A DNA stretch of 64,000 bases from an uncultured Chloroflexia bacterium (GTDB taxonomy: Bacteria; Chloroflexota; Limnocylindria; Limnocylindrales; CSP1-4): the NCBI GenBank assembly GCA_963833225.1, contig CAWHXD010000019.1:374075-438074 (forward strand), in the 5' to 3' direction. How positions within the stretch are numbered: position 1 is the first letter of the stretch; every line of letters starts with the position of its first letter. This document shows, one piece after another, positions 1 through 64,000 of this stretch. A model generated the notes under the pieces. The model worked only from the letters and a program-made list of their open reading frames with translations. It ran no database searches and had not been told where the DNA came from. The position numbers and the translations under genes were made by a program.

Positions 1-1
1 C

Positions 2-217
2 CTGACGGGGGAGAAGACGCCGCTCGACTGCACCGCGTACGGGACCCTGTGCAGCCCCCAGAAGCCGCTGGGCGCGCCGATGGTCAGCTCCGAGGGCACC
101 TGCGCGGCGTTCTTCGGCGCCGGCCGCGGTCTCGGGCCCGGCGGGACGTTCTCGCCCTCGCTGCCGCTCATCTCCGTCGCCCCCGGGGGCGGCATCGCGC
201 CGGAGGGCGCCCGATGA
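2..217 (+). CDS. hypD: HypD hydrogenase maturation protein, C-terminal fragment (gene begins upstream of window)
   Basis: Frame starting at nt 2 reads ...CTAYGTLCSPQKPLGAPMVSSEGTCAAFF..., the conserved C-terminal Cys-rich HypD motif. The TGA at 215-217 overlaps the hypE ATG (ATGA). Confidence 0.8.
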   Translation: MTGEKTPLDCTAYGTLCSPQKPLGAPMVSSEGTCAAFFGAGRGLGPGGTFSPSLPLISVAPGGGIAPEGAR

Positions 218-1293
218 CGACCGAGCCCCAGCCCATCACCACGATCGATGCCGACGGGGTTGCCTGCCCCGCTCCCATCCCGGAGGACCAGCGCGTCATC
301 CTGGGCCACGGCTCCGGCGGCCAGCTGTCGGCCGCCCTGATGCGCGAGGTCCTGGGCCCGGCGCTCGAGGCCGCCTCGCCGGGCGGGGTCCTCAACGACG
401 CCGCCGTGGTCGATGTCGCGGGCACGCGCGTCGCCTTCACCACGGACTCGTTCGTGGTCTCGCCGATCCGGTTTCCCGGCGGGGACATCGGCGAGCTCGC
501 GGTCAACGGCACCATCAACGACCTCGCGATGATGGGCGCGGCGCCCCTGGCCATCAGCCTCGCGTACGTGATCGAGGAAGGACTGCCGCTCGAGGACCTG
601 CGCCTGATCACCGCCTCCGCCGCCGCCGCAGCGGTGAAGGCGGGTGCGCACATCGTCACCGGCGACACCAAGGTCGTCGGCCGCGGCGCGGCGGACCAGC
701 TGTTCGTCAACACCGCGGGCATCGGGCTCGTCCCGGACGGGGTCGCCCCGTCGGCGGACCGGGCGACCCCCGGTGACGCGGTCATCCTGTCGGGCCCCAT
801 CGGGCTCCACGGCGTGGCGATCATGAGCGTCCGCGAGGGCCTCGAGTTCGAGGTCGAGATCGAGTCCGACACCCAGGCCCTCAACGGCCTCGTGGCGGCG
901 ATCACGGCGGTCGAGCCGGGCGTCCATGTCCTGCGCGATCCGACCCGCGGCGGCCTGTCCTCGGCGCTCAACGAGATCGCGACGGCGTCACGGGTCGGGA
1001 TGGTCCTCAACGAGCCGGCCCTGCCGATCCCCGGGCCCGTCCGTGCCGCGTGCGAGTTCCTGGGCCTGGACCCGCTGCACGTGGCCAACGAGGGCAAGCT
1101 GGTGGCCATCGTGCCGGCCGCCTCCGCCGACGCGGTCATCGCGGCGATGCGGGCGATGCCCGAGGGGGCGGAGGCCGCGGTCATCGGCAGCGTGGTGGCG
1201 GATCACCCGGGGATGGTCACCATCCGGACGATCGTGGGCTCGGAGCGGATCGTGGACATGCTGGTGGGGGAGCAACTGCCGCGGATCTGCTGA
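214..1293 (+). CDS. hypE: HypE hydrogenase maturation (carbamoyl dehydratase) protein
   Basis: PurM/AIR-synthase-like sequence (HGSGGQLS, DSFVVSP, GDTKVV) ending in the diagnostic C-terminal PRIC motif. ATG 214 was chosen; the track start at 49 is an Arg-rich extension overlapping hypD. Confidence 0.93.
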   Translation: MTTEPQPITTIDADGVACPAPIPEDQRVILGHGSGGQLSAALMREVLGPALEAASPGGVLNDAAVVDVAGTRVAFTTDSFVVSPIRFPGGDIGELAVNGTINDLAMMGAAPLAISLAYVIEEGLPLEDLRLITASAAAAAVKAGAHIVTGDTKVVGRGAADQLFVNTAGIGLVPDGVAPSADRATPGDAVILSGPIGLHGVAIMSVREGLEFEVEIESDTQALNGLVAAITAVEPGVHVLRDPTRGGLSSALNEIATASRVGMVLNEPALPIPGPVRAACEFLGLDPLHVANEGKLVAIVPAASADAVIAAMRAMPEGAEAAVIGSVVADHPGMVTIRTIVGSERIVDMLVGEQLPRIC

Positions 1294-1350
1294 CCCGACG
1301 CCATCCGCCGCCGGTCAGCCCCGTCGGGCGTGTCGGGGTCCTGCCCGGGG

Positions 1351-1767
1351 TCAGCCCTGTCGTGCGCGTCGACGCCGCTCCGCGATGCGGTTCGCGAGCC
1401 GGCTGAGCCCGTACCCGATGGCGATCGGGGCCCCGAACCACAACGTGGCCACGATCCCGGAGAACAGGTCGATGGGCACGGGCCGTCCGGACACGTAGGA
1501 CAGCGCGACGATCAGCACCTGGCCGGCGATCTGCCCCACGCCGACCACGAACAGGCCCGTCCAACCGCGCGTGATGACGCCCGCGAGCACGCCCGAGATC
1601 AGCAGCACCATCGGGGACAGGAACACGATCTGGGGCGCGCATCCCTGGGTCACCCCCTGGCCCACGCAGGATACGTTCGTGCCGCCGAACACCGACATCG
1701 GCACCGCGACGAGGATGATGAGCAACGCGACCCAGTCGCGAACAACGCTTTGCGGTTGTTCCTGCAA
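1351..1767 (-). CDS. small hydrophobic membrane protein, unknown function
   Basis: About 4 hydrophobic helices (WVALLIILVAVP, LSPMVLLISGVLAGV, LFVVGVGQIAGQVLIVAL, IVATLWFGAPIAIGY). A TTG at 1767 is preceded by GGAGGA. No family recognised. Confidence 0.5.
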   Translation of the reverse strand: MQEQPQSVVRDWVALLIILVAVPMSVFGGTNVSCVGQGVTQGCAPQIVFLSPMVLLISGVLAGVITRGWTGLFVVGVGQIAGQVLIVALSYVSGRPVPIDLFSGIVATLWFGAPIAIGYGLSRLANRIAERRRRARQG

Positions 1768-1915
1768 CGCTGTCCTCCGCTGTTCGGTCGATGATGACGG
1801 GTGAGGGCCGGTCCCGCCAGTCCGATCGGCACGCGATCCACGGCCGGTATGCTTGGCTGGTGAACCTGACCTGCCGGCCACCGACGGCGCCCGCTGATCC
1901 GGCCCGAGCCAGGTC

Positions 1916-3187
1916 ATGACGATGGATGCCTGGATCGCCGCGGCGGTGTTCGTCGTTGCCTACGTCCTGATCGCCCTCGAGCGCTGGGACCGGACCCTGG
2001 TCGCGGTCATCGCCGGGCTGCTCGTGGTGATGCTGGGAATCATCGACCAGCACACGGCGTTCGCGGCCATCGACCTCAACGTCATCTTCCTGCTCGCGGG
2101 GATGATGGTGATCGCGTCCGTCCTGGCCCGGACGGGCTTCTTCGACTGGCTCGCGATCCGCTCGGTGCGCCTGTCCGATGGCCGCCCGATCCGCCTGCTG
2201 CTGATCCTCGCCGTCGTGACGGCCGTGCTGTCGGCATTCCTGGACAACGTGACCACGGTCGTGCTGATGACGCCGGTCACGCTCTCGGTCGCGCATCGCC
2301 TGGGCGTCTCGCCCGTGCCCTACCTGATCTCCGGGATCCTGGCCTCGAACATCGGCGGGACCGCGACCCTGATCGGGGATCCGCCCAACATCCTGATCGG
2401 GTCGGCCGCGGGCCTCGGGTTCGACCAGTTCCTGGTCAACCTGGCGCCCGTGACCATCGTCGTCTTCCTGGTCTATGTCGTGATCGCCTGGGGGCTGTTC
2501 CGCGGCCACCTCCAGGTCCCCGACGAGCGGCGGGAGGCGGCCCTCGAGCGGACCGAGGAGAGCACCATCAAGGATCGCGGGCTGCTGGTCCGGGCCCTGA
2601 TCGTGGCCGGGGCAACGATCCTCGGGTTCCTCGTCCACTCCGCGATCGGGGTGGAGCCGGCCACGATCGCGCTGCTCGGGGCCATGGTGCTGATGCTGAT
2701 CGGCGGGCTGGATCCGCACAAGACGCTGCGCGAGGTCGAGTGGTCCACGCTGTTCTTCTTCGTGGGCCTGTTCATCCTCGTCGAGGCCGTGGTCGAGGTG
2801 GGCATCGTGGGCGGGATCGCCGACGCCCTGTCCCAGGCGACCGAGGGACAGCCGCTGGTGGCGACGATCGGGCTGCTGTGGTTCTCCGCGATCGGCTCGG
2901 CGATCATCGACAACATCCCCTACACGGCGACCGCGATCCCCATCGTGGAGCGCCTGGCGCAGGGCGGGATCCCCGCGGAACCCCTGTGGTGGGCGCTGGC
3001 GTTGGGGGCATGCCTCGGGGGCAACCTCACGATCGTCGGGGCCTCGGCCAACGTCGTGGTGGCGAACGTGGCCCAGCGGGCGGGCCACCCGATCGGCTTC
3101 TTCCAGTTCCTGCGCTACGGCTCCGTCGTGGTCCTGGCGTCGCTGGTGGTCTCGACCGGGTATCTCTGGATCCGGTACCTCGCCTGA
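1916..3187 (+). CDS. ArsB/NhaD (citrate-transporter-like) family permease
   Basis: 423 aa polytopic protein with family signatures LSAFLDNVTTVVLMTP, ASNIGGTATLIGDPPNILIG and IDNIPYTATAIPIV. Confidence 0.85.
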   Translation: MTMDAWIAAAVFVVAYVLIALERWDRTLVAVIAGLLVVMLGIIDQHTAFAAIDLNVIFLLAGMMVIASVLARTGFFDWLAIRSVRLSDGRPIRLLLILAVVTAVLSAFLDNVTTVVLMTPVTLSVAHRLGVSPVPYLISGILASNIGGTATLIGDPPNILIGSAAGLGFDQFLVNLAPVTIVVFLVYVVIAWGLFRGHLQVPDERREAALERTEESTIKDRGLLVRALIVAGATILGFLVHSAIGVEPATIALLGAMVLMLIGGLDPHKTLREVEWSTLFFFVGLFILVEAVVEVGIVGGIADALSQATEGQPLVATIGLLWFSAIGSAIIDNIPYTATAIPIVERLAQGGIPAEPLWWALALGACLGGNLTIVGASANVVVANVAQRAGHPIGFFQFLRYGSVVVLASLVVSTGYLWIRYLA

Positions 3188-3202
3188 CCCGGCTGGCCCG
3201 GC

Positions 3203-4486
3203 TCAGCCCAGGTAGCGCACCCAGAGGTAGACCGTCGAGATCGCCATCGAGGCGCCGACGACGAGCACCCCGTACTTGAGGAACTCCACGAAGTGGATCG
3301 GGTGCTCCTCGCGGGCGGCGAGATTGGCGACCACGATGTTCGCCGACGCCCCGATGATCGTGAGGTTGCCGCCCAGGCAGGCACCAAGGGCGAGGCTCCA
3401 CCACATGGCCCCGGCGGGCAGGCCGTCCACGATGAGGCGCTGGACGATCGGGATCGCGGTGGCCGTGTAGGGGATGTTGTCGACGATTGCCGAGGCACCC
3501 GCCGAGAACCACAGGATCGCGAGCGACGCGACGGCAGGTCGACCATTCGCCGCCTGGGCGATCTCCTGCGCGATGGCGCCCACGATGCCGACCTTGACGA
3601 TGCCCTGGACCAGGATGAACAGGCCAAAGAAGAAGAACAGGGTTGGCCATTCGATCTCGCGCAGCGTGTCGCGGACCTCGAGCCGTCCGACGAGCATCAG
3701 CGCCGTCGCGCCCGCGAGGGCGATCGTCGCCACCTCGAGGCCGATCAGGCCGTGGACCAGGAAGCCGGCGAGCGTGATCGCGAGAACGACCAGCGAGCGG
3801 GCGAGCAGCGGGCGGTCGTGGATGGCGTCGACCGGGTCCTCGGGCATGAGCTCGAAGAAGCGCTCGGCCGGTGGCCTGAGCTGGCGTCCGAAGAACACCC
3901 ACAGGAGCCCGATGAGCGCCACCAGGATCACGAGGATGACCGGTCCCAGGTTCACCAGGAACGCGCTGAAGCTCAGGCCGGCTGCCGACCCGATCAGGAT
4001 GTTGGGCGGGTCCCCGATGAGCGTGGCGGTGCCGCCGATGTTCGACGCGAACACCTGCGCGACGAGGAATGGCACGGGGTTGGCGCCCAGGGTGCGGGCG
4101 ACCGAGATGGCGACCGGCGCCAGCAGGACCACCGTGGTCACGTTGTCCAGGAACGCCGACAGGACGGCCGTGATCAGGGCGAGGACCACCAGCAGCCAGA
4201 ACGGCTGATGACCGCCATGGCGCACCGCGAACAGCGCGATCGCCTCGAACAGGCCGGTCCGCGCCACCGTCTGGGCGAGCACCATCATCCCCGCGAGCAG
4301 GAAGATGACGTTGAAGTCGATGGCCGCGAACGCCTCGGCCTGGTCGAGGATGCCCAGGATCACCATCAACAGGCCGCCCGCGAGGGCGACCAGGGTGCGA
4401 TCGACCTTCTCGATCGCGATCAGGGCATAGGCGACCACGAAGATGCCGCCCGCGACCAGGACGTCGGCGCTCAGGCCGTTGCTCAA
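3203..4486 (-). CDS. ArsB/NhaD family permease (paralog of 1916-3187)
   Basis: 427 aa with the same signature blocks (LSAFLDNVTTVVLLAP, ASNIGGTATLIGDPPNILIG, VDNIPYTATAIPIV). TTG start at 4486 lies 6 nt after GGAGGA. Confidence 0.85.
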   Translation of the reverse strand: MSNGLSADVLVAGGIFVVAYALIAIEKVDRTLVALAGGLLMVILGILDQAEAFAAIDFNVIFLLAGMMVLAQTVARTGLFEAIALFAVRHGGHQPFWLLVVLALITAVLSAFLDNVTTVVLLAPVAISVARTLGANPVPFLVAQVFASNIGGTATLIGDPPNILIGSAAGLSFSAFLVNLGPVILVILVALIGLLWVFFGRQLRPPAERFFELMPEDPVDAIHDRPLLARSLVVLAITLAGFLVHGLIGLEVATIALAGATALMLVGRLEVRDTLREIEWPTLFFFFGLFILVQGIVKVGIVGAIAQEIAQAANGRPAVASLAILWFSAGASAIVDNIPYTATAIPIVQRLIVDGLPAGAMWWSLALGACLGGNLTIIGASANIVVANLAAREEHPIHFVEFLKYGVLVVGASMAISTVYLWVRYLG

Positions 4487-4540
4487 GTGGGGTCCTCCAT
4501 GCCAGCCGATATCCGCGGCGGGGGCATCGCCTGAAGCGGC

Positions 4541-4569
4541 GGAGCCCCTTCGGTCATCGAAGGGGCTCC
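4541..4569 (-). terminator. perfect 12-bp-stem hairpin (GGAGCCCCTTCG-gtcat-CGAAGGGGCTCC)
   Basis: Read directly. Lies downstream of the NCS1 stop codon (4623) and is the second of two hairpins. No U-tract, as is usual in GC-rich genomes. Confidence 0.55.
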
Positions 4570-4590
4570 GAGCTGCCGCGCAAAGGGATC

Positions 4591-4613
4591 GTGGGCCGGC
4601 GTGGCCGGCCCAC
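4591..4613 (-). terminator. GC hairpin (GTGGGCCGG-cgtgg-CCGGCCCAC) directly after the NCS1 stop
   Basis: Read directly, 10 nt downstream of the stop at 4623. Followed on the minus strand by GATCCCTTT. Confidence 0.55.
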
Positions 4614-4622
4614 GGTTACAGC

Positions 4623-6173
4623 CTAATCCTCGCTGGTGGCCTCCTTGCTGCCGACAACCATCGTGAGCACTCCGTAGAGCACGAAGGCGACGACCAGGCC
4701 GGTGAGCCAGCTGAAGTCATAGAAGCTCTTGAGGAACGGGATGATCCCGTTCTCGGGGAACGGTGCGCCACCGGCGGAGTACGCCCCGCCGACCGCCATC
4801 ACGACGCCCACGAGGAGCGACACGACGGCAATCCAGTTCCAGCCGCTGGCGTAGCGGTACTTGCCGGTGCTGCGGTACAGGTCGGCAAGCTTGAGCTGGC
4901 GGCGGCGGACCCACCAGTAGTCGGCGATGAGCACGCCGGCAATGGGTCCGGTCGCGCCGCCGTAGGTGCCCAGCCAGGTGAAGATGTAGCTCTGGGAGTC
5001 AGCGAGCAGGTTCCAGGGCATGATCAGGACACCGATGATGCCCGTGATGATGCCGCCGGTCCGGAAGCTGATTCTCCTCGGCCAGAGGTTCGAGAAGTCG
5101 TAGGACGGGCTCACGACATTGGCGGCCACGTTGGTGGTCAGCGTGGCGAGCGCGAGCGCGAGGAGCATGACCACCAGCATGATCGGGTTGTCCATCTTGG
5201 CGGTGAGGGCAACCGGGTCCCAGATGGTCTCGCCGTAGACGAGGAACGTCGCGGACGTCGTGAGGACGCCGACGAGCGGGAACAGGGTCATAGTGACCGG
5301 CAGGCCGACCGCCTGTCCGATCATCTGCTCGCGCTGGCTCCGACCGAACCGGGTGAAGTCCGGCATGTTGAGCGAAAGCGTGGACCAGAACGCGATGTTG
5401 CCCATCAGGGCGAGCGGGACGATGGCCCAGAAGTCAGAGCCCCAGCCCAGGGTCCCCGGGTTGTCCATGACCGGGCCGAGGCCGCCGGCCTGGACGACCA
5501 TGACCACTGCCAGGCCCAGGAACACCACGATCAGGAACGGGGCGGCATAGCTCTCGAAGCGCTTGATCGCCTCCATGCCCCACAGGATGATGATGATGTT
5601 GAGCACCCAGAAGATCGCGAAGCTCAGCCACAGCGTCCACGGATGGGCTGCGCCGATGAGGATCGAGAAGCCGCCGGCGGTGGTCCACCAGGAGTCCTGT
5701 CCCAGCAGCGCGCCGACCACGGCGAACACCGCGGTCCCGCCGATCCACGTCTGGATGCCAAACCAGCCGCAGGCGACGAAGGCGCGCATCAGGGCCGGCA
5801 GGTTGGCTCCGAACACGCCGAACGCCGCCCGTGCGAACACGGGATACGGGATGCCGTACTTCGTGCCCGCGTGGCTGATGAGCAGCATCGGGACCAGGAC
5901 GATGATGTTGGCGGCCATGATGATCAGGATCGCCTGATACCACGCCATGCCCTGGTCGATCAGGCTCGAGGCCAGGAGCCACGTTGGGACGTTGATCGAC
6001 ATCCCGACCCACAGGGCCAGGTAGTTGTACGTCGACCATGTCCGCTTGCCGATCGGGACCGGGGCCAGGTCGTCGTTGTGGAGCCCGGACGTTCCGAGGC
6101 TCGCGTCGACGGCCGGGTCGAGCTCGACGCGACCGTCGGGCTGGACCACCTGCTCCATGGATGTGAGTGCCAT
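4623..6173 (-). CDS. NCS1 family nucleobase/hydantoin/vitamin:cation symporter (substrate unknown)
   Basis: 516 aa, 12-TM-like, with typical NCS1 N-terminus (NDDLAPVPIGKRTWSTYNYLALWVGMSINVPTW) and FGVFGANLPALMRAFVACGWFGIQTW. RBS GGAGTGGAGGA precedes the ATG. Confidence 0.85.
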   Translation of the reverse strand: MALTSMEQVVQPDGRVELDPAVDASLGTSGLHNDDLAPVPIGKRTWSTYNYLALWVGMSINVPTWLLASSLIDQGMAWYQAILIIMAANIIVLVPMLLISHAGTKYGIPYPVFARAAFGVFGANLPALMRAFVACGWFGIQTWIGGTAVFAVVGALLGQDSWWTTAGGFSILIGAAHPWTLWLSFAIFWVLNIIIILWGMEAIKRFESYAAPFLIVVFLGLAVVMVVQAGGLGPVMDNPGTLGWGSDFWAIVPLALMGNIAFWSTLSLNMPDFTRFGRSQREQMIGQAVGLPVTMTLFPLVGVLTTSATFLVYGETIWDPVALTAKMDNPIMLVVMLLALALATLTTNVAANVVSPSYDFSNLWPRRISFRTGGIITGIIGVLIMPWNLLADSQSYIFTWLGTYGGATGPIAGVLIADYWWVRRRQLKLADLYRSTGKYRYASGWNWIAVVSLLVGVVMAVGGAYSAGGAPFPENGIIPFLKSFYDFSWLTGLVVAFVLYGVLTMVVGSKEATSED

Positions 6174-6644
6174 AGAGATCCTCCACTCCCGGGGCCCGAC
6201 GCGGGCCCCTCCTCCTGCTTACGCGGCGCCCTCCGCTCCGTCACCCCGGGCGCATCCCTCCAGAACGCCGCGATGGGTCGCCCACTCCGGGGCCGGTTCC
6301 ACGAAATGGGGTCGTTGGGTCACGGGGACGGGACCCCGGTCAGCGCGAGTGTCCGTGCATTGCTGCCGGTGCGGGTGCACCATCCGGGCTCAGGCCTCCT
6401 GGAGCGACATGCGTCGCATGGTTGGCCAATTGGAGCATCGGAGACTGCAGGCCCCGAGGGCCCTAGGTCCCAAAATCCTGCCCCGTTCGGTCCTCGCCTC
6501 GGCTGGTTGCCACGGGCCTGGCCTCGCCCCCGGCGCCATCCTCGGCATATCCGCCATGGTAATCACCTGCGGAAGCCCTCGGGCGACGCACTCGCGCTAG
6601 GCTGGTAGCCCATCCAGGCGTCCCCCCTCGGAGGCCGAATTGAC

Positions 6645-7628
6645 ATGGAGTACCGCAGGCTCGGCAAGACAGGACGAGACGTCAGCGTGATCGGGTTTGG
6701 CGCCTGGGCGATCGGCGCCGACTGGGGCGCGGTGGACGACGCCGACAGCCTGCGTGCGCTCCACGCGGCCGCCGACGCCGGGGTGACGCTGATCGACACC
6801 GCCGACGTCTACGGCGACGGTCACAGCGAGCAGGTCATCCGCCGGTTCCTTGCAGAACGGCCGGGCGAGACGTTCTTCATCGCGACCAAGATGGGCCGGC
6901 GCGTGCCGCTGGAGCTCGCCAGCTACACGCCGGAGGCGTTCCGAGCATGGACGGACCGGAGTCGCGAGAACCTCGGCATGGAGACGCTGGACCTGGTCCA
7001 GCTCCACTGCCTGCACCCGTCCATCTACTACAGCCCCGAGCACTTCGCGGCGCTCGATGAGCTGGTGGCCGCGGGTGCGATCCGCAACTACGGCGTGAGC
7101 GTCGAGAAGGTCGAGGAGGCCCTCAAGGCGATCGAGTTCCCGGGCGTGGCGACGGTCCAGATCATCTTCAACATGTTCCGCCAGCGGCCGGCGGAGCGGT
7201 TCCTTGCCGAGGCCGCGCGCCGCGACGTCGGGGTGCTCGCCCGGGTTCCGCTGGCGTCGGGGATGCTGACCGGCAAGCTGACCGCCGCGACCACGTTCGA
7301 GCCGACCGACCACCGGCAGTTCAACCGGCACGGCGAGTCGTTCGACGTGGGCGAGACGTTCGCCGGCGTCGACTACGAGACCGGCCTCGAGGTGGTCGAG
7401 GCGCTCAAGTCGCTGGTGCCCGAGGGGGCGACGCTGGCGCAGCTGGCGCTGCGCTGGATCCTGATGCACGACGGGATCACGGCCACGATCCCGGGCGCCA
7501 AGACCCCCGGGCAGGCGGCTGCCAACGCCGCCGCCGCGGACCTGCCGCCGCTGCCCCCCGCCGTGATGGCGCGGGTCGCGGAGCTCTACGAGGCGCGGAT
7601 CAAGCCCCTCGTCCACCAGCGCTGGTAG
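6645..7628 (+). CDS. aldo/keto reductase
   Basis: MEYRRLGKTGRDVSVIGFGAW...IDTADVYGDGHSE...LDLVQLH is a canonical AKR layout. GGAGG RBS upstream. Confidence 0.9.
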   Translation: MEYRRLGKTGRDVSVIGFGAWAIGADWGAVDDADSLRALHAAADAGVTLIDTADVYGDGHSEQVIRRFLAERPGETFFIATKMGRRVPLELASYTPEAFRAWTDRSRENLGMETLDLVQLHCLHPSIYYSPEHFAALDELVAAGAIRNYGVSVEKVEEALKAIEFPGVATVQIIFNMFRQRPAERFLAEAARRDVGVLARVPLASGMLTGKLTAATTFEPTDHRQFNRHGESFDVGETFAGVDYETGLEVVEALKSLVPEGATLAQLALRWILMHDGITATIPGAKTPGQAAANAAAADLPPLPPAVMARVAELYEARIKPLVHQRW

Positions 7629-7640
7629 CCGGAGATCGAC

Positions 7641-8876
7641 ATGGCCGTGACCGCCACCTTCCGGGTCCCGGGTGCGATCCTCACGGAGCGCGAGCACCGG
7701 GTTCCCCTGGACCACACTCGTCCCGACGGACGGTCCATCACCGTCTTCACCCGCGAGGTCGCCGACCCGGACGGGACCGACCGCCCGTACCTGGTGTTCC
7801 TCCAGGGCGGACCGGGCTTTGAGGCGGCGCGTCCCACCAGCCCGCCGTCAGGCTGGCTCAAGCGGGCCCTGGCGGAGTACCGCGTGCTCCTCCTCGACCA
7901 GCGCGGGACCGGGCGATCGACGCCGGTCGGCGAGCGCATCCCGGGCGAGACGGCGGAGGACCAGGCCGCCTACCTGGCCCTGTTCCGGGCCGATGCCATC
8001 GTGCGGGACTGCGAGTGGATCCGGCGCGAGCTCGACGTCGAACGCTGGACGACCCTTGGCCAGAGCTTCGGCGGGTTCACCTCGCTGACGTACCTCTCGT
8101 TCGCGCCCGAGGGACTCGCCGCGGCCCTGATCACCGGTGGCCTGTCGCCGATCGGGCGCCCGATCGATGATGTCTATGGGGCGACCTGGGCGCGTGTCCT
8201 GGAGGCCAACCGCCGGTACTTCGAGCGGTACCCCGATGACCGGGATCGGTTGAAGGACGTCAACGCGCGCCTCGACGGCGACGACGTGCGCCTGCCCTCT
8301 GGCGACCGGCTGACCGGCCGGCGTTTCCGCCAGATGGGCATGTGGCTCGGCGCCTCCGACGGGTTCGAGCGCCTGCACCATGTCCTCGAGCTGCCGTTCG
8401 GCTCACCGGCGTTCCTGCACGATGTCGACAACGCCGTTGGCTGGGTGCGCAACCCGATGTACGCGACGCTCCACGAATCCTCGTACGCGGACGGGGTGCC
8501 CACCCGCTGGTCCGCGCATCGCCTGGCGCCCGACGAGGCGCTTGCCGGCGAGGTGTTCACGGCCGAGCAGGTGTTCCCGTGGATGTGGGAGGAGTACGGC
8601 GGCCTGCGGCTCCACGCCGCCGCCGCCCAGCTCCTCGCGGAGCACCCGTGGCCTCGTCTGTACGACGCGGCAGCGCTGGCGAGCAACGAGGTCCCCGTCG
8701 CGGCGACGATCTACGTGGACGACATCTACGTGGAGCGCGCGTTCGCCGAGGAGACGGCGGCGCGGGTCCGCGGCCTGCGGCCGTGGATCACCAACGAGTA
8801 CGCCCACAACGGCCTGCGTGCGGACGGTGAGCGGGTCGTGGGTCGCCTGATCGACATGGTGAAGGGCCGCGCCTGA
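7641..8876 (+). CDS. alpha/beta hydrolase, prolyl aminopeptidase-like (S33 family)
   Basis: LQGGPGFE oxyanion region, LLLDQRGTGRSTP and nucleophile elbow GQSFGG. Confidence 0.8.
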   Translation: MAVTATFRVPGAILTEREHRVPLDHTRPDGRSITVFTREVADPDGTDRPYLVFLQGGPGFEAARPTSPPSGWLKRALAEYRVLLLDQRGTGRSTPVGERIPGETAEDQAAYLALFRADAIVRDCEWIRRELDVERWTTLGQSFGGFTSLTYLSFAPEGLAAALITGGLSPIGRPIDDVYGATWARVLEANRRYFERYPDDRDRLKDVNARLDGDDVRLPSGDRLTGRRFRQMGMWLGASDGFERLHHVLELPFGSPAFLHDVDNAVGWVRNPMYATLHESSYADGVPTRWSAHRLAPDEALAGEVFTAEQVFPWMWEEYGGLRLHAAAAQLLAEHPWPRLYDAAALASNEVPVAATIYVDDIYVERAFAEETAARVRGLRPWITNEYAHNGLRADGERVVGRLIDMVKGRA

Positions 8877-8903
8877 CGGAAGGCCCGCGCCGCGGGGGCC
8901 GGA

Positions 8904-9518
8904 TCAGCCGCCGACCGGCGGGGCGCTCTGCTGCCGCTCGAAGAGGTAGACGAACTCCGGTCCGTTGTGGCAGATCCAGCAGTTGTCGCCGCGGTTGGCC
9001 ATCGACGCCGGCAGCGGCGCATGGTCGTCGACGCCATGACACGCCGAGCACGGTTGGGTGCCGCCCATGTGCTCCGGCCGCAGCTCGGGGACCGCGCTGG
9101 CCCCGGCCTCCAGCCGTGTCTGGTGGCAGATCAGACAGTCCTCCTTGTGGAGGCTGCTGTGGCCCTCGGCGGTCTTGACCAGGCTGGCCTCGGAGTGGCA
9201 CGCGGTGCAGTCGCGCCAGCCGGCCAGCGGATGACCCATCACCGGGATCGGCTTGGTCCCGACGCCGCCGCTGGCGGTGAGATGGCAGCCGTTGCAGTTG
9301 GCGTCCGGCGGCATCTCGATCCCCACCGGCGACAGGGCCATGGCAGACTTCGGGGTGGGGGTGGGCGCCGGCGTGGCCCGCGGTGTCGGCGCCTCGGCGA
9401 TCTCGCCCGCGACATCCGGCACGGCGACCAGGACGAGGAACGCGCCAACCACCAGGATCCCGAGCGTCAGCAGCAGGACCACGATGCGGAAGCCGTACAT
9501 CGAGACCGCGCGGATCAC
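8904..9518 (-). CDS. membrane-anchored pentaheme c-type cytochrome
   Basis: One N-terminal TM helix (FRIVVLLLTLGILVVGAFLVLVAV), a Pro/Thr linker and five CxxCH motifs (CNGCH, CTACH, CLICH, CSACH, CWICH). The ATG overlaps the upstream stop (ATGA at 9515-9518). Confidence 0.9.
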   Translation of the reverse strand: MIRAVSMYGFRIVVLLLTLGILVVGAFLVLVAVPDVAGEIAEAPTPRATPAPTPTPKSAMALSPVGIEMPPDANCNGCHLTASGGVGTKPIPVMGHPLAGWRDCTACHSEASLVKTAEGHSSLHKEDCLICHQTRLEAGASAVPELRPEHMGGTQPCSACHGVDDHAPLPASMANRGDNCWICHNGPEFVYLFERQQSAPPVGG

Positions 9519-10883
9519 GACCCGGCTCCCTGGGCTGTCCGCTGCGCGGCGGCGACGGGTGTCGCGGCTCCCGGCTCAACCGCGGCTGCGTCACCGCTCT
9601 CGACGTGCTCCTCGTGGTCATGCTTGCGGAGCCACGGCCAGCTGAAGAACAGGTGCGTGTCGCCTTCGCCCATGTTGAGGTAGCGCTCCGCGAGGGTGTA
9701 GAAGAACGCCATGAACGCGCCCCGCACCCACCAGGATCGCGATCTCCACCATCGTCGGCGTGTAGGTCGCGTACGGGTAGACCACGGTGCCGGCGAGCGC
9801 GGTGACCGGGGCGATCTGCCCGGCGGCGACGAACAGGTACCGGTCGAGCAGGATCCCCGCGAGGATCAGCACGCTCGCGGCAACCATTGCCTCGGGGCGC
9901 CGGGCGATCGGCAGCGAGATGATCACGGCCGGGACCACCAGCCCGAGGATGACCCGCGCCCAGAACTGCGCGGCCAGCGGCCCCGTCAGGAGGGCGGTGG
10001 TCGCCTCGCGAAGGCCCCGCTCCTCGCCGTTCAGCCCGGCTGCGATCATGCGCACGGTCAGCGCGCCGACGAGCGCGATCCCGATGGCGAGCAGGAGCCG
10101 TGCCGACGGCAGCGCGACCGGTGCCGCCCGCTCGAAATCGGCGAGCCGCAGCCGGTGGACGAAGTAGAAGACGATGCCCAGCAGCGCGGTGCCGGCAAGG
10201 AACGCCGAGGCGACCATCGTGATCGGCGTGAAGATCCCGTTCCAGAACACCTTCGCACCCAGGACGCCGAACACCGCGCCCAGCGTCGCCGGCGCCAGGA
10301 TCGCGATGATCGAGGCGCAGGTGCAGGCGTACTGGTGGATCTTCGGATGGTCCGTGAACAGGCTCCAGACCTCGACGACCAGGACCACGAGATAGGCACC
10401 GTAGAACACGCCCATCCACCACATGGGCGACGAGGGGGAGGGGACCAGCACCGCCCCGAAGATCATCCGGACCGGGTAGTGCAGGTCGAGGGCGATGATC
10501 AGGAACGCCGTGGTGAGCGAGAGGAGCGCGAGGATCGCGTGGCGCTTCTCGAACGGCTGGAAACGCTCGATGCCGAACACCGTCCCCAGCGACGACGCGA
10601 GGCACAGCCCGCTGGTCATGATCGCGAAGAACGCGTAGCCGATGATCATCAGCCCCCACTCGAACGAGGGCGTGGTCCCGAACACCTCCCAGCCGGGTGG
10701 CAGGGCCACGATCGCCGCGACGGCCATGACGGCCATCAGGGCGAGCAACAGCCCCAGCCATGCCTGGAGCACGACGGGCATGCTCCTGACCTCGGTCACG
10801 AGCGAGCGGGCGAGCGGTCGCGGGGCCAGCGGGATCCGGTAGTCCAGCAGGTGGAGCTCGAGCGGCGTGACGGTCGCGCGCAC
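9515..10883 (-). pseudogene. NrfD/PsrC-family polytopic quinol-interacting subunit, interrupted by a +1 frameshift near 9720-9723 (or a sequencing error)
   Basis: ORF 9618-10883 is NrfD-like and hydrophobic up to ...TMVEIAILVGAG, then becomes Arg-rich nonsense. The last helix (AFMAFFYTLAERYLNMGEGDTHLFFSWPW) continues in ORF 9515-9727, whose stop forms ATGA with the next gene. An extra G sits in a GGGG run. GTG start at 10883 follows AAGGAGGG. Confidence 0.8.
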
Positions 10884-10886
10884 CCC

Positions 10887-11903
10887 CTATCCCTCCTTGT
10901 TCACCGGGCCGAGGTAGAGCACCCGGGGTTGGGTGCCGTACTCGGGCCACAGGGACTTCGGGTACTGCGTGCGCAGGACCGTGCTGATCTCGCTCTCCGG
11001 GTCCGCGGCGTCGCCAAACTTCCGGGCACCGACGGGACACACCTCCACGCACGCCGGCTGGAGGTTGCGGCTGATGCGGTGGTAGCACCAGGTGCACTTG
11101 TCGGCGACCCCGGGCGTGTCGTTGGGCGCCTGGTCGCCGGCAGGGACGATGTACCGCGCGCCGTAGGGGCAGGAGACGACGCAGTACCCGCAGCCGATGC
11201 AACGGCTGGCGTCGACGAGGACCACCCCGTCCACGGTCTTGTAGGTGGCGCCCACGGGGCACACCGAGGTGCACGGGGAGTTCGCGCACTGCATGCACAG
11301 CCGCGGCATGAAGTAGGCCTCGTCCACCATCTTGCCGGCGGCCGTGGGATCGGTCGAGTCGAACGGGAAGCCGTTGATGCCGCCGTCCGGGGAGTCGATG
11401 TGGATCTCGCCGTCCGTGGTGACCACGTGGCGCTCGATCCAGGTCCGCGTGTACTGGGGCTCCTCCGGGACGTGGTTCTCCTCCTTGCAGGCCGAGACGC
11501 ACAGGCCGCAACCGATGCACGCCGCCGTGTCCACCACGTACGTCCAGCGTCGCGCCTCGGGGTCGTAGGTCGGGATGATCGGCGCGACGTCGGAAGGCTC
11601 CTCCGCAAAGACCGGGGTGAACCTCGCCAGCGCCGCCGCTCCCACCAGGCCGCCGGCGAGCGCGAGACCGAACCCCAGGAAGGCGCGGCGGCTGGTGGAC
11701 GCAGCCGTGATCGCGGGCGCGAGCTCCTCGAGCGGGACGAGCGTCGCATCGGCTGGGGCGGCCTCGACCGGCCGCGGCTCCGCGGGGGCTTCACCAGCCT
11801 CGGCCGGCCGCGCCGCCGCGGGGACGCCGGCGGGCACGGGCGCATCACCGGGCGTGTCCGCGCCGGCGACCGGGGCCGTGGTGGGGGTGGAGTCGTCGGT
11901 CAC
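10887..11903 (-). CDS. NrfC/HybA/PsrB-like 4x[4Fe-4S] ferredoxin subunit with twin-arginine signal
   Basis: Tat motif TSRRAFLGFGLALAGG. Four Cys clusters: CIGCGLCVSAC, CMQCANSPCTSVCP, CIGCGYCVVSCP and CTWC...CVEVCP. GTG start at 11903 overlaps the upstream stop (GTGA). Confidence 0.88.
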   Translation of the reverse strand: MTDDSTPTTAPVAGADTPGDAPVPAGVPAAARPAEAGEAPAEPRPVEAAPADATLVPLEELAPAITAASTSRRAFLGFGLALAGGLVGAAALARFTPVFAEEPSDVAPIIPTYDPEARRWTYVVDTAACIGCGLCVSACKEENHVPEEPQYTRTWIERHVVTTDGEIHIDSPDGGINGFPFDSTDPTAAGKMVDEAYFMPRLCMQCANSPCTSVCPVGATYKTVDGVVLVDASRCIGCGYCVVSCPYGARYIVPAGDQAPNDTPGVADKCTWCYHRISRNLQPACVEVCPVGARKFGDAADPESEISTVLRTQYPKSLWPEYGTQPRVLYLGPVNKEG

Positions 11904-12628
11904 GGTGACACCTGGGGGTTGGGGGAGGCGTCGCCCGCGAGGGCCGCGGCGCCGGCGTCCTCGGCGGGACCCCGTCCGGCGGCGTGGCACTCGAGGCAGC
12001 GGGCGTCATCGCTGGTGCCTGCGGGGTGGCGCTGGTTGCGGGCCTTGAAGCCGTCGGGTCCATGGCAGGTGAGGCAGGGCGGCAGGTCATTGAGCGGATG
12101 GAGGACGACCGGCGGCCGATTGGCCGTTCCAACGTGCGGATCGTGACATTCGAGGCACTGGGACACGTAGTGCTGGCCGGGCAGGACCTGGCGGAAGCCC
12201 ATCGGGCGGCCGGTCGCCGCGGTGTGACAGCGCAGGCAGACCTCGTCGGTGGGGACACGGACGGGGACCTGCTCCGAGGTGGCCCGGTCACCTGCCTCGG
12301 CATGCTCGAGCAGGGCGCCATGGCAGCTCTGGCAGCCGATGTCCTTGTGGGCGGCAAGGACCAGCGCCGTGTGCTCTCGCTCGTGGCAGGCCCCGCAGGT
12401 GCTCGACGCGGTGTACGAGAGCTGCAGACCCGCCCACTGCTTCGCGTTGACCGTGCTGTCGAGCGAGTACCGGAGGTACGGGCTCCATGCCATCGCCACG
12501 CCGACCACGAGCACGATCGAGAGGGCCGCGGCGCCGCCCAGGATGGCGGCAGCCGCAAGGAACCCGCCCCGGCGCGTGCGCGGCCGCACCGAGTCCCAGA
12601 AGCGGCGCAGCCGCTGCGACGGCTTCAC
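11900..12628 (-). CDS. membrane-anchored hexaheme c-type cytochrome
   Basis: N-terminal TM helix (FLAAAAILGGAAALSIVLVVGVAMAW) and six CxxCH motifs (CGACH, CQSCH, CLRCH, CLECH, CLTCH, CLECH). GTG start overlaps the regulator stop (GTGA at 12625-12628). Confidence 0.9.
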   Translation of the reverse strand: MKPSQRLRRFWDSVRPRTRRGGFLAAAAILGGAAALSIVLVVGVAMAWSPYLRYSLDSTVNAKQWAGLQLSYTASSTCGACHEREHTALVLAAHKDIGCQSCHGALLEHAEAGDRATSEQVPVRVPTDEVCLRCHTAATGRPMGFRQVLPGQHYVSQCLECHDPHVGTANRPPVVLHPLNDLPPCLTCHGPDGFKARNQRHPAGTSDDARCLECHAAGRGPAEDAGAAALAGDASPNPQVSP

Positions 12629-13341
12629 AGGACGGAGGGGTTCAGGAGACCGCGGCGGACCGTGTAGCGCAGCAGCTCGACCCGGTCGTGCAGGCCCAGC
12701 TTCTCCATCACGTTGGCGCGGTTGTAGTGGACGGTCTGCTGCGAGAGGCGCAGCGACTTCGCGATCTCGCGGTTGGTGTGGCCCATGGCCGCCAGGAGCA
12801 GGATCTGACGCTCCCGTTCGGTCAGCGACTCGTACGGGTCATCGAGCGTGGCATCAGGGGTCCGGCGCACGTAGGTGTCGACCATCCGGGTGACGATGGC
12901 CGGGCTGACGTAGGTGTGGCCGGCGGCCACGCTGCGGACCGCGCCCGTGATGTCGCTGTCCTGTGCCTCCCGGGTCAGGAAGCCATTCGCTCCCGCCTTG
13001 AGGGCCACCGAGAACTGCTCCGTGGCGCAGCGGCAGTCGAGCGCGATGATCTTGGCGTCCGGGCAGGCTTCGCGGATCGCCTCGATCGAGTCGTAGGTGC
13101 CGCATCCGAACCCGCCGACGCTCTCGCACTCGAGGACGATCACCGCCGGTTGGACGACGCGGGCCTGGTCAACGACCGAGTCCCGGCCGTCGACCTCGCC
13201 AACGACGTGCATGTCCGGGGTGGCGTCGATGACCGACCGCAGGGCCGTCGAGAGCATCGGGAAGTCGACGATCGCGAGCAGCACGCCAAGCCGGTCCACG
13301 GCGGGCACGGCCCCGCCCCGGGCATCGGAAACGGAGGTCAT
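12625..13341 (-). CDS. NarL/FixJ-type response regulator with LuxR HTH and a degenerate, Cys-rich receiver domain
   Basis: C-terminal LTERERQILLLAAMGHTNREIAKSLRLSQQTVHYNRANVMEKLG (LuxR HTH). The receiver aligns to NarL by eye, but the key residues are substituted (see findings). ATG at 13341; the track ORF to 13746 is an Arg-rich extension. Confidence 0.85.
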   Translation of the reverse strand: MTSVSDARGGAVPAVDRLGVLLAIVDFPMLSTALRSVIDATPDMHVVGEVDGRDSVVDQARVVQPAVIVLECESVGGFGCGTYDSIEAIREACPDAKIIALDCRCATEQFSVALKAGANGFLTREAQDSDITGAVRSVAAGHTYVSPAIVTRMVDTYVRRTPDATLDDPYESLTERERQILLLAAMGHTNREIAKSLRLSQQTVHYNRANVMEKLGLHDRVELLRYTVRRGLLNPSVL

Positions 13342-13352
13342 GACGGGCGTGA

Positions 13353-13691
13353 TCAGCGTGCCTGCGGCGTTCCCGTGTCGTCCCCGTGGCGGTTCCTGAC
13401 GACGTATGCCCAGAAGAAGGGCATCGCAACCATGAGCACGGTGACGAGCGCGGCGGCGAGCATGGTCGCCTGGGCGCCGAGGTTGAAGTAGACGAGCATC
13501 AGGGCCACGTAGGCCAGCGCGGAGCCGCACCACAGGGTGAGGGTCACGAGGCCCAGCCAGGCGGCGATCCGGGCGCCCCGCCCGCCCCGAGACCCGTACG
13601 CGAACCACGCGACGAGGGCCACGATGCCCTCGACCAGGAACAGCATCGGGACGACCAGCGCGACGGTTTCGGACAGTTCCGTGATCTGCAT
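13353..13691 (-). CDS. small membrane protein (3-4 TM), unknown function, first gene of the cytochrome operon
   Basis: 112 aa, strongly hydrophobic (ALVVPMLFLVEGIVALVAWF, AAWLGLVTLTLWCGSALAYVALMLVYF, MLAAALVTVLMVAMPFFWAYV). The stop lies 11 nt before the regulator ATG. Confidence 0.6.
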   Translation of the reverse strand: MQITELSETVALVVPMLFLVEGIVALVAWFAYGSRGGRGARIAAWLGLVTLTLWCGSALAYVALMLVYFNLGAQATMLAAALVTVLMVAMPFFWAYVVRNRHGDDTGTPQAR

Positions 13692-13812
13692 CCCCGAGGT
13701 CCCCAGTGCGTATCGCGGCCGCGACAGTGGTCGATAGGGGAATCATCGGTCACGGCCGTCGGTTGGAGCAGGGGCCAAGGGGGAAAAAGTGGCCCGTACC
13801 GGTCGATACATC

Positions 13813-13847
13813 CGGACGGCCGTTCGGACCCGGATCGAACGGCCGTC
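13813..13847 (-). terminator. 13-bp perfect-stem hairpin (GGACGGCCGTTCG-9 nt-CGAACGGCCGTCC)
   Basis: Read directly, about 100 nt downstream of the mtnA stop (13949) on the minus strand. Confidence 0.5.
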
Positions 13848-13948
13848 CGCATTCGGGCGATGTGCGTGGCCCCGGAGCCGACGCTCGTCGCCGGCCTGCC
13901 GCCAGGACCGCTCCGCCGGCGTGATCGGCGTCCCGCTCCTCGTGCCCC

Positions 13949-14956
13949 TCAGGCCCCGCCCGGCGTCTCCCCGCGGTCGGTCCGGATGACCCGCCGGTCG
14001 GTGACGATGGCGGTGATGAGCGACGCCGGCGTGACGTCGAACGCGGGGTTGAGCGCCCGGGTCCCGAGCGGAGCGGACGGGATATCGCGGAAGGACGTGA
14101 CCTCGCGGGCGTCCCGTTCCTCGATCACGATTCCGTCGCCGGTGGGCGTGCCGGCATCGATCGTGGACTCCGGGGCGACGACCAGGAACGGGATCCCCGC
14201 GTGGCGCGCGGCGAGGGCAAGCGCCAGGCTGCCGACCTTGTTCGCCGTGTCCCCGTTCGCGGTGATCCGGTCCGCTCCGATCAGCGCGATGTCGGCCAGC
14301 CCGCGGGCCAGCACCGACGCTGCCGCCCCGTCGACGAGCAGACGATGCGGGGCCCCCATCCTGGAGAGCTCCCACGCCGTCAGCCGCGCGCCCTGCAGCA
14401 GGGGCCGCGTCTCGAGCGGAAGCGCCTCCTCCAGCAGGCCGCGGGCATGAAGCTCGCCCACGACCCCGAGCGCCGTTCCCCGCTCCACGGCGGCCAGCGC
14501 GCCCGTGTTGCAGATGGTCATCGCCCGGACCCGGGGCCGAGCCACGAGCGTCCGGACCAGGTCCGCGCCACGGGTGGCCATCGCGGCACAGGCGGCAATG
14601 TCCTCGTCGCGGACGGCGAGCGCCTCGGCGAGGACCGAAGCCAGGCCGCCGGGCAGCTTCGCCAGGGCACGATCCGTTCCCCAGGCGAGGTTCACCGCCG
14701 TTGGGCGTGCGGCGCGGAGCCGTGTCGCGCCGGCCCGGACCGCTCGTGCATCACCGGGATGGAGGCGTGCCAGCAGCGCGACGCCCATGGCACCCGCGAC
14801 GCCCAGCGCCGGCGCACCCCGCACGGCGAGCCGCGAGATGGCATCCACGAGGGCATCAGGCGACGCCACTCGGAGGATGACGAGCTCGTCCGGGAGCCGC
14901 GTCTGGTCGATGAGGTGGATCTCGCCGTCAACCCAGTCGATCGTGCGTTCCGTCAT
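13949..14956 (-). CDS. mtnA: S-methyl-5-thioribose-1-phosphate isomerase / eIF-2B-like family
   Basis: IDWVDGEIHLIDQTRLPDE...AISRLAVRGAPALGVAGA...NTGALA...GADRITANGDTANKVG is the typical MtnA layout. Confidence 0.85.
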   Translation of the reverse strand: MTERTIDWVDGEIHLIDQTRLPDELVILRVASPDALVDAISRLAVRGAPALGVAGAMGVALLARLHPGDARAVRAGATRLRAARPTAVNLAWGTDRALAKLPGGLASVLAEALAVRDEDIAACAAMATRGADLVRTLVARPRVRAMTICNTGALAAVERGTALGVVGELHARGLLEEALPLETRPLLQGARLTAWELSRMGAPHRLLVDGAAASVLARGLADIALIGADRITANGDTANKVGSLALALAARHAGIPFLVVAPESTIDAGTPTGDGIVIEERDAREVTSFRDIPSAPLGTRALNPAFDVTPASLITAIVTDRRVIRTDRGETPGGA

Positions 14957-15096
14957 GGCGTGGCCACGCTAGCATGCGCCCATGTCGGATCTCATCGCCC
15001 TCGCGGCCTCCGTCCCCGCCACCACCGTTGATCGCCCGGCGGCCCTTGACCGAATCGACGCGGTCGCAGACCACGACGTGGAGGGCTGACTTGGCC

Positions 15097-16974
15097 GTGC
15101 CTCGCGGCCCCGGGATCGGGGAGCGCCTCTCGTATCGCTTCGACCGGTTCATGGAGCGGGGCACCATCGCGCTGATCGCGGGCCTGGCCGTCGTCTCGGT
15201 GCTGATCATCGTGGTCATCGTGGCGCTGCTCGTGCTGTTCCGTGGCGACGACGGGCACGACATCCCGTCCTTGCTCTGGATGTCGATGATGCGCACGCTC
15301 GACCCGGGCACCGTGGGCGGGGACGAGGGCAGCGGCCGGTTCCTGGTCGGGATGTTCGCCGTCACCCTCGCGGGCATCTTCGTCATCAGCACCCTCATCG
15401 GGATCCTGAGCAACGGCCTCCAGGACAAGCTGGCGGCGCTGCGCAAGGGGCGATCCCGGGTGCTGGAGCGCGATCACGTCGTGATCCTCGGCTGGAGCCA
15501 GCAGATCTTCGACGTCGTGTCCCAGCTGCTCCAGGGCGGCGCCGGACGGCCGGGCAACGCGATCGTGATCCTGGCCGATCGCGACCGCGTCGAGATGGAG
15601 ACGGAGCTCCGAGATCGGGTGAAGATCCCTCGCCGAGCCAGCGTCGTCTGCCGGACGGGTCGCGGTTCCGACCTCTCCGACCTGCCCATCGCCAACCCGG
15701 ACGAGTCCCGGGCGATCATCGTCCTCCAGGGCAGCGGCGGCGACCCGGACGTCGAGGTCCTCAAGACCATCCTCGCGGTCACCGGTCGGCATGAGCGGCG
15801 CACGGAGCCGTACCGGATCATCGCCGAGGTTCGGGACAGCGCCAGCGAGGGCATCGCCCGTCTCGTCGCCGGCGACGAGGTCCACCTGCTGCTCGCGGAC
15901 GAGCTGGTCGCGCGGATCATCGCCCAGACCAGCCGCCAGTCCGGGCTGTCCACGGTCTATCTCGAGCTGCTCGACTTCGCCGGCCACGAGTTCCACGTGG
16001 CTGCGATGCCGGCGCTCGATGGCCGAACCTTCGGCGACGCGGTCGCCGCGGTCTCGGGCGGTGTCGCCGTGGGCATCGTGGGGGCCGGCGGCGCCCGACT
16101 GGCACCGTCGCCCGCCGACGTCCTGGGCGCCGGCGACCGGATCGTGATCCTGGCCGAAGACCAGGACTCGGCGCGGTTCGGCGCTCCCCTCGAGGTCGAC
16201 ATGGGGGCCATCCATGGCGCCGAGGCCCGCGAGCCCGAGCCCGAGCGGACGCTCATCCTCGGCTGGAACCGCCGGGGTCCGGCCATCATCCGCGAGCTGG
16301 ACCAGTACGTCGCGCCGGGCTCCGAGGTAGTGGCCGTATCGGCCCTGGACTCGGTGGTCGATGCCGGCGCGATCGAGGGGCTCGCGAACCTTCGCGCCTC
16401 CGGCCGGGTGCTGAGCTCCACCGCGCGGCCGGTGCTCGATTCGCTCGACGTTCCCTCCTACCCGCACGTGATCGTGCTGTGCGAGTCGGACGACAGCGAC
16501 GCGGACCTGGCCGATGCCCGGACGCTGCTGACCCTGCTCCACCTGCGCGACATCGCCTCGAGGAGCGAGCGACCGTTCACGATCGTGTCGGAGATGCTCG
16601 ACGAGGGTGACCGGGAGCTGGCCGAGATCTCGCAGGCCGACGACTTCATCGTCAGCTCGCGGCTGCTGTCCCTGCTCCTGGCCCAGATCGCGGAGACGCC
16701 GGAGCTCGCGGACGTCTTCCGGGAGCTGTTCCACGCGGAGGGCGCCGAGGTCTACCTGCGGGAGGTGCGCGACTACATCGTGCTCGGCAGGCCCGTGTCG
16801 TTCGCCACGCTCCAGGCGGCTGCCCAGGCCCGCGGGGAGGTGGCCCTCGGCTACCGGATCGCCGCCCGCGCAAAGGAGCCGGGTGCCCGATATGGGGTCG
16901 TGCTCAACCCGGACAAGGGCGCGGCGGTGACCTTCGTCGATGGTGACCGCGTGGTGGTGCTGGCCGAGCGCTAG
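15097..16974 (+). CDS. CASTOR/POLLUX-related ion channel with two RCK/TrkA-N-like domains
   Basis: LSYRFDRFMERGT N-terminus, two TM helices flanking a pore loop (TLDPGTVGGDEG), then HVVILGWSQQ and TLILGWNRRG Rossmann-like RCK starts. Start is uncertain (GTG 15097 or ATG 15151); the track start 14974 is Pro/Arg-rich. Confidence 0.75.
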   Translation: MPRGPGIGERLSYRFDRFMERGTIALIAGLAVVSVLIIVVIVALLVLFRGDDGHDIPSLLWMSMMRTLDPGTVGGDEGSGRFLVGMFAVTLAGIFVISTLIGILSNGLQDKLAALRKGRSRVLERDHVVILGWSQQIFDVVSQLLQGGAGRPGNAIVILADRDRVEMETELRDRVKIPRRASVVCRTGRGSDLSDLPIANPDESRAIIVLQGSGGDPDVEVLKTILAVTGRHERRTEPYRIIAEVRDSASEGIARLVAGDEVHLLLADELVARIIAQTSRQSGLSTVYLELLDFAGHEFHVAAMPALDGRTFGDAVAAVSGGVAVGIVGAGGARLAPSPADVLGAGDRIVILAEDQDSARFGAPLEVDMGAIHGAEAREPEPERTLILGWNRRGPAIIRELDQYVAPGSEVVAVSALDSVVDAGAIEGLANLRASGRVLSSTARPVLDSLDVPSYPHVIVLCESDDSDADLADARTLLTLLHLRDIASRSERPFTIVSEMLDEGDRELAEISQADDFIVSSRLLSLLLAQIAETPELADVFRELFHAEGAEVYLREVRDYIVLGRPVSFATLQAAAQARGEVALGYRIAARAKEPGARYGVVLNPDKGAAVTFVDGDRVVVLAER

Positions 16975-17002
16975 CCCGGCTCGGGCGTCGCCCGGTCGGT
17001 CG

Positions 17003-18864
17003 CTATCGCCGGCGCAGGCGCTCGCGGGCGTTGTCAAGCAGGATGAACAGCCCAAGGCCCGCAAGGACCAGCAGCACGAGCTCGCGCAGATACGTCCACG
17101 CGAGCAGCAGCGCGGACACGGACGCCAGGATCACCGTCACTCGGAGCAGGAGCGTCTCGACGCGTCGCTGGCGCGAACGACTCGATCGCGAGGTATCCGA
17201 TCACGAGCAGCATGACGGTGGCGCCCACGGGCAGGATCTGGAACCACAGGATCACGGCGAGCGCGATGACCAGGACCCCGACGCTCAACGCCGCCCACGT
17301 CTCGGCAAACACGCGCCGCCGGGTGTGGTCGGGCGGCTCCGGGGTGGCGGTAGACGTGAGGTGTTCCCGAGGATCGCCGCGGTAGCCCGCGTCATAGCGG
17401 GCGAGATACGCCTCGGCCGCGGCCGCCGCGGCCCGCAGCTCCGCCGCGGCCGCCCGCTGCGACGCGAGGCGGGCCTCGCCGTCGGCCAGCTCGGTCGCCC
17501 GGCGAGCCCGGTACTCGCCAAGCCCGGAGGCCTCGGCCAGGGCACGGACCTCAACACCCAGCCCGGGAAGGGTCGAGGCAAGCTCGGATGCCTCGGCTTC
17601 GATCGCGCGCCGTTCCGCATCGAGGGTCGCAACGCGGCCCTCGAGCGTCGCACGCGTCTCGGCCGGCGTCGGGATCCCGGCCAGCCCGACGAAGCTCAGC
17701 GGGTCGTTCCAGGACTGGCGGACGGTCCCGGCGCGTGTGTACTTCGGCCCCGCGGGCGCTCGCTCGCCCGCCATCCGGTCCCCGGTGTCCAGGCCCCACA
17801 GGCCCCGGTACGCGTCCACCCACCCGTCGGCATCCGAGACCAGGACGGGGCTCCACGCGATCTCCTGGCCCGGGCCGACGGTGACGCCGTCGCCACGCGC
17901 ATAGTCCACGAACGGGATGCTCACGAGGCGCGCGATCATCTCGGCAAGGTCGCCGGGGTCGGGCTGGTTGAGCGTGTCGCGCCACGTCCGTCGGACCCAG
18001 TCGAGAATGCCGCGCTGCAGCGCGGACCCGGGCAGGGCAAGCCGCATGATGTACTCGCCAGGCTCGACGTACGTCGCATGCGGACCCGGCGCCGGGGTAG
18101 ACGACGACGTGCTCGCCCTCCTTGCGGAGCGTGGGGTCGTCCCAGCGGCGGCGCAGGTCCGCGCCACGCTCGTCGTGCGCCGCGGCCGCGAACCAGATCG
18201 GGATGACGTCCCCGTCGGGCAGCTGCTCGAGGATCACGAAGGCCTGCTCCCAGTCGGCCTCGTGGTCATTGGCGCCCTCGAACGTCGAGCGCCAGTCATT
18301 CATCGGGTAGAAGAACAGGTAGTGCAGGACGACCCAGCCATCCTGGCGGACGACGCGTCCGTGATAGCTGACCCGCGGGTCCCTCGAACGCAGGCGCTGG
18401 TACTTGATTGCGGCCGCGGCGGCCGTGCCGCCCGGGACCTTGCCGCGCACGAGGAGCGAGGCCACGACCCCGGCGTCCAGCATGCGGGCGAGGATGCCCA
18501 CGCGAGCCAGGCGCCCGGGCGCGCGGAACCGTGGCCGGTCTGGCCGGTTCATGAACCTCGCGAGCTCGAGCGGGTTGAGCGGCTCCTGCACGAAGCGCAG
18601 GAAATGGGCTTCCCCGGGCGGCGCGTCGCCAATCGCCGCCAGGCGCTCGGCGTCGAGCTCGCCGACCGGGACCACCACCCGTGCGGCTGACGGCGTGGGG
18701 CCAGAGAGCAGGTCGCATGCGGCCAGGTAGCTCGTCGCCGGGGTGGGGAAGAACTGCTCCCCGTGCGTGAACCGCAGGATCGGCTCGAAGCGGCGAAGCA
18801 GGGCCTCGTCCCCATCGCCCGGGCTCGCCGGGGCCGCGGGCGCCACGCCCACCGGGACGGTCAT
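17003..18864 (-). pseudogene. membrane-anchored protein with FFYPMNDW...NDHEADWE motif (tentatively Vps62/DUF946-like), coiled coil and C-terminal TM helices; two frameshifts
   Basis: Three reading frames must be joined. The first join is ...EGEHVVVYPGAGS|HATYVEPGEYIM... near 18080-18087. The second is ...LLVIGYLAIESFA|QRRVETLLLRVTVILASVSALLLAWTYLRELVLLVLAGLGLFILLDNARERLRRR* near 17168-17176, with TAG at 17003-17005. Both sites are extra C/G in short runs. Confidence 0.7.
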
Positions 18865-19336
18865 TCGCGTTGCCCGGCCGAGATGCGTGCGCGGTCGAGG
18901 AGGTCACACCCAGGACCTCGCGGACCTCGCGCTGGTTGAGGTAGAACACGGTGATGATGTTGAGCCCCATCCACAGGTGGTTGGCGCCGCCGTTCGCGAA
19001 GCCGTAGAGATCGAGCGCGATGGCCAGCCCGGTGACGACCATCGCCAGCAGCCAGCCCACCCGCCTGCGGCCCAGCATCCCCAGGGCCGAGACCACCAGC
19101 ACGACGCCGTAGATCGCGAGGATCGAGCCCGCCCACGGCACCTGTCGGACCAGCGCGATGAAGTCGGGCGTGGTCGAGAGCGCGACCGCGGGCTGGAGTG
19201 CGACGAAGCTGGTCCCGCCGACCAGGATGAACACCAGGATCGCCCTGAACAGCATCACGCCGGAGAGGATGTAGAGCGTCAGCGGCAGCCGCCGCCGGGG
19301 CGATCCCGAGGCGGGCAGGGGAGCAGGTTCCGACAT
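18861..19336 (-). CDS. 4-TM membrane protein, unknown function (3' end uncertain)
   Basis: MSEPAPL...LTLYILSGVMLFRAILVFILVGG...SILAIYGVVLVVSALGML...WLLAMVVTGLAIALDLY...MGLNIITVFYL. The in-frame ORF runs on to 18296 through the next gene. An alternative frame ends at 18861 with an ATGA overlap, so a further frameshift near the 3' end is possible. Confidence 0.5.
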
Positions 19337-19370
19337 CGAGCCTATGGTGCCACGCACCCTCTCCCGGGTC

Positions 19371-20312
19371 TCACGGGTGCAGCAGCAGCAGGCCGCCCGG
19401 GTAGAGGCGTGCGTCGAGCGACGAGGGGGCGACGACGTCCCCGTCCACCTGCGTGGGGCCCGGCGGTGACACGGTGACCCTGACGTGGGTGCCGAGGAGC
19501 CGGATTCCGGCTCCCGAGTGGGATTCGCCGGCCGCGTCGGCGAGCATGAGCTCCAGCGCGCCACGGATCCCGCCGAGGAGCCCCCCTCGGGGCAGGACGA
19601 ACACGTGCAGCAGCCCGTCATCGGGGCGGATCGGCAGCCTTGGTCCCAGCCGTCCGGGGATCGGCTCGCCGCAGTTGGCCACGAGGACGACGACCGACTC
19701 CAGCTCCTTGCGGACGCCGTCGACCTCCACGATCGTCGGCCGCGGGGCGAGATCACCCAGCAGCCGGCTTGCCGCCAGGAAGTACGCGGCCACCCCGTAC
19801 CGGCGCTTGGCGTCATGGGACGTGGCCGCGATGAGCCGGGCGTCGAGGCCCGTGCCACAGGCCACGATGAACGGGGAGTCGACCGCGTCCGCCCCGTCGC
19901 GGGGGCCACCCGACGGCCGCATCCGGACAGACCCCACGTCGAACGGCACGGGCGAGCCTGCGCGGATGACGTCGATCGCCGCGCCCAGGTCACGGGGCAG
20001 TCCGACCGCCGTCGCGTACAGGTTGCCGGTGCCGCAGGGGACGATGGCGACAGGGGTCCCGCTGCGGGTGAGCGGCCCCGAGGCGTCCCGGACGGTCCCG
20101 TCTCCGCCGGCCACCACGACGAGCCCGGCGCCGGCGTCCACGGCGGAGGTCGCTGCCGCCCGAACCATCGCGGACTCGCCGGCCTCGATCACCTCGATCC
20201 GCGTGGCCCCGCGGGCGCGCGCCGCGGCGGTCACGGCCCGAATGACGCGGCGGCGCTCCCGGTCGTCGCGGATGCGCGACGCGAGCGGGCTGACGATGAG
20301 CGTGGCGAGCAT
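19371..20312 (-). CDS. diacylglycerol kinase catalytic-domain family lipid kinase (YegS/BmrU-like)
   Basis: VVVAGGDGTV, AIVPCGTGNLYA and a C-terminal beta-sandwich-like region. The start lies 10 nt after the E2 stop. Confidence 0.8.
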   Translation of the reverse strand: MLATLIVSPLASRIRDDRERRRVIRAVTAAARARGATRIEVIEAGESAMVRAAATSAVDAGAGLVVVAGGDGTVRDASGPLTRSGTPVAIVPCGTGNLYATAVGLPRDLGAAIDVIRAGSPVPFDVGSVRMRPSGGPRDGADAVDSPFIVACGTGLDARLIAATSHDAKRRYGVAAYFLAASRLLGDLAPRPTIVEVDGVRKELESVVVLVANCGEPIPGRLGPRLPIRPDDGLLHVFVLPRGGLLGGIRGALELMLADAAGESHSGAGIRLLGTHVRVTVSPPGPTQVDGDVVAPSSLDARLYPGGLLLLHP

Positions 20313-20322
20313 CAGCCCGGGC

Positions 20323-21674
20323 TCAAGCGTTCGCGATCTCGTCCCGGAACGCGCGGATGTCCTCCAGGCGGCGCCGGAGCGCGTTGAGGAAGCGGGCGCC
20401 TGTCTCGCCGTCCACGATCCGGTGGTCTGCCGAGAGCGTCAGCTTCATCACCTGCCGGATCCCGATGCCGCCGTCGACGGCCATCGGGGTGGCGATCGCC
20501 GAGGACACGGCCAGAATCGCGGCCTCGCCGGGGTTGATGATCGCGCTGAACTCCTCGACGCCGAACATCCCGAGGTTGCTCACGGTGAACGTGGAGCCGG
20601 CCAGGTCGTCGACCGGGATGGAGCCGTCCCTCGCCGCCGCCGCCAGCGCCGCGACACGATCGTGGAGCGCCGCGATGGTGAGACGGTCCGCGTCACGGAC
20701 GACGGGCACCACGAGCCCCGACGGGACCGAGACCGCCACCCCGAGGTGGACGCGCCGACGGGGATAGACGACCTCGCCGTCGGTGCGCGAGTTGACGTCC
20801 GGGAACTCGGCCAGCGTCTGGGCGGTGGCCGCGAGCACGAAGTCGGTCACGGTGAGGGTGTGGCCCTCTGCCTTGAGCTCCGCGCGGAGCGCGAGCACGC
20901 GGGTGACGTCCACCGCCACCGTCACGGTGAAGTGCGGCGTCGTCTGCCAGCTGTTCGTGAGCCGGGCGGCGATGGTCCGGCGCATCCGGCTCATCGGACG
21001 CGGTGCGTCCTCGCCCTCGACCGGGGGGATGACCGGCTGGGCGACGGGCACCGTCGCGGGGGCTGGCGCTGTGGCTGCGGGTGCCGCCGCGGGCGTGGGT
21101 GCCCCGGCCACGGGGACCGGTCGCGCGGTGGCCGCGGCCCGGACGTCGCGCTCGACGATCCGGCCCTCGGGGCCCGAGCCGGTGACCGAGAGCGGGTCAA
21201 CGCCCAGCTGCGCGGCAAGACGGCTCGCGCGCGGGCTGATCTTCACGCGGCCGGGGGCCGCGGGCGCGGGCGAAGGTGCGGCCTCCGGTGCCGCGGCGGC
21301 CGCTTCCACCGGGGCCTCTTGTGCCTGCGGCGAGGCGGGCGTCGCGACCGCGCGCAGCACCGCGTCCGCGACGGGCGCGGTCACGCGGCGTGACCGGCTC
21401 GGCCGGCGTCTCGGGGACGGCCTCGCCTGGCTGGCCGATCCAGCCGCAGACCGCGTTGACCGGTGCCGTCTCACCATCGGCGACGACCCGGGCGAGGAGC
21501 ACGCCCTCCTCGAATGTCTCGACCTCCATCGAGCTCTTGTCGGTCTCGATCTCGAACAGGACGTCGCCCTTGTGGACGGGGTCGCCCACCTCCTTGCGCC
21601 AGAGGGTGAGCACGCACTCCTCGGTCATCTGGCCGGGCTTGGGCATCAGGATCGGGGTGGCCATCGGTGGCTCC
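20323..21674 (-). pseudogene. dihydrolipoamide acyltransferase (E2) of a 2-oxoacid/acetoin-type dehydrogenase complex, frameshifted in the Ala/Pro linker (or a sequencing error)
   Basis: The lipoyl domain (MATPILMPKPGQMTEE...EIETDKSSMEVE) is in one frame, with ATG at 21674 after AAGGAG. The E3-binding segment (ISPRASRLAAQLGVD) and catalytic domain (SADHRIVDG) are in ORF 20323-21477. The frames switch near 21380-21400. Confidence 0.8.
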
Positions 21675-21696
21675 TTGCTCGCTCGGCGTCCGGCCG

Positions 21697-24000
21697 TCAG
21701 ACCAGCGCCACGACGGCGGTGACGATGTCGCCCGAGTTGGGCAGGAACGCCTTCTCGAGGCGTTCCGCCTGGGGGCTGATCCCCGGTGCGGCGCCGATCC
21801 GGCCCACCGGGGCGTCGAGATCGTCGAACGCCTCGGCCTGGATGCGGGCCACGATCTCGTTCACGAACGAGCCGGTGAGCACCGCCTGTGCGGCGACCAC
21901 GCAGCGTCCGGTCTTGCGCACGGACGCGAGGATCGTGTCCATGTCCAGCGGGACGAGGCTGCGGACGTCGATCACCTCGGCCTGGATCCCGCGCGATACC
22001 GCGAGCACGTCGGCAGCGGCCAGGGCGTCCGGGACCGCCGGCCCCCAGGCCACGATCGTGGCATCGCCGCCCTGCCGGACGACGTTCGCCTTGCCGATCG
22101 GCGTGGTGTAGTCGCCCTCGGGCACCACGCCCTTGGTGGAATACAGGCCCTGGCTCTCCACGAACACCACCGGGTTGTTGGTCTGGATCGCGCTCCGCAG
22201 CAGGCCCTTGGCGTCCGCGGCCGTGGCCGGGTAGACGACCCACAAGCCGGGGATGTGGGTGAACAGCGACTCCAGGCTCTGGCTGTGCTGGCCGCCGTAG
22301 CCCTTGCCGGCCCCCACCGAGCACCGGATCACGATCGGCACCTCGACCTGGCCGCCGGACATGTAGTGCCACTTCGCGGCCTGGTTGGCGATCTGGTCGG
22401 ACGACATCAGCGCGAAGTCCATGTACATCAGCTCGACCACCGGTCGCAGGCCCACGATGCCCGCCCCGACCGCGGTGCCGCAGATCGTCGCCTCGGAGAT
22501 CGGCGTGTTGAACACGCGGTCGCGCCCGAAGGTCTCGATCAGGCCCTTGGTCATCTTGAACGCTCCGCCATAGTCGGCCACGTCCTCGCCGTAGAAGATG
22601 ACCCGCCGGTCGCGGCGCATCTCCTCGACCAGCGCGTCGCGGATGGCATCGCGGTACAGGATCCGGCCCTCCGCATCGACCTTGCTCACCGGGGCGTCCG
22701 CGAGCAGCGCGGGCTTCGCATCTGCGGCCGGAACCTCCTCGGACGTGCCGTCGGTGTAGAGCAGGTCAAGCAGGCTGGACGGATCGGGGTCCGTGGCCGC
22801 CGCGGCGCGCTTCGCTGCCCGGGCGTTGCGCTCGGCCGCTCCCGCAAGCACAGCGGCCACCTCGTCGTCGGTGGCAAGCCCGGTTTCGACGAGTTGGCCC
22901 TTGAGCTGCTCGATCGGGTCGACGGCCTTCCACGCGGCCTCCTCGTCGCGCGTCCGGTACTCGTTGCGCGGGTCGGACAGCGAATGGCCGTAGTAGCGGT
23001 AGGTGGAGGCCTCGATGAGGACGGGCCCGTCTCCGGCGCGGCACAGCGCCGCGGCCCGCGTGACGGCGTCGCGGACGGCCAGCACGTCCATGCCGTTGAC
23101 CACCTCGGCGTGCATGTTGTCCGTCGCGAACCCGGCCGCGCGGCGCGCCAGGTGCTTGATGCCCATGACCTCGTCGTCGGTCCGGTGGGTCATGCCGTAG
23201 TGGTTGTTCTGGATGAAGAAGATGATCGGCAGCCCGTACGGCCGATCGCCCGCCAGGTGGTTCGTCCACTGGTGCTGGGCCGCCCAGTTGAGCAATTCCA
23301 GGACCACGCCGTTCGCGTACGCGCCGTCGCCGGCGAAGCAGCACACGACCCCGTCGGTCTGCTCGTAGCGGTGGGCCATCGCCGCGCCTGTCGCGATCGG
23401 CACCGAGCCACCGACGATCGCGTTGGCGCCCAGGTTGCCCGTGGAGAAGTCGCCGATGTGCATGCCGCCCCCGCGGCCGCGGGAGTAGCCCTCGTCCTTG
23501 CCGAACAGCTCGGCGATCACCTTGTAGACGTGCTCCTCGAGGGCCGCGTCCAGGAGCTCGTCGCGGGTGCCGTCCTCGCGGCCCATCCGCGCGCGCAGCT
23601 GCTCGAGCGTCATCTGGCGCAGCGCCGAGAAGCCCTTGGCGATCGCGTCGCCGTGCCCGCGGTGTGACGAGGTGACGTTGTCCGTGATCCGGAGCACGGA
23701 CGAGGCGCCCACCGCCGACGCCTCCTGCCCGATGGAGACGTGCGTGGGACCCCGGTAGTCGTAGCCGGGCAGGGGTTCGTAGCCGCCGCCGGAGCGGAGA
23801 CGGACGATCATCTCCTCCATCTCGCGGATCGCGAGCATGTCGTCCAGGATGCCCAGCGCCTTCGCCTTGTCCAGCGACCCAGCCTTCACCTCGGAGGCGA
23901 GATCGCCCGCGTACTGGAAGCCCGTGATGGACCCCAGCTCCTCCTCGAACGGCGCGAAGTCGGGGCGGGTGTCGCTGTGGTAGACGGTCTCGGTGCTCAT
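21697..24000 (-). CDS. fused E1 alpha-beta component of a thiamine-diphosphate-dependent 2-oxoacid/acetoin-type dehydrogenase
   Basis: N-terminal half carries the TPP motif (FAGDGAYANG...FFIQNNHYGM). C-terminal half is E1-beta-like (ILYRDAIRDAL...FNTPISEATICG...transketolase C-terminal-like). ATG 24000 follows AGGAGA. 767 aa. Confidence 0.85.
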   Translation of the reverse strand: MSTETVYHSDTRPDFAPFEEELGSITGFQYAGDLASEVKAGSLDKAKALGILDDMLAIREMEEMIVRLRSGGGYEPLPGYDYRGPTHVSIGQEASAVGASSVLRITDNVTSSHRGHGDAIAKGFSALRQMTLEQLRARMGREDGTRDELLDAALEEHVYKVIAELFGKDEGYSRGRGGGMHIGDFSTGNLGANAIVGGSVPIATGAAMAHRYEQTDGVVCCFAGDGAYANGVVLELLNWAAQHQWTNHLAGDRPYGLPIIFFIQNNHYGMTHRTDDEVMGIKHLARRAAGFATDNMHAEVVNGMDVLAVRDAVTRAAALCRAGDGPVLIEASTYRYYGHSLSDPRNEYRTRDEEAAWKAVDPIEQLKGQLVETGLATDDEVAAVLAGAAERNARAAKRAAAATDPDPSSLLDLLYTDGTSEEVPAADAKPALLADAPVSKVDAEGRILYRDAIRDALVEEMRRDRRVIFYGEDVADYGGAFKMTKGLIETFGRDRVFNTPISEATICGTAVGAGIVGLRPVVELMYMDFALMSSDQIANQAAKWHYMSGGQVEVPIVIRCSVGAGKGYGGQHSQSLESLFTHIPGLWVVYPATAADAKGLLRSAIQTNNPVVFVESQGLYSTKGVVPEGDYTTPIGKANVVRQGGDATIVAWGPAVPDALAAADVLAVSRGIQAEVIDVRSLVPLDMDTILASVRKTGRCVVAAQAVLTGSFVNEIVARIQAEAFDDLDAPVGRIGAAPGISPQAERLEKAFLPNSGDIVTAVVALV

Positions 24001-24028
24001 CGGGTCTCCTGGGTTTCGGCGGATCGGG

Positions 24029-25021
24029 TCAGGGTTGCGGGGTGGCGACCAGGAGGCGGGCCGCCTCCTCGTCGGTGACCAGGCGGTGGACGAGGCCGCT
24101 GCGGAGGGCGGCCCGGATGGCAGGCACCTTGTCGGCCCCGCCGGCGATGGCGATGACATCCGGCACCCGCCGGAACTGGTCCTCGCGGACGGCGATGCAC
24201 CGCTCCGGCAGGCCGGCGGCGCGGACCTCGCGGCCCTCCGCGTCGAGGACGATCGAAGCGATGTCGGCAACGCCACCCGCCTCGTCAACGGCACGCGCGT
24301 CGGTCTCGGTGAGCGCCGCGCGGATCGTGGATGCACCCGGGCCCCATGCGCCGATGCCGACGACCGCACGCGTCAGTCGATCGAACTGGCTCAGCGTCGC
24401 CGAGGCCATCGGGTCGCTCGCGAGGGCGTCCGCCATCTCGGCGCTGCCCACCAGGAGCGGCACGTGGAGCGGGAAGACCGGGCCTGTCGCGCGTTCGGCC
24501 AGACGGCGCACGAGCTCGAGCGAGTTCAGCTCAAGCTGCAGCGTGGGGACGCTGCCCACGAGCTGCACGACGGTGCAGGCGGGGAGCCGGGGGAGCTGCT
24601 CGACCAGGGCGTGCAGCGTCCTGCCCCACGAGATGCCGAGCACGTCGGCGGCCTCGAGGACATCGCCCAGGACGGCGGCGGCCGCCCGCCCGAGCCCCGC
24701 GAGGCGCATCGCCTCCGTCCCGGTCGAGGAGCGGACCACCACGGCCCCGCGGATCCGGTAGCGGTCCCGGAGCGCGTCGGCGAGCTCCAGATCCAGCTCC
24801 GGAAGCGGCGCGATGTCAATCCGGACGATGCCGTCCCGACGGGCCCGGTCCAGCATCCGGGCAACCCTGAAGCGCGACACGCCCAGCTCGGCGGCGATCT
24901 CGCTCTTGCTGGCGCCGTCGAGGTAGTAGCGGCGGCAGGCCAGCACCGTGCTCAGGAGGTGCAGCCGGGATGCGGACGCGTCGCGATCGAGGACCACGCG
25001 AGTAGCGTATGACCTGATCAT
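24029..25021 (-). CDS. SorC/DeoR(Bsu)/CggR family sugar-binding transcriptional regulator
   Basis: HTH (SKSEIAAELGVSRFRVARMLDRARRDGIVRI) followed by a sugar-phosphate-binding domain (ISWGRTL...VVQLVGS...VVGIGAW...AGGADK). The true start is possibly a downstream GTG near 24994. Confidence 0.8.
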   Translation of the reverse strand: MIRSYATRVVLDRDASASRLHLLSTVLACRRYYLDGASKSEIAAELGVSRFRVARMLDRARRDGIVRIDIAPLPELDLELADALRDRYRIRGAVVVRSSTGTEAMRLAGLGRAAAAVLGDVLEAADVLGISWGRTLHALVEQLPRLPACTVVQLVGSVPTLQLELNSLELVRRLAERATGPVFPLHVPLLVGSAEMADALASDPMASATLSQFDRLTRAVVGIGAWGPGASTIRAALTETDARAVDEAGGVADIASIVLDAEGREVRAAGLPERCIAVREDQFRRVPDVIAIAGGADKVPAIRAALRSGLVHRLVTDEEAARLLVATPQP

Positions 25022-25052
25022 TCGAGCGTCAACCGCTCAAATGATCAGGTCA
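25010..25052. promoter_or_regulatory. perfect 13-bp inverted repeat TGACCTGATCATT-N17-AATGATCAGGTCA at the sorC 5' end
   Basis: Read directly. AT-rich relative to its surroundings. Overlaps the annotated start and upstream region of the SorC-family gene, so it is a candidate operator. Confidence 0.5.
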
Positions 25053-25443
25053 GGCAAGGAGCTGGCCGCCGATCAGCCGGCGGCAAGCGACTGGCCGCCC
25101 CCCCAAGCCTGCGGGCGGTTGAACGGTGCGGTCCCGGCACCGGTCGGCCGTCCGGCGCCCGGATCAGGCCCTGGCCCGTCGCCGCACCGCACAGATGGAC
25201 CGCCCGGCGGCAGGAGGCGAACGTGGCTGCACCGTAGGACCGCTGAGCTGCAGATGCGCGACGGTCATCCGATCCTGTCAGCACCGGATGGCATGGGGAC
25301 ACCCAGCGGCGCAGTCGTCGCAGGGTGCGACCGTCGGGTCACGGAGCGGCCGGGCACATCGTCGGCCACTCCCATCCGCGCGGCCGGACTCCAATCGCCG
25401 TGCCGTCGTTGGCCCCGCCACCTCGAGGCGGCAGGGCATCGGG

Positions 25444-26268
25444 TCAGACCAGGTCGGTTTCGATCCCGAAGGCGTCCTTGACCGAGCGGAGCTCATCGTC
25501 GGTCAGGCGCTGGCCGCGACCGCCGGCGACGAGGTCCAGGTACTCGTAGCGGGCCCCGGCCTCCGCGTACTCGATCCGGTCGACCGCGCGGGTGACGCTG
25601 ATGTCGCTGCGGGCCATGACCCCGTGCTTGGACCAGACGTCGATGCGGTGCGTCCTCAGGCTTCCCACGTTGGCGGCCATCATTGCGTCCGACCCGGGGA
25701 GCATGAACGGCAGGATGCCGATGCCCCGCGGGAGCTGGACGATGGTCTCCGGCTCCCAGCGCATGACCCTGGCGTTGAAGTAGGCCTCGTCGCTGTATTC
25801 GGGGATGTGCGACAGGTAGGTCAGGTGCGGCGGCTGGGCGTGGACGACCGCATGGAAGTTCGTGCCGGTGCGTGCGACGGTGTCGTCGTGGACGGCGAGG
25901 TGCGAGTTCCACTCCGAGGTGAGCTTCTCGAACAGCCGCCCCGGGGAAGTCCACAGCGTCGCTGTCACGCCGTCGGCTTCGATGACGACCGCTCCCACGC
26001 TGTTGACCGGCGTGACCGCCAGGTCCCGGAGGCGCCGGCCGGATCCCGTGACGATGACGGTGTGGCCGGCCAGGCGCGCGGCCGGGAGCGGCAGTGCGAT
26101 GGACTCGCGGTTCGGGAAGCGCCGCCGGACCTCGATCGGCCAGCCGATGCAGATCGAGATGTTGCCGGCGGCCCCTTCGCCCGCGTCGATCGCGGCCACG
26201 CGGCGGCCGCCCTCGCCCATCGAGGCCAGGAGCTCGTCGAGCTCGGGGAACGGCTCGTTCAGCGCCAT
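25444..26268 (-). CDS. rhaD: rhamnulose-1-phosphate aldolase (class II aldolase/adducin family)
   Basis: 274 aa, the same length as E. coli RhaD. Colinear motifs: GGNISI, VIVTGSG, HxxxH region (FHAVVHAQPPH), GIGILPFMLPGS. ATG 26268 follows GGGAGGA. Confidence 0.8.
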   Translation of the reverse strand: MALNEPFPELDELLASMGEGGRRVAAIDAGEGAAGNISICIGWPIEVRRRFPNRESIALPLPAARLAGHTVIVTGSGRRLRDLAVTPVNSVGAVVIEADGVTATLWTSPGRLFEKLTSEWNSHLAVHDDTVARTGTNFHAVVHAQPPHLTYLSHIPEYSDEAYFNARVMRWEPETIVQLPRGIGILPFMLPGSDAMMAANVGSLRTHRIDVWSKHGVMARSDISVTRAVDRIEYAEAGARYEYLDLVAGGRGQRLTDDELRSVKDAFGIETDLV

Positions 26269-26278
26269 CGAGTCCTCC

Positions 26279-27496
26279 CTACCAACTCGCGGCCGTGCCG
26301 CCCACCCGCGCCGCGTACTTCGCCTCCTCCTCACCCGACGCGAGGTAGGCGCGGTAGGGGTCGGGCGCGAGCCCGCGCGCGACCCGCAGCTCGGCGAGGA
26401 GCGGCCGGACGTCGGTGTTGAACGCATCCCACAGGCAGCCGTTCGCCTCCAGCACGTCGCCCGCCGCCTGCGCCGCCACCAGCCGCTCGCGGTCCACCAG
26501 CAGCACCTTGGCGATCGTCTCCTGGAGGTTCATGACGCTCCGGATCATGGCCGGCACCTTGGGCTCGATGTTGTGGCACTGGTCGAGCATGTAGGTGGTC
26601 TGGTTGGCGGTCTCCTGAGCGATCGGATCGGCGTCGTCGCGCATCGCGTTGACCAGCTCGTGGGCGATCCGGAAGAGCTGGTATGGGTCGATGGAGCCGA
26701 CCATGAGATCGTCGTCGCCGTACTTCTTGTCGTTGAGGTCGAAGGCGGCCAGCTTCCCCTCGGCGAGGAGCAGGGCCACGATCTGCTCGATGTTGACGCC
26801 CATCGCGTGGTGTCCGGTGTCGACGCACACGCCGGCGCGATCGCCCAGCTGGCGCACGACGTTGAGGCTCTGTCCCCAGTCCTGGACGTCGGTGCTGTAC
26901 AGCGCGGGCTCGTAGAGCTTGTACTCGAGGTACAGGCGGGCGTTCGCGGGCAGCGCGGCGTAGACCTCCCGCAGCCCGGCGACCAGCCGTCGGTGCCGTC
27001 CGCGCAGGTCGTCCTGGCCCGGGTAGTTGGTGCCGTCGCCCAGCCAGACCTTGACCGCCTGGGCATCGGTCGCGGCGGCGATCTCGCAGCAGCCCACGAT
27101 GGCCGCGACGGCCTTGGCGCGGACACGGGCGTCGGGATGACAGATCGACCCGAGCTTGTAGTCCTCGTCTTGGAAGGTGTTGCTGTTGATGCCGCCGAGG
27201 ACGAGCCCGCGCCCCTTCGTGTAGGCCGCGAGCCCCGCCCAGTCATCGACCATGTCCCAGGGGATGTGGAGGCTCACGCTGCCCGCGATCCCCGTGTAGC
27301 GGTTGACGGTCGCCGCGTCGTCGATCTTCTCGAACACCGTGCGCGGCACCCCCTGCTGGGGGAACACGCGGAACCGGGTCCCGGTATTGACGAAGCCCCA
27401 CGACGGAATCTCGATGTTGACGCCGTTCATGGCCCAGTCGATGCGCTCGATGGCCGGGGCGGACGCGGGCTTGGCGATGGCGGCGATGGTGGCCAT
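26279..27496 (-). CDS. rhaI: L-rhamnose isomerase (xylose-isomerase-like TIM barrel; actinobacterial/Pseudomonas stutzeri type)
   Basis: 405 aa with IEIPSWGFVNTGTRF, LHIPWD, CVDTGHH, FDLNDKKYGDDDL. Located between the kinase and the aldolase. Confidence 0.8.
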   Translation of the reverse strand: MATIAAIAKPASAPAIERIDWAMNGVNIEIPSWGFVNTGTRFRVFPQQGVPRTVFEKIDDAATVNRYTGIAGSVSLHIPWDMVDDWAGLAAYTKGRGLVLGGINSNTFQDEDYKLGSICHPDARVRAKAVAAIVGCCEIAAATDAQAVKVWLGDGTNYPGQDDLRGRHRRLVAGLREVYAALPANARLYLEYKLYEPALYSTDVQDWGQSLNVVRQLGDRAGVCVDTGHHAMGVNIEQIVALLLAEGKLAAFDLNDKKYGDDDLMVGSIDPYQLFRIAHELVNAMRDDADPIAQETANQTTYMLDQCHNIEPKVPAMIRSVMNLQETIAKVLLVDRERLVAAQAAGDVLEANGCLWDAFNTDVRPLLAELRVARGLAPDPYRAYLASGEEEAKYAARVGGTAASW

Positions 27497-27513
27497 GGCG
27501 GTCTCCTTGGGGC

Positions 27514-29007
27514 TCAGGCGGAGGTGGCGGGCCGGCGGGCGCAGATCGCGGCGAACCGCGCGCGCGCCTCGGTCCAGTCACCGGACGGTTCATAGGTGGT
27601 GATCGGGAAGGAGCGGGCCGCCAGCTCGCGTGCCTCGGCGACCGAGGCGAGCTCGCCCGACGCGATGGCCTGGACGGCGAGGTTGCCAATGGCCGTTGCC
27701 TCGACGGGGCCGGCTCGCACCGGGAGCCCGGTGGCGCCGGCGGTCAGGCGGTTGAGGAGGCGGTTCCTGCAGCCACCGCCCACGATGTGCACGGCATCGA
27801 TCGGCTGGTCTGACGCGGCGGCAAGCTGGTCGATCGCCGCGGCATAGCGCAGCGCCAGGCTCTCCAGCAGGACGCGCATCAGCGTGCCGGTGTCGCGCGG
27901 CACGGGCTGATCGGTCTCGGCGCAGAACTCGCGGACGCGAGCCGGGAGGTCGCCCGGGCGCAGGAAGCGCTCGTCGTCGGGATCGATGAACGCGGTGAAC
28001 GCCGGCGCGGCCTCGGCGAGGCCGGCCAGCTTCTCGTAGGTCGGTGCCTCGCGATCCGGCCACAGGGCGCGCCGGCTCTCCTGGACCAGCCACAGGCCAA
28101 CCACGTTGCGCAGCAGCCGGATCGTGCCGACCACGCCACCCTCGTTGGTCAGGTTCGCGGCGAGGGACACGTCGGAGATCACCGGCTCCGGCATCTCCAA
28201 CCCGATCAGCGACCAGGTGCCCGAGGAGAGGAAGGCGGTGGATCGGGATCCGATCGGGGTGCCGACAACGGCCGAGGCCGTGTCGTGCGAACCGGGGAGC
28301 ACCACCCGCGTGAGGGCGAGCCCGGACGCGCTCGCGAGCCCGTCCATCAGGCCGCCCACGTCCGTGCCGGGCGGAACGATCTCCGGCAACAGCCGGGTCG
28401 GGATGCCAAGGCGCTCCAGCATGGGTCGAGCCCAGTCGCGGGCCCGGGCGTCGAGCGCCTGGCTGGTGGATGCGAGCGTGTACTCGGACACGCTGGCGCC
28501 CGACAGGAAGTGGGCGAACAGGTCGGCCATCATCAGCAGCCGGTCCGCGTGCCGCAGGAGCGGGTCGTCCGCGCTCGCCATGGACAGCAGCTGGTACACG
28601 GTGTTGATGGCCATGAACTGGATGCCCGTGACGGCGTAGATCTCGTCCCGCGGGACCAGCCCGAACGCCCGCTCAAGCATGCCGTCGGTCCGTGCGTCAC
28701 GGTAGTGGACGGGGTTCGCGAGCAGTCGCCCCCGCTCGTCGAGGAGCGCGAAGTCCACGCCCCAGGTGTCGACGGCGACGGAGGCCACATCGCCTGCCGC
28801 GCCGGCCTTGCGCAGGCCGGTCCCGATGTCGCCGAACAGGCGCAGGGCGTCCCAGTGGAGCGTCCCCGCCACGGCCACGGGCACGTTCGGGAACCGGTGG
28901 ATGTCCTCGATCGCAAGCCGCTCGCCGTCGAAGGTGCCGACGAGGACTCGACCGCTTTCGGCACCCAGGTCGACGGCCGCGAGCCGGACGTTGGCGCGCT
29001 CAGTCAA
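27514..29007 (-). CDS. rhaB: rhamnulokinase (FGGY carbohydrate kinase family)
   Basis: LAAVDLGAESGRV...HRFPN...TLHWD...SVAVDTWGVDFALLD...GSHDTASAV...IVGGG is typical RhaB. Confidence 0.88.
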   Translation of the reverse strand: MTERANVRLAAVDLGAESGRVLVGTFDGERLAIEDIHRFPNVPVAVAGTLHWDALRLFGDIGTGLRKAGAAGDVASVAVDTWGVDFALLDERGRLLANPVHYRDARTDGMLERAFGLVPRDEIYAVTGIQFMAINTVYQLLSMASADDPLLRHADRLLMMADLFAHFLSGASVSEYTLASTSQALDARARDWARPMLERLGIPTRLLPEIVPPGTDVGGLMDGLASASGLALTRVVLPGSHDTASAVVGTPIGSRSTAFLSSGTWSLIGLEMPEPVISDVSLAANLTNEGGVVGTIRLLRNVVGLWLVQESRRALWPDREAPTYEKLAGLAEAAPAFTAFIDPDDERFLRPGDLPARVREFCAETDQPVPRDTGTLMRVLLESLALRYAAAIDQLAAASDQPIDAVHIVGGGCRNRLLNRLTAGATGLPVRAGPVEATAIGNLAVQAIASGELASVAEARELAARSFPITTYEPSGDWTEARARFAAICARRPATSA

Positions 29008-29314
29008 GGCGGAACACCTCCTCCAGGCGCCGGTGGAACCCCGTGGCCGGGTCGGTGCACGGGTCGATGAGGCGGGCCATGTCCGCCTGCCAGAGGTCGT
29101 TGACCGGCTGCTCGGCCATGAACGCCCGGAACCGGTCGAAGTCCTCGACGTCGAACACGCCGATCAGTGTCCCGTCGAGCAGGTAGATGGAGTAGTTGCT
29201 GACCCCGCCGTCCCGGAGGGCCCCGAGCATCTCGGGCCAGACGTCGGCGTGGCGCCGGCGGTACTCGTCCTCGGCGCCGGGCAGCAGGCGCATGGTGAAG
29301 GCGATGCGTTCCAT
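29000..29314 (-). CDS. rhaM: L-rhamnose mutarotase
   Basis: 104 aa: MERIAFTMRLLPGAEDEYRRRHADVWPEMLGALRDGGVSNYSIY (RhaM/YiiL family). Overlaps the rhaB start by 8 nt. Confidence 0.88.
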   Translation of the reverse strand: MERIAFTMRLLPGAEDEYRRRHADVWPEMLGALRDGGVSNYSIYLLDGTLIGVFDVEDFDRFRAFMAEQPVNDLWQADMARLIDPCTDPATGFHRRLEEVFRLD

Positions 29315-29340
29315 CGATGGTGGCTCCCGGGATGGGAAAC

Positions 29341-29369
29341 GGGCCCCGGCGGAGGATCCGCCGGGGCCC
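29341..29369 (-). promoter_or_regulatory. perfect 12-bp-stem hairpin GGGCCCCGGCGG-aggat-CCGCCGGGGCCC between the SBP gene and rhaM
   Basis: Read directly. It is intercistronic, 12 nt after the SBP stop and 27 nt before the rhaM start. A near-identical stem core occurs at 45664-45696. Confidence 0.5.
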
Positions 29370-29380
29370 GGCTGGAGGAG

Positions 29381-30489
29381 CTAGAAGTCGAACTGGTCGA
29401 CGTTCGTCGCGTCGAACCGGAAAGCCGGCCCGAGGATGACGACGCTGTCCGCACCGATCGTGTACGGCTGGCCGTTGTTGAGACTCGGCACGGTGAAGGT
29501 CTCGCCCTCAGCGCCCGTGATCTCGCCCTTGACCAGCTTGTCGGCGATGACGTAGGAGAGGTAGCCGAGGTCCGGGAACACTCCACAGGCCGAAGACCGG
29601 GGAGGTGCCGTCCTTGACGAACGGCCTTCATGTCGTTGGGGAAGCCGAGGCCGGTGACCTTGACGGAGTCCGACTTGCCGGCCTGCGAGACGACCTGTGC
29701 CGCCGCGAGGATGCCGACCGTGGTCGGGGCGACGATGACCTTGAGGTTCGGGTACTTGGTCAGCAGAGTCTGCGCCTGCTGGGTGCTCTTGGTCGCGTCG
29801 TCATCGCCGTAGACGGTGTCGACGAGCTTGAGCCCCGCGTACTTGGTCGTCCTTGAGGGTCGTCTTCATGAGGTCGATCCAGGCGTTCTGGTTGGTGGCC
29901 GTGGCGGCCGCCGACAGGATCGCGATCTCGCCGGTGCAATTCGGCGCGAGCTCGCACGCCCAGTCGGCGAGGTTGACGCCGACGCCGCTGAAGTCAACCT
30001 GGTTGACGAACACGTTGTAGGCGCCGACCGCGGGGCTGGAGTCAAAGCCGACAACCTTGATGCCCGCTGCCATGGCCTCCTTGAGCGCCGGGGCGACCTC
30101 GTCCTTGCCGTCAGCGGAGATGATGATCGCGCTGACGTTCTGGGTGGTGAGGTCCGTGATGAACGGGATCTGGAGGTCGGCCTTCGCCTCGTTGGGCCCG
30201 ACCTGGATGACGGTCCCGCCGAGCTCGCCGGCAGCCTTGTCGACGCCCGTCTTCGCGGCGGCGAAGTACTGGTTGACGATGTCCTTGGGCAGGTAGCCGA
30301 CGGTCATGGACCGGGCGCCATGGACGCGGGCGCCATGGACCGGGCGCCATGGACTCGGGCGCCATGGACTCGGGCGCCTGGGCTGGCGGGGGCGGCGGAC
30401 GGGCTGGCGGCGCCGTTGCCGCAGGCCGACAGCACGATGACGGCCGTGCCTGCGATGGCGAGCCACCGTCCGGCTGAATGGAGCTTCAA
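29381..30489 (-). pseudogene. rhamnose-type sugar ABC transporter substrate-binding lipoprotein (RhaSTPQ-type), at least 4 frameshifts
   Basis: TTG 30489 follows GGAGGA. Lipoprotein signal KLHSAGRWLAIAGTAVIVLSAC. The mature domain (VGYLPKDIVNQYFAAAKTG...) is in another frame. Further frame changes occur near 29843-29850 (LKDD|KYAGLKLVDTVYGDDD), 29619-29626 (NDMKA|FVKDGTSPVFGLW) and 29578-29588 (|VFPDLGYLSYVIADK...FDF*). Confidence 0.8.
30306..30378. repeat. tandem repeat, 5 units of 15/14 bp (ATGGAC[T/C/G]CGGGCGCC), inside the SBP lipoprotein linker
   Basis: Units lie at 30306-19 (14), 30320-34 (15), 30335-48 (14), 30349-63 (15) and 30364-78 (15). They encode GARVH pentapeptide repeats in the signal-peptide frame. 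Confidence 0.9.
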
Positions 30490-30527
30490 GGGAGTTCCTC
30501 CTCTATGTCGATTACTGGCGCGCGTTC

Positions 30528-31564
30528 TCACCCGGGAATCGCGTCGGCCGGCTGGTGCCGGCGCCTCTGGACGCGTTCATGGCCGTTCTGGCCTTGGTGA
30601 GCGAAGGTTGGGATGAGGACGGACAGGATCAGCAGCAACCCCAGGGCGATGCTCTGGACCTCGACCGACACGCTGGCGAGCCGGAGGGCGTTCTGCATCA
30701 CGGCGATCGTGAGCACGGCCAGGACCGTGCCCGGGATCGTGCCCGAACCTCCGAAGATATTGGCGCCGCCCGAGCAGCACGACCGTCGACGGCCGTGATC
30801 GTCATCCCCTCGCCGGCATCGGCGCGGGCGCTCGAGAGACGGGATGTCAGCACGACGCCCGCGAAGGCGGCGATGGTGCCCGTGAGGACGAACAGGCTGG
30901 TGCGGAGACGGGTCACCCGGACGCCCGAGTAGCGAGCCGTCCCCGCGTTCCGGCCAATGGCGTAGATCTGGCGCCCGATCCACGTCCGGTGGAGCACGAT
31001 GCCGAGCGCCAGCGCGAGGCCGAGGAAGATGACGAACGACCATGGGATCACCGTGCCGGGAACGTCGCCGAACCCGAGCTGGGTGAAGGCCTCCGGGAAG
31101 TTGCTGACACCGCGCGGCCCAAGGACGATGAGCGCCATCCCGCGGAACAGGGCCAGCGTGCCGAGCGTGACCACGAGCGACGGCAGGCCGCCGCGGCCGA
31201 CGAGGACGCCGTTGAGGAAGCCGCCGGCGGCGCCGATGAGCGAGCACGAGCGGGATGGCGATCTCGAGGGGCACGCCGGCCGCCCACAGGAAGCCAAGGG
31301 TTGCGCTGGCGAGCCCGGCCATCGACTCCACCGACAGGTCGATCTCGCCGAGGATGATGACCAGGGTCAGCGGCAGGGCCATGATCGCCACCTCCATGAG
31401 GGCGGCGACCAGGTTCGAGAAGTTCTTGGCGGTCAGGAAGTACGGGGAGAGGGCGTTGCCCATCACACCAGCCCCAGCAGGGCGACCAGGAGCAGCGTCT
31501 CCCATCGGGCCAGCCCCCGAAGCACGGAGCCGATCACCGGCCGGGACCGCGCCGGCGCCGTCAT
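30528..31564 (-). pseudogene. sugar ABC transporter permease (RhaQ-like), at least 4 frameshifts
   Basis: ATG 31564 overlaps the upstream stop (ATGA). Good sequence alternates between frames: MTAPARSRPVIGSVLRGLARWETLLLVALLGLV | VMGNALSPYFLTAKNF...IAIPLVLA | LIGAAGGFLNGVLVG...GEGMTITAV | VVLLG | GANIFGGSGTIPGTVLAVLTIAVMQNALRL... Switch sites are near 31465, 31238-46, 30791-801 and 30776-83. Confidence 0.8.
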
Positions 31565-32580
31565 CGGGCGCCACTCCGGGTGTTCGCGCGCTGGACGCCA
31601 CGACGGATGAGCTGGTCGCTGCTGATCGCCAGCAGGATGACAACGCCGTAGATCGCCTGGAGCCAGAACTGCGACAGGCCGACGAGGATCAGCGCATTCG
31701 CGATGAACCCGAGGAACAGGGCGCCGATCGCCGCGCCGGCGAGCGTGCCCGAGCCGCCGAGGATGTTCACCCCGCCGACCACGACCGCGGCGATGACCGC
31801 GAGGACCACGCCCGTTGCCGCTGTGCCGTTGATGGTGCCGAACTCGATCACCCACATCACGCCCGCCAGGCCCGCGAGGATGCCGCACACGGCATAGGCG
31901 ACGAAGATGACCCGGCGGGACGGGATGCCCAGGATCGCGGCCGCATCAGGGTTGCTGCCGACGGCGTAGACCTGGCGGCCGAAGCGGGTCGAGCGCAGGA
32001 GCACGGAGCCCACGACGACCACCCCGATCGTGACGCAGGACGAACACGGGGATGCCGAGGAAGTCGGTGCGGGCGATGTGGGCGAACCCCTCGGGAAGGC
32101 AGGCGAGCGGGACCTGGTCGGGACCGGCGATCACGTAGTCGATCCCGCGGAAGATGCTGAGCGTTCCCAGGGTGGCCACGATCGCGCGGCACCTTGAGCA
32201 TCGCGATGATGAACCCGTTGACCATCCCGAGCACAAGGCCGATGGCGAGCCCCAGCACGAGCGCACCGAGCCGGGTCGACGGTCTCCAGCTCGAGCGAGC
32301 GGGCGACGGCGTAGGCAACCAGCCCGATGATCGCCTCGACCGACAGGTCGATGCCCCGGGTGATGATGACGAGCGCCTCGCCGACAGCGGCGATCGCCGT
32401 GATCGACGCGAGGACCGCGACCTGGCTGAAGTTGTCGACGGACAGGAACTGCGGGGCCATGGTCGTGACCAGGCCGCCGAGCACGAACATGAGCGCGACC
32501 AGGGTCAGCTCGCGCTGGCGTCCGATCACCAGCAGCCAGTGGCCGCGGCCCCGCCGCACCGGGAGCGTCGCTTCAGCCAT
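31561..32580 (-). pseudogene. sugar ABC transporter permease (RhaP-like), at least 3 frameshifts
   Basis: Segments MAEATLPV...ITRGIDLSVEAIIGLVAYAVA | GALVLGLAIGLVLGMVNGFIIAMLKVP | AIVATLGTLSIFRGIDYVIAGPDQ...GIPVFV | TIGVVVVGSVLLRSTRFGRQVYAVGSN...GGVNILGGSGT... lie in four frames. Switch sites are near 32270-300, 32184-90 and 32030-37. Confidence 0.8.
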
Positions 32581-34070
32581 GGGATCGCCTGGGTGCCGGT
32601 GGCCGCGAACATCACGCGCTCCTGGGTGGCCTCATCCCTCGAGATCTCGGCCGTGACCCGGCCCTCGTGGAGGACGATGATCCGGTCGGACATCGCCAGC
32701 ACCTCGGGCAGATCGCTCGAGATCAGGATGATCGCCAGGCCCTTCGCGGCCAGCTCGGCGATCAACCGGTGCACCTCGACCTTGGCTCCGATGTCGATGC
32801 CCCGCGTCGGCTCGTCGAGGATCAGGACCCGCGGGCCGGACGCCAGCCACTTGGCCAGCACGACCTTCTGCTGGTTGCCGCCCGACAGGGCGCCCACCTG
32901 TTGGTCGACGCCGGTCATCCGTACGTCGAACTGCTCGGTGTGCTCGGCTGCCACGGCTCGCTCCTTCGCCTCGTGCACCAGGAGCCTGGGGAACAGGCGG
33001 GGCAGGATGGGCAGCGTGACGTTGTGGGCAATGGAGAAGTCGAGGATCAGGCCCTGCTGGTGGCGGTCCTCGGGCAGATAGGCGATGCCCGCGCTCATCG
33101 CCCCGGACGGCGCGCCGAAGTCCACGGGTGTTCCGTCCAGCCGCACGTCTCCGCTGTCCCGCCGGTCGATCCCGAACAGCACCCGAGCGATCTCGGACCG
33201 GCCGGCCCCGACGAGGCCCGCGAGCCCGACGATCTCCCCGGCCCGCACCGAGAACGAGACATCGCGGAACACACCGACCCGCGTCAGGTTGGAGACCTCG
33301 AGCAGCACATCGCCGATCGGGTTCTCGACCTTTGGAAACAGGGACACGGTCCGGCCGACCATGTGGCGGATGAGGTCGGCGGTCGTGAGCTCCGATGTCG
33401 GCGCGGTGACGACATGACGGCCATCACGGAAGACCGTCGCCCGGTCACTCAGGTCGAACACCTCGTCCAGGCGGTGGCTCACGAACAGGATGGCCACGCC
33501 CCGGTCCCGCAGCCGGCGGACGATGGTGAACAGCCGCTCGACTTCGTGGGCCGAGAGCGAGGCCGTGGGTTCATCAAGGATGAGCACGTTGGCCTCGACC
33601 GACAGGGCCTTGGCGATCTCGATCAGCTGCTGGTCGGCCATCGACAGGCCACGAACCGGTGCGCCGACGTTGACCTGCACGTCCAGCTCTTCAAACAGCG
33701 TCTCCGCCGACCGCCGCATGCCGCGCCAGTCGATCAACCCGAGGTGGCCAGACGGCGCGTGACCGATGAACACGTTCTCGGCGACCGTGAGGTCCGGGAA
33801 CAGGCGTGGCTCCTGGTGGACGACCGCGATCCCCAGCGCGCGCGACCGGGATGGCCCGGCGATCTGGGTTGGCACGCCGTCCAGCAGGATCGTGCCGCTG
33901 TCCGGCTGGTGGACCCCGGCCAGGATCTTGACAAGGGTGCTCTTGCCGGCACCGTTCTCGCCGACGAGCGCGTGCACCTCGCCCGCCAGGATGTCGAGCG
34001 AGACATCGCTCAGCGCCGCGGTCGCCCCAAAGCGCTTGGAGATCCCGGACAGGGCGACGCGCGGCGTCAT
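32526..34070 (-). CDS. sugar ABC transporter ATP-binding protein (duplicated ATPase, RhaT/RbsA-like)
   Basis: Two ABC cassettes (GENGAGKST...LSMADQQLIEIAKAL...LILDEPT and GLVGAGRSE...LSGGNQQKVVLAKWL...LILDEPTRGID). The ATG 34070 overlaps the deoR stop (ATGA). The last ~18 codons overlap the permease start and look non-native. Confidence 0.88.
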   Translation of the reverse strand: MTPRVALSGISKRFGATAALSDVSLDILAGEVHALVGENGAGKSTLVKILAGVHQPDSGTILLDGVPTQIAGPSRSRALGIAVVHQEPRLFPDLTVAENVFIGHAPSGHLGLIDWRGMRRSAETLFEELDVQVNVGAPVRGLSMADQQLIEIAKALSVEANVLILDEPTASLSAHEVERLFTIVRRLRDRGVAILFVSHRLDEVFDLSDRATVFRDGRHVVTAPTSELTTADLIRHMVGRTVSLFPKVENPIGDVLLEVSNLTRVGVFRDVSFSVRAGEIVGLAGLVGAGRSEIARVLFGIDRRDSGDVRLDGTPVDFGAPSGAMSAGIAYLPEDRHQQGLILDFSIAHNVTLPILPRLFPRLLVHEAKERAVAAEHTEQFDVRMTGVDQQVGALSGGNQQKVVLAKWLASGPRVLILDEPTRGIDIGAKVEVHRLIAELAAKGLAIILISSDLPEVLAMSDRIIVLHEGRVTAEISRDEATQERVMFAATGTQAIPWLKRRSRCGGAAATGCW

Positions 34071-34891
34071 CCGGCGGCCCCGGCGTCGACGCGCATGACG
34101 GTCACGCCAAGCCTCTCGAGGGCGGTGACCATGTCGGCGGGCGCCTGCTGGTCCGTGATGATGCCGGTCAGCCGGTCCGCGCGGCAGAACGTCGCCGACG
34201 CCGTGCGCCCGAACTTGGTGTGGTCCACGACCGCATAGACCTCGCGCGCCGCCGCGACCATCGAGCGCTTGATCTGGGCCTCCTCCTCCATCGCGTCGGT
34301 GAGGCCGGCCTCCATCGTGAGGCCCACGGCCCCCACGAATGCCTTCTGGACGTTGACCCGGCGGAAGACGCCATCGCCCAGCGGCCCAACGACCGAGAGC
34401 GCCTCGGAGCGGACGCGGCCGCCCAGCATCAGGACCGTGATCCCGGGGTGGCCCGCGAGCTCCAGCGCGATCCGGATGCTGTTGGTCACCACCGTGAGCT
34501 GATGCCAGGTCGTGCGCTCCTTGAGGTGGCGGGCGACGTAGAGCGCCGTGGTGCTCGCGTCGAACACGATGCTCTCGCCGTCCGCGATGAGGGCGGCGGC
34601 GGCCGAGCCGATCTGCCACTTCTCGTCGCGCTGGCGTCGTTCGCGGACCTCGAACGCGGGCTCCGGACGGTCGGAGGCACGGGGGGCGATCGCGCCACCG
34701 TGGGTCCGCATGACGCGCGCCTCGCCCTCGAGCACGAGGAGGTCCTTGCGGATCGTGACCGGCGACACGCCGAACTGGACGGCCAGCTCCGCGACCCGCA
34801 CACGGCCGGCGTTGGCGACCATCTCCGCGATCTGCTCCTGGCGCTCCGGGGCGAACACGGCCTCGGGCGTGGTACCGGGCTTCACAGCCAC
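34067..34891 (-). CDS. DeoR/GlpR family transcriptional regulator
   Basis: PERQEQIAEMVANAGRVRVAELAVQFGVSPVTIRKDLLVLEGE HTH plus a DeoR C-terminal sensor domain (IVFDASTTALYVARHL...VVTNSI...GAVGL...). GTG start at 34891/34885 lies after GGAG. Confidence 0.85.
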   Translation of the reverse strand: MAVKPGTTPEAVFAPERQEQIAEMVANAGRVRVAELAVQFGVSPVTIRKDLLVLEGEARVMRTHGGAIAPRASDRPEPAFEVRERRQRDEKWQIGSAAAALIADGESIVFDASTTALYVARHLKERTTWHQLTVVTNSIRIALELAGHPGITVLMLGGRVRSEALSVVGPLGDGVFRRVNVQKAFVGAVGLTMEAGLTDAMEEEAQIKRSMVAAAREVYAVVDHTKFGRTASATFCRADRLTGIITDQQAPADMVTALERLGVTVMRVDAGAAG

Positions 34892-35104
34892 AAGGTTCGA
34901 CTCCAAGCGAAACGGGGAAGGTCGATTTCGAAACTTCGGTTGGTTGCGAATAGGAGCACTTTGCGACGGCGAGCGGGCTCTGTCAAGCGCAATCGCGCCA
35001 GAGATGCCTGGCCTGGGTTGAGTTGGCGCCGTCGGTCGCGTACGATGCGGTATCACAACCAATCGGAATGAGTCGTAACTACTCGGAGAGCAGGCGAACC
35101 GCAG

Positions 35105-36331
35105 ATGCAGACGGCTCGCAGCATGGAGGACCCGGTGCACGCGGGACTGCCCATCGTCAACACCCACGTGCACCTGGCGCCCAACTTCTCGGCGTTCGAG
35201 ACGCCCGAGGACGCTGTCGCGGCGGCGCAGGCAGAGGGCGTCCGGGTATTCGGCGCGTCGAACTTCCACGACCACCGGGTCTATGCGCGCTTCGCGCAGG
35301 CGGCCGAGGGAGCCGGAATCCTGCCGCTGTTCGGGGTCGAGTTCATCACGGTGGTCGAGGACCTGCGCGCCGCGGACATCCGGGTGAACGACCCCGCGAA
35401 CCCAGGGCGCATGTACCTCTGCGGCAAGGGCGTCGACCCGTTCCGGGACCCCGGGCCGGAGGCCGGCCGGATCGCGGACGCGGCTCGCGTCGCGAACGAG
35501 TCGCGCGCGCGAGCGATGGCACGCCTCCTGCGCGATCACTTCGCGGCGGCCGGGCTGGCCACGTCGCTCGACGATCGGGCGATCGTCGCGGACATCGCGG
35601 AACGGGCCCGCGTCCCCGAGGCCTGGGTGGTGCTCCAGGAGCGCCATCTCGCCATGGCGTTCCAGGAGGCCCTGTTCCTGCAGGTCCCTCCGGCCCGTCG
35701 GGCCGACCTGCTGGCCCGCGCGTACGGCCGGGTGCCCGCTGCCCCCGTCGAGGACAATGTCGCGGTGCAGGGTGAGATCCGGTCCCGGTTGCTGAAGGCT
35801 GGCTGCCCGGCATTCGTGCCCGAGACGGCGCTCGGATTCGATGACGCCGTGCGACTGGTCCTGGCCCTCGACGGCATCCCCGCCTACCCGACGCTCGCCG
35901 ACGGCGCGCAACCGGTCTGCCCGTTCGAGGCGTCACCGGACGAGCTGGCGACCGAGCTGAAGGCGCGCGGCCTGCACCTGGCCGAGCTCATCCCCGGGCG
36001 CAACGAGCCAGGGACCGTCGACGCCTACGTGACGGCCTTTCGCGCCGCCGGGATCGCGGTCACCGCGGGAACCGAGCACAACACCCCGGAGCGAATCCCG
36101 TTCGCGCCGGCCGGCAAGGGCGGGCGGCCCCTGTCGCCGGTGGCCCGATCCGCGTTCTTCGAGGGCGCGTGCGTGGTCGTGGCCCATCAGCAGCGGCGCC
36201 AAACGGGGCTCGGCGGGTTCGTCGGCGCCGACGGCATCCCGGCGCCCGGTTTCGCGGACGACGACGCGCGCATCCGCTGGTTCGCGGCACTCGGTGCCCA
36301 GGTGATCGCGGGCGAAGGGGGCGTCGCATGA
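35105..36331 (+). CDS. hypothetical metal-dependent phosphoesterase-like protein (tentatively PHP-domain-like)
   Basis: N-terminal NTHVHLAPNFSAF and C-terminal AGTEHNT resemble PHP-family metal-ligand motifs. The stop overlaps the next gene's ATG (ATGA at 36328-31). The family call is tentative. Confidence 0.45.
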   Translation: MQTARSMEDPVHAGLPIVNTHVHLAPNFSAFETPEDAVAAAQAEGVRVFGASNFHDHRVYARFAQAAEGAGILPLFGVEFITVVEDLRAADIRVNDPANPGRMYLCGKGVDPFRDPGPEAGRIADAARVANESRARAMARLLRDHFAAAGLATSLDDRAIVADIAERARVPEAWVVLQERHLAMAFQEALFLQVPPARRADLLARAYGRVPAAPVEDNVAVQGEIRSRLLKAGCPAFVPETALGFDDAVRLVLALDGIPAYPTLADGAQPVCPFEASPDELATELKARGLHLAELIPGRNEPGTVDAYVTAFRAAGIAVTAGTEHNTPERIPFAPAGKGGRPLSPVARSAFFEGACVVVAHQQRRQTGLGGFVGADGIPAPGFADDDARIRWFAALGAQVIAGEGGVA

Positions 36332-38364
36332 CCACCACGATCGACCCGCCGGCGGCCGACGACCCCGTCATCGGGGAGTTGATCGCGCTCGCCCACCGGT
36401 TCGGGCTGGACCCGGAGTTCTCGCGCGGCGGTGGCGGGAACGCCTCGGCAAAGGCGGATGGCGTGCTGTGGATCAAGCCAAGCGGGGTTCCGCTCGCCAC
36501 GCTCGAGACGGCCGATCTCGTGCCGCTCGATCGTGCGAGCCTGCTCGCGACGCTGGACGCCCCGGTGGCGCCGCGGGCCGACGTCGGCGATCCGGTGATG
36601 CGCGCGGCCGAGCAGGCCCGACTGGGCCCCGCCGGCGGGCGCCGGCCCTCGGTGGAGCTCCTGTTCCACGCGCTGATGCCCGAGCGGTTCGTCCTGCATA
36701 CCCACCCGATCGTGATCAACGCGGTCACCTGCAACGAGGATGGCGAGGCGATCGCCCGCCGCCTGTTCGGCGACGACGTCCTGTGGGTGCCGTACAGGGA
36801 TCCGGGGCTGCCGCTGGCGCACGCCATCCGGGACGCCCGGGACGCCCACGTCCTGCGGACCGGCGGGCCTGTCCCCCGGATCACGCTGATGCAGAATCAC
36901 GGGCTGATCGTCGCGGCCGACTCAGTTGCGGACATCGACGCGGCATCGCGGCGGCTGGTCGAGGTCATCGCGGGTGCCGTCGATCACGCCATCGAGAGGA
37001 CGGCCGCCCCCGCCTTCACGCCGCCACTGCCGGCACCCGCCGACGCGCTGGTCCAGGCGCTTGCGCCAACGCTGCGGGCCCTGCTGTCGCCGGCCTCGCG
37101 GCGGGTCGTGATCTTCGACGGGATCCCGTCCGCCGCGGCGTTCACCGCGACGGCGGCCGGGCGTGCGTTCGTGCAGGGTGGCCCGCTCACGCCCGACCAG
37201 ATCGTGTACGCCGGGGCCCAGCCGCTGTTGCTCGACCTCGACGACGTGCCGCCGGACTCGGCGGCGGACATCGGGGCCGGCGCCCTTGCGCGCCATGCGG
37301 CGGACGGGCTCGACGCCCCGCTCGTCGTGGTGGTGCCCGGCGTCGGGCTGTTCGCGGTCGGTGACACCTGGGCCGCCGCGGACACCGCGCGCCACATCTA
37401 CCTCGATGCCCTGCGGGTGGGCGAGGCCGCCAACCGGATCGGGCGAGTGCGCCACCTGGCACCGGCGGAACGCCAGTTCATCGAGGACTGGGAGGCCGAG
37501 GCATACCGCAAGCAGGTCGCCGCCGGCGACGCGGGCCCAGGTCGCGCGGCCGGCCGGATCGCCCTCGTCACCGGGGCCGCGCAGGGCTTTGGCCTCGCGA
37601 TCGCCGAGGATCTCGTCGCCAACGGCGCCCACGTCGTCCTCGCCGATCTCAACGTCCCGCTCGCGGAGGCCAACGCGGCGGCCCTCGTGGACCGCTTCGG
37701 CCCCGGGCGGGCGATGGCGATCGCGATGGACGTCACCGACGAGGCGAGCGTCGCCGCCGGCATCGCGGCCACGGTGCGAGCGTATGGCGGCCTTGACCTC
37801 CTCGTGTCCAACGCGGGCGTGCTGCGGGCCAGCGGGGTCACGGCCCAGCCGCTGGCCGACTTTGACCTCGTGACCCGGGTCAACTACCGCGGCTACTTCC
37901 TCGCGGTCAAGCACGCCGCCCCGGTCATGGCCGCGCAGCACCGCGCCAACCCCGACTGGTGGGGCGACATCATCGAGATCAACTCCAAGTCCGGCCTCGT
38001 GGGCTCGTCGCGCAACAGCGCCTACGCGGGCTCCAAGTTCGGCGGCATCGGTCTCACCCAGTCGTTCGCCCTCGAGCTGGTCAGCGACGGGATCAAGGTC
38101 AACGCCATCTGCCCTGGCAACTTCCTCGATGGACCGCTGTGGTCGGACCCGGACAACGGCCTGTTCGTGCAGTACCTGCGCGAGGGCAAGGTGCCGGGCG
38201 CGACGACGATCGACGACGTGCGCCGCGCCTACGAGGCCAAGGTCCCGATGGGCCGCGGCTGTACCCCGGCCGACGTGATGGAGGCCCTCTACTATCTCGT
38301 GGCCCAGGAATACGAGACGGGCCAGGCGCTGCCGGTGACCGGTGGCCAGGTGATGCTGAGCTGA
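36328..38364 (+). CDS. rhaEW: bifunctional rhamnulose-1-phosphate aldolase / short-chain (lactaldehyde) dehydrogenase
   Basis: 678 aa. N-terminal class II aldolase domain (GGGGNASAK...IKPSGVPL...HTHP). C-terminal SDR (VTGAAQGFG...NAG...YAGSKFG). Confidence 0.85.
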   Translation: MTTTIDPPAADDPVIGELIALAHRFGLDPEFSRGGGGNASAKADGVLWIKPSGVPLATLETADLVPLDRASLLATLDAPVAPRADVGDPVMRAAEQARLGPAGGRRPSVELLFHALMPERFVLHTHPIVINAVTCNEDGEAIARRLFGDDVLWVPYRDPGLPLAHAIRDARDAHVLRTGGPVPRITLMQNHGLIVAADSVADIDAASRRLVEVIAGAVDHAIERTAAPAFTPPLPAPADALVQALAPTLRALLSPASRRVVIFDGIPSAAAFTATAAGRAFVQGGPLTPDQIVYAGAQPLLLDLDDVPPDSAADIGAGALARHAADGLDAPLVVVVPGVGLFAVGDTWAAADTARHIYLDALRVGEAANRIGRVRHLAPAERQFIEDWEAEAYRKQVAAGDAGPGRAAGRIALVTGAAQGFGLAIAEDLVANGAHVVLADLNVPLAEANAAALVDRFGPGRAMAIAMDVTDEASVAAGIAATVRAYGGLDLLVSNAGVLRASGVTAQPLADFDLVTRVNYRGYFLAVKHAAPVMAAQHRANPDWWGDIIEINSKSGLVGSSRNSAYAGSKFGGIGLTQSFALELVSDGIKVNAICPGNFLDGPLWSDPDNGLFVQYLREGKVPGATTIDDVRRAYEAKVPMGRGCTPADVMEALYYLVAQEYETGQALPVTGGQVMLS

Positions 38365-38387
38365 CCGTGACCCACAGGAGCGCCCAC

Positions 38388-40082
38388 GTGACCGATCTCC
38401 CTCTCACCGAGCACGCCATCCAGTTCACCGGCCCGGGCGAGGTGGTGCACAACGTGGCCAAGCCCGTGCACCGTCCAGGTCCCCACCAGCTCGTGGTGCA
38501 GGTGGAGGCGGTCGGCATCTGCTTCTCCGACACGAAGCTGCTCAAGGCGTTCACCGCGCACCCGCGCAAGAGCGAGGTCCTGAACGGCCTGGCGCCAGAG
38601 ATCCTGGCCCAGATCCCGAGCTACACGCCCGGCGACCTCCCGCTTGTTCCAGGCCACGAGTGTGCCGGGCGGATCGTCGCGATCGGGGATGCGGTGACGT
38701 ACCACCGGGTGGGGGAGCGGGTCCTGGTCCAGACCGACTACCGGCACCTGCCCACGGCCGGCGCGAACGCCGCGTTTGGCTACAACTTCGAGGGCGGGCT
38801 CCAGGAGTACGCGCTCCTCGACGAGCGGATGATCCTCGACCCGGACACTGGCGAGCGGTTCCTCATCCCGGTCGGAGATGATCCCTCCGGATCGGCCGTC
38901 GCCCTGCTCGAGCCCTGGGCCTGCGTGGAGCGGTCCTACGCCTCGGAGGAGCGCGGCACCCTCACCCCGGGCGGTCGCCTGCTGGTCGTGGCCGAGCCGG
39001 GCCGGGTGATCCGGGGCCTGGACACCCTCGTGGCGGCTTCGCGACCGGGCACGGTGTCCGCCATCCTCGCGGATACCGGACAGGCGGGCGCGCTGGAGGC
39101 CGCGCTTGGTGGCGAGCTCCGCGTCCGCCGGGTCGTCGATCTCGCCGCGCTCGCCGGCGAGCGCTTCGACGACATCATCTGCTTCGGTGCCGATGCCGGC
39201 CGGATCGAGACCCTGCAGGACCTGATGGCACCCCGGGCCACCATCGACGTCGTCCTGGATGGCGCGGTGCCGGACCGGCCGGTCGCGGTCGACGTTGGGC
39301 GCATCCACTACGACCTGCTGCGCTGGGTGGGCACGACCGGCGACAGCGCCGCCGATGGGTATGCGTGGGTCCCGGCCACGGGCGAGCTGCGAGCGGGCGA
39401 TCGGGTTGCGATCATCGGCGCGGCGGGGCCGATGGGCTTCATGCACGTGATCCGCGCCCTGACGATCGGGCAGCCCGACGTGTCGGTCGATGCCATCGAC
39501 ATCGATGACGCCAGGCTCGCCCATCTCGCCGAGGTCGCCGCGCCGCTGGCCGCGGCCAGCGGGTTGAAGGCCGCGTTCCTCAACAGCCGCACCAGCCCGC
39601 CGGCCGCGGGCGGGTACGACTACGTGGGCGTGATGGTCCCCGCGCCCGCGCTCGTCCTCGAGGCCCTCGCGGCGGCGGCGCCCGGGGCGATCGTCAACCT
39701 GTTCGCGGGATTTGCCGTGGGGACGCTGGCGAGCGTCGATCTCGGGGATCTCCTCGGCCGGAAGATCTTCGTGTTCGGCACCAGCGGGTCCGTGATCCGC
39801 GACATGGAGGCGGTTCTTGCCCGCCTCGAAGCCGGCCGCCTGGACACCAACGTGTCGGTTGACGCCGTGTCCGGGATGGAGGGTGTCCGCGACGCGCTCG
39901 CTGCCGTCGAGGCGAGGTCGTCGGGCGGCAAGATCGTGGTCTACCCCCAGCTCCATGACCTGGGCATGGTCCGGCTGGGCCAGCTTTCGGACCGGCTGCC
40001 CCAGGTCGCCGCGAAGCTCCGGGACGGCCGCTGGACACGCGAGGCCGAGGAGGCGCTGCTCGCCTCGGCGCCCCGGTCATGA
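38388..40082 (+). CDS. atypically long (564 aa) medium-chain dehydrogenase/reductase-like protein
   Basis: GTG 38388 lies 7 nt after AGGAG. GroES-like ADH_N (VEAVGICFSDTKL...PGHECAGRIVAIGDAV), then about 200 extra residues, then a Rossmann motif (VAIIGAAGPMGFMHV). Confidence 0.7.
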   Translation: MTDLPLTEHAIQFTGPGEVVHNVAKPVHRPGPHQLVVQVEAVGICFSDTKLLKAFTAHPRKSEVLNGLAPEILAQIPSYTPGDLPLVPGHECAGRIVAIGDAVTYHRVGERVLVQTDYRHLPTAGANAAFGYNFEGGLQEYALLDERMILDPDTGERFLIPVGDDPSGSAVALLEPWACVERSYASEERGTLTPGGRLLVVAEPGRVIRGLDTLVAASRPGTVSAILADTGQAGALEAALGGELRVRRVVDLAALAGERFDDIICFGADAGRIETLQDLMAPRATIDVVLDGAVPDRPVAVDVGRIHYDLLRWVGTTGDSAADGYAWVPATGELRAGDRVAIIGAAGPMGFMHVIRALTIGQPDVSVDAIDIDDARLAHLAEVAAPLAAASGLKAAFLNSRTSPPAAGGYDYVGVMVPAPALVLEALAAAAPGAIVNLFAGFAVGTLASVDLGDLLGRKIFVFGTSGSVIRDMEAVLARLEAGRLDTNVSVDAVSGMEGVRDALAAVEARSSGGKIVVYPQLHDLGMVRLGQLSDRLPQVAAKLRDGRWTREAEEALLASAPRS

Positions 40083-41089
40083 AGGTTGCGAGGCTGCACG
40101 GGCCGGGTGACATCCGTCTCGCGTCCGAGCCGGAGCCGCAGCCCGGGCCCGGCGAGGCCCTCGTCCGGGTGACGGCCGTCGGAATCTGCGGCTCGGACCT
40201 GCACTGGTATACCGAGAGCAGCATCGGCGGAGCCGAGCTCACTCGCCCCCTGGTCCTGGGTCACGAGGCGGCCGGCGTCATCGCGTCCGGGCCGAGGGCC
40301 GGCACCCGCGTCGCGATCGATCCCAGCCTGCCGTGCGGGGCGTGCGAAACCTGTGCCCGGGGGCTGGGCCACCTCTGCCCCCACGTCCGGTTCCTGGGCC
40401 ACAGCGACACCGACGGCGCGCTGCGCGAGCAGATCGCCTGGCCCGAGGCGCACCTGGTCCCCATCCCCGACGCGATCGACGACGTTGCCGCGGCCGTCCT
40501 CGAGCCGCTCGGGGTCGCCATCCACGCCATGCGGCTCGCCGGCCTGCGCCCGGGAGGCACCATCGCCATCACCGGTGCCGGACCCATCGGCCAGCTCCTG
40601 ATCCAGCTGGCGTTCGCCGCGGGCGCGTCCGCGGTCGCGGCTACCGACATCCTTGCCCATCGTGTCGAGGCGGCCCGCGCCGCCGGGGCGGTGGCAGAGG
40701 TCGTGGACGGCGGTGCCGAGCGGGAGCGCCTCCTGGCAGCCCTTGGTGGCCGGCCCGTGGACACGGCGATCGAGATCGCGGGCGTGGATGACGCGATCGC
40801 CACTGCTGCTGCCCTCGTGCGCCCCGGCGGCACGGTGGTCATTGCCGGCATCCCCACGGGCAACGAGAGCGTCGTCCCGGCCTCGGTGCTGCGTCGCAAG
40901 GGCATCGACCTCCGGTTCTCTCGCCGGATGAACCGGGTCTACCCGGAAGCGATCGCGCTGGTGACCTCAGGACGCGTTCGCCCCGGCGACGTGGTCACCG
41001 CGACCTACTCGCTCGACGATGCCGACGCCGCGTTCCGGACCGCCGCGCGCCGCGAGGGCGGCAAGGTCGTGGTGCTGCCCAACGCGTAG
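40079..41089 (+). CDS. zinc-type alcohol/polyol dehydrogenase (sorbitol/L-idonate dehydrogenase-like MDR)
   Basis: VTAVGICGSDLHWY, LGHEAAGVI, structural-Zn Cys cluster CGACETCARGLGHLC, ITGAGPIGQL. ATGA overlap with the upstream gene. Confidence 0.88.
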   Translation: MKVARLHGPGDIRLASEPEPQPGPGEALVRVTAVGICGSDLHWYTESSIGGAELTRPLVLGHEAAGVIASGPRAGTRVAIDPSLPCGACETCARGLGHLCPHVRFLGHSDTDGALREQIAWPEAHLVPIPDAIDDVAAAVLEPLGVAIHAMRLAGLRPGGTIAITGAGPIGQLLIQLAFAAGASAVAATDILAHRVEAARAAGAVAEVVDGGAERERLLAALGGRPVDTAIEIAGVDDAIATAAALVRPGGTVVIAGIPTGNESVVPASVLRRKGIDLRFSRRMNRVYPEAIALVTSGRVRPGDVVTATYSLDDADAAFRTAARREGGKVVVLPNA

Positions 41090-41338
41090 CGCGGGCGGTC
41101 AACGCGGGTGCCGCGAGAGGGCGCACGCGGGGTCGCGAGACGGGCGCCCGCCGGCGGGGTGGCCACGACCACCGCGATCCCGGCGCCCACCGCCCAGGTG
41201 GCCAACACCGCCGCGGCATCCGGTCGACGCGGATCACCACCAGCGCCCTGACCGCTCCGCGCCTCCTCCGCCGACCAGTCGCGGTCGTGGCGGGTCCGCG
41301 GTCGTGGCGGTCGTCAAGGCAGTGCTCGCGTTGCACCT

Positions 41339-41512
41339 TGATCAGCAGCCCTGATCAGCGGCGGGTTTCTCCGGACACTGTTGGCCGGACAGGCCGGGAT
41401 CCCTGCCCGGAGATCAGGGTTCCTGATTCTCTTGGCGACTTCCGCGTGTGCTCGGACATCGGCGCCCCGCCGGAACGTCGGGAAGCCGCCGTTGATCATG
41501 GGTCGTGATCAA
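41339..41512. repeat. cluster of TGATCA palindromes, including inverted repeat TTGATCA-N7-TGATCAA (41492-41512)
   Basis: TGATCA occurs at 41339, 41352, 41493 and 41506, plus an imperfect inverted repeat GAGATCAGG/CCTGATTCTC at 41410-41431. All lie in a 770-bp non-coding gap. Confidence 0.6.
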
Positions 41513-41635
41513 GCGGCGCGGAGCAGTGCCGTAGGCAACCCCACCGCGAGGCGAGGGACGGCCCAGGGGCAGGCCTGCCTCCTCGGGCACGAGGGGGCTG
41601 AGCAGGACGTCGTGGTGCCGGCCGCACCACGGACA

Positions 41636-41710
41636 CCGTCCCCTCCTGGGACTCGGACCCCCGTCCCCTCCAGGGACTCGGACGCCCGTCCCTCCCGTGT
41701 CCGGGCCGGC
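41636..41710. repeat. 25-bp tandem repeat, 2 good units plus 1 degenerate (CCGTCCCCTCC[T/A]GGGACTCGGAC[C/G]C)
   Basis: Read directly. Each unit contains a small GTCCC...GGGAC hairpin. Confidence 0.8.
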
Positions 41711-41771
41711 TGCGTGACGGGCGCAGAATCGTCGTGCACAGACCTTGAGGGGTGCGGTACCGTTCGGTGGT

Positions 41772-41783
41772 GTTACCGGTAAC
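41772..41783. promoter_or_regulatory. perfect 12-bp palindrome GTTACCGGTAAC, candidate LacI-family operator
   Basis: Read directly, 76 nt upstream of the LacI-family ATG (41859). It has the central-CG symmetry typical of LacI/GalR operators. Confidence 0.5.
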
Positions 41784-41858
41784 CGACGCCGCTGGCCCGC
41801 TTCCCCTGCCCTCGATCTCCCTGCGGCCCTCCCGATCCGAACCCAGACCTCAGATCCC

Positions 41859-42905
41859 ATGAGCACCATCAGCGACGTTGCCAGGCGAGCCGGCGTGTCC
41901 GCGATGACCGTCTCGCGGGTCGTCAACGGCACCGGCTACACCAGCACGGAGACGCGCGCCCGCGTGGAGGCGGCCATCAAGGAGCTGGGCTACGTGCCCA
42001 ACGCCCTTGCCCGCCAACTGCGGTCGAAGCGCACCAAGACCCTCGCTCTCGTGGTCTCGGACATCTCCAACCCGTTCTTCACCACGATCGCTCGCGGCGT
42101 CGAGGACGTCGCGATGGCCCACGGCTTCTCGGTCATGTACGGCAACACCGACGAGTCCGAGGCCGAGGAGGAGCAGTACCTCCTGATGCTGGTCGAACGC
42201 CAGATCGACGGCATCCTCCTGGTGCCCACCCGGAGCTCCGGCGAGTCGTTCCGGCTCCTGCGCACCCACCACGTGCCGGTCGTCGTCCTGGACCGCCGGA
42301 TCGACGCCGGCGCCGTCGATACCGTGCGCTGCGATTCCGAGGCCGGTGCCCACGCGCTCACGAGGCACCTGCTCGAGCTCGGCCACCGCGACATCGCCGT
42401 GCTGACCGGCCGCGAGACCATCTCGACCTCCGTCGACCGCGTGGCGGGCTGCCGGCGAGCCATGGAGGAGGCCGGGCTCGACCTGCCCGGCGAGCGCGTG
42501 CAGTATGGCGGCTACATGTTCGGGAAGAGCCACCAGGCCGATGGCCACCGGATGGCGCAACGGGTCCTCGACGGCCTGGGCCTGCTGCCCACGGCCATGT
42601 TCTGTGCCAACAACTTCATCGCCTTCGGGGCGATCCGGGCGCTGCGCGAGCGAGGCCTGCGGGTGCCCGACGACATGAGCATCGTCGCCTTCGACGATCT
42701 GCCGGCGGAATGGGTCAGCGAGCCCTTCCTCACCTGTGCGGCCCAGCCCGCCTACGACATCGGGCACTGCGCCGCCGCGCGCCTCCTCGGCCACATCTCC
42801 GGCGAGCAGGTGCCCAGGGGCGAGTCCGTCGTGCTCCCGTACGAGCTGATCATCCGGCGGTCCAGCGGACCGCCGCGAACCATCGACCTGGTCGCCACGG
42901 GCTGA
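41859..42905 (+). CDS. LacI family transcriptional regulator
   Basis: MSTISDVARRAGVSAMTVSRVVNG HTH plus a periplasmic-binding-protein-like sugar domain. Confidence 0.9.
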   Translation: MSTISDVARRAGVSAMTVSRVVNGTGYTSTETRARVEAAIKELGYVPNALARQLRSKRTKTLALVVSDISNPFFTTIARGVEDVAMAHGFSVMYGNTDESEAEEEQYLLMLVERQIDGILLVPTRSSGESFRLLRTHHVPVVVLDRRIDAGAVDTVRCDSEAGAHALTRHLLELGHRDIAVLTGRETISTSVDRVAGCRRAMEEAGLDLPGERVQYGGYMFGKSHQADGHRMAQRVLDGLGLLPTAMFCANNFIAFGAIRALRERGLRVPDDMSIVAFDDLPAEWVSEPFLTCAAQPAYDIGHCAAARLLGHISGEQVPRGESVVLPYELIIRRSSGPPRTIDLVATG

Positions 42906-42938
42906 CCGTGCTCGAACCCATGACGTAAAGGAGGCCCG

Positions 42939-43358
42939 ATGCTCAAGACCCGCCTGCTTCACCCGGAGATCCTCGCCGCGCTCGGCGAGGCCGGCCACGG
43001 CGCCCAGGTGCTGATCGCGGACGGCAACTACCCGCTGGCCACGCGCTCCAACCCCGACGCCTACCGGGTGTTCCTCAATCTCGCGCCCGGCCAGCTCACC
43101 GTCACCGACGTCCTCGACGTCATCGCCGACGCGATCCCCATCGAGGCCGCCTGCGTGATGGGCCCCGACGATGACACGGAGCCGTCGATCTACGCGGACT
43201 TCCGACGGATCCTGCCGGACACGGAGCTCCAGCGGCTGGGCCGCTTCGAGTTCTACGACATGGCCAGGGGCCCGGACACGGCGCTCGCGATCGCCACCGG
43301 CGAGCAGCGCATCTACGCCAACATCCTGCTCACCATCGGGGTGGTGATGCCCGAGTAG
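42939..43358 (+). CDS. fucU: L-fucose mutarotase / RbsD-FucU family
   Basis: [27 protein letters not shown]...ERFEFYDMA...[14 protein letters not shown] is RbsD/FucU family. Lies directly upstream of fucI. Confidence 0.85.
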
Positions 43359-43410
43359 GGCAGGGCAGGTTTCGTTCACACCGCGTCCCAGGAACAAGAG
43401 GACCACGACC

Positions 43411-45216
43411 ATGACCACCGTCAACACGTCCGGCCGCTTCGTCGGGGACTGGCCCAGGATCGGTATCCGCCCCGCGGTCGACGGCCGCCAGCACGGCGTC
43501 CGTGAGTCGCTCGAGGAGCAGACCCGGAACATGGCGCTCCGGACGGCGGAGCTCATCCGCGCCAACCTGCGCTACCCGGACGGCACGCCCGTGGAGGTCG
43601 TGGTCCCCGACCACAACATCGGCGGCGTGTACGAGGCGGCCAAGGTTGCCGAGCTGTTCCGCAAGGAGGGCGTTGGCGTCTCGCTGACGATCACGCCCTG
43701 CTGGTGCTACGGCTCCGAGACGATGGACATGGATCCCCTGACCCCCAAGGCCGTATGGGGCTTCAACGGCACCGAGCGCCCGGGCGCTGTGTACCTCGCG
43801 GCGGTCCTCGCCGCCCACACCCAGAAGGGGCTGCCGGCGTTCGGCATCTACGGCCGAGACGTCCAGGACGCCGGCGACGGCACGATCCCTGACGACGTGC
43901 AGGCGAAGATCCTGCGCTTTGCGCGGGCCGGCATGGCCGCCGCGATCCTGCGCGGCAAGTCGTACCTGAGCCTCGGTGGCGTGTCCATGGGCATCGCCGG
44001 CTCGATCGTGGACCAGCCGTTCTTCGAGAAGTACCTGGGCATGCGTGTCGAGGCCGTCGACATGTCCGAGATCTACCGCCGGCTCGAGGAGGGGATCTAC
44101 GACCCGGTCGAGTTCGAGAAGGGTCTCGCCTGGGCCAGGGCCAACTGCCGCGAGGGTGTGGATCGCAACCCGGCCGACAAGGCCAAGACCCGCGAGGAGC
44201 TCGACCGCGACTGGGAGGTCGTGGTCAAGATGACCCTCATCGCGCGCGATCTCCTGGTGGGCAACCCGAGACTCGCCGAGCTCGGCTTCGGCGAGGAGGC
44301 GCTGGGCCGCAACGCGATCCTGGGCGGGTTCCAGGGTCAGCGGGCATGGACCGACCACAGCCCCAACGGCGACTTCATGGAGGCGATCCTCAACTCCAGC
44401 TTCGACTGGAACGGGATCCGCGCCCCGCACATGTTCGCGACCGAGAACGACTCGCTCAACGGCGCGACGATGCTGCTCTCCTACCTGCTGACCAACCGGG
44501 CCCAGATCTTCGCGGACGTCCGCACATACTGGAGCGCGGAGGCCGTGGAGCGGGTGACCGGGCACAGGCTCGAGGGTCTCGCCGCGGGCGGCTTCATCCA
44601 CCTCATCAACTCCGGCGCGGCGACGCTCGACGCCACCGGCGCGATGACGGACGCCGACGGCAAGCCGGCCATGAAGCCGTTCTGGGACATCACCGACGGC
44701 GACGTGAAGGCCGCGCTCGCGGCCACGACCTGGTACCCGGCCAACCGCGGCTACTTCCGCGGCGGCGGCTTCTCCAGCCAGTTCGTGTCCAAGGGCGGGA
44801 TGCCCGTCACCATGGCCCGCCTCAACCTCGTGAGCGGGACCGGACCCGTGCTCCAGATCGCCGAGGGCTGGACCGTGGACCTGCCCACGGATGTCCACGA
44901 CATCCTGGACCAGCGGACGGATCCCACCTGGCCCACCCACTGGTTCGTGCCGCGGACCACGGGCGAGGGCGTCTTCCGCGATGTCTACACCGTGATGGCC
45001 AACTGGGCCGCGAACCACGGTGCGATCAGCTACGGCCACATCGGTGCCGACCTGATCAGCCTGGCCTCGGTGCTCCGGATCCCGGTCCACATGCACAACG
45101 TGGCCGAGGAGGATCTCTTCCGACCCAGCGCGTGGGCCAACCTGGGCACGGCCGATCCGGAGGGCGCCGACTTCCGGGCCTGCGCCAGCTTCGGCCCGCT
45201 CTACGGTCGCAAGTAG
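43411..45216 (+). CDS. fucI: L-fucose isomerase
   Basis: 601 aa, colinear with FucI ([61 protein letters not shown]). Confidence 0.92.
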
Positions 45217-45306
45217 CCGCCCGCTCGCGTCAGCCTTGCCGGCCGTCCCGCTCTCGGGCGGGGCGGCCGATGCCTGTCCGGGACGGTGCCCGCCGGCCTC
45301 GGTGCC

Positions 45307-45630
45307 TCAGTCCTGGTGGAACAGCTCGTCCATCGACGCCCACCATTCGCCCTCGGCGCGGTCGGCGAGCGGCTCCTGGAGCGGCTTGTTGACCGCCCAC
45401 CACTCCTGGGTCGTGGGATCCTCGCCCATCCGGGCCATGTCTGCCTCGTAGTCCTCGCCGACGTACTCGAAGTAGCTGAACAGCCAGCCGCCGCGGTGGT
45501 AGATCGAGTAGTTGCGGATGTTGCACTCGGTGATCTTGGCGAGCACCGCCGGCCACACCGCGGCGTGGAGCTCGCCGTACCGGGCAAGGTTCTCGGGGGG
45601 CATGCGCAGCACGCTGGCGTACCTGGTCAT
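45307..45630 (-). CDS. L-rhamnose mutarotase family protein (second copy)
   Basis: MTRYASVLRMPPENLARYGELHAAVWPAVLAKITECNIRNYSIY...EWWASMDELFH (RhaM/YiiL family). GGAGG lies 8 nt upstream of ATG 45630. Confidence 0.85.
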   Translation of the reverse strand: MTRYASVLRMPPENLARYGELHAAVWPAVLAKITECNIRNYSIYHRGGWLFSYFEYVGEDYEADMARMGEDPTTQEWWAVNKPLQEPLADRAEGEWWASMDELFHQD

Positions 45631-45663
45631 CCTGGTGCCTCCACGATGCATGGGTGGGGGATT

Positions 45664-45696
45664 GGCGCCCGGCGGGGAGGAGGTCCGCCGGGCGCC
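45664..45696 (-). promoter_or_regulatory. perfect 12-bp-stem hairpin GGCGCCCGGCGG-9 nt-CCGCCGGGCGCC upstream of the second rhaM
   Basis: Read directly. On the mRNA strand the loop is ACCUCCUCC (anti-SD-like). The stem core CCCGGCGG/CCGCCGGG is shared with 29341-29369. Confidence 0.5.
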
Positions 45697-45711
45697 GTGA
45701 TCGACGGAGAG

Positions 45712-46902
45712 CTATTCCGCCGGCAGATGAAGCGGGTACGTCCCGTACTCGCGGACGAGCTTGACGATCTGGTCGTAGGTGTGACCCGACACGTCGCTCG
45801 CGACCGAGTGGTCGCTCATGAATACGTAGCCGCCGCCCTCGGCGGCGCGCAGCCGGTGGAGCACCTCGCGACGTACCTCGTCCGGATCGCCGCGCTCCCA
45901 GACGCGGATGTCGCTGTTGCCGCAGAACGTGAGCCGATGGCCCAGCCGCTCGCGGAGCGTGACGACGTCGAGGTCCGCCTTGGCCTCGAGCGGGTTGTAG
46001 CCGTCGAGCCCGATCTCGATCATGTCCTCGAAGATCGCGTTGGCGTTGCCGCACCCGTGGTACATGACCAGCAGGCCGTGCTGGTGGGCCAGCTCGATGA
46101 TCCGGGCGACCGTCGGCTTGTAGTACTTGCGCCAGTAGGTGGGGCCCATGAACAGGCTCTTGCCGTAGGCGACGTCGCCCCAGATGACGAGCCCGTCCAG
46201 GAGGCCGTCCGCCGCCTCGATCTGGGCCTTGGCGATCTCGTAGCTGAACTCGCCGATGCGAAGCAGCTGCTCGCCGAACCGCTCCGGGAACTCGCCGGTC
46301 CACATCAGGGTGTTGAGCTGGCCCAGGAGGCGCGTGCAGATCTCGGACGCCTCCGTGACGCTGCCGAACACCGGGAAGTCCGGGTACAGCCCCTTGACGG
46401 TCTCCACCCACGGCGGGCTGTTGCGCTCGAAGCCATCGCCCACGCCGGCGATCTGGTTGTCGCCGGCCTCGAAGTAGCGGCGCCGGTCGGTCGGGTCGTC
46501 GAACTCGAACGCCTCCAGCTTCTCGATCGTGTCCGTCTCCCAGCTCACCTGCTCGGGCATCGGCAGGTCGAAGCGCTTGCGGATCGTGGTCTCGAAGCCG
46601 GTCTTGACCACCACCTCCTCGTCGTCCTCGCGGATCGTCTCGAAGGCCCGGATGTGGGGATCCATGTTGGGGACGGTGGTGATGAAGTCGAGGTCGTAGT
46701 GGTAGTACGGATCGGCGTCGGCCGGCAGCCCCAGCTCCGTGCGCCACCGGTCACGGAACTGGCCCCAGAAGAAGTCCGTGATCGGGACGCGGTCCGCCTC
46801 CTGGTGCCCGAAGGTCTTCCGGATCCGGTCCAGCTTGGCCAGCGTCGAGGGCTTGCGGTCCGTGCCTCCGCCCCGTCCGTAGGTCTCGAACATGCCGGGC
46901 AT
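45712..46902 (-). CDS. uroporphyrinogen-decarboxylase (URO-D)/MtaA-family methyltransferase (methylcobamide-dependent type)
   Basis: 396 aa TIM-barrel-like sequence with an MtaA-style His/Cys metal motif (LVMYHGCGNA...LTFCGNSD). The ATG lies 4 nt after the corrinoid-protein stop. Confidence 0.7.
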   Translation of the reverse strand: MPGMFETYGRGGGTDRKPSTLAKLDRIRKTFGHQEADRVPITDFFWGQFRDRWRTELGLPADADPYYHYDLDFITTVPNMDPHIRAFETIREDDEEVVVKTGFETTIRKRFDLPMPEQVSWETDTIEKLEAFEFDDPTDRRRYFEAGDNQIAGVGDGFERNSPPWVETVKGLYPDFPVFGSVTEASEICTRLLGQLNTLMWTGEFPERFGEQLLRIGEFSYEIAKAQIEAADGLLDGLVIWGDVAYGKSLFMGPTYWRKYYKPTVARIIELAHQHGLLVMYHGCGNANAIFEDMIEIGLDGYNPLEAKADLDVVTLRERLGHRLTFCGNSDIRVWERGDPDEVRREVLHRLRAAEGGGYVFMSDHSVASDVSGHTYDQIVKLVREYGTYPLHLPAE

Positions 46903-46906
46903 CGGA

Positions 46907-47536
46907 TCAGCTCCCCGCCAACAGCTGCTTGGCCAGGTCCACCGCCGCACCCGCATCGGGAGCGAAGCCGTCGGCGCCGATCTGCTCGGCGAACTCGGGC
47001 GTGGTGGGCGCGCCACCGATCATCACCTTGGCACCGACGTCGGCGGCCTTGATGGCCTCCACCACGGCCCGCATGTTGGGCATCGTGGTGGTCAGCAGGG
47101 CGCTGAGGCCGATCAGGCGGGCGTCGTGCTCGCGGGCGGCCTCGACGAACTTGGCGGCGGACACGTTCACCCCGAGGTCGATGACCTCGATCGCCGCTCC
47201 CTTGAGCATCATGCCGACCAGGTTCTTGCCGATGTCGTGGAGGTCGCCCTCGACGGTCCCGATCACCGCCGTGTGCTCGGGCCGGATCCCGGCCTCCACC
47301 AGGCTCGGCTCGAGGATGGCCGTGGCTTCCTTCATCGCCCTCGCGGCGATGAGCATCTCGGGGACGAAGATCTCGCCCTCCTGGAACTTGCGGCCGATGA
47401 CCCCCATCGCCTCGGTCATCGCATCCAGGATCTCCTGGGCCGATACGCCCGCCGCCAGGGCCTCGGTTGTCAGCCGGGCCGCCGATGCCCGGTCGCCTGC
47501 CTCGATCGCCCTGCCCAGCTCGCCCAGGTCAGCCAT
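46907..47536 (-). CDS. corrinoid (cobalamin-binding) protein
   Basis: N-terminal helical B12-binding_2-like cap, then GTVEGDLHDIGKNLV (DxHxxG), SALLTTT (SxL) and MIGGAP. 209 aa. RBS GAGAGGAG. Confidence 0.88.
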   Translation of the reverse strand: MADLGELGRAIEAGDRASAARLTTEALAAGVSAQEILDAMTEAMGVIGRKFQEGEIFVPEMLIAARAMKEATAILEPSLVEAGIRPEHTAVIGTVEGDLHDIGKNLVGMMLKGAAIEVIDLGVNVSAAKFVEAAREHDARLIGLSALLTTTMPNMRAVVEAIKAADVGAKVMIGGAPTTPEFAEQIGADGFAPDAGAAVDLAKQLLAGS

Positions 47537-47598
47537 GTCTGTGACTCCTCTCGATACCAGGGTCGCGGTGGCCGCTCGTGGCCCCGCTCGCCCCGGGG

Positions 47599-48921
47599 TT
47601 ATGCCTTGGCCAGCCGCATGGCGACGTCGACCCACTCCCAGAGCCGTCGTGCGTCGTAGCGGATCGTGCTGACGTCCTTGAGGATCAGCTCCACCGGTGT
47701 CCCGGTGCGCCGGCACGCGTCGATCGTTGCCTGGAGCTCCTTCTCGACTGCCTCGGGCTCCCAGCTGTCCATCGCGAGGAGCGCCGGGTTGGGCTTGCGC
47801 GAGAACACGAAGTCGGGACCCATGCTCTCCGCGCCACGGTCCACGTTGACCCACGGGCACATCGAGATCTTCCGGACGTTGGGGATCTCCCGGATGATGT
47901 CGATCCGCCGGTCGAGCACGTCGCAGCAGCCGTAGTAGCCGAGCCCGAACCGCTCGTACCAGCGGACGGTGTACGGGATCTCGTACTCCTTGAACATCGC
48001 CGGCGAGGCGGAGGTGAAGACCTGCGCCATGCCCATCGTCCACAGGTCCTCGGCCCGCGGTCGCTCCGGGTCGAAGCCCTCGTGCGGCAGATCGTCGGTC
48101 CAGGCCGGCGTGCAGTGGACCGTGGACATCGAGTGCCCGAGCAGGCCCTGCGCCTCCATCTGGTCGAGCATGCCGAGATACGCGGTCACCAGGCGGTCGA
48201 TGATCCGGCGCGTATGGTCCGGGCGATCCGCCATGTCGATCAGGATGGCCTCCGCGCCTCGCCAGAACTCGATGGTGTCCCAGAAGTTCGCCCCGCCCGC
48301 CAGCAGCTCCGTCGGCCAGTCGTGCACCAGGGCCCGCGTCTCGGGCTGGGACTCGAGGCCGGGCCACTGGTTGGTGCTCGGCACCCAGCCCTGGAGACGG
48401 ACGGGCAGCACGCCGTCGAAGATGTCGTGCGCCTGGGCCTCGATCCGGGCGGTCTCCTCGGCATCGAGCCAGACCTTCGGGGTCCGGATCTTGTCGGCGT
48501 CCGACTCGTTCGCGAGCTGGTCGATGAAGTGGTGGGAGACGATGTCGTTGCGGGCGTCGACGGCCTCGGTCTCCTCGACCATCTCGATCCCGAAGCCATC
48601 CAGGCGGAGGACCTTCGGGATGAGCAGCACCGGCTCGACCACCATGTCCGCGCGTATGTGCTCCCAGCGATACAGGGTGCGGCGAAGATCGATCTCGAGC
48701 CCGCGATTGAATGGGTCCGTGCACTGGTTGACCAGCATCGGATCATCGGCCAGCTCGTGCCAGGGCAGCTGGTCCAGCGCCACCATCGGGCGCTGCGGAT
48801 GCAGGTCGTTGACCGCCTTCCAGAGCGAGATGGTCTCCTGCTGGACGGGCAGCGCCGCGATCTCGGCGACGCGGCTTCCGAGCTCCCGCAGGATCTCGCG
48901 GTCCCGGGCTACCCCGGCCAT
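47599..48921 (-). CDS. conserved hypothetical protein; positional candidate for the substrate-specific methyltransferase of the corrinoid system (possibly a distant URO-D-like barrel)
   Basis: 440 aa. ATG 48921 lies 6 nt after GGAGGAG. Codon usage looks coding, and Cys-containing blocks are present (YYGCCDVLD, ISMCPW). The family was not securely recognised by eye. Confidence 0.5.
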   Translation of the reverse strand: MAGVARDREILRELGSRVAEIAALPVQQETISLWKAVNDLHPQRPMVALDQLPWHELADDPMLVNQCTDPFNRGLEIDLRRTLYRWEHIRADMVVEPVLLIPKVLRLDGFGIEMVEETEAVDARNDIVSHHFIDQLANESDADKIRTPKVWLDAEETARIEAQAHDIFDGVLPVRLQGWVPSTNQWPGLESQPETRALVHDWPTELLAGGANFWDTIEFWRGAEAILIDMADRPDHTRRIIDRLVTAYLGMLDQMEAQGLLGHSMSTVHCTPAWTDDLPHEGFDPERPRAEDLWTMGMAQVFTSASPAMFKEYEIPYTVRWYERFGLGYYGCCDVLDRRIDIIREIPNVRKISMCPWVNVDRGAESMGPDFVFSRKPNPALLAMDSWEPEAVEKELQATIDACRRTGTPVELILKDVSTIRYDARRLWEWVDVAMRLAKA

Positions 48922-49218
48922 ATGCCACTCCTCCAGGACGCCTGTATCGTCAACCCTGGGCCGCCGCGGGCCCGTCCGCGACACCTCAAGGGTGCAAGAC
49001 TACCATAATCGGCCGTTGGTATATCGATTTTTCGCGCCATTCGTGGCACCATTCAGGCACCGCGACGTGCGTGACCCGGGCGATCTCCGCACGAATGGGG
49101 AGGACATGAGCCAGACGCTGACAAGGCACCCGGATACGGTGAATGGAGGACCGATGGTTCGTCATGGGCCAGAAGTCACGCGTGATAGCGATCCCAGCCA
49201 CTGCTCGCTGGCCGATCC

Positions 49219-50508
49219 ATGCCCGGCCACGAGGCCCGGGCTGTGACCCCGGCCACGGTCCGCCTCGCCTTTGGTCGAGATGGCCTCGAGATCGACGTGC
49301 CGGCCGGCGTGGACGTGCTCCTGCCACGGGCCCGGGTACCGCTCGCCGACCCTGGGGCGGCGCTCCGGGCGGCGCTGGCCGCGCCGGCGACGGCCCATCC
49401 GCTGCCGGAGCTGGCGCCGATCGGCAGCACCGTGGCGGTGAGCGTCTGTGACGTCACGCGTCCGTTTCCATCGCGGGTGGTCCTCCCGGTGCTCCTCGAT
49501 CAGCTCCCGGGCCGGCACGTGCGGCTGGTGATCGCCACCGGAAGTCATCGCGCGTGCACGGACCGGGAGCTCGAGGCGATGCTCGGACCCCGGGTTCTCG
49601 CCAGGTGCGAGGTGGTCCAGCATGATGCGGATGACCCTGCCGCCCATGTCACGCTGGGAACGGTGCCCGGCTCGGATGTGCCGGCCCGCGTCGATCGCCG
49701 GTTCATCGAGGCGGATGTCCGGGTCACGCTGGGATTCGTGGAGCCCCACTTCTTCGCGGGGTTCTCCGGCGGACCCAAGATGGTGGTTCCCGGCCTGGCC
49801 GGCATCGACACCATCCGCGAGCTGCATTCGGTGGCCCGGATCGCCAGCCCCCACGCGACGTGGGGCGTGCTCGACGGCAACCCGGTCCATGATCCGATCC
49901 GGGCGATTGCCGCCCGCGCCGGCGTGGACTTCGCGCTCGACGTCGCGCTCGACGAGGGGAACCGGATCTCCGCCGTCTTCTCGGGGTCGCTGGAGGCCGA
50001 GCACCGCGAGGCATGCGCCGACGTCCGCCAGACGGCAATGGTCGGCGTCGCGGAGCCGTACGACGTCGTCGTCACGACCAACAGCGGGTATCCGCTGGAC
50101 CAGAACCTCTACCAGTGCGTGAAGGGCCTCAAGGCCGCGGCGGGGATCGTGCGCGACGGTGGCACGATCATCCTGGCTGCGGCCTGCGAGGACGGGCTGC
50201 CAGCCCACGGCCGCTACGCGCACCTGCTGGCGAGCGCGCCCGGACCGGCCGAGTTCCTCGCGGCCCTCTCCCGAGGGGAGATCTCGGAGCGGGACCAGTG
50301 GCAGGTGCAGGTGCAGGCGGGGATCCAGGCGCGCGCTCGCGTCCTCGCCCACACGCCCGGCCTGGGCGCCGAGGATCTGCGGAGGGCGTGGCTTCAGGCG
50401 GCGGATGACGTGGCGGTCGCCCTGCGGGACGCCCTCGCGGTGGCCGGTCCGGGGGCGCGTGCGGCGATCCTGCCAGTCGGTCCCCAGACGATCGCGTATG
50501 TGACCTGA
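49219..50508 (+). CDS. larA: LarA-family nickel-pincer-dependent 2-hydroxyacid racemase/epimerase homolog (DUF2088)
   Basis: VIATGSHR, GFVEPHFFAGFSGGPKMVVPG (cofactor-Lys block), TTNSGYPLDQNLYQCVKG. The exact start is uncertain (ATG 49219 or a downstream GTG). Confidence 0.8.
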   Translation: MPGHEARAVTPATVRLAFGRDGLEIDVPAGVDVLLPRARVPLADPGAALRAALAAPATAHPLPELAPIGSTVAVSVCDVTRPFPSRVVLPVLLDQLPGRHVRLVIATGSHRACTDRELEAMLGPRVLARCEVVQHDADDPAAHVTLGTVPGSDVPARVDRRFIEADVRVTLGFVEPHFFAGFSGGPKMVVPGLAGIDTIRELHSVARIASPHATWGVLDGNPVHDPIRAIAARAGVDFALDVALDEGNRISAVFSGSLEAEHREACADVRQTAMVGVAEPYDVVVTTNSGYPLDQNLYQCVKGLKAAAGIVRDGGTIILAAACEDGLPAHGRYAHLLASAPGPAEFLAALSRGEISERDQWQVQVQAGIQARARVLAHTPGLGAEDLRRAWLQAADDVAVALRDALAVAGPGARAAILPVGPQTIAYVT

Positions 50509-50576
50509 GCCCGTTCGTTTGACATGCCAACGTCCGCTGTCTACCGTGGACAAACGTTGTTTCAGAGGAGCCGACC

Positions 50577-51446
50577 TTGACCGTCATCGACGCCCACCAG
50601 CACTTCTGGAACCCGAGCCGCGTCGCCTATGACTGGCTGGGACCGGATCTGGGCCCGATCAACCGGGCCATCGAGTTTGCGGACCTGGAGCCGCTGCTTG
50701 CGGCCACGGGCGTGGAACGCACGGTCCTCGTCCAGTCGGCGGACAACGCAGCCGACACCGACTTCATGTTCGAGATCGCGGCCGCGCACCCCGAGATCGC
50801 GGCCGTGGTCGGCTGGGTCCCACTCGATGATCCGGTTGCCACGGCGGAGCGCCTCCCGGTGTTGCTCGCGAACCCGGTGTTCGCCGGGATCCGCAACCTG
50901 ATCCATACGCAGCCCGATCCCGACTGGCTGCTGAGGCCCGACGTGGATGAGTCCCTGGGCCTCCTCGCTGCCCGGGACGTGCCGTTCGACGTCGTATCGG
51001 TCCTGCCCCGGCACCTGGAGCACGTCCCGACCCTGTCCGAGCGACACCCCGAGCTCCGGATGGTCATCGACCATCTCTCCAAGCCGCCCATCAAGGCCGC
51101 GAGCGACGAGCCCTGGCGGTCCCTCATCGCTCGCGCGGCCGAGAACCCGCTCGTGTTCGCCAAGGTCTCGGGTCTGTACCCGTCCGTCGGCGACATGGCC
51201 GCCTGGACAGCGGACGACGTGCGGCCCTATCTGCACACGGCCCTCGAGCTGTTCGGCGCCAAGCGCCTCATGTTCGGTGGCGACTGGCCGATCTCGGTGC
51301 TGGCCGGTGGGTACGTGCGGGTGTGGGAGAACCTGAGCAGCCTGTTCGACGAGCTGTCGGCCGAAGACCGGGAAGCCATCCTGGGTGGGACCGCGGCGCA
51401 GTTCTATGGAATCCCGGCGGGCCGGCTCCCGGGAGGCGGCGCGTGA
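50577..51446 (+). CDS. amidohydrolase-2 family sugar lactonase (L-fucono-/L-rhamnono-lactonase-like)
   Basis: IDAHQHFWNP...VLVQ...IDHLSKPP...FGGDWP is the signature of the COG3618 lactonase group. Confidence 0.75.
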   Translation: MTVIDAHQHFWNPSRVAYDWLGPDLGPINRAIEFADLEPLLAATGVERTVLVQSADNAADTDFMFEIAAAHPEIAAVVGWVPLDDPVATAERLPVLLANPVFAGIRNLIHTQPDPDWLLRPDVDESLGLLAARDVPFDVVSVLPRHLEHVPTLSERHPELRMVIDHLSKPPIKAASDEPWRSLIARAAENPLVFAKVSGLYPSVGDMAAWTADDVRPYLHTALELFGAKRLMFGGDWPISVLAGGYVRVWENLSSLFDELSAEDREAILGGTAAQFYGIPAGRLPGGGA

Positions 51447-52525
51447 TCACGCGGTTTGATCCCGTCGCCGAGGCCTGCCGGATCGAGGTCCCCGACGCCC
51501 ATCGACGGCCGATCGCCATCGTCGGCGCCGGCGCCATCGTGGACTTCGCGCACCTGCCGGCCTATCGCGCCGCCGGCCTCGAGGTTGCCGGGATCCACAA
51601 CCACCATCCCGCGCGGGCCGTCGACGTGGCCGGCCGTCACGGTGTGCCGCGGGTCTACGAGACGCTCGAGGACCTGCTTGGCGACGACCGGGTCGAGGTG
51701 GTGGACGTCGCCGTGTCCGCGGCCGCCCAGCCCGAGATCGTGCGCCGGGCGCTCGAATCGGGGCGCCACGTGCTAGCCCAGAAGCCGTTCGCACCGGATC
51801 CGGCCACCGGCCAGGCGCTGGTGGACCTCGCCGAGTCGCGCGGGCTGGTCCTGGTCGTGAACCAGCAGCTCCGCTTCGACGAGGGGATGGCCGCGGCCCA
51901 CCGGATGGTCGAGCTGGGCTGGATCGGCGACGTCACCGCGATGTCGATCACGGTCAACATCTGGACGGACTGGCATTCCTGGCCATGGATGCTCGAGACA
52001 CCCCGGCTGGAGGTGATGGTCCATTCGATCCACTATCACGACGTGATCCGCTGGTTCCTGGGCGAGCCGTCGCTCGTGTTCAGCGTCGGAGGCCGCACGC
52101 CGGGCCAGGCGCCCGTCGGGGAGACGCGGACCGTGACCACGTCCACCTATCCGTCCGGCGCGATCTCCGTGGTCCACGCCAACCACGAGAACGGCACCGG
52201 TGACAACCTCGCGACGTTCCGCATCGATGGCTCGCGGGGTGCGATCCGGGGCACCCTGGGCCTGCTCTACGACTACCCCAGCGGGCGGCCGGACACCCTG
52301 GAGATCAGCAGCGAGGTGCTGCCGACTGACGGCTGGGTCCCCTATCCGGTGGGCTCACGCTGGCTGCCCGACGCGTTCCTGGGGCCTATGGCGTCGCTGC
52401 TGCGGGCGGTCGCCACCGGGTCCACGCCCCGTTCCAGCGGCCGCGACAACGTGGGCACGCTGCGGCAGATCCAGCGGATCTACGAATCGATGGAGCGGGG
52501 AGCGGCGGTCCGGGTCGAGGGCTGA
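51443..52525 (+). CDS. Gfo/Idh/MocA family NAD(P)-dependent oxidoreductase (candidate sugar 1-dehydrogenase)
   Basis: IAIVGAGAIV...HVLAQKPFA Rossmann/EKP-like motif. GTG 51443 overlaps the lactonase stop (GTGA). Confidence 0.8.
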   Translation: MITRFDPVAEACRIEVPDAHRRPIAIVGAGAIVDFAHLPAYRAAGLEVAGIHNHHPARAVDVAGRHGVPRVYETLEDLLGDDRVEVVDVAVSAAAQPEIVRRALESGRHVLAQKPFAPDPATGQALVDLAESRGLVLVVNQQLRFDEGMAAAHRMVELGWIGDVTAMSITVNIWTDWHSWPWMLETPRLEVMVHSIHYHDVIRWFLGEPSLVFSVGGRTPGQAPVGETRTVTTSTYPSGAISVVHANHENGTGDNLATFRIDGSRGAIRGTLGLLYDYPSGRPDTLEISSEVLPTDGWVPYPVGSRWLPDAFLGPMASLLRAVATGSTPRSSGRDNVGTLRQIQRIYESMERGAAVRVEG

Positions 52526-52536
52526 GCCGGCGCCGA

Positions 52537-52998
52537 TCAGGCGGGTGCCGACCCGCGCTTCTCGACGACGTACAGGTGGACGAGGACGAGCACCACCTCG
52601 CCGGCCTGGTTGGTCACGGTCACCGTCTCCTCGACCATGCCCAGCGCCTCGGGTCGCCGGCGGTGGTCGGCCAGGCCCGTGATCTCGGCTCGCACCGTGA
52701 TCGTGTCACCGATGAACACGGGCCGCACGAACCGGACCCGATCGTAGCCGTAGCTCATCGCCCGGGGGTTGATGTCGCCCGCCGTCATGCCCACGGCCAT
52801 CGACATCACGAGCGTGCCATGTGCCATCCGGCGCTCGAAGGCCTGCGTGGCGCACCACTCGGCGTCCATGTGGTGGGGGAAGAAGTCGCCGGTCTGCCCG
52901 GCGTGCAGGACGATGTCGGCCTCGGTCACGGTCCGGCCCGTGGTCGTCCGGCTGGTGCCGGTGACGTAGTCCTCGAAGAACGCCTCAACCGTGTTCAT
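52537..52998 (-). CDS. MaoC-like (R-specific enoyl-CoA hydratase / hot-dog fold) dehydratase
   Basis: 153 aa: [23 protein letters not shown]...AHGTLV...[15 protein letters not shown] overlap with the upstream gene. Confidence 0.85.
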
Positions 52999-54143
52999 GT
53001 CGCGGTCTCCTCCTCCCGTGCCCGGGCGACCACCCGGTCGGCCGCCTCCAGGCAGGCCGCGTCGGTCAGCTCACCGCGCAGGGCCCGGTTGACCAGCCCG
53101 CCCACCTCGTCCTGGACCTGCAGCCAGCCATCGAACCGGGGCCGCACCCAGGCGCCGTCCAGCGTCCGCCGCGTGCCGCGGAAGAACCCCAGGCTGTCGG
53201 CGTCGACCGCCTCGTCGTCCCAGGCGTCGATGTTGGCCGGCTGGCCGCCGCTGGCGTAGTAGACGCCGCGCTGGACCTCGCCGCTCGCGAGCCAGAAGGC
53301 ATGGTCGACGGCAATCTCCGGCTGCGGCGAGAAGGCCGACACCGCGATCCCGGCGCCACCCAGGCAGGAGCCGGCGACGCCCCGGGGACCGGCGGGCATG
53401 TCCACGTAGGCGAGGCGGTGGGCACGGAACCCGGCACGGCTGTAGTTCGTATAGCCGAAGGCGAGCGGCGCGTAGCACCAGCGATCATCAGTGGCGAGGC
53501 GTTCCGCAGCCTGGATCGGGTTCTCGTCGAGGCATGCCGGATCGACCAGCTCCGCGAGGTGGTGCAGGTCCTCGAGGATGCCCTCGCCGTCCCCGCGGGC
53601 GATGAACCCGTCCCCGGCGATCGCGGCGCCGCGGTTTGCCGCGAGCGTCAGGAAGCTCGAGATGGCGTCCACCGGCTTGGCCGGCCAGACGACCCTGCCC
53701 GTGCGTGCGAGCTCGAGCACCTCGTCCCACGTCTTCGGCGGCACGGGCAGCAGATCGGGGCGATGGATGGCCACCTGGGCCGCGGCATCGATCGCGAGGC
53801 CGTACTGGTGACCGGCGTGCGCATAGGTCGCGTGTGACGGGCCGACGGCCTGCGTCGCGAGGGCCGCAAGCTCCACGTCACGACCGCACGTGTCGAGCGC
53901 GGCGAGGAGCCCGGCTGTCGCCGCGTGCGGGATGTGCGGATGGTCGATCACCATCAGGTCGTACGTCCGGGCGAGGGTCTCGAGCGGCTGGTCGGCGAAC
54001 CCCTGGAGCGATCGGGCCTCCCACTCCACCCGCACGCCGGGGTGGAGCGAGCTGTAGGCCTCCGCCGCCCCCCGCACGCTGTCCAGGCCGCGCGGATGGT
54101 CCCACGTCATGCCTCGGAGAACCGCCGGCAGCGGATCGCTCAT
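52995..54143 (-). CDS. solute-binding-protein-like protein without signal peptide (cytoplasmic), unknown function
   Basis: 382 aa. The N-terminus [19 protein letters not shown] has no hydrophobic or lipobox segment. Overall SBP family-1-like pattern (LMVIDHP..., WDEVLELA..., GGAGIAVS). ATGA overlaps on both sides. Confidence 0.55.
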
Positions 54144-55390
54144 GCGCCCGCCGCGTCGTCGATGGGACGGAGGTCCAGCTCCGCGTCGATGGACGCCGTG
54201 TGCTCGCCCAGCCGCGGGGCGCCCCGGTCGCCGCCCAGCGTGCCGTGGTCGATCCGCAGCGGGCTCCGGGTCGTGTGCAGGGTCACCTCGCCGTCGCCCG
54301 TAGCCGAGGGCCGTCGCACCACCCGGTCCATCGCCAGGGCATGGAACCCCTCGTGGCCGACGAGATCGGGCAGCGTGAGCACGGGAGCGCACCACACGTC
54401 CGCCGGCTCCAGGATGTCGAGCCAGTCGCGGGTCGGGCGCGTGGACAGGTGGGCCGCCAGCAGGTCCTCGATCCGCTCCCGCTCCGTCCACCACGTCTCG
54501 GGGTCGCCGAATGCCGACAGGGCATCGAGCCCGATGAGCTCGCCGAGCCGCGGCACCGAGTTCATCGCGAGCGCGAGGTACCCGTCCGCGGTGGGGTAGA
54601 CGCCGTACGGGGCGGCGAGGAAGGCGTTGGCCCCGTGCGGTCCACCGCGGTCAACGAGCACCGACGGATCGTTCAGGTGGGCGCTGAGGAGCTCGAACTG
54701 GAGGTCGAGCATTCCCTCCATCAGGCTGGTCTCCACCAGGCCACCCTTGCCGGTGCGCTCACGGCGCAGGAGCAGCGCCGTGATGCCCTGCGCCAGGTGG
54801 ACCGAGGCGAGCAGGTCCGCGATCGACAGCCCGACCGGCACCGGCCCGTGGTCCCGGCTCCCGCTGAGCCACGGCAGGCCCGACATCGACTGCGCGAGCA
54901 GGTCCTGGCCGGGCAGGTCGCGCCACGGCCCATCGGGCCCGTAGCCGCTCACGCTCCCGTAGACCAGGCGCGGGTTGAGCGCCCGCGCGGATTCGAAGTC
55001 CAGCCCGATGCGCTCCATGACCCCCGGCCGGAAGTTCTGGATGAGCACGTCGGCGCGGGCCACGAGCCGGCGGATGGCCGCCAGGTCGGACGCGTTCTTG
55101 AGGTCGGCGGCGTAGCTCTCCTTGCCGCGGTTCATGATCTGGAACGAGAGGGTGTCGCCGTCGAGGAACTTGCCGGCGAAGGCGAGCGTGCGCCCGATGT
55201 CGCCGACCCCGGGACGCTCGATCTTGATCACCCGGGCCCCGAGATCGGACAGCCGCATCGCGGCGACGGGCCCGGCGAGGAACTGGCTGAAGTCGAGGAC
55301 CAGGATGCCGTCCAACGGCGGGATCGGCACCTTCCGGGCTCCCTCGCGTGCGGCACCCATCCGTGCTCCTCCCTCGTCGGCTCGGTTCAT
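54140..55390 (-). CDS. family III CoA-transferase (CaiB/BaiF/Frc family)
   Basis: PLDGILVLDFSQFLAGPVAAMRLSDLGARVIKIERP...NRGKES...VLIQNFRPG...GYG...GQDLLAQ is canonical. Confidence 0.88.
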   Translation of the reverse strand: MNRADEGGARMGAAREGARKVPIPPLDGILVLDFSQFLAGPVAAMRLSDLGARVIKIERPGVGDIGRTLAFAGKFLDGDTLSFQIMNRGKESYAADLKNASDLAAIRRLVARADVLIQNFRPGVMERIGLDFESARALNPRLVYGSVSGYGPDGPWRDLPGQDLLAQSMSGLPWLSGSRDHGPVPVGLSIADLLASVHLAQGITALLLRRERTGKGGLVETSLMEGMLDLQFELLSAHLNDPSVLVDRGGPHGANAFLAAPYGVYPTADGYLALAMNSVPRLGELIGLDALSAFGDPETWWTERERIEDLLAAHLSTRPTRDWLDILEPADVWCAPVLTLPDLVGHEGFHALAMDRVVRRPSATGDGEVTLHTTRSPLRIDHGTLGGDRGAPRLGEHTASIDAELDLRPIDDAAGA

Positions 55391-55400
55391 CACGTCCTCG

Positions 55401-56615
55401 TCAGCTCGCCGATGCCCGCTCGGCGACCGTGACCAGCGGCTGGCAGGCCGGCCCGATGGGCTCGAAGCTCTTGTAGCCGAGGACGAACTCCTGGTGGCCC
55501 ATCTGCTCGCTCGCGGTCTGGCGGCCATCGGCCACGTCACGGACCAGCTGCACGATCTCGGCACCGACCTCCGCCAGGGTTCCCCGGCCCTCGATCACGC
55601 GCCCGGCGTTGACGTCCATGTCGTCGGCCATCCGGGCGTACGTCTCGGGGTTGGCGCAGACCTTGACGATCGGCGAGATCGCGGACCCCACGACCGAGCC
55701 GCGGCCGGTCGTGAACAGGATCATGTGGGCGCCACAGGCCATGAGCTCGGCCGCCTCGGCGTTGTCGTTGATGTTGGGGAAGCCCCACCGCACCTCGCCG
55801 TCCGGGATCACGTCGAGCAGGTAGAGGCCTGGGTGGGCCGGGATGTCGCCGGGCTTGATGATCCCGCTGATGGCTGCCCGGCCGCTCTTGGCATAGGCGC
55901 CCAGGGACTTCTCCTCGATGGTCGTGAGCCCGCCCTCGGCGTTGCCGGCGGCGAAGCTCCCGTGCCCGAGCACGTTGTAGTAGGCCTCCGCCTTGTGCAC
56001 GGCGCCCACGAGGGCCTGGCCCAGGTCCGGGGTGATCGCGCGCTCCGCCATCCGGTACTCGCAGCCGATGAGCTCGCCGGTCTCCTCGAAGATCGCGACC
56101 GCGCCGGCCGCCACCAGCTGGTCGAACGCGAGGCCGACCGCCGGGTTGGCCGTGATGCCGCTGGTGCTGTCGGAGCCCCCGCAGATGGTGCCGATGACCA
56201 GGTCGGAGAGGTCCATCGGCACCCGCGGGACGCTGGCGATCTCGTTGATGGCCTGCCGGACCCAGGCCCGTCCGGCCTCGATCGTGGCTCGCGTGCCACC
56301 CGCGTGCTGGACGACCAGCGTGTGCACCGGGCGGCCGCTCGCCGCGACGGTCCGCGCGAGCTCGGCCCGGTCGAACCCCTCGCAGCCCAGCGAGACGATC
56401 AGCACCGCACCGACGTTGGGATGGGTCGCGAGCCGGTGGAGCATCAGCGCCCCGTAGTCGTTGGGATAGCAGCCGCCGAACCCGATCACGTGGACGTCGT
56501 CCTCGAGCCCGCTCGCGATGCGGGTGGCGACGTGGTGGGAGCACTCGACCGTGTAGATCACCGCGACGACGTTGCGGATGCCCTTGCGGCCGTCGGACCG
56601 GAGGAACCCCTGCAT
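55401..56615 (-). CDS. UxaA/GarD-family sugar-acid dehydratase, large (catalytic) subunit
   Basis: GFLRSDGRKGIRN, VSLGCE, ICGGSDSTSGITANP, FTTGRGS is the altronate/galactarate dehydratase C-terminal domain pattern. Confidence 0.85.
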   Translation of the reverse strand: MQGFLRSDGRKGIRNVVAVIYTVECSHHVATRIASGLEDDVHVIGFGGCYPNDYGALMLHRLATHPNVGAVLIVSLGCEGFDRAELARTVAASGRPVHTLVVQHAGGTRATIEAGRAWVRQAINEIASVPRVPMDLSDLVIGTICGGSDSTSGITANPAVGLAFDQLVAAGAVAIFEETGELIGCEYRMAERAITPDLGQALVGAVHKAEAYYNVLGHGSFAAGNAEGGLTTIEEKSLGAYAKSGRAAISGIIKPGDIPAHPGLYLLDVIPDGEVRWGFPNINDNAEAAELMACGAHMILFTTGRGSVVGSAISPIVKVCANPETYARMADDMDVNAGRVIEGRGTLAEVGAEIVQLVRDVADGRQTASEQMGHQEFVLGYKSFEPIGPACQPLVTVAERASAS

Positions 56616-56619
56616 GCGG

Positions 56620-56925
56620 TCAGGCCTCCCCTCGCGCGTGCGTGCGCATGTAGATGCTGGTGAGGTTGTGGGTGTGGATCAGCTCGCCGCGGGTGACCGG
56701 CTGCGTCGTCCGTCCGATGGGCATCCCGTACCGGATCGCGTCGGTTCCCTGGGCGAGGTCCAGGGCAGCGACCTTGAACCCCAGTGGCAGCGGGACCTGC
56801 GTCTCGACGCTGACCCCGTCGACCATCATCCGCTCGCCGGCGGCGATGGCGGCGATCACGATCAGCACGTTGTCCCCGTCCGCGAGCCGGAGCAGCCGGG
56901 GATCGGATCCGCCCGCGTCGCTCAC
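56620..56925 (-). CDS. UxaA-family dehydratase small subunit (SAF domain)
   Basis: DNVLIVIAAIAAGERMMVDG...VPLPLGFKVAALDLAQGTDAIRYGMPIG...GELIHTHN (SAF/altronate dehydratase N-terminal). The likely GTG start at 56925 overlaps the RraA-like stop (GTGA). The track start is 56937. Confidence 0.8.
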   Translation of the reverse strand: MSDAGGSDPRLLRLADGDNVLIVIAAIAAGERMMVDGVSVETQVPLPLGFKVAALDLAQGTDAIRYGMPIGRTTQPVTRGELIHTHNLTSIYMRTHARGEA

Positions 56926-57629
56926 AGGACGTGCCACCGTTCCCAGACCTCGCGCAGGCTCGCACCCCCGAGGAGCTCCCCGAGGACCGACCGCTCGGCG
57001 GTTGCCCGGGCGGTGGCTCGCGCCAGGACCTCGGCCTCGACGGCGGCCGGCACCACGACCACGCCGTCATCGTCGGCAAGCACGAGGTCGCCGGGCGCGA
57101 CGAGCACACCGCCGCAGCGGACGGGTTCGCCGGTCGAGACCACGCGCATCCGCCCCCGGAAGTCGACCGGCCGTGAGCCGGGCGCGAAGACGTCAAACCC
57201 GACGGACCGGATCTTGGCCACGTCGCGGACCGGGCCGTCGCAGACCGCGCCAGCAGCCCCGTGGCCCTTGGCGGCCGCCGAGAACAGCTCGCCCCAGTAG
57301 GCCGTCCGCAGATCACCCCCGGTGGCGATCACGGCGAGCGAGCCGTTGTCGAGCCCGTCGATGAAGTCCATCACGGCATCGTACGGGTTGTCGGGGTTCG
57401 TCTCAGTCGGGGCGAACTGGACCGTCCGGGCGCGCCCAACGGCTCGAGCGCCCGTCACCAGGGGCGCGATGGCCGGGATCATGACCTGCGCCCGGACCCC
57501 GAGCGTGTCGAGCGAATCGGACACGATCGCCGACGTGAGCGCGGCCGCAAGCTGGGTGGGCAGATCCTCGAAGCGAGCCGCACGACCCTGGACATTCGTT
57601 TGCTCAGCCATGCGGGGCAGTATAGCCAC
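56922..57629 (-). CDS. RraA/HMG-CHA aldolase family protein (class II pyruvate aldolase / oxaloacetate decarboxylase-like)
   Basis: SAIVSDSLDTLG...GSLAVIATGGDLRTAYWGELFSAAAKGHGAAGAVCDGPVRD...GDLVLADDDGVVVVP. Start is GTG 57629 or ATG 57611. Confidence 0.8.
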   Translation of the reverse strand: MAILPRMAEQTNVQGRAARFEDLPTQLAAALTSAIVSDSLDTLGVRAQVMIPAIAPLVTGARAVGRARTVQFAPTETNPDNPYDAVMDFIDGLDNGSLAVIATGGDLRTAYWGELFSAAAKGHGAAGAVCDGPVRDVAKIRSVGFDVFAPGSRPVDFRGRMRVVSTGEPVRCGGVLVAPGDLVLADDDGVVVVPAAVEAEVLARATARATAERSVLGELLGGASLREVWERWHVL

Positions 57630-57670
57630 CCCGCTTCCGAGCGTACAGGGGGCAACTTCCGGCTGAAATG

Positions 57671-57722
57671 TATCGTTCGATATAGGAGCGTCGAGGGTGC
57701 TGTTTATCGTTACCAGATTGAC
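57671..57722. promoter_or_regulatory. AT-rich divergent control region: TATCGTTCGATA quasi-palindrome (57671-82), second TATCGTT (57705-11), TTGACA -35-like hexamer (57717-22)
   Basis: Read directly between the divergent RraA-operon and SBP-gene starts. Confidence 0.35.
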
Positions 57723-57821
57723 ATTTGCGGCCGCGAATGGTTACCCTGCCTTCGTTCCGGCGCTGTCCGTTCAGGTCGGTCGCCGGCGGTGGCAGGGACC
57801 ACACCTTTGGAGGAGCTATCT

Positions 57822-59216
57822 ATGCGCTCACTGTCCAGGCATTCCGGCCTGGCCCGTCTGGTCGCCGGCGGCACCGTCGCGGTGCTCCTGGTGTCCGCAT
57901 GCTCGGGCTCGTCGAGCACACCGGCGCCCGCATCGCAGGCGCCCGGCGCGTCCACGGCTCCCGCGACCCAGGCGCCCGCCGATGACAACGCCACTGACTC
58001 GGGCGGCCCCATCATGGTCTGGGTGGACGCCCCGCGCGTCCCCGCCGCCGAGGCGTTCCAGAAGGCCTACCCGGACATCCAGATCGAGATCAACGCGATC
58101 CCGGGCAACGTCGGCAGCACCGACCTGCAGCAGAAGTTCGCCCTGTTCAACCAGGCCGGCAGCGGCTGGCCGGACGCGATCTTCTTCCCGTCCAACGACG
58201 ACATCGCCTGGGCGACCAGCGCCAAGATCAACTACGCCCGCGACCTGAGCGGCCTGCTCGGGGACTACCTCACGGGCTACACCGAAGCCAACAACGCCCC
58301 GTGCAACATCGACGGCCAGGTCCGCTGCGCCCGCAACGACTCGGCACCCGACGTGTTCTGGTACAACAAGACGCTGTTCGACGAGTGGGGCTACACCCCG
58401 CCGACGACGTGGGAGGCGTACCAGGACCTCGGCATCAAGATCGCCACCGAGCATCCGGGCTACATCAGCGGCTTCCTCGGTGACGCCTACGCGCCGGACC
58501 GCTACCTGTGGGCCAGCGGCTGCCCGACCAACGACCGCCTGTCCGAGACCAAGGTCCACATCAACACCAGCGATCCGATGTGCACGCGGGTCGTGGACCT
58601 CGTCGACAAGATGGTCGCGGCCGGGGCCCTCAGCGCCGTCGGCATCTTCGACCCCAACGCCGCCGAGATCGGCCCCAAGCTCGCCATGAGCCCGGGCGCC
58701 GTGTGGTGGGGCAACTACCTGTTCCGCGACACCTGGAAGATCCCGGCCGGCCAGATGACCGCCACCAACCCGATCAACTGGACCGGCGAGACCCCCGGCT
58801 TCACCGGTGACGAGGGGGGCGGCCTGTGGGGCGTCTCCAGCCACATCAAGGGCAAGCAGCTCGATAACACGCTGACCTTCATCAAGTTCGTCACCAGCGA
58901 CCCGCGCTGGCAGGTCGATCTCTCGACCGGCCTTCCCGCCTACACGGCTCCCCAGCAGGCGTGGCTCGACAAGGGCGCGAAGGACGGCTACTTCGCCGAC
59001 TACCCGACGACTGCGGCGGCCATGGTCGAAGCCGGCAACCGCGTTCGCGGCAACCACTACTACATGCTCTACAACACCGGCGGCATCTGGAGCAAGACCG
59101 TGACGCCGGTCCTCACCGCGGGCCAGGACCTCAGCGCGGCCTGGGATGCCTTCGGCACCCAGCTCGTCAACGAGGCCAAGACCTTCGGGTACGAGGTCGT
59201 CGACACCGGGAACTGA
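57822..59216 (+). CDS. carbohydrate ABC transporter substrate-binding lipoprotein (family 1)
   Basis: ATG 57822 lies 6 nt after GGAGGAG. Signal plus lipobox (LVAGGTVAVLLVSAC), a Ser/Pro/Ala linker, then an SBP_bac_1-like body. Confidence 0.88.
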   Translation: MRSLSRHSGLARLVAGGTVAVLLVSACSGSSSTPAPASQAPGASTAPATQAPADDNATDSGGPIMVWVDAPRVPAAEAFQKAYPDIQIEINAIPGNVGSTDLQQKFALFNQAGSGWPDAIFFPSNDDIAWATSAKINYARDLSGLLGDYLTGYTEANNAPCNIDGQVRCARNDSAPDVFWYNKTLFDEWGYTPPTTWEAYQDLGIKIATEHPGYISGFLGDAYAPDRYLWASGCPTNDRLSETKVHINTSDPMCTRVVDLVDKMVAAGALSAVGIFDPNAAEIGPKLAMSPGAVWWGNYLFRDTWKIPAGQMTATNPINWTGETPGFTGDEGGGLWGVSSHIKGKQLDNTLTFIKFVTSDPRWQVDLSTGLPAYTAPQQAWLDKGAKDGYFADYPTTAAAMVEAGNRVRGNHYYMLYNTGGIWSKTVTPVLTAGQDLSAAWDAFGTQLVNEAKTFGYEVVDTGN

Positions 59217-59228
59217 TCCCTGCGCAGG

Positions 59229-59253
59229 CAGCCTCCCGGCCCCCGGGAGGCTG
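59229..59253 (+). terminator. hairpin CAGCCTCCCGG-ccc-CCGGGAGGCTG after the SBP gene
   Basis: Read directly, 13 nt after the stop. Confidence 0.5.
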
Positions 59254-59261
59254 ACTAGACT

Positions 59262-59291
59262 GATGGGGAAGGGCCTGTGTCCTTCCCCATC
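59262..59291 (+). terminator. hairpin GATGGGGAAGG-8 nt-CCTTCCCCATC (second intercistronic stem-loop)
   Basis: Read directly. Together with 59229-59253 it forms a tandem stem-loop pair between the SBP and permease genes. Confidence 0.5.
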
Positions 59292-59352
59292 ACGAGTTCC
59301 AGCGCCAATCGCCCCATCCTCGTCACAGCCCGTGAGGTGACCGCAGGCCCGC

Positions 59353-60285
59353 ATGAGCAGTTCGTCCCCGGTCGGAGTGGCGGCCGCCCGTCGTCGATCC
59401 GGAATGCCTCGCCTGTCCCTGCCCGGCGCCGAGTCGCGTGGCGCCGCCATCCTGGTGCTCCCGTTCGTGGTGCTGCTGACGGTCGCGGGCATCGTCCCGA
59501 CCGTCTACGCGCTGCTCAAGAGCCTCGGCGACAGCAACGGCGAAGGCATTGGGTTCAGCAGCTTCGCGAAGATCATCGGGGACTTCCGGTTCGTCGACAC
59601 CTTCCTCAACATCGGGATCACGCTGATCGTCTGGCTGCCCCTGATGATGGTCGGTGTCGTGGCCCTCGCCCTGCTCGTGCACGCCAGCCCGGGCCGCTTC
59701 GGCTCCGTGATGCGGTTCGTGTACTACGTGCCGGGCGCGCTTGCCGGGATCGCGAACTTCATGCTCTGGCTGTTCATCCTGAATCCGGGCCAGAGCCCCG
59801 TCGACTTCCTGTGGAACGGGTTCGGGTACACGACCCTCAACCAGGTCGCCCAGCCCACCTACCTGCCAGTCATCCTGGCGGCGATGCTGTTCTTCCAGGG
59901 CGCCGGCACGTGGCTGGTGATCGTCAACGGCGGCCTCAACGGGATCCCCGACGAGGTCATCGAGGCGGCCGTCGTGGACGGGGCCGGATCGTGGGCGATG
60001 ACATGGCACATCATGCTGCCGATCATCCGGCCGTGGATCGGCTACATGCTCCTGCTCAACGTCGCGTACGGGTTCCAGCTGTTCATCGAGCCGCAGGTGC
60101 TGAGCCAGGTCACGCATGGGCAGATCTCGCCCCAATGGAGCCCGAACCAGCTCAGCTACACCTACGCGTACCAGATCCTCGACACGGGCGCGGCTGCCGC
60201 GATGTCGGTGATCCTGCTCGCCATCTCCCTCGGACTCGGCCTGGTGATCGTCTTCCGCACCGGCCTGTTCTCCGATGATCACTGA
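59353..60285 (+). CDS. carbohydrate ABC transporter permease (MalF/UgpA-like)
   Basis: 310 aa, 6 TM, with an EAA-type loop (IPDEVIEAAVVDGAGSWAMTWHIMLPIIRP). Confidence 0.88.
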   Translation: MSSSSPVGVAAARRRSGMPRLSLPGAESRGAAILVLPFVVLLTVAGIVPTVYALLKSLGDSNGEGIGFSSFAKIIGDFRFVDTFLNIGITLIVWLPLMMVGVVALALLVHASPGRFGSVMRFVYYVPGALAGIANFMLWLFILNPGQSPVDFLWNGFGYTTLNQVAQPTYLPVILAAMLFFQGAGTWLVIVNGGLNGIPDEVIEAAVVDGAGSWAMTWHIMLPIIRPWIGYMLLLNVAYGFQLFIEPQVLSQVTHGQISPQWSPNQLSYTYAYQILDTGAAAAMSVILLAISLGLGLVIVFRTGLFSDDH

Positions 60286-60296
60286 GGAGGCGGAGC

Positions 60297-61223
60297 GTGA
60301 GCAGTAGAACGTCCGACACCCATCGCCGCCACGCTGGCGCCCACTGGACCCTCAGCCGGGCCGGCCGCGTCGGCGCGCTGGCGGTCGCGGCCCTGATCTT
60401 CGGCATCCCGATCCTGACCTTCGTGCTGATGGGCTTCCGCCAGCAGGACCCCGTCGGCCAGGTGCCCGGCGGCATCTTCTCGCTGGGCGGGCTGTCCCTC
60501 GAGAACGCCGCCAACAGCCTGCGCGTCGTGATGGACTTCAACCACGGCATCTTCGCCAAGTGGATGGCGAACTCGCTGATCGTGGGCATCGGCGGCACCG
60601 CCCTGGCCGTGCTCACCGCCATGCCGGCCGGCTATGCCCTGGCCATGCTCCGGTTCCGAGGCCGGCGCCAGCTGCGCTTCATCACCCTGCTGACCATGGT
60701 GATGCCCAACACCGTGCTCGTGATCCCGTTGTTCCTCGAGGTCAGCGCCGTCGGCGCCATCGGCCAGCTGTGGCCCGTCATCGTGATCATGGGCTTCTAC
60801 CCGTTCGGCGTGTACCTCGCCTACATCCACTACCTCACGACGCTGCCACGCGAGCTGGTGGAGGCCGCCCGGCTCGATGGCCTCAACGAGGTCATGGTTT
60901 TCCTGCGGATCGCGGTGCCCATCTCGAAGCAGGCCGTCGCCCTGGTGATCTTCTTCAGCTTCGTGGCCAACTGGACCAACTACTTCCTGCCCCTGGTGCT
61001 GCTGCCGCTGTCGGAGCAGGGGACGGTCTCGCTCGGCCTGCAGCAGCTGGTCGGGTCGAGTCCGCTGTTCGACCCGACGATGTCCGCGGGCCTGAGCGTC
61101 AAGCTCTACATGCCGCAGCTGGCTCTCGCCACGACCATTACCATCGTGCCCGTCCTGGCCGTGTTCATCATGGCCCAGCGGTTCCTGTCGCGGGGAGCCG
61201 TCGTCGGGGCCGTCAAGGGCTGA
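60297..61223 (+). CDS. carbohydrate ABC transporter permease (MalG/UgpE-like)
   Basis: 308 aa, with EAA loop (LPRELVEAARLDGLNEVMVFLRIAVPISK). Confidence 0.88.
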   Translation: MSSRTSDTHRRHAGAHWTLSRAGRVGALAVAALIFGIPILTFVLMGFRQQDPVGQVPGGIFSLGGLSLENAANSLRVVMDFNHGIFAKWMANSLIVGIGGTALAVLTAMPAGYALAMLRFRGRRQLRFITLLTMVMPNTVLVIPLFLEVSAVGAIGQLWPVIVIMGFYPFGVYLAYIHYLTTLPRELVEAARLDGLNEVMVFLRIAVPISKQAVALVIFFSFVANWTNYFLPLVLLPLSEQGTVSLGLQQLVGSSPLFDPTMSAGLSVKLYMPQLALATTITIVPVLAVFIMAQRFLSRGAVVGAVKG

Positions 61224-61254
61224 GCGCGTCGCACCGGGGAGCCACCGTCGCCAG

Positions 61255-62355
61255 ATGACAACGACGCCGCGCCGACCTGCCTCGAGGATGAGGCCACGGA
61301 TCACGCTGGCCGACGTGGCCCGCAGGGCCGGCGTGTCCGTCTCGGTCGTCTCGCGGGAGCTCAACGGGGATCCGGCGCTGCGGGCCCGCAGCGAGACGCG
61401 ACGGCGGATCCACGGGGCCGCCAAGGCGCTGGGCTACACCCCCAGCCATGCGGCGCGCGCCCTCCGCCTGTCAAAGGCGTTCGCGATCGCGCTCGTCGTT
61501 CCGGACCTCACGAACCCCGTCTACAGCCAGCTGATCCGGGGGATCGAGGATGCCGCGGACGAGCTTGGCTACCAGGTGCTCATGGGCCGCACCGAGCGGA
61601 TCGAGCCCGGCACGGACTTCATCCGGCGGCTGGTAGGTGAGGGCCGCGTCGACGGCTTCCTCGTCCAGCGCCGCGACGAGACCGACCCCCAGGAGTTCGC
61701 GCACCTGATCGACGGCACGGCGCCCGTGGTGCTGATCAACTCCCGCGGCTCGCGGCGCGGCTCGGTGGTGCTCGACGATGCCGCCGGGGCGCGAAGGGCG
61801 ACCCAGCACCTGCTGGACCTTGGTCACCGGGATATCGCCCTGATCGGTGGGGACATCCACAGCCACACCGGGCGAGCACGCGAGCGGGGCTACGTCCAGG
61901 CGATCAACGCTGCGCGCATGCGCCGCCGGTCGGCCTGGGTGCTGCACTCCGGCTATACGCCCGAAGCCGGCCGCCTCGCCATCCGTGAGCTGTGCGTGAC
62001 CAATGGCCGGCGGCCGACCGGCGTCGTGGTGTCCAACGTGAACGCCGCCATGGGTGTCCTGCTCGGGGCGCGGGAGGTCGGGCTCAAGGTCCCGGAGCAG
62101 CTGTCGGTCGTGGCGATCCACGATTCCTGGTTCACCGAGTACGCGTCGCCGTCGCTGACCACCGTCCGGATGCCGATGTACGAGATGGGGCGCGAGGCGG
62201 TCACGCTGCTCCACCTTCGCCTCGAGGGCGAACGACCGGTCGACGTGATGATCGAGGCCCCGGCGCCCGAGCTCGTCCACCGCCAGTCCACGGCACCGCC
62301 CCCGAAGCGGCTGGCCCGGGCGCGCGAGCCCATCCCCGGACCCGAGCGTGGCTGA
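61255..62355 (+). CDS. LacI family transcriptional regulator
   Basis: ITLADVARRAGVSVSVVSRELNG HTH plus a sugar-binding core. Confidence 0.88.
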   Translation: MTTTPRRPASRMRPRITLADVARRAGVSVSVVSRELNGDPALRARSETRRRIHGAAKALGYTPSHAARALRLSKAFAIALVVPDLTNPVYSQLIRGIEDAADELGYQVLMGRTERIEPGTDFIRRLVGEGRVDGFLVQRRDETDPQEFAHLIDGTAPVVLINSRGSRRGSVVLDDAAGARRATQHLLDLGHRDIALIGGDIHSHTGRARERGYVQAINAARMRRRSAWVLHSGYTPEAGRLAIRELCVTNGRRPTGVVVSNVNAAMGVLLGAREVGLKVPEQLSVVAIHDSWFTEYASPSLTTVRMPMYEMGREAVTLLHLRLEGERPVDVMIEAPAPELVHRQSTAPPPKRLARAREPIPGPERG

Positions 62356-62361
62356 CCGCGC

Positions 62362-63387
62362 CTAGGCCTCGAGGCCCTGCTCCTCCGGCACCAGCCGGCC
62401 CTCGTCCCGCATCCGCGTGAACAGCTCGATCGTCTCCGCGATCCCGTCGCCGATGGGCGTGACGGGGACGGGGCCGATCGCGGCCAGCGCATCGTCGGCG
62501 ATCTCCTCAGGGAACGGGAGTGGCGCCCCCTCGACGGTGATCCTGGCGCCGGCTCCGGGGATCCGGGCGTCGATCTCGCTGACGAAGTCCCGCAGGTCCA
62601 CCAGGCTGCCGCCCAGGTTGAACGCGTGCGCTCCGCGCAGCGGGCTCCGGCTCGCGATGATCAGCGTCCGCGCGACGTCGTGCGCGTACTGGAACAGGGT
62701 CCGCCCGGAGAAGCCGATGGTGGCTGGCCTCCCCAGCACGGCGGCGACGATCGCCTTGGTCGGCGAGCTGGTCAGCCCCTGGTCGCGGCCGGGGCCGTAG
62801 ACCGTCATCGGCCGAAGCCCGATGCTCGAGACCCCGTTTTCCAGCCAGTACACGCGCGCGGTGCCCTCGTTGGCCTGCTTGTACACGCCGTAGTGGTTGA
62901 CGGGGTGGGCGGTCGCGTCGTTCTCGAGGCGCATCGTCCCGGGATCCGCATCGGCCGCATCGAACATGCCGACCGAGCCCGTGTAGACGACCTGTCCGAT
63001 CCGGTCCGCGCGTCGGCTGGCCGCGTCGAAGATGTTCACCGTCCCCAGCACGTTGACCCGGGCACCGAGCGGCGGATCCGCCCGGCAGAACGGGACCTGC
63101 AGGGCGGCGAGGTGGATGATGTTGGTGATGCCGTGGTCGTCGAGCCCCTGCTCGACGGACGCGAGATCGGTGATGTCGCCCCGCACCATGGTCAGCCGGG
63201 CGAGCTCCTCCTCGGTGCAGATCTGGCGGATCCGGCGCGGGTTCGCGGCGAGGTCGAAGGCGACGACCTCGGTCCCCTCGCGGAGGAGGTTCCGGACGGT
63301 CCACGCGCCGATGCAGCCCATGGCGCCGGTGACCAGGAACCGCTCCGCCGGGCGCCGTGGCGTGGTGGGGCGAGGGTCGTCGTGCAT
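62362..63387 (-). CDS. NAD-dependent epimerase/dehydratase (extended SDR) family protein
   Basis: FLVTGAMGCIGAWTVRNLL (GxxGxxG) and YGVYK (YxxxK). ATG 63387 follows GGGAGG, 4 nt after the upstream stop. Confidence 0.8.
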   Translation of the reverse strand: MHDDPRPTTPRRPAERFLVTGAMGCIGAWTVRNLLREGTEVVAFDLAANPRRIRQICTEEELARLTMVRGDITDLASVEQGLDDHGITNIIHLAALQVPFCRADPPLGARVNVLGTVNIFDAASRRADRIGQVVYTGSVGMFDAADADPGTMRLENDATAHPVNHYGVYKQANEGTARVYWLENGVSSIGLRPMTVYGPGRDQGLTSSPTKAIVAAVLGRPATIGFSGRTLFQYAHDVARTLIIASRSPLRGAHAFNLGGSLVDLRDFVSEIDARIPGAGARITVEGAPLPFPEEIADDALAAIGPVPVTPIGDGIAETIELFTRMRDEGRLVPEEQGLEA

Positions 63388-63391
63388 CGCG

Positions 63392-64000
63392 TCAGGCCTC
63401 CCTGGCCGGACCGGTCCGGCACGTGTTGGTGAGCGTTCCGATCCCCTCGACGACGACCTCGACGACATCGCCGTCGCCCAGCAGCCGGGGCGGCCGCCGG
63501 AAGATGCCGACGCCCCCGGGGGTACCGGTGGCGATCACGTCGCCGGACTCAAGGGTGAAGGCGCGCGAGCAGTGGCTGATGAGCTCCCGCACCCCGAAGA
63601 ACATGGACGACGTGCGGTCGTGCTGGAGTCGCTCGCCGTTGACCAGGCAGGCGATCTCCAGGTCCCCGGGATCGGGAAGCTCGTCCGCGGTGACCAGCAC
63701 GGGGCCCATCGGGCAGAACGTGTCGAGCGACTTGCCGCGCACCCACTGCCCGTCACCAAACTGGATGTCCCGGGCCGAGACGTCGTTGAGGCAGGTGTAG
63801 CCGAGGACGTGGTCGAGCGCATCGTCCGGGCTGACGGACCGGGCCCGGCGGCCGATCACGACCGCCAGCTCCGCCTCGTAGTCAACCTGGCTGGTCAGCT
63901 CCGGATCCCAGCGGATCTCGTCACCGGGACCGATCACCGAGCTCGGGAACTTGGCGAACACCAGCGGGGACGGCGGGGGAACGGCCCCATCCTCCGCCGC
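63392..64000 (-). CDS. fumarylacetoacetate hydrolase (FAH) family protein, 5' end beyond window (candidate 2,4-diketo-3-deoxy-L-fuconate/rhamnonate hydrolase)
   Basis: FAKFPSSVIGPGDEI...DYEAELAVVIG...GYTCLNDVSARD...GKSLDTFCPMGP...TGTPGGVG. The reading frame stays open to the window edge. Confidence 0.8.
   Translation of the reverse strand, partial: AAEDGAVPPPSPLVFAKFPSSVIGPGDEIRWDPELTSQVDYEAELAVVIGRRARSVSPDDALDHVLGYTCLNDVSARDIQFGDGQWVRGKSLDTFCPMGPVLVTADELPDPGDLEIACLVNGERLQHDRTSSMFFGVRELISHCSRAFTLESGDVIATGTPGGVGIFRRPPRLLGDGDVVEVVVEGIGTLTNTCRTGPAREA

Follow-up and report, generated by a model that had tools for sequence, protein, structure and literature searches.

A lineage-wide NrfC/NrfD-multihaem cytochrome operon of Limnocylindria without a catalytic subunit, a candidate menaquinol dehydrogenase

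Introduction

An operon of six co-directional genes, read from the minus strand between positions 13691 and 8904 of the window (the whole 64-kb stretch of DNA that was analysed), combines an NrfC/NrfD-type pair with two multihaem cytochromes and contains no substrate-converting subunit. Arrangements in which an iron-sulfur protein, NrfD and a multihaem cytochrome take the place of a molybdenum subunit have been interpreted as quinol:acceptor reductases (PMC9386147). Quinol modules of this type, lacking a catalytic subunit, are already known; the version found in Limnocylindria, a class from soil and freshwater, is new and extends across the lineage. We give roughly even chances to a reading in which the operon encodes a menaquinol dehydrogenase complex that passes electrons to an extracytoplasmic acceptor, with the regulation and the molybdoenzyme origin proposed below.

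Organization of the operon

All six open reading frames that the initial annotation had chained together were recovered, and gene order and motifs bear out its description of an NrfC/NrfD-type module between two multihaem cytochromes (Table 1, in operon order), as do the Pfam profile scores. Read from the sequence in the 5′ to 3′ direction of the operon, the genes are joined by an 11-nt gap, two GTGA overlaps, a 3-nt gap and a further GTGA overlap, the last of these in the repaired nrfD frame. The flanking genes encode MtnA, a CASTOR/POLLUX-like channel, an alpha/beta hydrolase, an aldo-keto reductase and permeases, and no CXXCH protein was found outside the operon in the 64-kb window. The position of the cassette is stable, syntenic and housekeeping-like.

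Table 1. Features of the operon and its leader in the window
Feature	Coordinates	Strand	Evidence or content
Non-coding leader/promoter region	13692..13948	-	Holds box GATGATTCCCCTATCGAC and a GGGG(A) Shine-Dalgarno-like run
Small membrane protein, 112 aa, 3 predicted TM helices	13353..13691	-	ORF
NarL/LuxR-family response regulator, 238 aa, degenerate receiver domain	12625..13341	-	GerE, 66 bits
Hexahaem c-type cytochrome, 242 aa, 6 CXXCH	11900..12628	-	Motif positions
NrfC/PsrB-like iron-sulfur subunit, 338 aa	10887..11903	-	Fer4_11, 72 bits
NrfD/PsrC-family integral membrane subunit, 455 aa (repaired), 10 predicted TM helices	9515..10883	-	PF03916, 90 bits (cut-off 25.8)
Single-base insertion in nrfD G/C run, ~9722	9719..9725	-	Window GCGGGGC, relatives GC-CGGC; DNA alignment with five relatives
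Pentahaem c-type cytochrome, 204 aa, 5 CXXCH	8904..9518	-	ORF and motifs

The box in the leader lies at 13747-13730, ahead of the small membrane protein gene; its general form, GAYGAT-N6-7-ATCGAC at -52 to -61, occurs in 11 of 38 upstream regions, every one from the closest clade. No consensus RNA structure was found in the upstream regions of the operon, and the stretch 8700-14100 yielded neither a sigma-70-like promoter nor an intrinsic terminator. The small membrane protein carries a conserved motif (GGRxARxAAWLGLVTLTLWxGSAxAF; alignment of 41 sequences), has no significant family in Pfam or NCBIfam, and precedes the regulator in 42 of the 62 loci with room for it; it may belong to the complex as an additional subunit or else act together with the regulator.

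Electron-transfer subunits

The NrfC-like protein has its own twin-arginine signal (SRRAFLGFG) behind a long Pro/Ala-rich N-region and contains 16 cysteines, enough for four [4Fe-4S] clusters; each of these cysteines is kept in 61-62 of 62 homologues. Among NCBIfam models, DsrO scored highest (185 bits, cut-off 200), followed by TtrB and NrfC, and the top PDB match was PsrB (2vpw_B, 8e-42), with ActB at 6e-20. The NrfD-like subunit, which is predicted to hold the quinone/quinol site, passed no curated equivalog threshold for Nrf, Qrc, Dsr, Hmc or Ttr, with QrcD and DsrP reaching only ~33 bits. Its AlphaFold2 model, of moderate quality (pLDDT 68, pTM 0.64), consists of 10 long helices, and a Foldseek search placed ActC of alternative complex III (ACIII) first (6btm_C, 8e-9; 8k9e_C, 6f0k_C and 6lod_C; TM ~0.6), then ActF and then PsrC (5e-3). 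The modelled fold is thus closest to ActC; in sequence, the closest proteins from outside the clade are the anchors of Psr/Phs-type molybdoenzymes.

Both cytochromes match the Pfam family Cytochrome_C7. In the hexahaem protein, the sequence RPRTRRG stands ahead of an N-terminal hydrophobic helix with an AxA-like site behind it; the helix could therefore be a cleavable signal peptide instead of an anchor. The six CXXCH motifs together with six further invariant histidines (H94, H109, H153, H165, H177 and H201; alignment of 27 sequences) predict bis-His coordination of all six haems. Its profile matched MtrA (6r2q_A, 4e-9), OcwA (6i5b), the N-terminus of octahaem nitrite reductase and cytochrome c554; an NCBIfam DmsE-family decahaem model matched at 4e-9, below its cut-off. 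The pentahaem protein begins with a TM helix and a Pro/Thr-rich linker, followed by the five CXXCH motifs. Candidate distal ligands are H96, H120, H124, H149/150 and an invariant methionine, M173 (APLPxxMxxR), from which four bis-His haems and one His/Met haem are predicted. The protein is a distant paralogue of the hexahaem cytochrome (hhalign probability 97%, E 1.5e-10) and matched NrfB (2ozy_A) weakly (7e-4).

Conservation across related loci

The arrangement was followed in 80 related loci, nearly all from Chloroflexota/Limnocylindria metagenome-assembled genomes (MAGs), and the order haem-FeS-NrfD-haem is kept in essentially all of them, even where NrfD identity falls to 42-47%. The NrfC-like gene adjoins the NrfD gene at every locus, the hexahaem gene is present in 66 of the 67 loci with room upstream, and a pentahaem-type cytochrome in 76 of the 77 with room downstream. 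Its conservation in 80 independent loci shows that the arrangement is not a chance one. No molybdopterin, NrfA or hydrogenase gene, and no cytochrome b or COX1 gene, lies within 10 kb at any of the 80 loci; the lack of a catalytic partner, first remarked for the operon alone, therefore holds for its surroundings throughout. In three relatives (P0245, P0244 and P0048), NrfD is fused to a pentahaem-type cytochrome, which suggests that the two subunits associate physically, although in some cases indels in long-read assemblies may have created the fusion.

Divergent relatives have pentahaem counterparts with 7-8 haems, and the cytochrome c maturation genes ResB, ResC and CcdA adjoin their cassettes. 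At two divergent loci (L060 and L066), the cassette is surrounded by CcdA-ResB-ResC, an NHL propeller, one protein with 6 haems, another with 7 haems and a PKD domain, and a NapC/NirT-like cytochrome with 10 haems; at L040 and L048, a large cytochrome of 653-687 aa is encoded, for which 24 CXXCH motifs were counted in the L040 copy. The window and most loci have no further multihaem cytochrome nearby.

A linked regulator with a degenerate receiver

The initial annotation described the module as fused to a LuxR-type regulator. The genes do overlap, the regulator stop with the hexahaem start (GTGA), but no fused protein is encoded; and the LuxR/GerE helix-turn-helix is present, but within a complete response regulator whose receiver is degenerate. 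The receiver scored 24 bits against Response_reg, under the cut-off of 30.2, and every NCBIfam NarL-type model was below cut-off. In an alignment that included Escherichia coli NarL and two canonical regulators from the same loci, the position of NarL D59 is occupied by Glu in 30 of 32 sequences, that of K109 by Arg in all 32, and that of D13 by Val. Cysteines 72, 80, 103 and 105 are kept in 30, 30, 31 and 23 of the 32 sequences, respectively; core-clade regulators thus carry 3-4 conserved cysteines where the receiver active site used to be, and the motif is reduced or absent in the most divergent members. The gene is present and tightly linked in 51 of the 58 loci whose flanks extend far enough in both directions, although to call this coupling to a respiratory complex unusual was an overstatement, since co-transcription of a regulator with its target operon is not unusual. 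As judged from the alignment, its chemistry is what is unusual, the phospho-accepting Asp being gone and cysteines conserved. The regulator, presumably co-transcribed with the operon, would set its expression without phosphorylation on Asp, and the regulator's cysteines probably sense a metal or the redox state.

Proposed electron transfer and alternative roles

The products would form a complex of four subunits, or of five if the small membrane protein belongs to it, on the outward-facing side of the cytoplasmic membrane. The 10-TM NrfD/ActC-like subunit would exchange electrons together with protons at the menaquinone pool, the Tat-exported NrfC/PsrB-like subunit would relay the electrons through its four [4Fe-4S] clusters, and eleven c-type haems on two small cytochromes would receive them, the hexahaem protein being of the bis-His MtrA/NrfB/c554 packing type and the pentahaem protein held by its Pro/Thr-rich tether. 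Electrons would probably leave or enter at the predicted His/Met haem of the latter. The complex most likely oxidizes menaquinol and serves as a conditional respiratory branch; its acceptor would be extracytoplasmic and either diffusible or surface-exposed, for example humic quinones, further cytochromes, or metals in soluble or chelated form.

A link to extracytoplasmic electron transfer is suggested by the multihaem-rich divergent loci and by the matches of the hexahaem profile to MtrA and OcwA. The organism had been taken as monoderm-like, in agreement with a prediction for the lineage to which it belongs (bioRxiv 10.1101/2021.08.23.457424). Unaided, eleven haems held on short tethers would hardly span a cell wall, and most loci offer no additional multihaem protein, which argues against a conduit. 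The invariant Met argues in the same direction, since it predicts a higher-potential haem; such haems are commoner in chains toward oxidases or copper enzymes than in metal-reducing conduits. The stable syntenic position and the cytochrome c oxidases, nirK and nosZ that Limnocylindria generally carry would also suit a complex-III-like role. About equally likely, on inference, are a conduit that serves an acceptor or donor outside the cytoplasm, as first proposed, and an ACIII-like role feeding oxidase or denitrification enzymes.

As a full rival reading, the latter role is a tentative possibility: the operon would be a minimal ACIII substitute, a main or alternative menaquinol:cytochrome c oxidoreductase that feeds an aa3-type oxidase and/or NirK and NosZ on the periplasmic side, the outlet being the His/Met haem of the tethered pentahaem protein; the hexahaem protein would stand in for ActA and the NrfD-like subunit for ActC. 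The ActC matches come from four ACIII structures, the hexahaem profile weakly matches ActA with the N-terminal helix included (8k9e_A, 6e-4), the candidate Met ligand is invariant, the cassette is syntenic and widespread in the class, and Ellin6529/Limnocylindria MAGs encode coxABC, cydAB and nirK, nearly all having a cytochrome c oxidase. Despite the ActC-like fold, however, the operon lacks the Mo-like ActB1 domain, ActD, ActE and the second NrfD-like subunit, ActF; its NrfC-like subunit is nearer PsrB and DsrO than ActB; oxidase or cytochrome b genes never adjoin the cassette in the 80 loci; and the dedicated regulator and extra 7-8-haem paralogues suggest a conditional rather than a housekeeping role.

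Reverse operation is doubtful. A donor outside the cytoplasm would then feed the cytochromes, and the FeS/NrfD pair would reduce menaquinone, possibly electrogenically; candidate donors include Fe(II), reduced humics, formate dehydrogenase and a Tat-exported uptake hydrogenase. The subunit logic is that of QrcACD, with which the operon shares a hexahaem cytochrome, an FeS subunit and a 10-TM NrfD, and QrcC and QrcD are among the NCBIfam matches; uptake hydrogenases are carried by Limnocylindria, and the hydrogenase maturation genes hypE and hypD lie ~8 kb from the operon in the window and its closest relatives. However, the scores are far from the cut-offs (QrcC 106 against 400 bits, QrcD 34 against 570), a QrcB-like subunit is missing, the hyp linkage is confined to the closest clade with unrelated genes on both strands intervening, and structural genes for hydrogenase or formate dehydrogenase are absent within 10 kb at every locus.

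Proposed origin from a molybdoenzyme

The menaquinol dehydrogenase module would descend from a Psr/Phs-type molybdoenzyme whose molybdopterin subunit gave way to the cytochromes. Such a replacement is suggested by the nearest outside relatives, which anchor enzymes of this type: the sister clade (33-40% identity) has operons of Mo-subunit, FeS and NrfD. That the operon instead supplies the FeS subunit and anchor to an ordinary Psr/Phs/Ttr-like molybdoenzyme with its catalytic subunit encoded elsewhere is very improbable, despite these relatives and the PsrB match, since a Mo subunit is absent within 10 kb in 80 loci, the conserved flanks are taken by two cytochromes, sometimes fused to NrfD, and the sister-clade FeS subunits have no signal peptide and rely on the Mo subunit, whereas the NrfC-like protein, with its own Tat signal, does not need one for export.

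The nrfD frameshift

As assembled, nrfD is broken into two ORFs (10883-9618 and 9727-9515), the frame shifting directly before TM10, with the change placed at 9720/9721 by tblastn. The initial annotation had allowed for a real frameshift; with one extra base in a G/C run and intact homologues, assembly error fits best and is the probable cause, since at least three more frame breaks occur within 22 kb, in two other genes of the window, one of them encoding a 2-oxoacid dehydrogenase E2. The repaired protein is 90% identical over 100% of its length to intact homologues of 451-457 aa. Decay of the operon into a pseudogene cluster, which the broken frame might suggest, is therefore highly unlikely: both halves are 80-91% identical to intact relatives with GC3 >0.9, the neighbouring breaks follow the pattern of long-read indel errors, and many genes are broken on the contig of a sister MAG that the same project produced (L002/L006).

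Organization of the Operon and the nrfD Frame Break

The initial annotation described six minus-strand genes as an NrfCD-type operon flanked by two multihaem cytochromes (hereafter the cassette), and this arrangement is borne out by the open reading frames, the gene junctions and the Pfam matches (NrfD, 90 bits; Fer4_11, 72 bits; GerE, 66 bits; and Cytochrome_C7-type matches). In the order of the genes, the junctions consist of an 11-nt gap, two GTGA overlaps, a 3-nt gap with AAGGAGG ahead of it, and a further GTGA overlap. The third-position GC content is high in all six reading frames (13691–8904, minus strand), which fits real genes, the GC content of the window being 71%. The small membrane protein encoded first carries the strongly conserved motif GGRxARxAAWLGLVTLTLWxGSAxAF and matches no described family. 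The genes bordering the operon are unrelated to it (MtnA, an ion channel, a hydrolase, an aldo-keto reductase and permeases), and no CXXCH protein other than the two cassette cytochromes was found in the 64-kb window.

Coordinates of the cassette genes and of other window features discussed in the text
Feature	Position	Strand	Description
HypE-like (AIRS) gene	1–1293	+	
Pentahaem cytochrome	8904–9518	-	204 aa; five CXXCH
NrfD-family membrane protein	9515–10883	-	455 aa once the extra base is removed
NrfC, ferredoxin-like	10887–11903	-	338 aa; twin-arginine motif SRRAFLGFG; 16 Cys
Hexahaem cytochrome	11900–12628	-	242 aa; six CXXCH
Twin-arginine-like motif of the hexahaem cytochrome	12550–12590	-	RPRTRRG; residues 15–22
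NarL/LuxR-type regulator	12625–13341	-	238 aa; GerE match
Small membrane protein	13353–13691	-	112 aa; three hydrophobic helices
Upstream box	13730–13747	-	GATGATTCCCCTATCGAC
Gene with two frame breaks	17027–18852	-	609–618-aa protein matched in frames -2, -3 and -1
2-oxoacid dehydrogenase E2 gene	20335–21664	-	one frame break; match spread over two frames

As assembled, nrfD consists of two pieces, which are separated by one surplus base in a G/C run (GCGGGGC in the window versus GC-CGGC in a DNA alignment with five relatives); the repaired protein shows approximately 90% identity over 100% of its length with intact homologues of 451–457 aa. Two other genes of the window are also broken relative to these relatives (see the table), and many genes are broken in a sister contig that the same MAG project produced. 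Because of these additional breaks, an indel error of long-read assembly is the most economical reading of the nrfD break, rather than pseudogenization, and the other frame breaks in the window suggest that such errors run throughout the assembly. As for the concern raised in the initial annotation, a real frameshift in an operon that is not expressed, the frameshift is best explained by an assembly error rather than decay; if the break were real, TM10 would be lost from NrfD according to the AF2 model.

Features of the Four Predicted Electron-Transfer Subunits

The 16 cysteines of NrfC form four groups for four [4Fe-4S] clusters and are conserved in 61–62 of 62 homologues. A strict Tat-like motif is found in 42 of the 62, and export of the window protein is predicted. 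Residues 1–70 constitute a Pro/Ala-rich, poorly conserved and unusually long extension ahead of the twin-arginine motif. The closest solved structure is PsrB (PDB 2vpw, 8e-42), and the best curated match is DsrO (185 bits, cut-off 200), followed by TtrB, NrfC and ArrB; the protein consists of ferredoxin domains only, and a molybdopterin-like B1 domain of the ActB type is absent.

NrfD passes the family threshold of PF03916 (90.2 bits, cut-off 25.8; residues 68–357), and its AF2 model, which is of moderate quality (pLDDT 68), contains ten long helices. In a Foldseek search with this model, ActC from four structures of alternative complex III (ACIII) ranked best (8e-9 to 3e-7, TM about 0.6), followed by ActF (8e-5) and then PsrC (5e-3); despite these top fold matches, the sequence identity between NrfD and ActC is just 14–15%. 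Sequence and profile searches against PDB chains returned no true relative, only spurious matches to DltB and acyl-CoA dehydrogenase, so that the kinship to solved NrfD-like subunits is visible by fold alone. The sole curated models matching NrfD are QrcD and DsrP.

The two cytochromes are distant paralogues. The hexahaem protein has six further invariant histidines in addition to its CXXCH motifs, and bis-His ligation is predicted for all of its haems; its profile matches MtrA, OcwA, the N-terminal part of octahaem nitrite reductase and cytochrome c554, and, weakly, ActA. An AxA-like site (AMA followed by W) is present after the N-terminal hydrophobic helix, which could be a cleaved signal peptide in place of an anchor. 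The sequence RPRTRRG, which resembles a twin-arginine motif, is conserved immediately before this helix. In the pentahaem protein, a TM helix is followed by a Pro/Thr-rich linker, and the candidate distal ligands are H96, H120, H124, His 149 or 150 (30/30 sequences) and an invariant Met in APLPxxMxxR; from this conservation, four bis-His haems and one His/Met haem are predicted. The downstream cytochrome has 7–8 haems in some relatives, and in others NrfD is fused in frame to a downstream cytochrome with 5 or 8 haems (the proteins P0245, with 8 haems, P0244 and P0048; related locus L090, 7001–9040). These fusions argue for a physical association of the two subunits, and part of them may be assembly artefacts.

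Distribution and Genomic Neighborhood

Relatives were collected by a scan of one genome per species, which gave 175, and the analysis was performed on the loci of the best 80 of the 175. Nearly all of these 80 are from Chloroflexota MAGs labelled Limnocylindria, Limnocylindrales or "uncultured Chloroflexia"; one cassette-bearing contig (DATIUS010000038.1, locus L059) is binned as Candidatus Sulfomarinibacteraceae (Acidobacteriota), reflecting either mis-binning or horizontal transfer. Among the best 80 of the 175 loci, NrfC adjoins NrfD in 80/80, the hexahaem cytochrome lies upstream in 66 of the 67 having room for it, a pentahaem-type cytochrome lies downstream in 76 of 77 having room, the atypical regulator adjoins in 51 of 58 with room on both sides, and the small membrane protein was found in 42 of 62. 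Each cassette contains one NrfD gene, the gene downstream of which encodes a cytochrome with 5–8 haems, and the layout is kept down to 42–47% NrfD identity. When the library was clustered at 50% identity, the core family comprised only about five full-length clusters, which indicates a compact, lineage-specific family. Several MAGs carry two cassette copies (locus pairs L005/L007, L015/L054, L018/L076 and L017/L048), whose NrfD is approximately 57–89% identical to that of the window; the second type frequently combines a downstream cytochrome of 7–8 haems with regulator copies on both sides.

The absence of a catalytic subunit noted in the initial annotation holds beyond the window, as molybdopterin, NrfA and hydrogenase genes are absent within 10 kb of the cassette in the best 80 of the 175 loci. 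Clustering of all flanking ORFs of these best 80 loci revealed no other conserved partner gene. The clusters that do recur were dropped as functional partners, since Pfam assigns them to metabolism or transport, with no relation to the cassette (cysE/cysK-like, amidase, permeases, DHODH, acetyl-CoA synthetase and adenylate cyclase). No cytochrome b or COX1 gene was detected within 10 kb by tblastn with human COX1 and CYB queries, in all loci and in the window.

A HypE-like gene is located at the beginning of the window, and HypD is found next to it in the closest relatives (L001, 19905–21374). These hydrogenase maturation genes lie approximately 8 kb from the cassette in the nearest clade only, and a functional link between them and the cassette was rejected on account of this limited linkage.

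Large or PKD-domain multihaem proteins adjoin the cassette in a few divergent loci only, and none is encoded in the window. In two loci of a divergent lineage (L060, 4002–18833; L066, 3182–18700), the cassette is located inside a large cytochrome island, and the atypical regulator does not adjoin it; the island encodes an NHL propeller, a 6-haem protein, a 7-haem PKD-domain protein, a TPR protein, CcdA, ResB, ResC and a 10-haem NapC/NirT-like cytochrome. In two others (L040, 5021–6982; L048, 309–2369), a large multihaem protein of 653–687 aa with a hexahaem-like N-terminal part is encoded directly upstream of the cassette, and 24 CXXCH motifs were counted in that of L040.

Evolutionary Origin and Comparison with Known Systems

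The closest relatives of NrfD outside the clade show 33–40% identity and are found in Desulfuromonas soudanensis, a Clostridiales MAG and a Bacillota MAG. They belong to operons of the PsrABC type (PDB 2vpw), in which a molybdopterin subunit with a Tat signal is encoded together with a 180-aa FeS subunit and NrfD, with rhodanese genes beside one of them; none of the proteins of this outgroup passes a curated equivalog. The FeS subunits of the sister clade begin at the ferredoxin fold without a preceding signal peptide; a Tat signal of its own is present in the NrfC of Limnocylindria. Because the sister operons include a molybdopterin subunit, the cassettes are without it and NrfC carries this signal, the cassette is most readily understood as a scaffold of the Psr/Phs type that has exchanged its molybdopterin subunit for cytochromes and whose NrfC has gained a Tat signal and an insertion. 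The molybdopterin subunit that characterizes Psr, Phs and Ttr operons is absent from the window and from the best 80 of the 175 loci and is present in the sister clade. The possibility, raised at the outset, that the NrfC/NrfD pair belongs to a clade whose catalytic partner is encoded elsewhere can be answered from this distribution: the partner is encoded within the operon in the sister clade and has been lost from the cassette.

Modules composed of an FeS subunit, an NrfD-like subunit and a multihaem cytochrome without a catalytic subunit are already known, as exemplified by NetBCD, ACIII, Qrc and Nhc. ACIII (PDB 6btm, 6f0k, 6lod and 8k9e) shares with the cassette a 10-TM NrfD-like quinol subunit (ActC being the best fold match), a Tat-exported 4-cluster FeS module, the lack of a substrate-converting site, a multihaem cytochrome that bears an N-terminal helix and whose gene leads the operon, and a second cytochrome as the likely exit. 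Unlike ACIII, the cassette is without an ActB1 domain, ActD and the second NrfD-like subunit ActF, and is unlinked to oxidase genes; in addition, a pentahaem protein stands in for the monohaem ActE as the exit cytochrome, the first cytochrome carries one haem more (six against five), and for the FeS subunit the match to PsrB/DsrO (147 bits) exceeds that to ActB (75 bits).

NrfBCD of E. coli and NetBCD of Aeromonas consist of a pentahaem cytochrome, NrfC and NrfD, and NetBCD is a module without a catalytic subunit whose electrons go to an extracellular electron-transfer chain. The cassette shares these three components with both, the likeness to NetBCD being by description only, and its pentahaem profile matches NrfB weakly (7e-4). 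However, its NrfC scores 134 bits against the curated cyt_nit_nrfC (cut-off 377.6), cyt_nit_nrfD does not match its NrfD, and its membrane subunit is of a 10-TM, ActC-like type as opposed to the 8-TM type of NrfD. The cassette adds to these systems a hexahaem cytochrome, N-terminal hydrophobic helices on both cytochromes and an atypical regulator. The CXXCK motif of NrfA, a catalytic pentahaem cytochrome, occurs in neither cassette cytochrome, and no NrfA-like gene was found within 10 kb in the best 80 of the 175 loci.

QrcABCD, the cytochrome c3:menaquinone oxidoreductase, and the DsrJOP part of DsrMKJOP share with the cassette the combination of a cytochrome, a periplasmic FeS subunit and a 10-TM NrfD-like subunit, but all of the curated scores are under their cut-offs (DsrO, 185/200; DsrP, 32.5/350; QrcC, 106/400; QrcD, 34.5/570). 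The cassette is without QrcB, DsrM and DsrK, no DsrMK-like genes were found near it, and the host is not a sulfate reducer. Predicted clusters from Melioribacter roseus and the candidate phylum MBNT15, in which a CISM-type FeS subunit and an NrfD-like subunit are combined with a multihaem cytochrome replacing the molybdopterin subunit, have been put forward as quinol:acceptor reductases that supply electrons to periplasmic cytochromes (PMC9386147). These clusters belong to other, diderm phyla and resemble the cassette by description only, and paired flanking cytochromes, a small TM protein and an atypical regulator go unmentioned in the accounts of them.

The cassette therefore falls outside every one of the named systems and has a fixed architecture of its own: two small paralogous cytochromes flank a pair composed of an ActC-like 10-TM subunit and a PsrB/DsrO-like FeS subunit, accompanied by a conserved 3-TM protein and a Cys-bearing regulator that is not phosphorylatable. 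It is confined to one poorly known, abundant lineage, and no earlier description of it was found in the searchable literature.

Possible Function

It is very probable that the cassette encodes a quinone-coupled electron-transfer module without a catalytic subunit. NrfD-like proteins are cofactor-free, interact with quinones through residues located on the P side of the first four-helix bundle, and hand electrons on to a 4-cluster FeS partner on the P side (PMC8076601). On the basis of this knowledge of the family and of the anatomy of the cassette, electrons would pass, in either direction, between menaquinol/menaquinone, NrfD, the four [4Fe-4S] clusters, the 11 haems and an external partner, for which the tethered pentahaem cytochrome, with its probable His/Met haem, would be the interface.

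The leading reading, that this module also feeds an extracytoplasmic electron sink as a conditional outward branch, is, in our estimation, as likely as not. An outward branch of this kind is favored by the dedicated regulator, the MtrA/OcwA-like character of the hexahaem cytochrome, the monoderm envelope predicted for the lineage, and the divergent loci in which the cassette is found among multihaem proteins or beside the 24-CXXCH cytochrome. A role resembling that of complex III is possible but less likely; in its favor are the fold resembling ActC, the Met ligand, a stable syntenic position and the occurrence of cytochrome c oxidases, nirK and nosZ in the lineage. A more far-reaching version appears unlikely. 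In it, the cassette would provide many Limnocylindria with their sole quinol:cytochrome c oxidoreductase, a minimal four-subunit functional counterpart of complex III/ACIII with an independent origin in a Psr-type molybdoenzyme that had given up its molybdopterin subunit and acquired two small cytochromes; a NarL-type regulator of a new kind, its dead phosphorylation pocket rebuilt as a Cys-based redox or Fe-S sensor, would switch it. A reverse role like that of Qrc is quite improbable.

Soils, fens, groundwater and lakes all harbor abundant Limnocylindria (Ellin6529); to our knowledge, the group has no surviving isolate and its respiration is known from gene lists alone. The cassette is a strong candidate for the route by which these bacteria reach acceptors outside the cytoplasm, or else for the bridge from the quinone pool to their cytochrome c oxidases and denitrification enzymes. 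It would also provide a clear evolutionary example of a molybdoenzyme scaffold that has become a pure electron wire.

The Atypical Regulator and the Leader Region

The regulator has a well-supported GerE domain (65.6 bits, cut-off 23.5), whereas its Response_reg match (24.2 bits) is under the cut-off of 30.2. Its alignment included E. coli NarL as well as two canonical regulators of the NarL type encoded in the same loci. At the NarL positions, D13 is replaced by V, F or L, D59 by E (30/32), S/T87 by D or E, and K109 by R (32/32), while the two canonical regulators keep all of the catalytic receiver residues; with these replacements, the protein cannot be a conventional phospho-Asp response regulator. 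Conserved cysteines are located at D+1 (30/32), in a three-residue insertion in the beta3-alpha3 loop (30/32), at T+1 (31/32) and at T+3 (23/32). In the core clade, the regulator plausibly senses a redox, metal or Fe-S signal through these cysteines. The Fe-S hypothesis applies to the core clade rather than to the whole family, as the most divergent regulators keep the Glu at the phospho-site and have 0–2 Cys left. FixT of Caulobacter is a receiver domain that binds an Fe-S cluster through four cysteines and acts as an O2/redox sensor (PMC7078487). The regulator resembles FixT and other atypical response regulators in having a receiver fold with replaced catalytic residues and cysteines near the former phosphorylation site; it differs from FixT, a single-domain receiver with C53, C56, C59 and C64, in being a full NarL-type DNA-binding protein whose cysteines are located elsewhere and whose sensor function is putative. 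It offers a tractable candidate for response regulators that depend on cysteines and are not phosphorylated.

No support was obtained for an RNA structure conserved among the leaders: single leaders form hairpins, but RNAalifold gave no consensus for 35 sequences, and shuffle z-scores were mostly weaker than -2. The window contains no Rfam match, and scans of 8700–14100 with consensus promoters and terminators, which are uninformative for this phylum, returned nothing. Upstream of the first gene, at -52 to -61, there is a box, GATGATTCCCCTATCGAC, with the consensus GAYGAT-N6-7-ATCGAC, which occurs at a fixed distance in 11 of 38 related loci, all of the closest clade, and could serve the co-transcribed regulator as an operator.

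Follow-up and report, generated by a model that had tools for sequence, protein, structure and literature searches.

The window analysed here, a stretch of 64,000 nucleotides from a Chloroflexota (Limnocylindrales-like) lineage, contains four genes of an ABC importer arranged in one operon on the minus strand: a tandem-ABC ATPase (RhaT-like; 32526–34070), a RhaP-like permease (31561–32580; 338 residues once corrected), a RhaQ-like permease (30529–31564; approximately 349 residues once corrected), and a rhamnose-type substrate-binding lipoprotein (29381–30489; 368 residues once corrected). The lipoprotein has a TTG start and the lipobox LSAC, and a 15-nt tandem repeat of five copies on the same strand (30305–30378) encodes its (APESM)n linker. 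The operon lies among genes of rhamnose catabolism: rhaM, an FGGY kinase (rhaB), rhaI, a class II aldolase (rhaD), a rhaEW-like gene, and a DeoR regulator adjoin it.

The binding protein matched best to the RhaS profile TIGR02637 over its full length, with an E-value of 4.8e-97 and 324.8 bits, just below the curated cut-off of 342.25, and RhaI passed TIGR02635 (538.5 bits; cut-off 531.35). In full-length alignments the corrected proteins of the window match the LsrC/LsrD/RbsC and AraG/XylG families, and the ATPase itself the AraG/XylG/RbsA ATPase family of NCBIfam; the orthologues carry PF02653 (BPD_transp_2) twice and ABC_tran twice. The RhaSTPQ-type naming used for this CUT2-family importer is that of Rhizobium leguminosarum. 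The likeness lies in the gene content of the operon (a RhaS-like binding protein, two CUT2 permeases, and a tandem-domain ATPase) and in its position among catabolic genes, whereas the repetitive (APESM)n linker of the lipoprotein, its score below the RhaS cut-off, and the lineage set the window's importer apart; L-rhamnose is a putative substrate.

As assembled, the operon is heavily broken. Frame changes were located first by frameshift-aware protein-to-DNA alignment against relatives at 45–55% identity, which gave three in the RhaP-like permease, four in the RhaQ-like permease, and at least four in the binding protein, in agreement with the minima of three, four, and four given by the first-pass annotation. 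The window-specific indels were then resolved in a six-way DNA alignment of the window and five close relatives, which raised the total to 17, all of them 1 nt in size, with 13 insertions and four deletions between positions 32585 and 29573. One, an insertion (A) at 32585, falls in the last codons of the ATPase gene, three insertions fall in the RhaP-like gene (32270, C; 32185, G; 32034, G), and seven events fall in the RhaQ-like gene and its tail, comprising deletions at 31467 and 30580 and insertions at 31241 (G), 30788 (C), 30768 (C), 30593 (G), and 30533 (G), the last of which adjoins the stop codon. The remaining six are in the binding-protein gene, as insertions at 30386 (C), 29849 (C), 29622 (G), and 29573 (G) and deletions at 30341 and 30312, the two deletions lying in units 3 and 5 of the tandem repeat. 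The ATPase, previously described as uninterrupted, is so for nearly its whole length, but its final three codons are thrown out of frame by the insertion at 32585, which gives it a false tail of 19 residues.

All 17 indels are contained in a patch of 3013 bp (29573–32585; not assigned to a strand), at approximately one per 177 bp, that extends from the last three codons of the ATPase gene to approximately 190 nt short of the binding-protein stop. In the approximately 61 kb outside it there are four firm frameshifts, one in nrfD (near 9721), two in a gene for a 619-residue protein (near 18080 and 17170), and one in the E2 linker (near 21384); a possible fifth in 18861–19336, counted earlier among about five such events, was not confirmed. 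The background rate predicts 0.2 indels in the patch (Poisson P = 2.5e-27 for 17), and even the earlier counts of 11 inside and five outside give P = 4e-15. The original point that uniform sequencing error does not explain the clustering holds, the error here being non-uniform. A reference-free Viterbi scan of codon usage recovered only six of the 17 patch events directly and reported many gene boundaries as frame switches; used solely to look for other dense frameshift patches within the window, it found none. Of the isolated errors, three (the one in nrfD and the two in the 619-residue protein) adjoin the same base, and the one in E2 could not be typed. These four may match the classic homopolymer type better than the patch errors do.

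A scan of GTDB representative genomes with the ATPase yielded only relatives at 57% identity or less; these served as the first references and were unsuitable for base-level comparison. Among the six aligned sequences the 17 indels are unique to the window, and they are also absent, where overlapping, from three further partial metagenome contigs, which are intact. The sister contig L081 is 93% identical to the window. Its importer is intact, and 37 unique 1-nt indels of its own (30 of them insertions) break up rhaEW, deoR, rhaB, and rhaD. L083 has approximately ten unique 1-nt indels, and its ATPase and permeases are split. It is a second assembly hit in the importer operon. The more divergent L082 and L084 show only approximately three each over 21 kb, L085 shows none, and both L084 (an NCBI MAG) and L085 (a Logan assembly of an SRA run) are fully intact. 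The lesioned sister contigs bear Flye-style names. The comparison with sister contigs places the window's lesions in the window only and finds dense patches of 1-nt indels in L081 and L083, those of L081 in other genes.

Once the 17 indels are reverted, all four open reading frames are again full-length and uninterrupted, and they are 94–96% identical to an intact sister. The corrected RhaP-like permease has 94.7% amino-acid identity to its counterpart in L081 and the RhaQ-like permease 94.2%, and the corrected binding protein is 96% identical to the intact P0001, which has (APESM)5 at the same position as the linker in the window. The most likely reading is that in the real genome all four genes of the rhamnose ABC importer (those for the binding lipoprotein, both permeases, and the tandem ATPase) are intact. 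A recombinant or foreign origin of the segment was considered and rejected, since the identity of the patch to L081 (94–96%) resembles that of the flanks.

The first-pass annotation had offered selective decay of the importer as one of two readings, both left open; in this reading the organism or strain would carry a frameshifted rhamnose importer freed from selection, perhaps since another transporter took over. The distribution of the lesions is what such decay would give, in that they lie almost wholly in one functional unit, the binding protein and both permeases, with the catabolic genes intact, and a second sugar ABC system is present at 57963–61220. That system is intact but of CUT1 type, unrelated to the rhamnose importer, and located next to a LacI regulator instead of rhamnose genes, and nothing marks it as the replacement it was proposed to be. 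When we estimated dN/dS for the corrected genes, values of 0.16 (RhaP), 0.26 (RhaQ), and 0.11 (binding protein) were obtained, equal to those of functional, intact neighbors (ATPase, rhaM, rhaI, the regulator, and E1; 0.11–0.21), and they give no sign of decay. The coding sequence beneath the indels is under normal purifying selection. No in-frame stops occur in the corrected RhaP, RhaQ, or binding-protein genes, as had been remarked from the outset, and no excess of substitutions was found in the patch, whose rate does not exceed that of the flanks; between 29 and 33 kb the window has 47 unique substitutions at conserved sites, versus 61 in the intact sister L081. By a rough estimate based on the mutation spectra of bacteria, neutral accumulation of 17 indels would be accompanied by on the order of at least 100 extra substitutions and several stops. 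Spontaneous bacterial indels are generally deletion-biased and variable in size; those of the patch are all single bases, with insertions outnumbering deletions 13 to 4. Lesion patches identical in kind occur in other genes of the sister assemblies, and decay offers no mutational explanation for the allelic signature described below. Genuine decay of the importer is accordingly very unlikely.

Genuine pseudogene clusters in decaying genomes, such as those of Mycobacterium leprae under reductive evolution, display relaxed dN/dS, stops, multi-base and deletion-biased indels, and extra substitutions. The patch resembles them in having multiple frameshifts where the orthologues of relatives are intact, but differs in lacking all of these features; relaxed selection, mixed indel sizes, and deletion bias are not seen in the corrected importer genes. 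A narrower version, in which the indels are real in one strain, would have a Limnocylindrales-like soil population that very recently lost its high-affinity rhamnose importer by a localized burst of single-base insertions while keeping the catabolic pathway. We regard this as equally improbable; if true, it would imply an unknown localized process that generates indels, or a switch to another uptake route.

The inserted bases themselves point to a different origin. In ten of the ten window insertions that could be scored, the inserted base matches the allele of relatives at an adjacent polymorphic column, compared with a mean of 2.4 under the null, and none of 5000 shuffles reached the observed value. 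This pattern recurs in L081 (16 of 24; null 5.5) and L083 (6 of 9; null 1.9). An insertion that reproduces the neighboring alternative allele points to a consensus drawn from mixed strains rather than a mutation. None of the sampled relatives carries all of the inserted alleles, and the second haplotype is therefore hypothetical. Two other ideas about the patch were discarded. Homopolymer error was rejected, as only three of the ten scorable insertions extend a run, and a methylation motif (GAGTC/GANTC, at the two linker deletions) was dropped, as the other events, inspected by eye, have no shared motif.

Our preferred interpretation, to which we assign a probability of roughly 0.9, is that the clustered frameshifts are an artefact that arose locally, at the consensus or polishing step, when long reads (probably Nanopore) of mixed strains were assembled from a metagenome, and not a property of the organism. 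Across the patch the contig would have collected reads of two or more closely related strains, distinguished by differences at synonymous sites. At a strain SNP the consensus step would either write both alleles side by side, producing a +1 insertion, or drop a base, producing a −1 deletion, and each such error would break the reading frame. We infer from the signature that a second strain was present in the sample. The sequencing platform and pipeline of the window and of L081–L085 are judged from contig names and sizes; a protein 100% identical to the MtnA of the window lies on an NCBI/ENA contig of 949,758 bp, which implies long reads. The Microflora Danica long-read catalogue was assembled with Flye --meta and one round of Medaka (PMC12313526). 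A locally poor assembly, which the first-pass annotation had kept as its other explanation, is strongly supported by sister contigs with equally dense patches of 1-nt indels elsewhere and by inserted bases that are the alternative alleles of adjacent sites. Two points sit uneasily with an artefact, namely that the patch matches three genes of one transporter fairly neatly, as gene-specific decay also would, and that L083 too is hit in this operon. In the comparison with relatives, the importer ranks with the most conserved blocks. That conserved blocks determine the location of a patch by drawing cross-mapping reads is not general, as the patch of L081 lies in its least conserved block.

An artefact could also arise without strain mixing, if read depth over the patch were so low that the consensus came from one or a few Nanopore reads and raw indel errors survived polishing. 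The observed density of approximately one indel per 177 bp falls in the error range of raw or weakly polished Nanopore sequence, the sister contigs also show kilobase-scale patches, and low coverage is known to leave indels, with approximately 40× needed in Nanopore-only assemblies to avoid indel-fragmented genes (PMC9262707). Random errors, however, would not favor the alleles of adjacent sites in every scorable case; they would be expected to be enriched in homopolymers, unlike the minority of run extensions seen here, and to bring extra substitution errors, of which there are none. We consider low depth by itself improbable, though less so than the accounts that take the indels to be real. 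Programmed recoding, by ribosomal frameshifting or transcriptional slippage, would likewise yield full-length proteins, and their reconstruction across the shifts is all that speaks for it. It would require seventeen sites, spread over three genes and shifting in both directions, without a common slippery motif, and in eight relatives the corresponding proteins stay in one frame at each site of overlap. We give recoding practically no weight; these in-frame orthologues already effectively refute it.

The closest known counterpart of the patch is the indel-fragmented gene of long-read-only assemblies. Single-base indels that split conserved genes are the mark of indel-fragmented Nanopore genomes and MAGs, and their frequency in long-read-only assemblies depends on coverage and polishing (PMC9262707, PMC12313526). 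The window's indels resemble such errors also in being absent from relatives assembled from other public data (the NCBI MAG and the Logan SRA assembly). Classic Nanopore errors, in contrast, are homopolymer-length errors scattered along the sequence, whereas those of the patch are mostly non-homopolymeric, confined to one 3-kb block, and located at strain-polymorphic sites where they carry the alternative allele, which points to a collapsed-strain consensus.

Kilobase-scale frameshift patches in long-read-only soil MAGs can mislead pseudogene calls, inferences of gene loss, and metabolic reconstruction. Such patches are non-random, in that a whole operon can be struck, and different operons in sister assemblies. 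The presence of both alleles in tandem provides a simple, reference-based diagnostic that separates errors of this kind from real decay without access to reads. For the organism itself the frameshifts carry no biological weight, and its rhamnose importer is most likely normal.

The rhamnose cluster lies in DNA of 70% G+C that, of named relatives, is closest to Candidatus Limnocylindrales (Chloroflexota) MAGs. On the reverse strand it comprises, in gene order, a DeoR regulator (34882-34070), a tandem-ABC ATPase (34070-32526), a RhaP-like permease (32580-31561), a RhaQ-like permease (31564 to about 30529), a binding lipoprotein (SBP; 30489-29381), and rhaM, rhaB, rhaI, and rhaD; upstream, on the forward strand, are rhaEW and further genes. 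Judged by sequence, the reconstructed transport genes are a RhaSTPQ-type CUT2 importer, which they resemble in combining two BPD_transp_2 permeases with a tandem ATPase. The best match of the SBP was TIGR02637 RhaS, at 324.8 bits just below the cut-off of 342.25, and RhaI scored above the TIGR02635 cut-off.

Frame changes were first counted by aligning proteins of relatives (45-55% identity) to the DNA in a frameshift-aware manner, which exactly reproduced the numbers in the first-pass annotation (three in RhaP, four in RhaQ, and at least four in the SBP). A search with the reconstructed SBP returned hundreds of intact homologs at 89-96% identity, and we compared the window with five contigs that carry them: L081, L082, L083, L084 (NCBI MAG), and L085 (Logan assembly, SRA run). 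Nucleotide identity to the window is 93% for L081 (over 40470-19383) and 78% for L082. The six-way alignment identified 17 single-base indels exclusive to the window, comprising 13 insertions (at 32585, 32270, 32185, 32034, 31241, 30788, 30768, 30593, 30533, 30386, 29849, 29622, and 29573) and four deletions (at 31467, 30580, 30341, and 30312). When the insertions were removed and the deletions filled, four uninterrupted ORFs resulted, and the corrected SBP regained the lipobox (LSAC) and (APESM)5 linker found in P0001, the SBP of an intact sister. This linker, between the lipobox and the mature SBP, is encoded by a 15-nt tandem repeat of five copies (30305-30378, reverse strand); because other relatives have different Ala/Pro/Ser/Thr-rich sequences in its place, it is fast-evolving. 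The ATPase, previously called intact, is mostly spared, but its last three codons are shifted by the insertion at 32585, giving a false 19-residue C-terminal tail (IPWLKRRSRCGGAAATGCW; 32529-32585), whereas the ATPase of relatives ends in ...TGTQASDG*, with the stop overlapping the permease ATG.

The clustering of these frameshifts is real in the sequence, with 17 events in 3013 bp versus 0.2 expected at the background rate (P ~ 2.5e-27). About five frameshifts had been claimed elsewhere in the window, of which four were confirmed and a possible fifth was not. Three of these, all +1 and next to an identical base, match classic homopolymer-length errors, unlike most events in the patch: one in nrfD (~9721-9723) and two in a 619-aa protein with an NDHExDWE motif (~18080-18083 and ~17170). 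The remaining +1 event (~21384) falls in the poorly aligned Ala/Pro linker of E2, so its type is not assignable.

Either selective decay of the importer or a locally poor assembly had been proposed. A rough estimate from mutation spectra is that drift long enough for 17 neutral indels would also leave some longer deletions, some stops, and roughly a hundred additional substitutions. For the corrected genes, dN/dS against L081 was 0.16 for RhaP, 0.26 for RhaQ, and 0.11 for the SBP, and ranged from 0.11 to 0.21 for the ATPase, rhaM, rhaI, the SorC-type regulator, and E1. The corrected importer genes contain no in-frame stops. At outgroup-conserved sites within 29-33 kb, window-unique substitutions numbered 47 versus 61 in the intact-importer sister, at a rate no higher than in the flanks, and all 17 lesions are 1 nt in length, with an insertion-to-deletion ratio of 13:4. 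With no sign of relaxed selection alongside the indels, we reject decay. The suggested replacement of the importer by the ABC system at 57.8-61.2 kb finds no support: this intact sugar system (57963-61220, forward strand; SBP and two UgpA/E-like permeases) is CUT1-type, adjoins a LacI-family regulator, has no ATPase gene in its locus (57963-62334, forward strand), and is unrelated to the rhamnose importer, and nothing marks it as taking over from that importer.

The inserted bases are not arbitrary, which argues for an artefact. In each of the 10 window insertions that could be scored, the added base matches the relatives' allele at the adjacent polymorphic column (random-placement mean 2.4; 0 of 5000 shuffles reached 10), and such matches also occur in L081 (16 of 24 versus a null of 5.5) and L083 (6 of 9 versus 1.9). 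Homopolymer extension accounts for only 3 of the 10. Both SNP alleles in tandem are expected of a mixed-strain pileup consensus, not of mutation.

A further pointer to an artefact is that sister assemblies show the same class of lesion in other genes. L081, whose importer is intact, carries 37 1-nt indels unique to it, of which 30 are insertions; most are concentrated where it matches window 39564-34142 and fragment rhaEW and deoR there, with more in rhaB and rhaD. In L083, unique 1-nt insertions, about 10 in number, split the ATPase and permeases, and its dense patches also fragment DUF1810 and arginase. The public gene calls of L081 and L083 are unreliable inside such patches. In contrast, L082 and L084, which are more divergent and should have more natural indels, show only about three unique 1-nt indels apiece across 21 kb. 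Both L084 and L085 are fully intact, and the window's extra bases are absent from three further metagenome contigs wherever these overlap it.

The likely source fits as well. The MtnA-like protein of the window (13949-14956, reverse strand) is 100% identical to P0121, a database MtnA protein recorded on a 949,758-bp NCBI/ENA contig from which the window probably derives, and the sister contigs have Flye-style names and adjacent ENA assembly accessions; the sequencing platform of the window and these contigs is one that we infer. The Microflora Danica long-read catalog was assembled with Flye --meta plus a single Medaka round (PMC12313526), and Nanopore-only assemblies need ~40x coverage to escape indel-fragmented genes (PMC9262707). 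Together with the allele-tandem bases and the sister lesions, this supports a locally poor assembly, in which reads from at least two strains would have collapsed onto one contig at 32.6-29.6 kb and the consensus would, at synonymous SNPs, have either kept both alleles or omitted a base. Plain low coverage without strain mixing fits less well, as it predicts no allele-tandem signature and should add substitution errors and favor homopolymers, and neither effect was seen. Conservation of the importer relative to L082 and L084, where it is among the top blocks, could have favored cross-mapping at the patch, but L081's own patch falls within the least conserved block, so this would not be a general rule.

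Around the cluster, a SorC-family regulator and an E1/E2 2-oxoacid dehydrogenase pair (20323-24000, reverse strand) directly adjoin it, and this placement is kept in L081, L082, and L084, so these genes may be functionally linked to products of the rhamnose pathway. The window, L081, and L082 share rhaD, which L084 lacks. The window and L086, a further sister contig, are 93% identical yet differ in gene content at 15106-16968 (forward strand), where the window has a 666-aa gene and L086 a 171-aa DinB_2 gene (its 9460-9975).

As biology, the frameshift cluster is not a real feature; the value of the patch lies only in a caution, and a simple diagnostic, for calling pseudogenes in long-read MAGs.

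Follow-up and report, generated by a model that had tools for sequence, protein, structure and literature searches.

Disordered N-terminal linkers are known from bacterial lipoproteins, the outer-membrane lipoproteins of E. coli being one example (El Rayes et al., bioRxiv 10.1101/2021.01.05.425367). Tandem repeats, for their part, are characteristic of simple-sequence contingency loci, which possess a repeat unit whose length is not divisible by three, or which alters promoter spacing, and for which variants differing in unit number are found in the on or the off state. Reading frames may also be broken by gene decay. Neutrally decaying bacterial pseudogenes should accumulate several-fold more substitutions than indels, and display a bias toward deletions together with multi-base events; deletion-biased decay of this kind has reportedly been documented (Mira, Ochman & Moran 2001). 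Lastly, bins assembled from Nanopore reads retain indel and frameshift errors where the coverage lies under approximately 40-fold (Sereika et al. 2022, PMC9262707).

The locus described here is a 15-nt tandem repeat within the gene for a rhamnose-binding lipoprotein, found in a 64-kb stretch of DNA which, in its entirety, is referred to as the window. An earlier note on this sequence regarded the tract as the cause of a frameshift and as a possible switch of expression operating through replication slippage. We assign a probability of roughly 80% to a different reading, namely that the tract is a real, conserved repeat which would encode a flexible tether, and that the frameshifts are consensus errors of a long-read assembly.

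The rhamnose operon and its binding lipoprotein

The repeat-bearing gene belongs to an operon with the order DeoR regulator, ABC ATPase, two permeases, binding protein, rhaM, rhamnulokinase, and isomerase. The relevant features are:

29381-30489, minus strand: rhamnose ABC-transporter substrate-binding lipoprotein gene (RhaS-type, PF13407), with a TTG start at 30487-30489 and a stop at 29381-29383 (from tblastn frames, the indel list, and Pfam)
30421-30489, minus strand: lipoprotein signal peptide, MKLHSAGRWLAIAGTAVIVLSA followed by C, with lipobox L-S-A-C and the Cys codon at 30421-30423 (residue 23), read from the sequence
32586-34058, minus strand: ABC ATPase, intact and directly upstream of the indel patch described below (one tblastn match, residues 23-513, 88.6% identity; no private indels)
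~31579-32559, minus strand: permease 1, inside the indel patch
~30492-31564, minus strand: permease 2, inside the indel patch
29000-29314, minus strand: rhaM, intact (one full-length tblastn match; no private coding indels)
27514-29007, minus strand: rhamnulokinase, intact (one full-length tblastn match; no private coding indels)
26279-27496, minus strand: isomerase, intact (one full-length tblastn match; no private coding indels)

The presence of rhaM (PF05336), an FGGY kinase, an isomerase, two BPD_transp_2 permeases, an ATPase, and a DeoR regulator places the binding protein in a rhamnose context, and the arrangement is syntenic with three related loci (L001, L002, and L019). Comparison of the tblastn frames with the indel list reveals that the binding-protein gene is interrupted by six frame-changing indels. 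Once the frame has been repaired, the product matches Peripla_BP_4 (PF13407) with an E value of 7.8e-58 and covers positions 1-302 of the 302 in the RhaS model TIGR02637, at a score of 325.6 bits, which is below the curated equivalog cut-off of 342.25. Its best database matches, at 85-91% protein identity, are proteins of MAGs named Chloroflexi or Candidatus Limnocylindrales; one of these, the intact P0001, is 90-91% identical.

The TTG start is preceded by a ribosome-binding site, GAGGAGG, at 30497-30503. At the N-terminus, a positively charged n-region is followed by a hydrophobic h-region and by a lipobox of the form [LVI][ASTVI][GAS]C, all of which are conserved in every aligned orthologue. 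Between the residue following the Cys and the invariant GYLPKDIVNQYF, the orthologue alignment reveals a segment of 20-50 residues, variable in length and rich in Ala, Pro, Ser, Thr, and Glu. The binding protein is, on these sequence features, a lipoprotein and putative Lgt/Lsp substrate with an N-terminal low-complexity tether, both its lipidation and the disorder of the tether being predicted.

Anatomy of the tandem repeat

Tandem Repeats Finder, run over the 64-kb window, reports a repeat at 30305-30378 with a period of 15, 5.1 copies, 95% matches, and a score of 121. A higher-order period of 29 is called on the same tract with a score of 132, and the two scores are the highest of the whole window. 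The unit structure, in gene orientation, is as follows:

30306-30378, minus strand: tandem repeat of five head-to-tail units measuring 15/15/14/15/14 nt (Tandem Repeats Finder, unit coordinates, and orthologue alignments)
30364-30378, minus strand: unit 1, GGCGCCCGAGTCCAT, 15 nt
30349-30363, minus strand: unit 2, GGCGCCCGAGTCCAT, identical to unit 1, 15 nt
30335-30348, minus strand: unit 3, GGCGCCCGGTCCAT, 14 nt, lacking one base (an A in the orthologues) after CCCG and before GTCC; deleted at ~30341
30320-30334, minus strand: unit 4, GGCGCCCGCGTCCAT
30306-30319, minus strand: unit 5, GGCGCCCGGTCCAT, 14 nt, with the same position missing as in unit 3; deletion at ~30312

The program calls and the unit coordinates thus agree with the earlier description of five units, two of them 14 nt long, in the linker of a rhamnose-binding lipoprotein. 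The tract had also been placed after the lipobox Cys of VLSAC, and this is where it lies: it begins 42 nt (14 codons) past the Cys codon at 30421-30423 (...VLSAC followed by GNGAASPSAAPASP), and its fifth unit adjoins TVGYLPKD, with which the conserved part of the mature domain begins. An NcoI site had been ascribed to each of the five units; only four such sites are found (30318, 30333, 30347, and 30362). No further exact copy of the repeat unit exists in the 64 kb, and matches elsewhere with one or two mismatches are at about chance level.

Reading frame of the repeat

The same 15-nt repeat is present at the same place in L001, L019, L002, and L003, orthologous loci at 85-91% protein identity; the earlier note had suggested that orthologous genes be compared for presence of the repeat. 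At each it is in frame, with 5-6 units, and in the closest intact orthologues the unit number equals that of the window. P0001 (L001) and L019 read ...SAAPES MAPES MAPES MAPES MAPES MAPAAV TVGYLPKD, and P0005 (L002, L003) reads TAPET TAPQT TAPES TAPES TAPAAV. Since all intact orthologues translate the tract as (M/T)APE(S/T), the coding frame is xAPES/ESMAP and not GARVH. The latter, given earlier as the encoded repeat, is simply what results here from reading on in the frame of the signal peptide, whereas ESMAP/xAPES is used by the four orthologous loci as well as by 25 of the 26 other loci described below. The GCG versus GCA differences between orthologues are synonymous only in the xAPES/ESMAP frame. 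Within a lineage the units resemble one another, all having GCG in the window and mostly GCA in L001 and L019; this homogeneity shows, at the level of DNA sequence, ordinary in-frame concerted turnover.

Alignment with L001, L019, and L002 reveals three frame-changing differences within approximately 100 nt: the losses of one base in unit 3 (~30341) and in unit 5 (~30312), and a third difference upstream of the tract:

30379-30392, minus strand: net +1 nt relative to L001, L019, and L002, just upstream of unit 1, in a stretch which includes a C5 run (alignments)

When read as ESMAP, the tract has by virtue of this +1 lost the frame of the signal peptide even at unit 1. An interruption of the open reading frame at the tract, as had been claimed, is borne out. 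The proposal that the first lesion is a loss of one nucleotide within unit 3 holds only in part: unit 3 does measure 14 nt, but the first break is the net +1 upstream of it and unit 5 is also one base short. The arithmetic by which one base added to unit 3 joins the frame of the signal peptide to that of the mature domain is correct; the frame opened by this single repair is, however, one that no orthologue uses. Repair of all three differences yields ...SAAPPAQAPES MAPES MAPxS MAPAS MAPxS MTVGY. Nor is the lesion peculiar to the repeat, as the three differences belong to a set of 17 private indels, each of 1 nt, that are spread over three genes in a 3-kb patch.

The frame also bears on whether the tract could be a phase-variable contingency locus, with slippage during replication turning expression of the binding protein on and off. 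What would attract such a reading is that a perfect tandem repeat sits where the signal peptide meets the mature domain, accompanied by length variants that disrupt the frame. The unit, however, measures 15 nt and lies within the coding region, and for this reason a change in copy number keeps the frame; the earlier note had itself pointed out that gain or loss of whole units cannot shift it, which is borne out. The relatives, L001, L019, L002, and L003, differ by in-frame changes only, and on/off variants in unit number are not seen among them. The breaks themselves are single-base losses within units, or changes flanking them, amid 14 more indels unrelated to any repeat. In the JGI metagenomes the pattern with the 14-nt unit has no matches, as compared with 11 loci for the 15-nt pattern. 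With a frame-neutral unit, in-frame relatives, and breaks that sit inside a wider indel patch, the proposed slippage switch is unsupported, and we consider phase variation at this locus highly improbable.

The indel patch

The indels private to the window are concentrated in one stretch:

29573-32585 (3.0 kb), minus strand: patch of 17 window-private single-base indels, 13 insertions and 4 deletions (three-way alignments)

The genes hit are permease 1, permease 2, and that of the binding protein. The three-way alignment reveals no private indels in the aligned flanks (26200-29573 and 32585-34900, ~5.6 kb), and the clustering has a P value of ~5e-10. A codon-usage HMM applied to the whole window likewise finds dense frame switching within this stretch only. 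Private substitutions amount to 2.21% in the patch versus 2.18% in the flanks, with the third-codon-position bias kept, and an excess of more than 17 substitutions in the patch is excluded at 95%. After frame repair, the binding protein fits every invariant column of the family alignment.

These figures are relevant to the alternative that the strain has lost rhamnose uptake, that decay is under way in both permease genes and in the gene for the binding protein, and that the indels in the repeat are genuine, some having arisen via slippage or mis-repair. The limits of the patch roughly match three consecutive, functionally linked genes, the ATPase, rhaM, kinase, and isomerase being intact, and this is how a loss of uptake would look. 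Furthermore, the missing base is the same in the two 14-nt units, which follow a 29-nt period and could represent a single deletion copied by a 29-nt duplication, and a real deletion followed by duplication of two units would give the same picture. The mutational spectrum, however, is at odds with decay. Seventeen indels have accumulated without excess substitutions (<17 at 95%) and with the third-position bias retained, whereas a decaying pseudogene should show an evenly spread excess of substitutions along with deletion-biased indels of mixed size. Every indel is 1 nt, and insertions outnumber deletions by 13:4. In addition, private indels of the same type, including another dense patch, are present at other sites in the two closest long-read assemblies. 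Real pseudogenisation of the rhamnose transporter genes is, in our view, unlikely.

Outside the patch, a 2-oxoacid dehydrogenase E2 gene of the window is also split, at ~21383, in an Ala/Pro-rich linker, which adds to the case for consensus errors.

Sister assemblies and sequencing platform

The three-way comparison counts 20 private 1-nt indels in the window, 19 in L001, and 13 in L019, at positions which do not overlap. Sixteen of those in L001 lie within 2.8 kb of other genes and make up a dense patch of its own, while the 13 in L019 are scattered. Both L001 and L019 are long-read assemblies of the "contig_N" type, and gene calls are fragmented in both. Thus, as would be the case for consensus errors, the indels are private to an assembly and similar ones are found elsewhere in its sisters.

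When the three assemblies are pooled, the ratio of insertions to deletions is 36:16, and 22 of the 36 insertions create a CpG where about 9 would be expected (P ~5e-6). This excess is a systematic, technology-like signature, and it is the sole pattern that the indel contexts reveal. A shared methylation motif (GANTC/GAGTC or GATC) was considered as the cause of the indels and rejected, because their contexts have no motif in common. Mis-polishing by a paralogue was also set aside, the only cross-matches being weak ones between the permeases (30-48% identity).

Of the 15 genome loci which carry the tract (see below), 13 are from "MFD" MAGs with the same contig_N naming as L001 and L019. The MFD MAGs were built from Nanopore reads only, by Flye assembly with one round of Medaka polishing (PMC12313526). 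From these relatives we infer the long-read platform of the window.

Because the indels are confined to a patch, bring no excess of substitutions, have a 1-nt, insertion-biased spectrum, and are matched by damage elsewhere in the sister assemblies, the frameshifts are likely to be errors. The density of 17 indels in 3.0 kb, or 0.56%, is in our judgement what raw reads, and not a polished consensus, would be expected to show, which points to a stretch that escaped effective polishing.

Spread of the tether across the lineage

The exact two-unit DNA pattern was scanned in GTDB species-representative genomes and in JGI metagenome contigs. It occurs at 15 loci in the former, all of them in Chloroflexota MAGs, and at 11 loci in the latter. 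The earlier note had held that its switch would be refuted were the repeat to occur widely as a generic element; at the level of the lineage this has come true, the genomes and metagenomes of related Chloroflexota providing 26 other loci. At 25 of the 26 the tract continues the frame of the signal peptide, L009 being the exception, and a lipobox Cys lies ahead of it at 24; L021 has an ordinary signal peptide, and the contig of L020 ends before the signal peptide. The proteins concerned (at least 26) are non-orthologous and include xylose-type and other sugar-binding proteins, BMP/PnrA-type, amino-acid, and polyamine binding proteins, and fasciclin-like proteins. Some genomes bear the tract in two or more genes. 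Given its spread over 26 loci in unrelated genes, after signal peptides, the tract is best described as a low-complexity tether between lipid anchor and folded domain; as judged from sequence, it is a lineage-typical lipoprotein tether and not a switch.

L009 (MFD09779.bin.2.225) is relevant to another alternative. Here an intact open reading frame enters the tract by a +1 and leaves it by a -1, reading SRVHGPRVHGP. By analogy, the lineage of the window could truly read its tether as GARVH, through a compensated +1 upstream and a -1 in the last unit, so that only the gap in unit 3 would be an error or a recent lesion. A single correction would then suffice; the patch rate predicts ~0.5 errors per 100 nt, and one error is likelier than three over such a distance. 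A disordered tether, moreover, should bear a change of frame. Yet ESMAP is the frame found in every intact orthologue and at 25 of the 26 other loci, and it is in this frame only that the variation within and between tracts is synonymous. L009 itself comes from a long-read MAG and has other private indels of 1 nt close by, and its relatives are ~78% identical, a distance at which indel calls are unreliable. A search of 5.8 billion clusters returned no RVHG-type repeat proteins, though neither of the expected positive controls, L009 and the window's own ORF, came up in it. We consider it improbable that the GARVH frame is the one in use.

The +1/-1 pair of L009 may reflect two errors that coincided by chance, or else a genuine, compensated change of frame which the tether tolerates. 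It was set aside as proof of a real change, since against relatives of ~78% identity private indels are not reliably callable. Its alternative-frame tract nevertheless counts against the error view of the window to the extent that a real change of frame in a tether is not absurd.

While the type of feature is known, (ESMAP)n as a motif may be previously undescribed. That the units are near-identical 15-mers in unrelated genes, that some genomes have them in at least two genes, and that units within a tract evolve in concert raises the idea that Met-rich (ESMAP)n is a module with a function of its own, moving or being homogenised between unrelated lipoprotein genes of Limnocylindria-like Chloroflexota. 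This we regard as unlikely; the sharing at the DNA level could simply reflect codon bias and the design of an exact-match search. Were (ESMAP)n to have its own function, the regularly spaced Met residues could scavenge oxidants or bind Cu(I), and were it a special module it might bear a change of reading frame, as in L009.

Proposed function and implications

Under the preferred reading, that of a real tether and an erroneous consensus, (x-Ala-Pro-Glu-Ser)n, which is equivalent to (ESMAP)n, would form a flexible tether from the lipidated Cys to the folded domain of the rhamnose-binding lipoprotein. Judging by other lipoprotein tethers, its probable role is to allow the binding protein, itself anchored in the membrane, to get to the permease. 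The units would turn over by multiples of 15 nt, via slippage or recombination, so that the frame is normally kept. The net +1 upstream and the -1 in each of units 3 and 5 would then be part of a poorly polished 3-kb long-read consensus with 17 single-base indels, and if the frame breaks are errors, the rhamnose transporter of the organism would be intact.

In practical terms, the apparent rhamnose-transporter pseudogenes and the "frameshift-prone repeat" are best handled as assembly artefacts, not as gene loss or as a switch. Patches of this kind can be recognised by their joint signs, these being private 1-nt indels, no excess of substitutions, and indels elsewhere in the sister assemblies. 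The recurrent (ESMAP)n tether could itself aid lipoprotein prediction and the trimming of tethers for protein expression, and its richness in Met poses a small question: why Met?

Comparison with known systems

The protein resembles RhaS (TIGR02637; PF13407) in its full-length match to the model and in its rhamnose operon context; it differs in that the score of 325.6 falls just short of 342.25 and that the gene, as deposited, carries six indels.

Simple-sequence contingency loci share with this locus a tandem repeat near the 5′-end of the gene for a surface-exposed protein. They differ in that the present unit is a multiple of three, the lesions are not changes in unit number, and no frame-shifting variation in copy number is seen among the relatives of the tract.

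The errors of Nanopore-only MAGs (PMC9262707; PMC12313526) are, like the indels of the window, single-base, gene-fragmenting, and private to each assembly. In contrast to such errors, the indels here are mostly outside homopolymers, are biased toward insertions and toward the creation of CpG, and are packed into a ~3-kb patch instead of being evenly spread, with the further reservation that the platform of the window is taken from that of its relatives.

Known disordered lipoprotein tethers, that is, the linkers of Gram-positive substrate-binding lipoproteins and those of E. coli outer-membrane lipoproteins, occupy the same site, between the lipidated Cys and the folded domain. Like them, (ESMAP)n is of low complexity, rich in Ala, Pro, Ser, and Glu, different in length between orthologues, and present on many unrelated lipoproteins of one lineage. 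Unlike them, it is a near-perfect pentapeptide tandem repeat with a near-identical 15-nt DNA unit across unrelated genes, and it is unusually rich in Met, with one such residue in every five.

Private indels: dense patches and a possible error signature

The closest relative of the window, the long-read contig L001, carries its own dense patch of private indels, that is, single-nucleotide insertions or deletions confined to one assembly; patches of this kind are therefore a recurrent feature of these assemblies.

Region of L001 (ENA ERZ25039500, contig_37247) equivalent to window 34142-36931: dense indel patch, 16 private 1-nt indels in approximately 2.8 kb

The genes under this patch are those of a DeoR regulator and aldolase/dehydrogenase enzymes. 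In the alignment of the window with L001 and a second close relative (L019), covering window 21400-36980, a new CpG was made by 22 of the 36 private single-base insertions found in the three sequences, where approximately nine would be expected (P about 5e-6); an insertion was scored as CpG-creating if a G was inserted after C or a C before G. This excess looks like a systematic error signature, with basecalling, polishing and methylation as possible causes.

Further broken or possibly broken reading frames in the window

Two additional loci, both on the minus strand, show a break or a candidate break of frame.

20323-21664, minus: 2-oxoacid dehydrogenase E2 gene, frameshift at approximately 21383 in the Ala/Pro-rich inter-domain linker
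17034-18864, minus: overlapping ORF pair (437 and 377 amino acid residues), frame switch at approximately 18076-18167

The domains of E2 are divided between two frames, with the lipoyl domain separated from the E3-binding and catalytic domains; the break, located in a low-complexity, GC-rich linker, is probably a further consensus error. The overlapping ORFs jointly cover the length of a single 609-residue gene in L002, a further syntenic relative, and the codon-usage HMM run along the window places the frame switch at approximately 18076. A Pfam search of both ORFs returned no match for either. This pair is considered a candidate frameshift.

Other features of the window

The same HMM track reveals a stretch devoid of coding signal, within which lie two tandem repeats, and a second homologue of rhaM is found elsewhere in the window.

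41085-41805: stretch without coding signal, 721 nt
41102-41151: tandem repeat, period 23, 2.2 copies
41636-41692: tandem repeat, period 25, 2.3 copies, 93% matches, score 100
45307-45651, minus: second rhaM (L-rhamnose mutarotase) homologue, 33% identity to the L002 rhaM query

The rhaM homologue adjoins other minus-strand genes, which suggests a second sugar-utilisation cluster.

(ESMAP)n tracts on other lipoproteins

Near-identical 15-nt units of (ESMAP)n are found on many unrelated lipoproteins (L004-L018 and L020-L030, from genomes and metagenomes). The Met content, one per five residues, is unusual in a tether. One tract, from a Nanopore-only MAG, is read in an alternative frame.

L009 (MFD09779.bin.2.225, contig_9341), 2549-2579, minus: (ESMAP)4 tract of a BMP-type lipoprotein gene

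Here the tract is translated in the +1 frame as SRVDGSRVHGPRVHGPRVHGP within an intact ORF, being flanked by one additional base upstream and one fewer downstream, and the differences between units are synonymous in the ESMAP frame only. This arrangement would be explained by two errors or, alternatively, by a genuine frame change with compensation. Some genomes possess at least two (ESMAP)n loci (MFD09779.bin.2.225 and MFD09964.bin.2.77, two each). In La6_metabat2.260 the xylose-type binding protein carries ESMAP and the rhamnose-binding protein TAPES.
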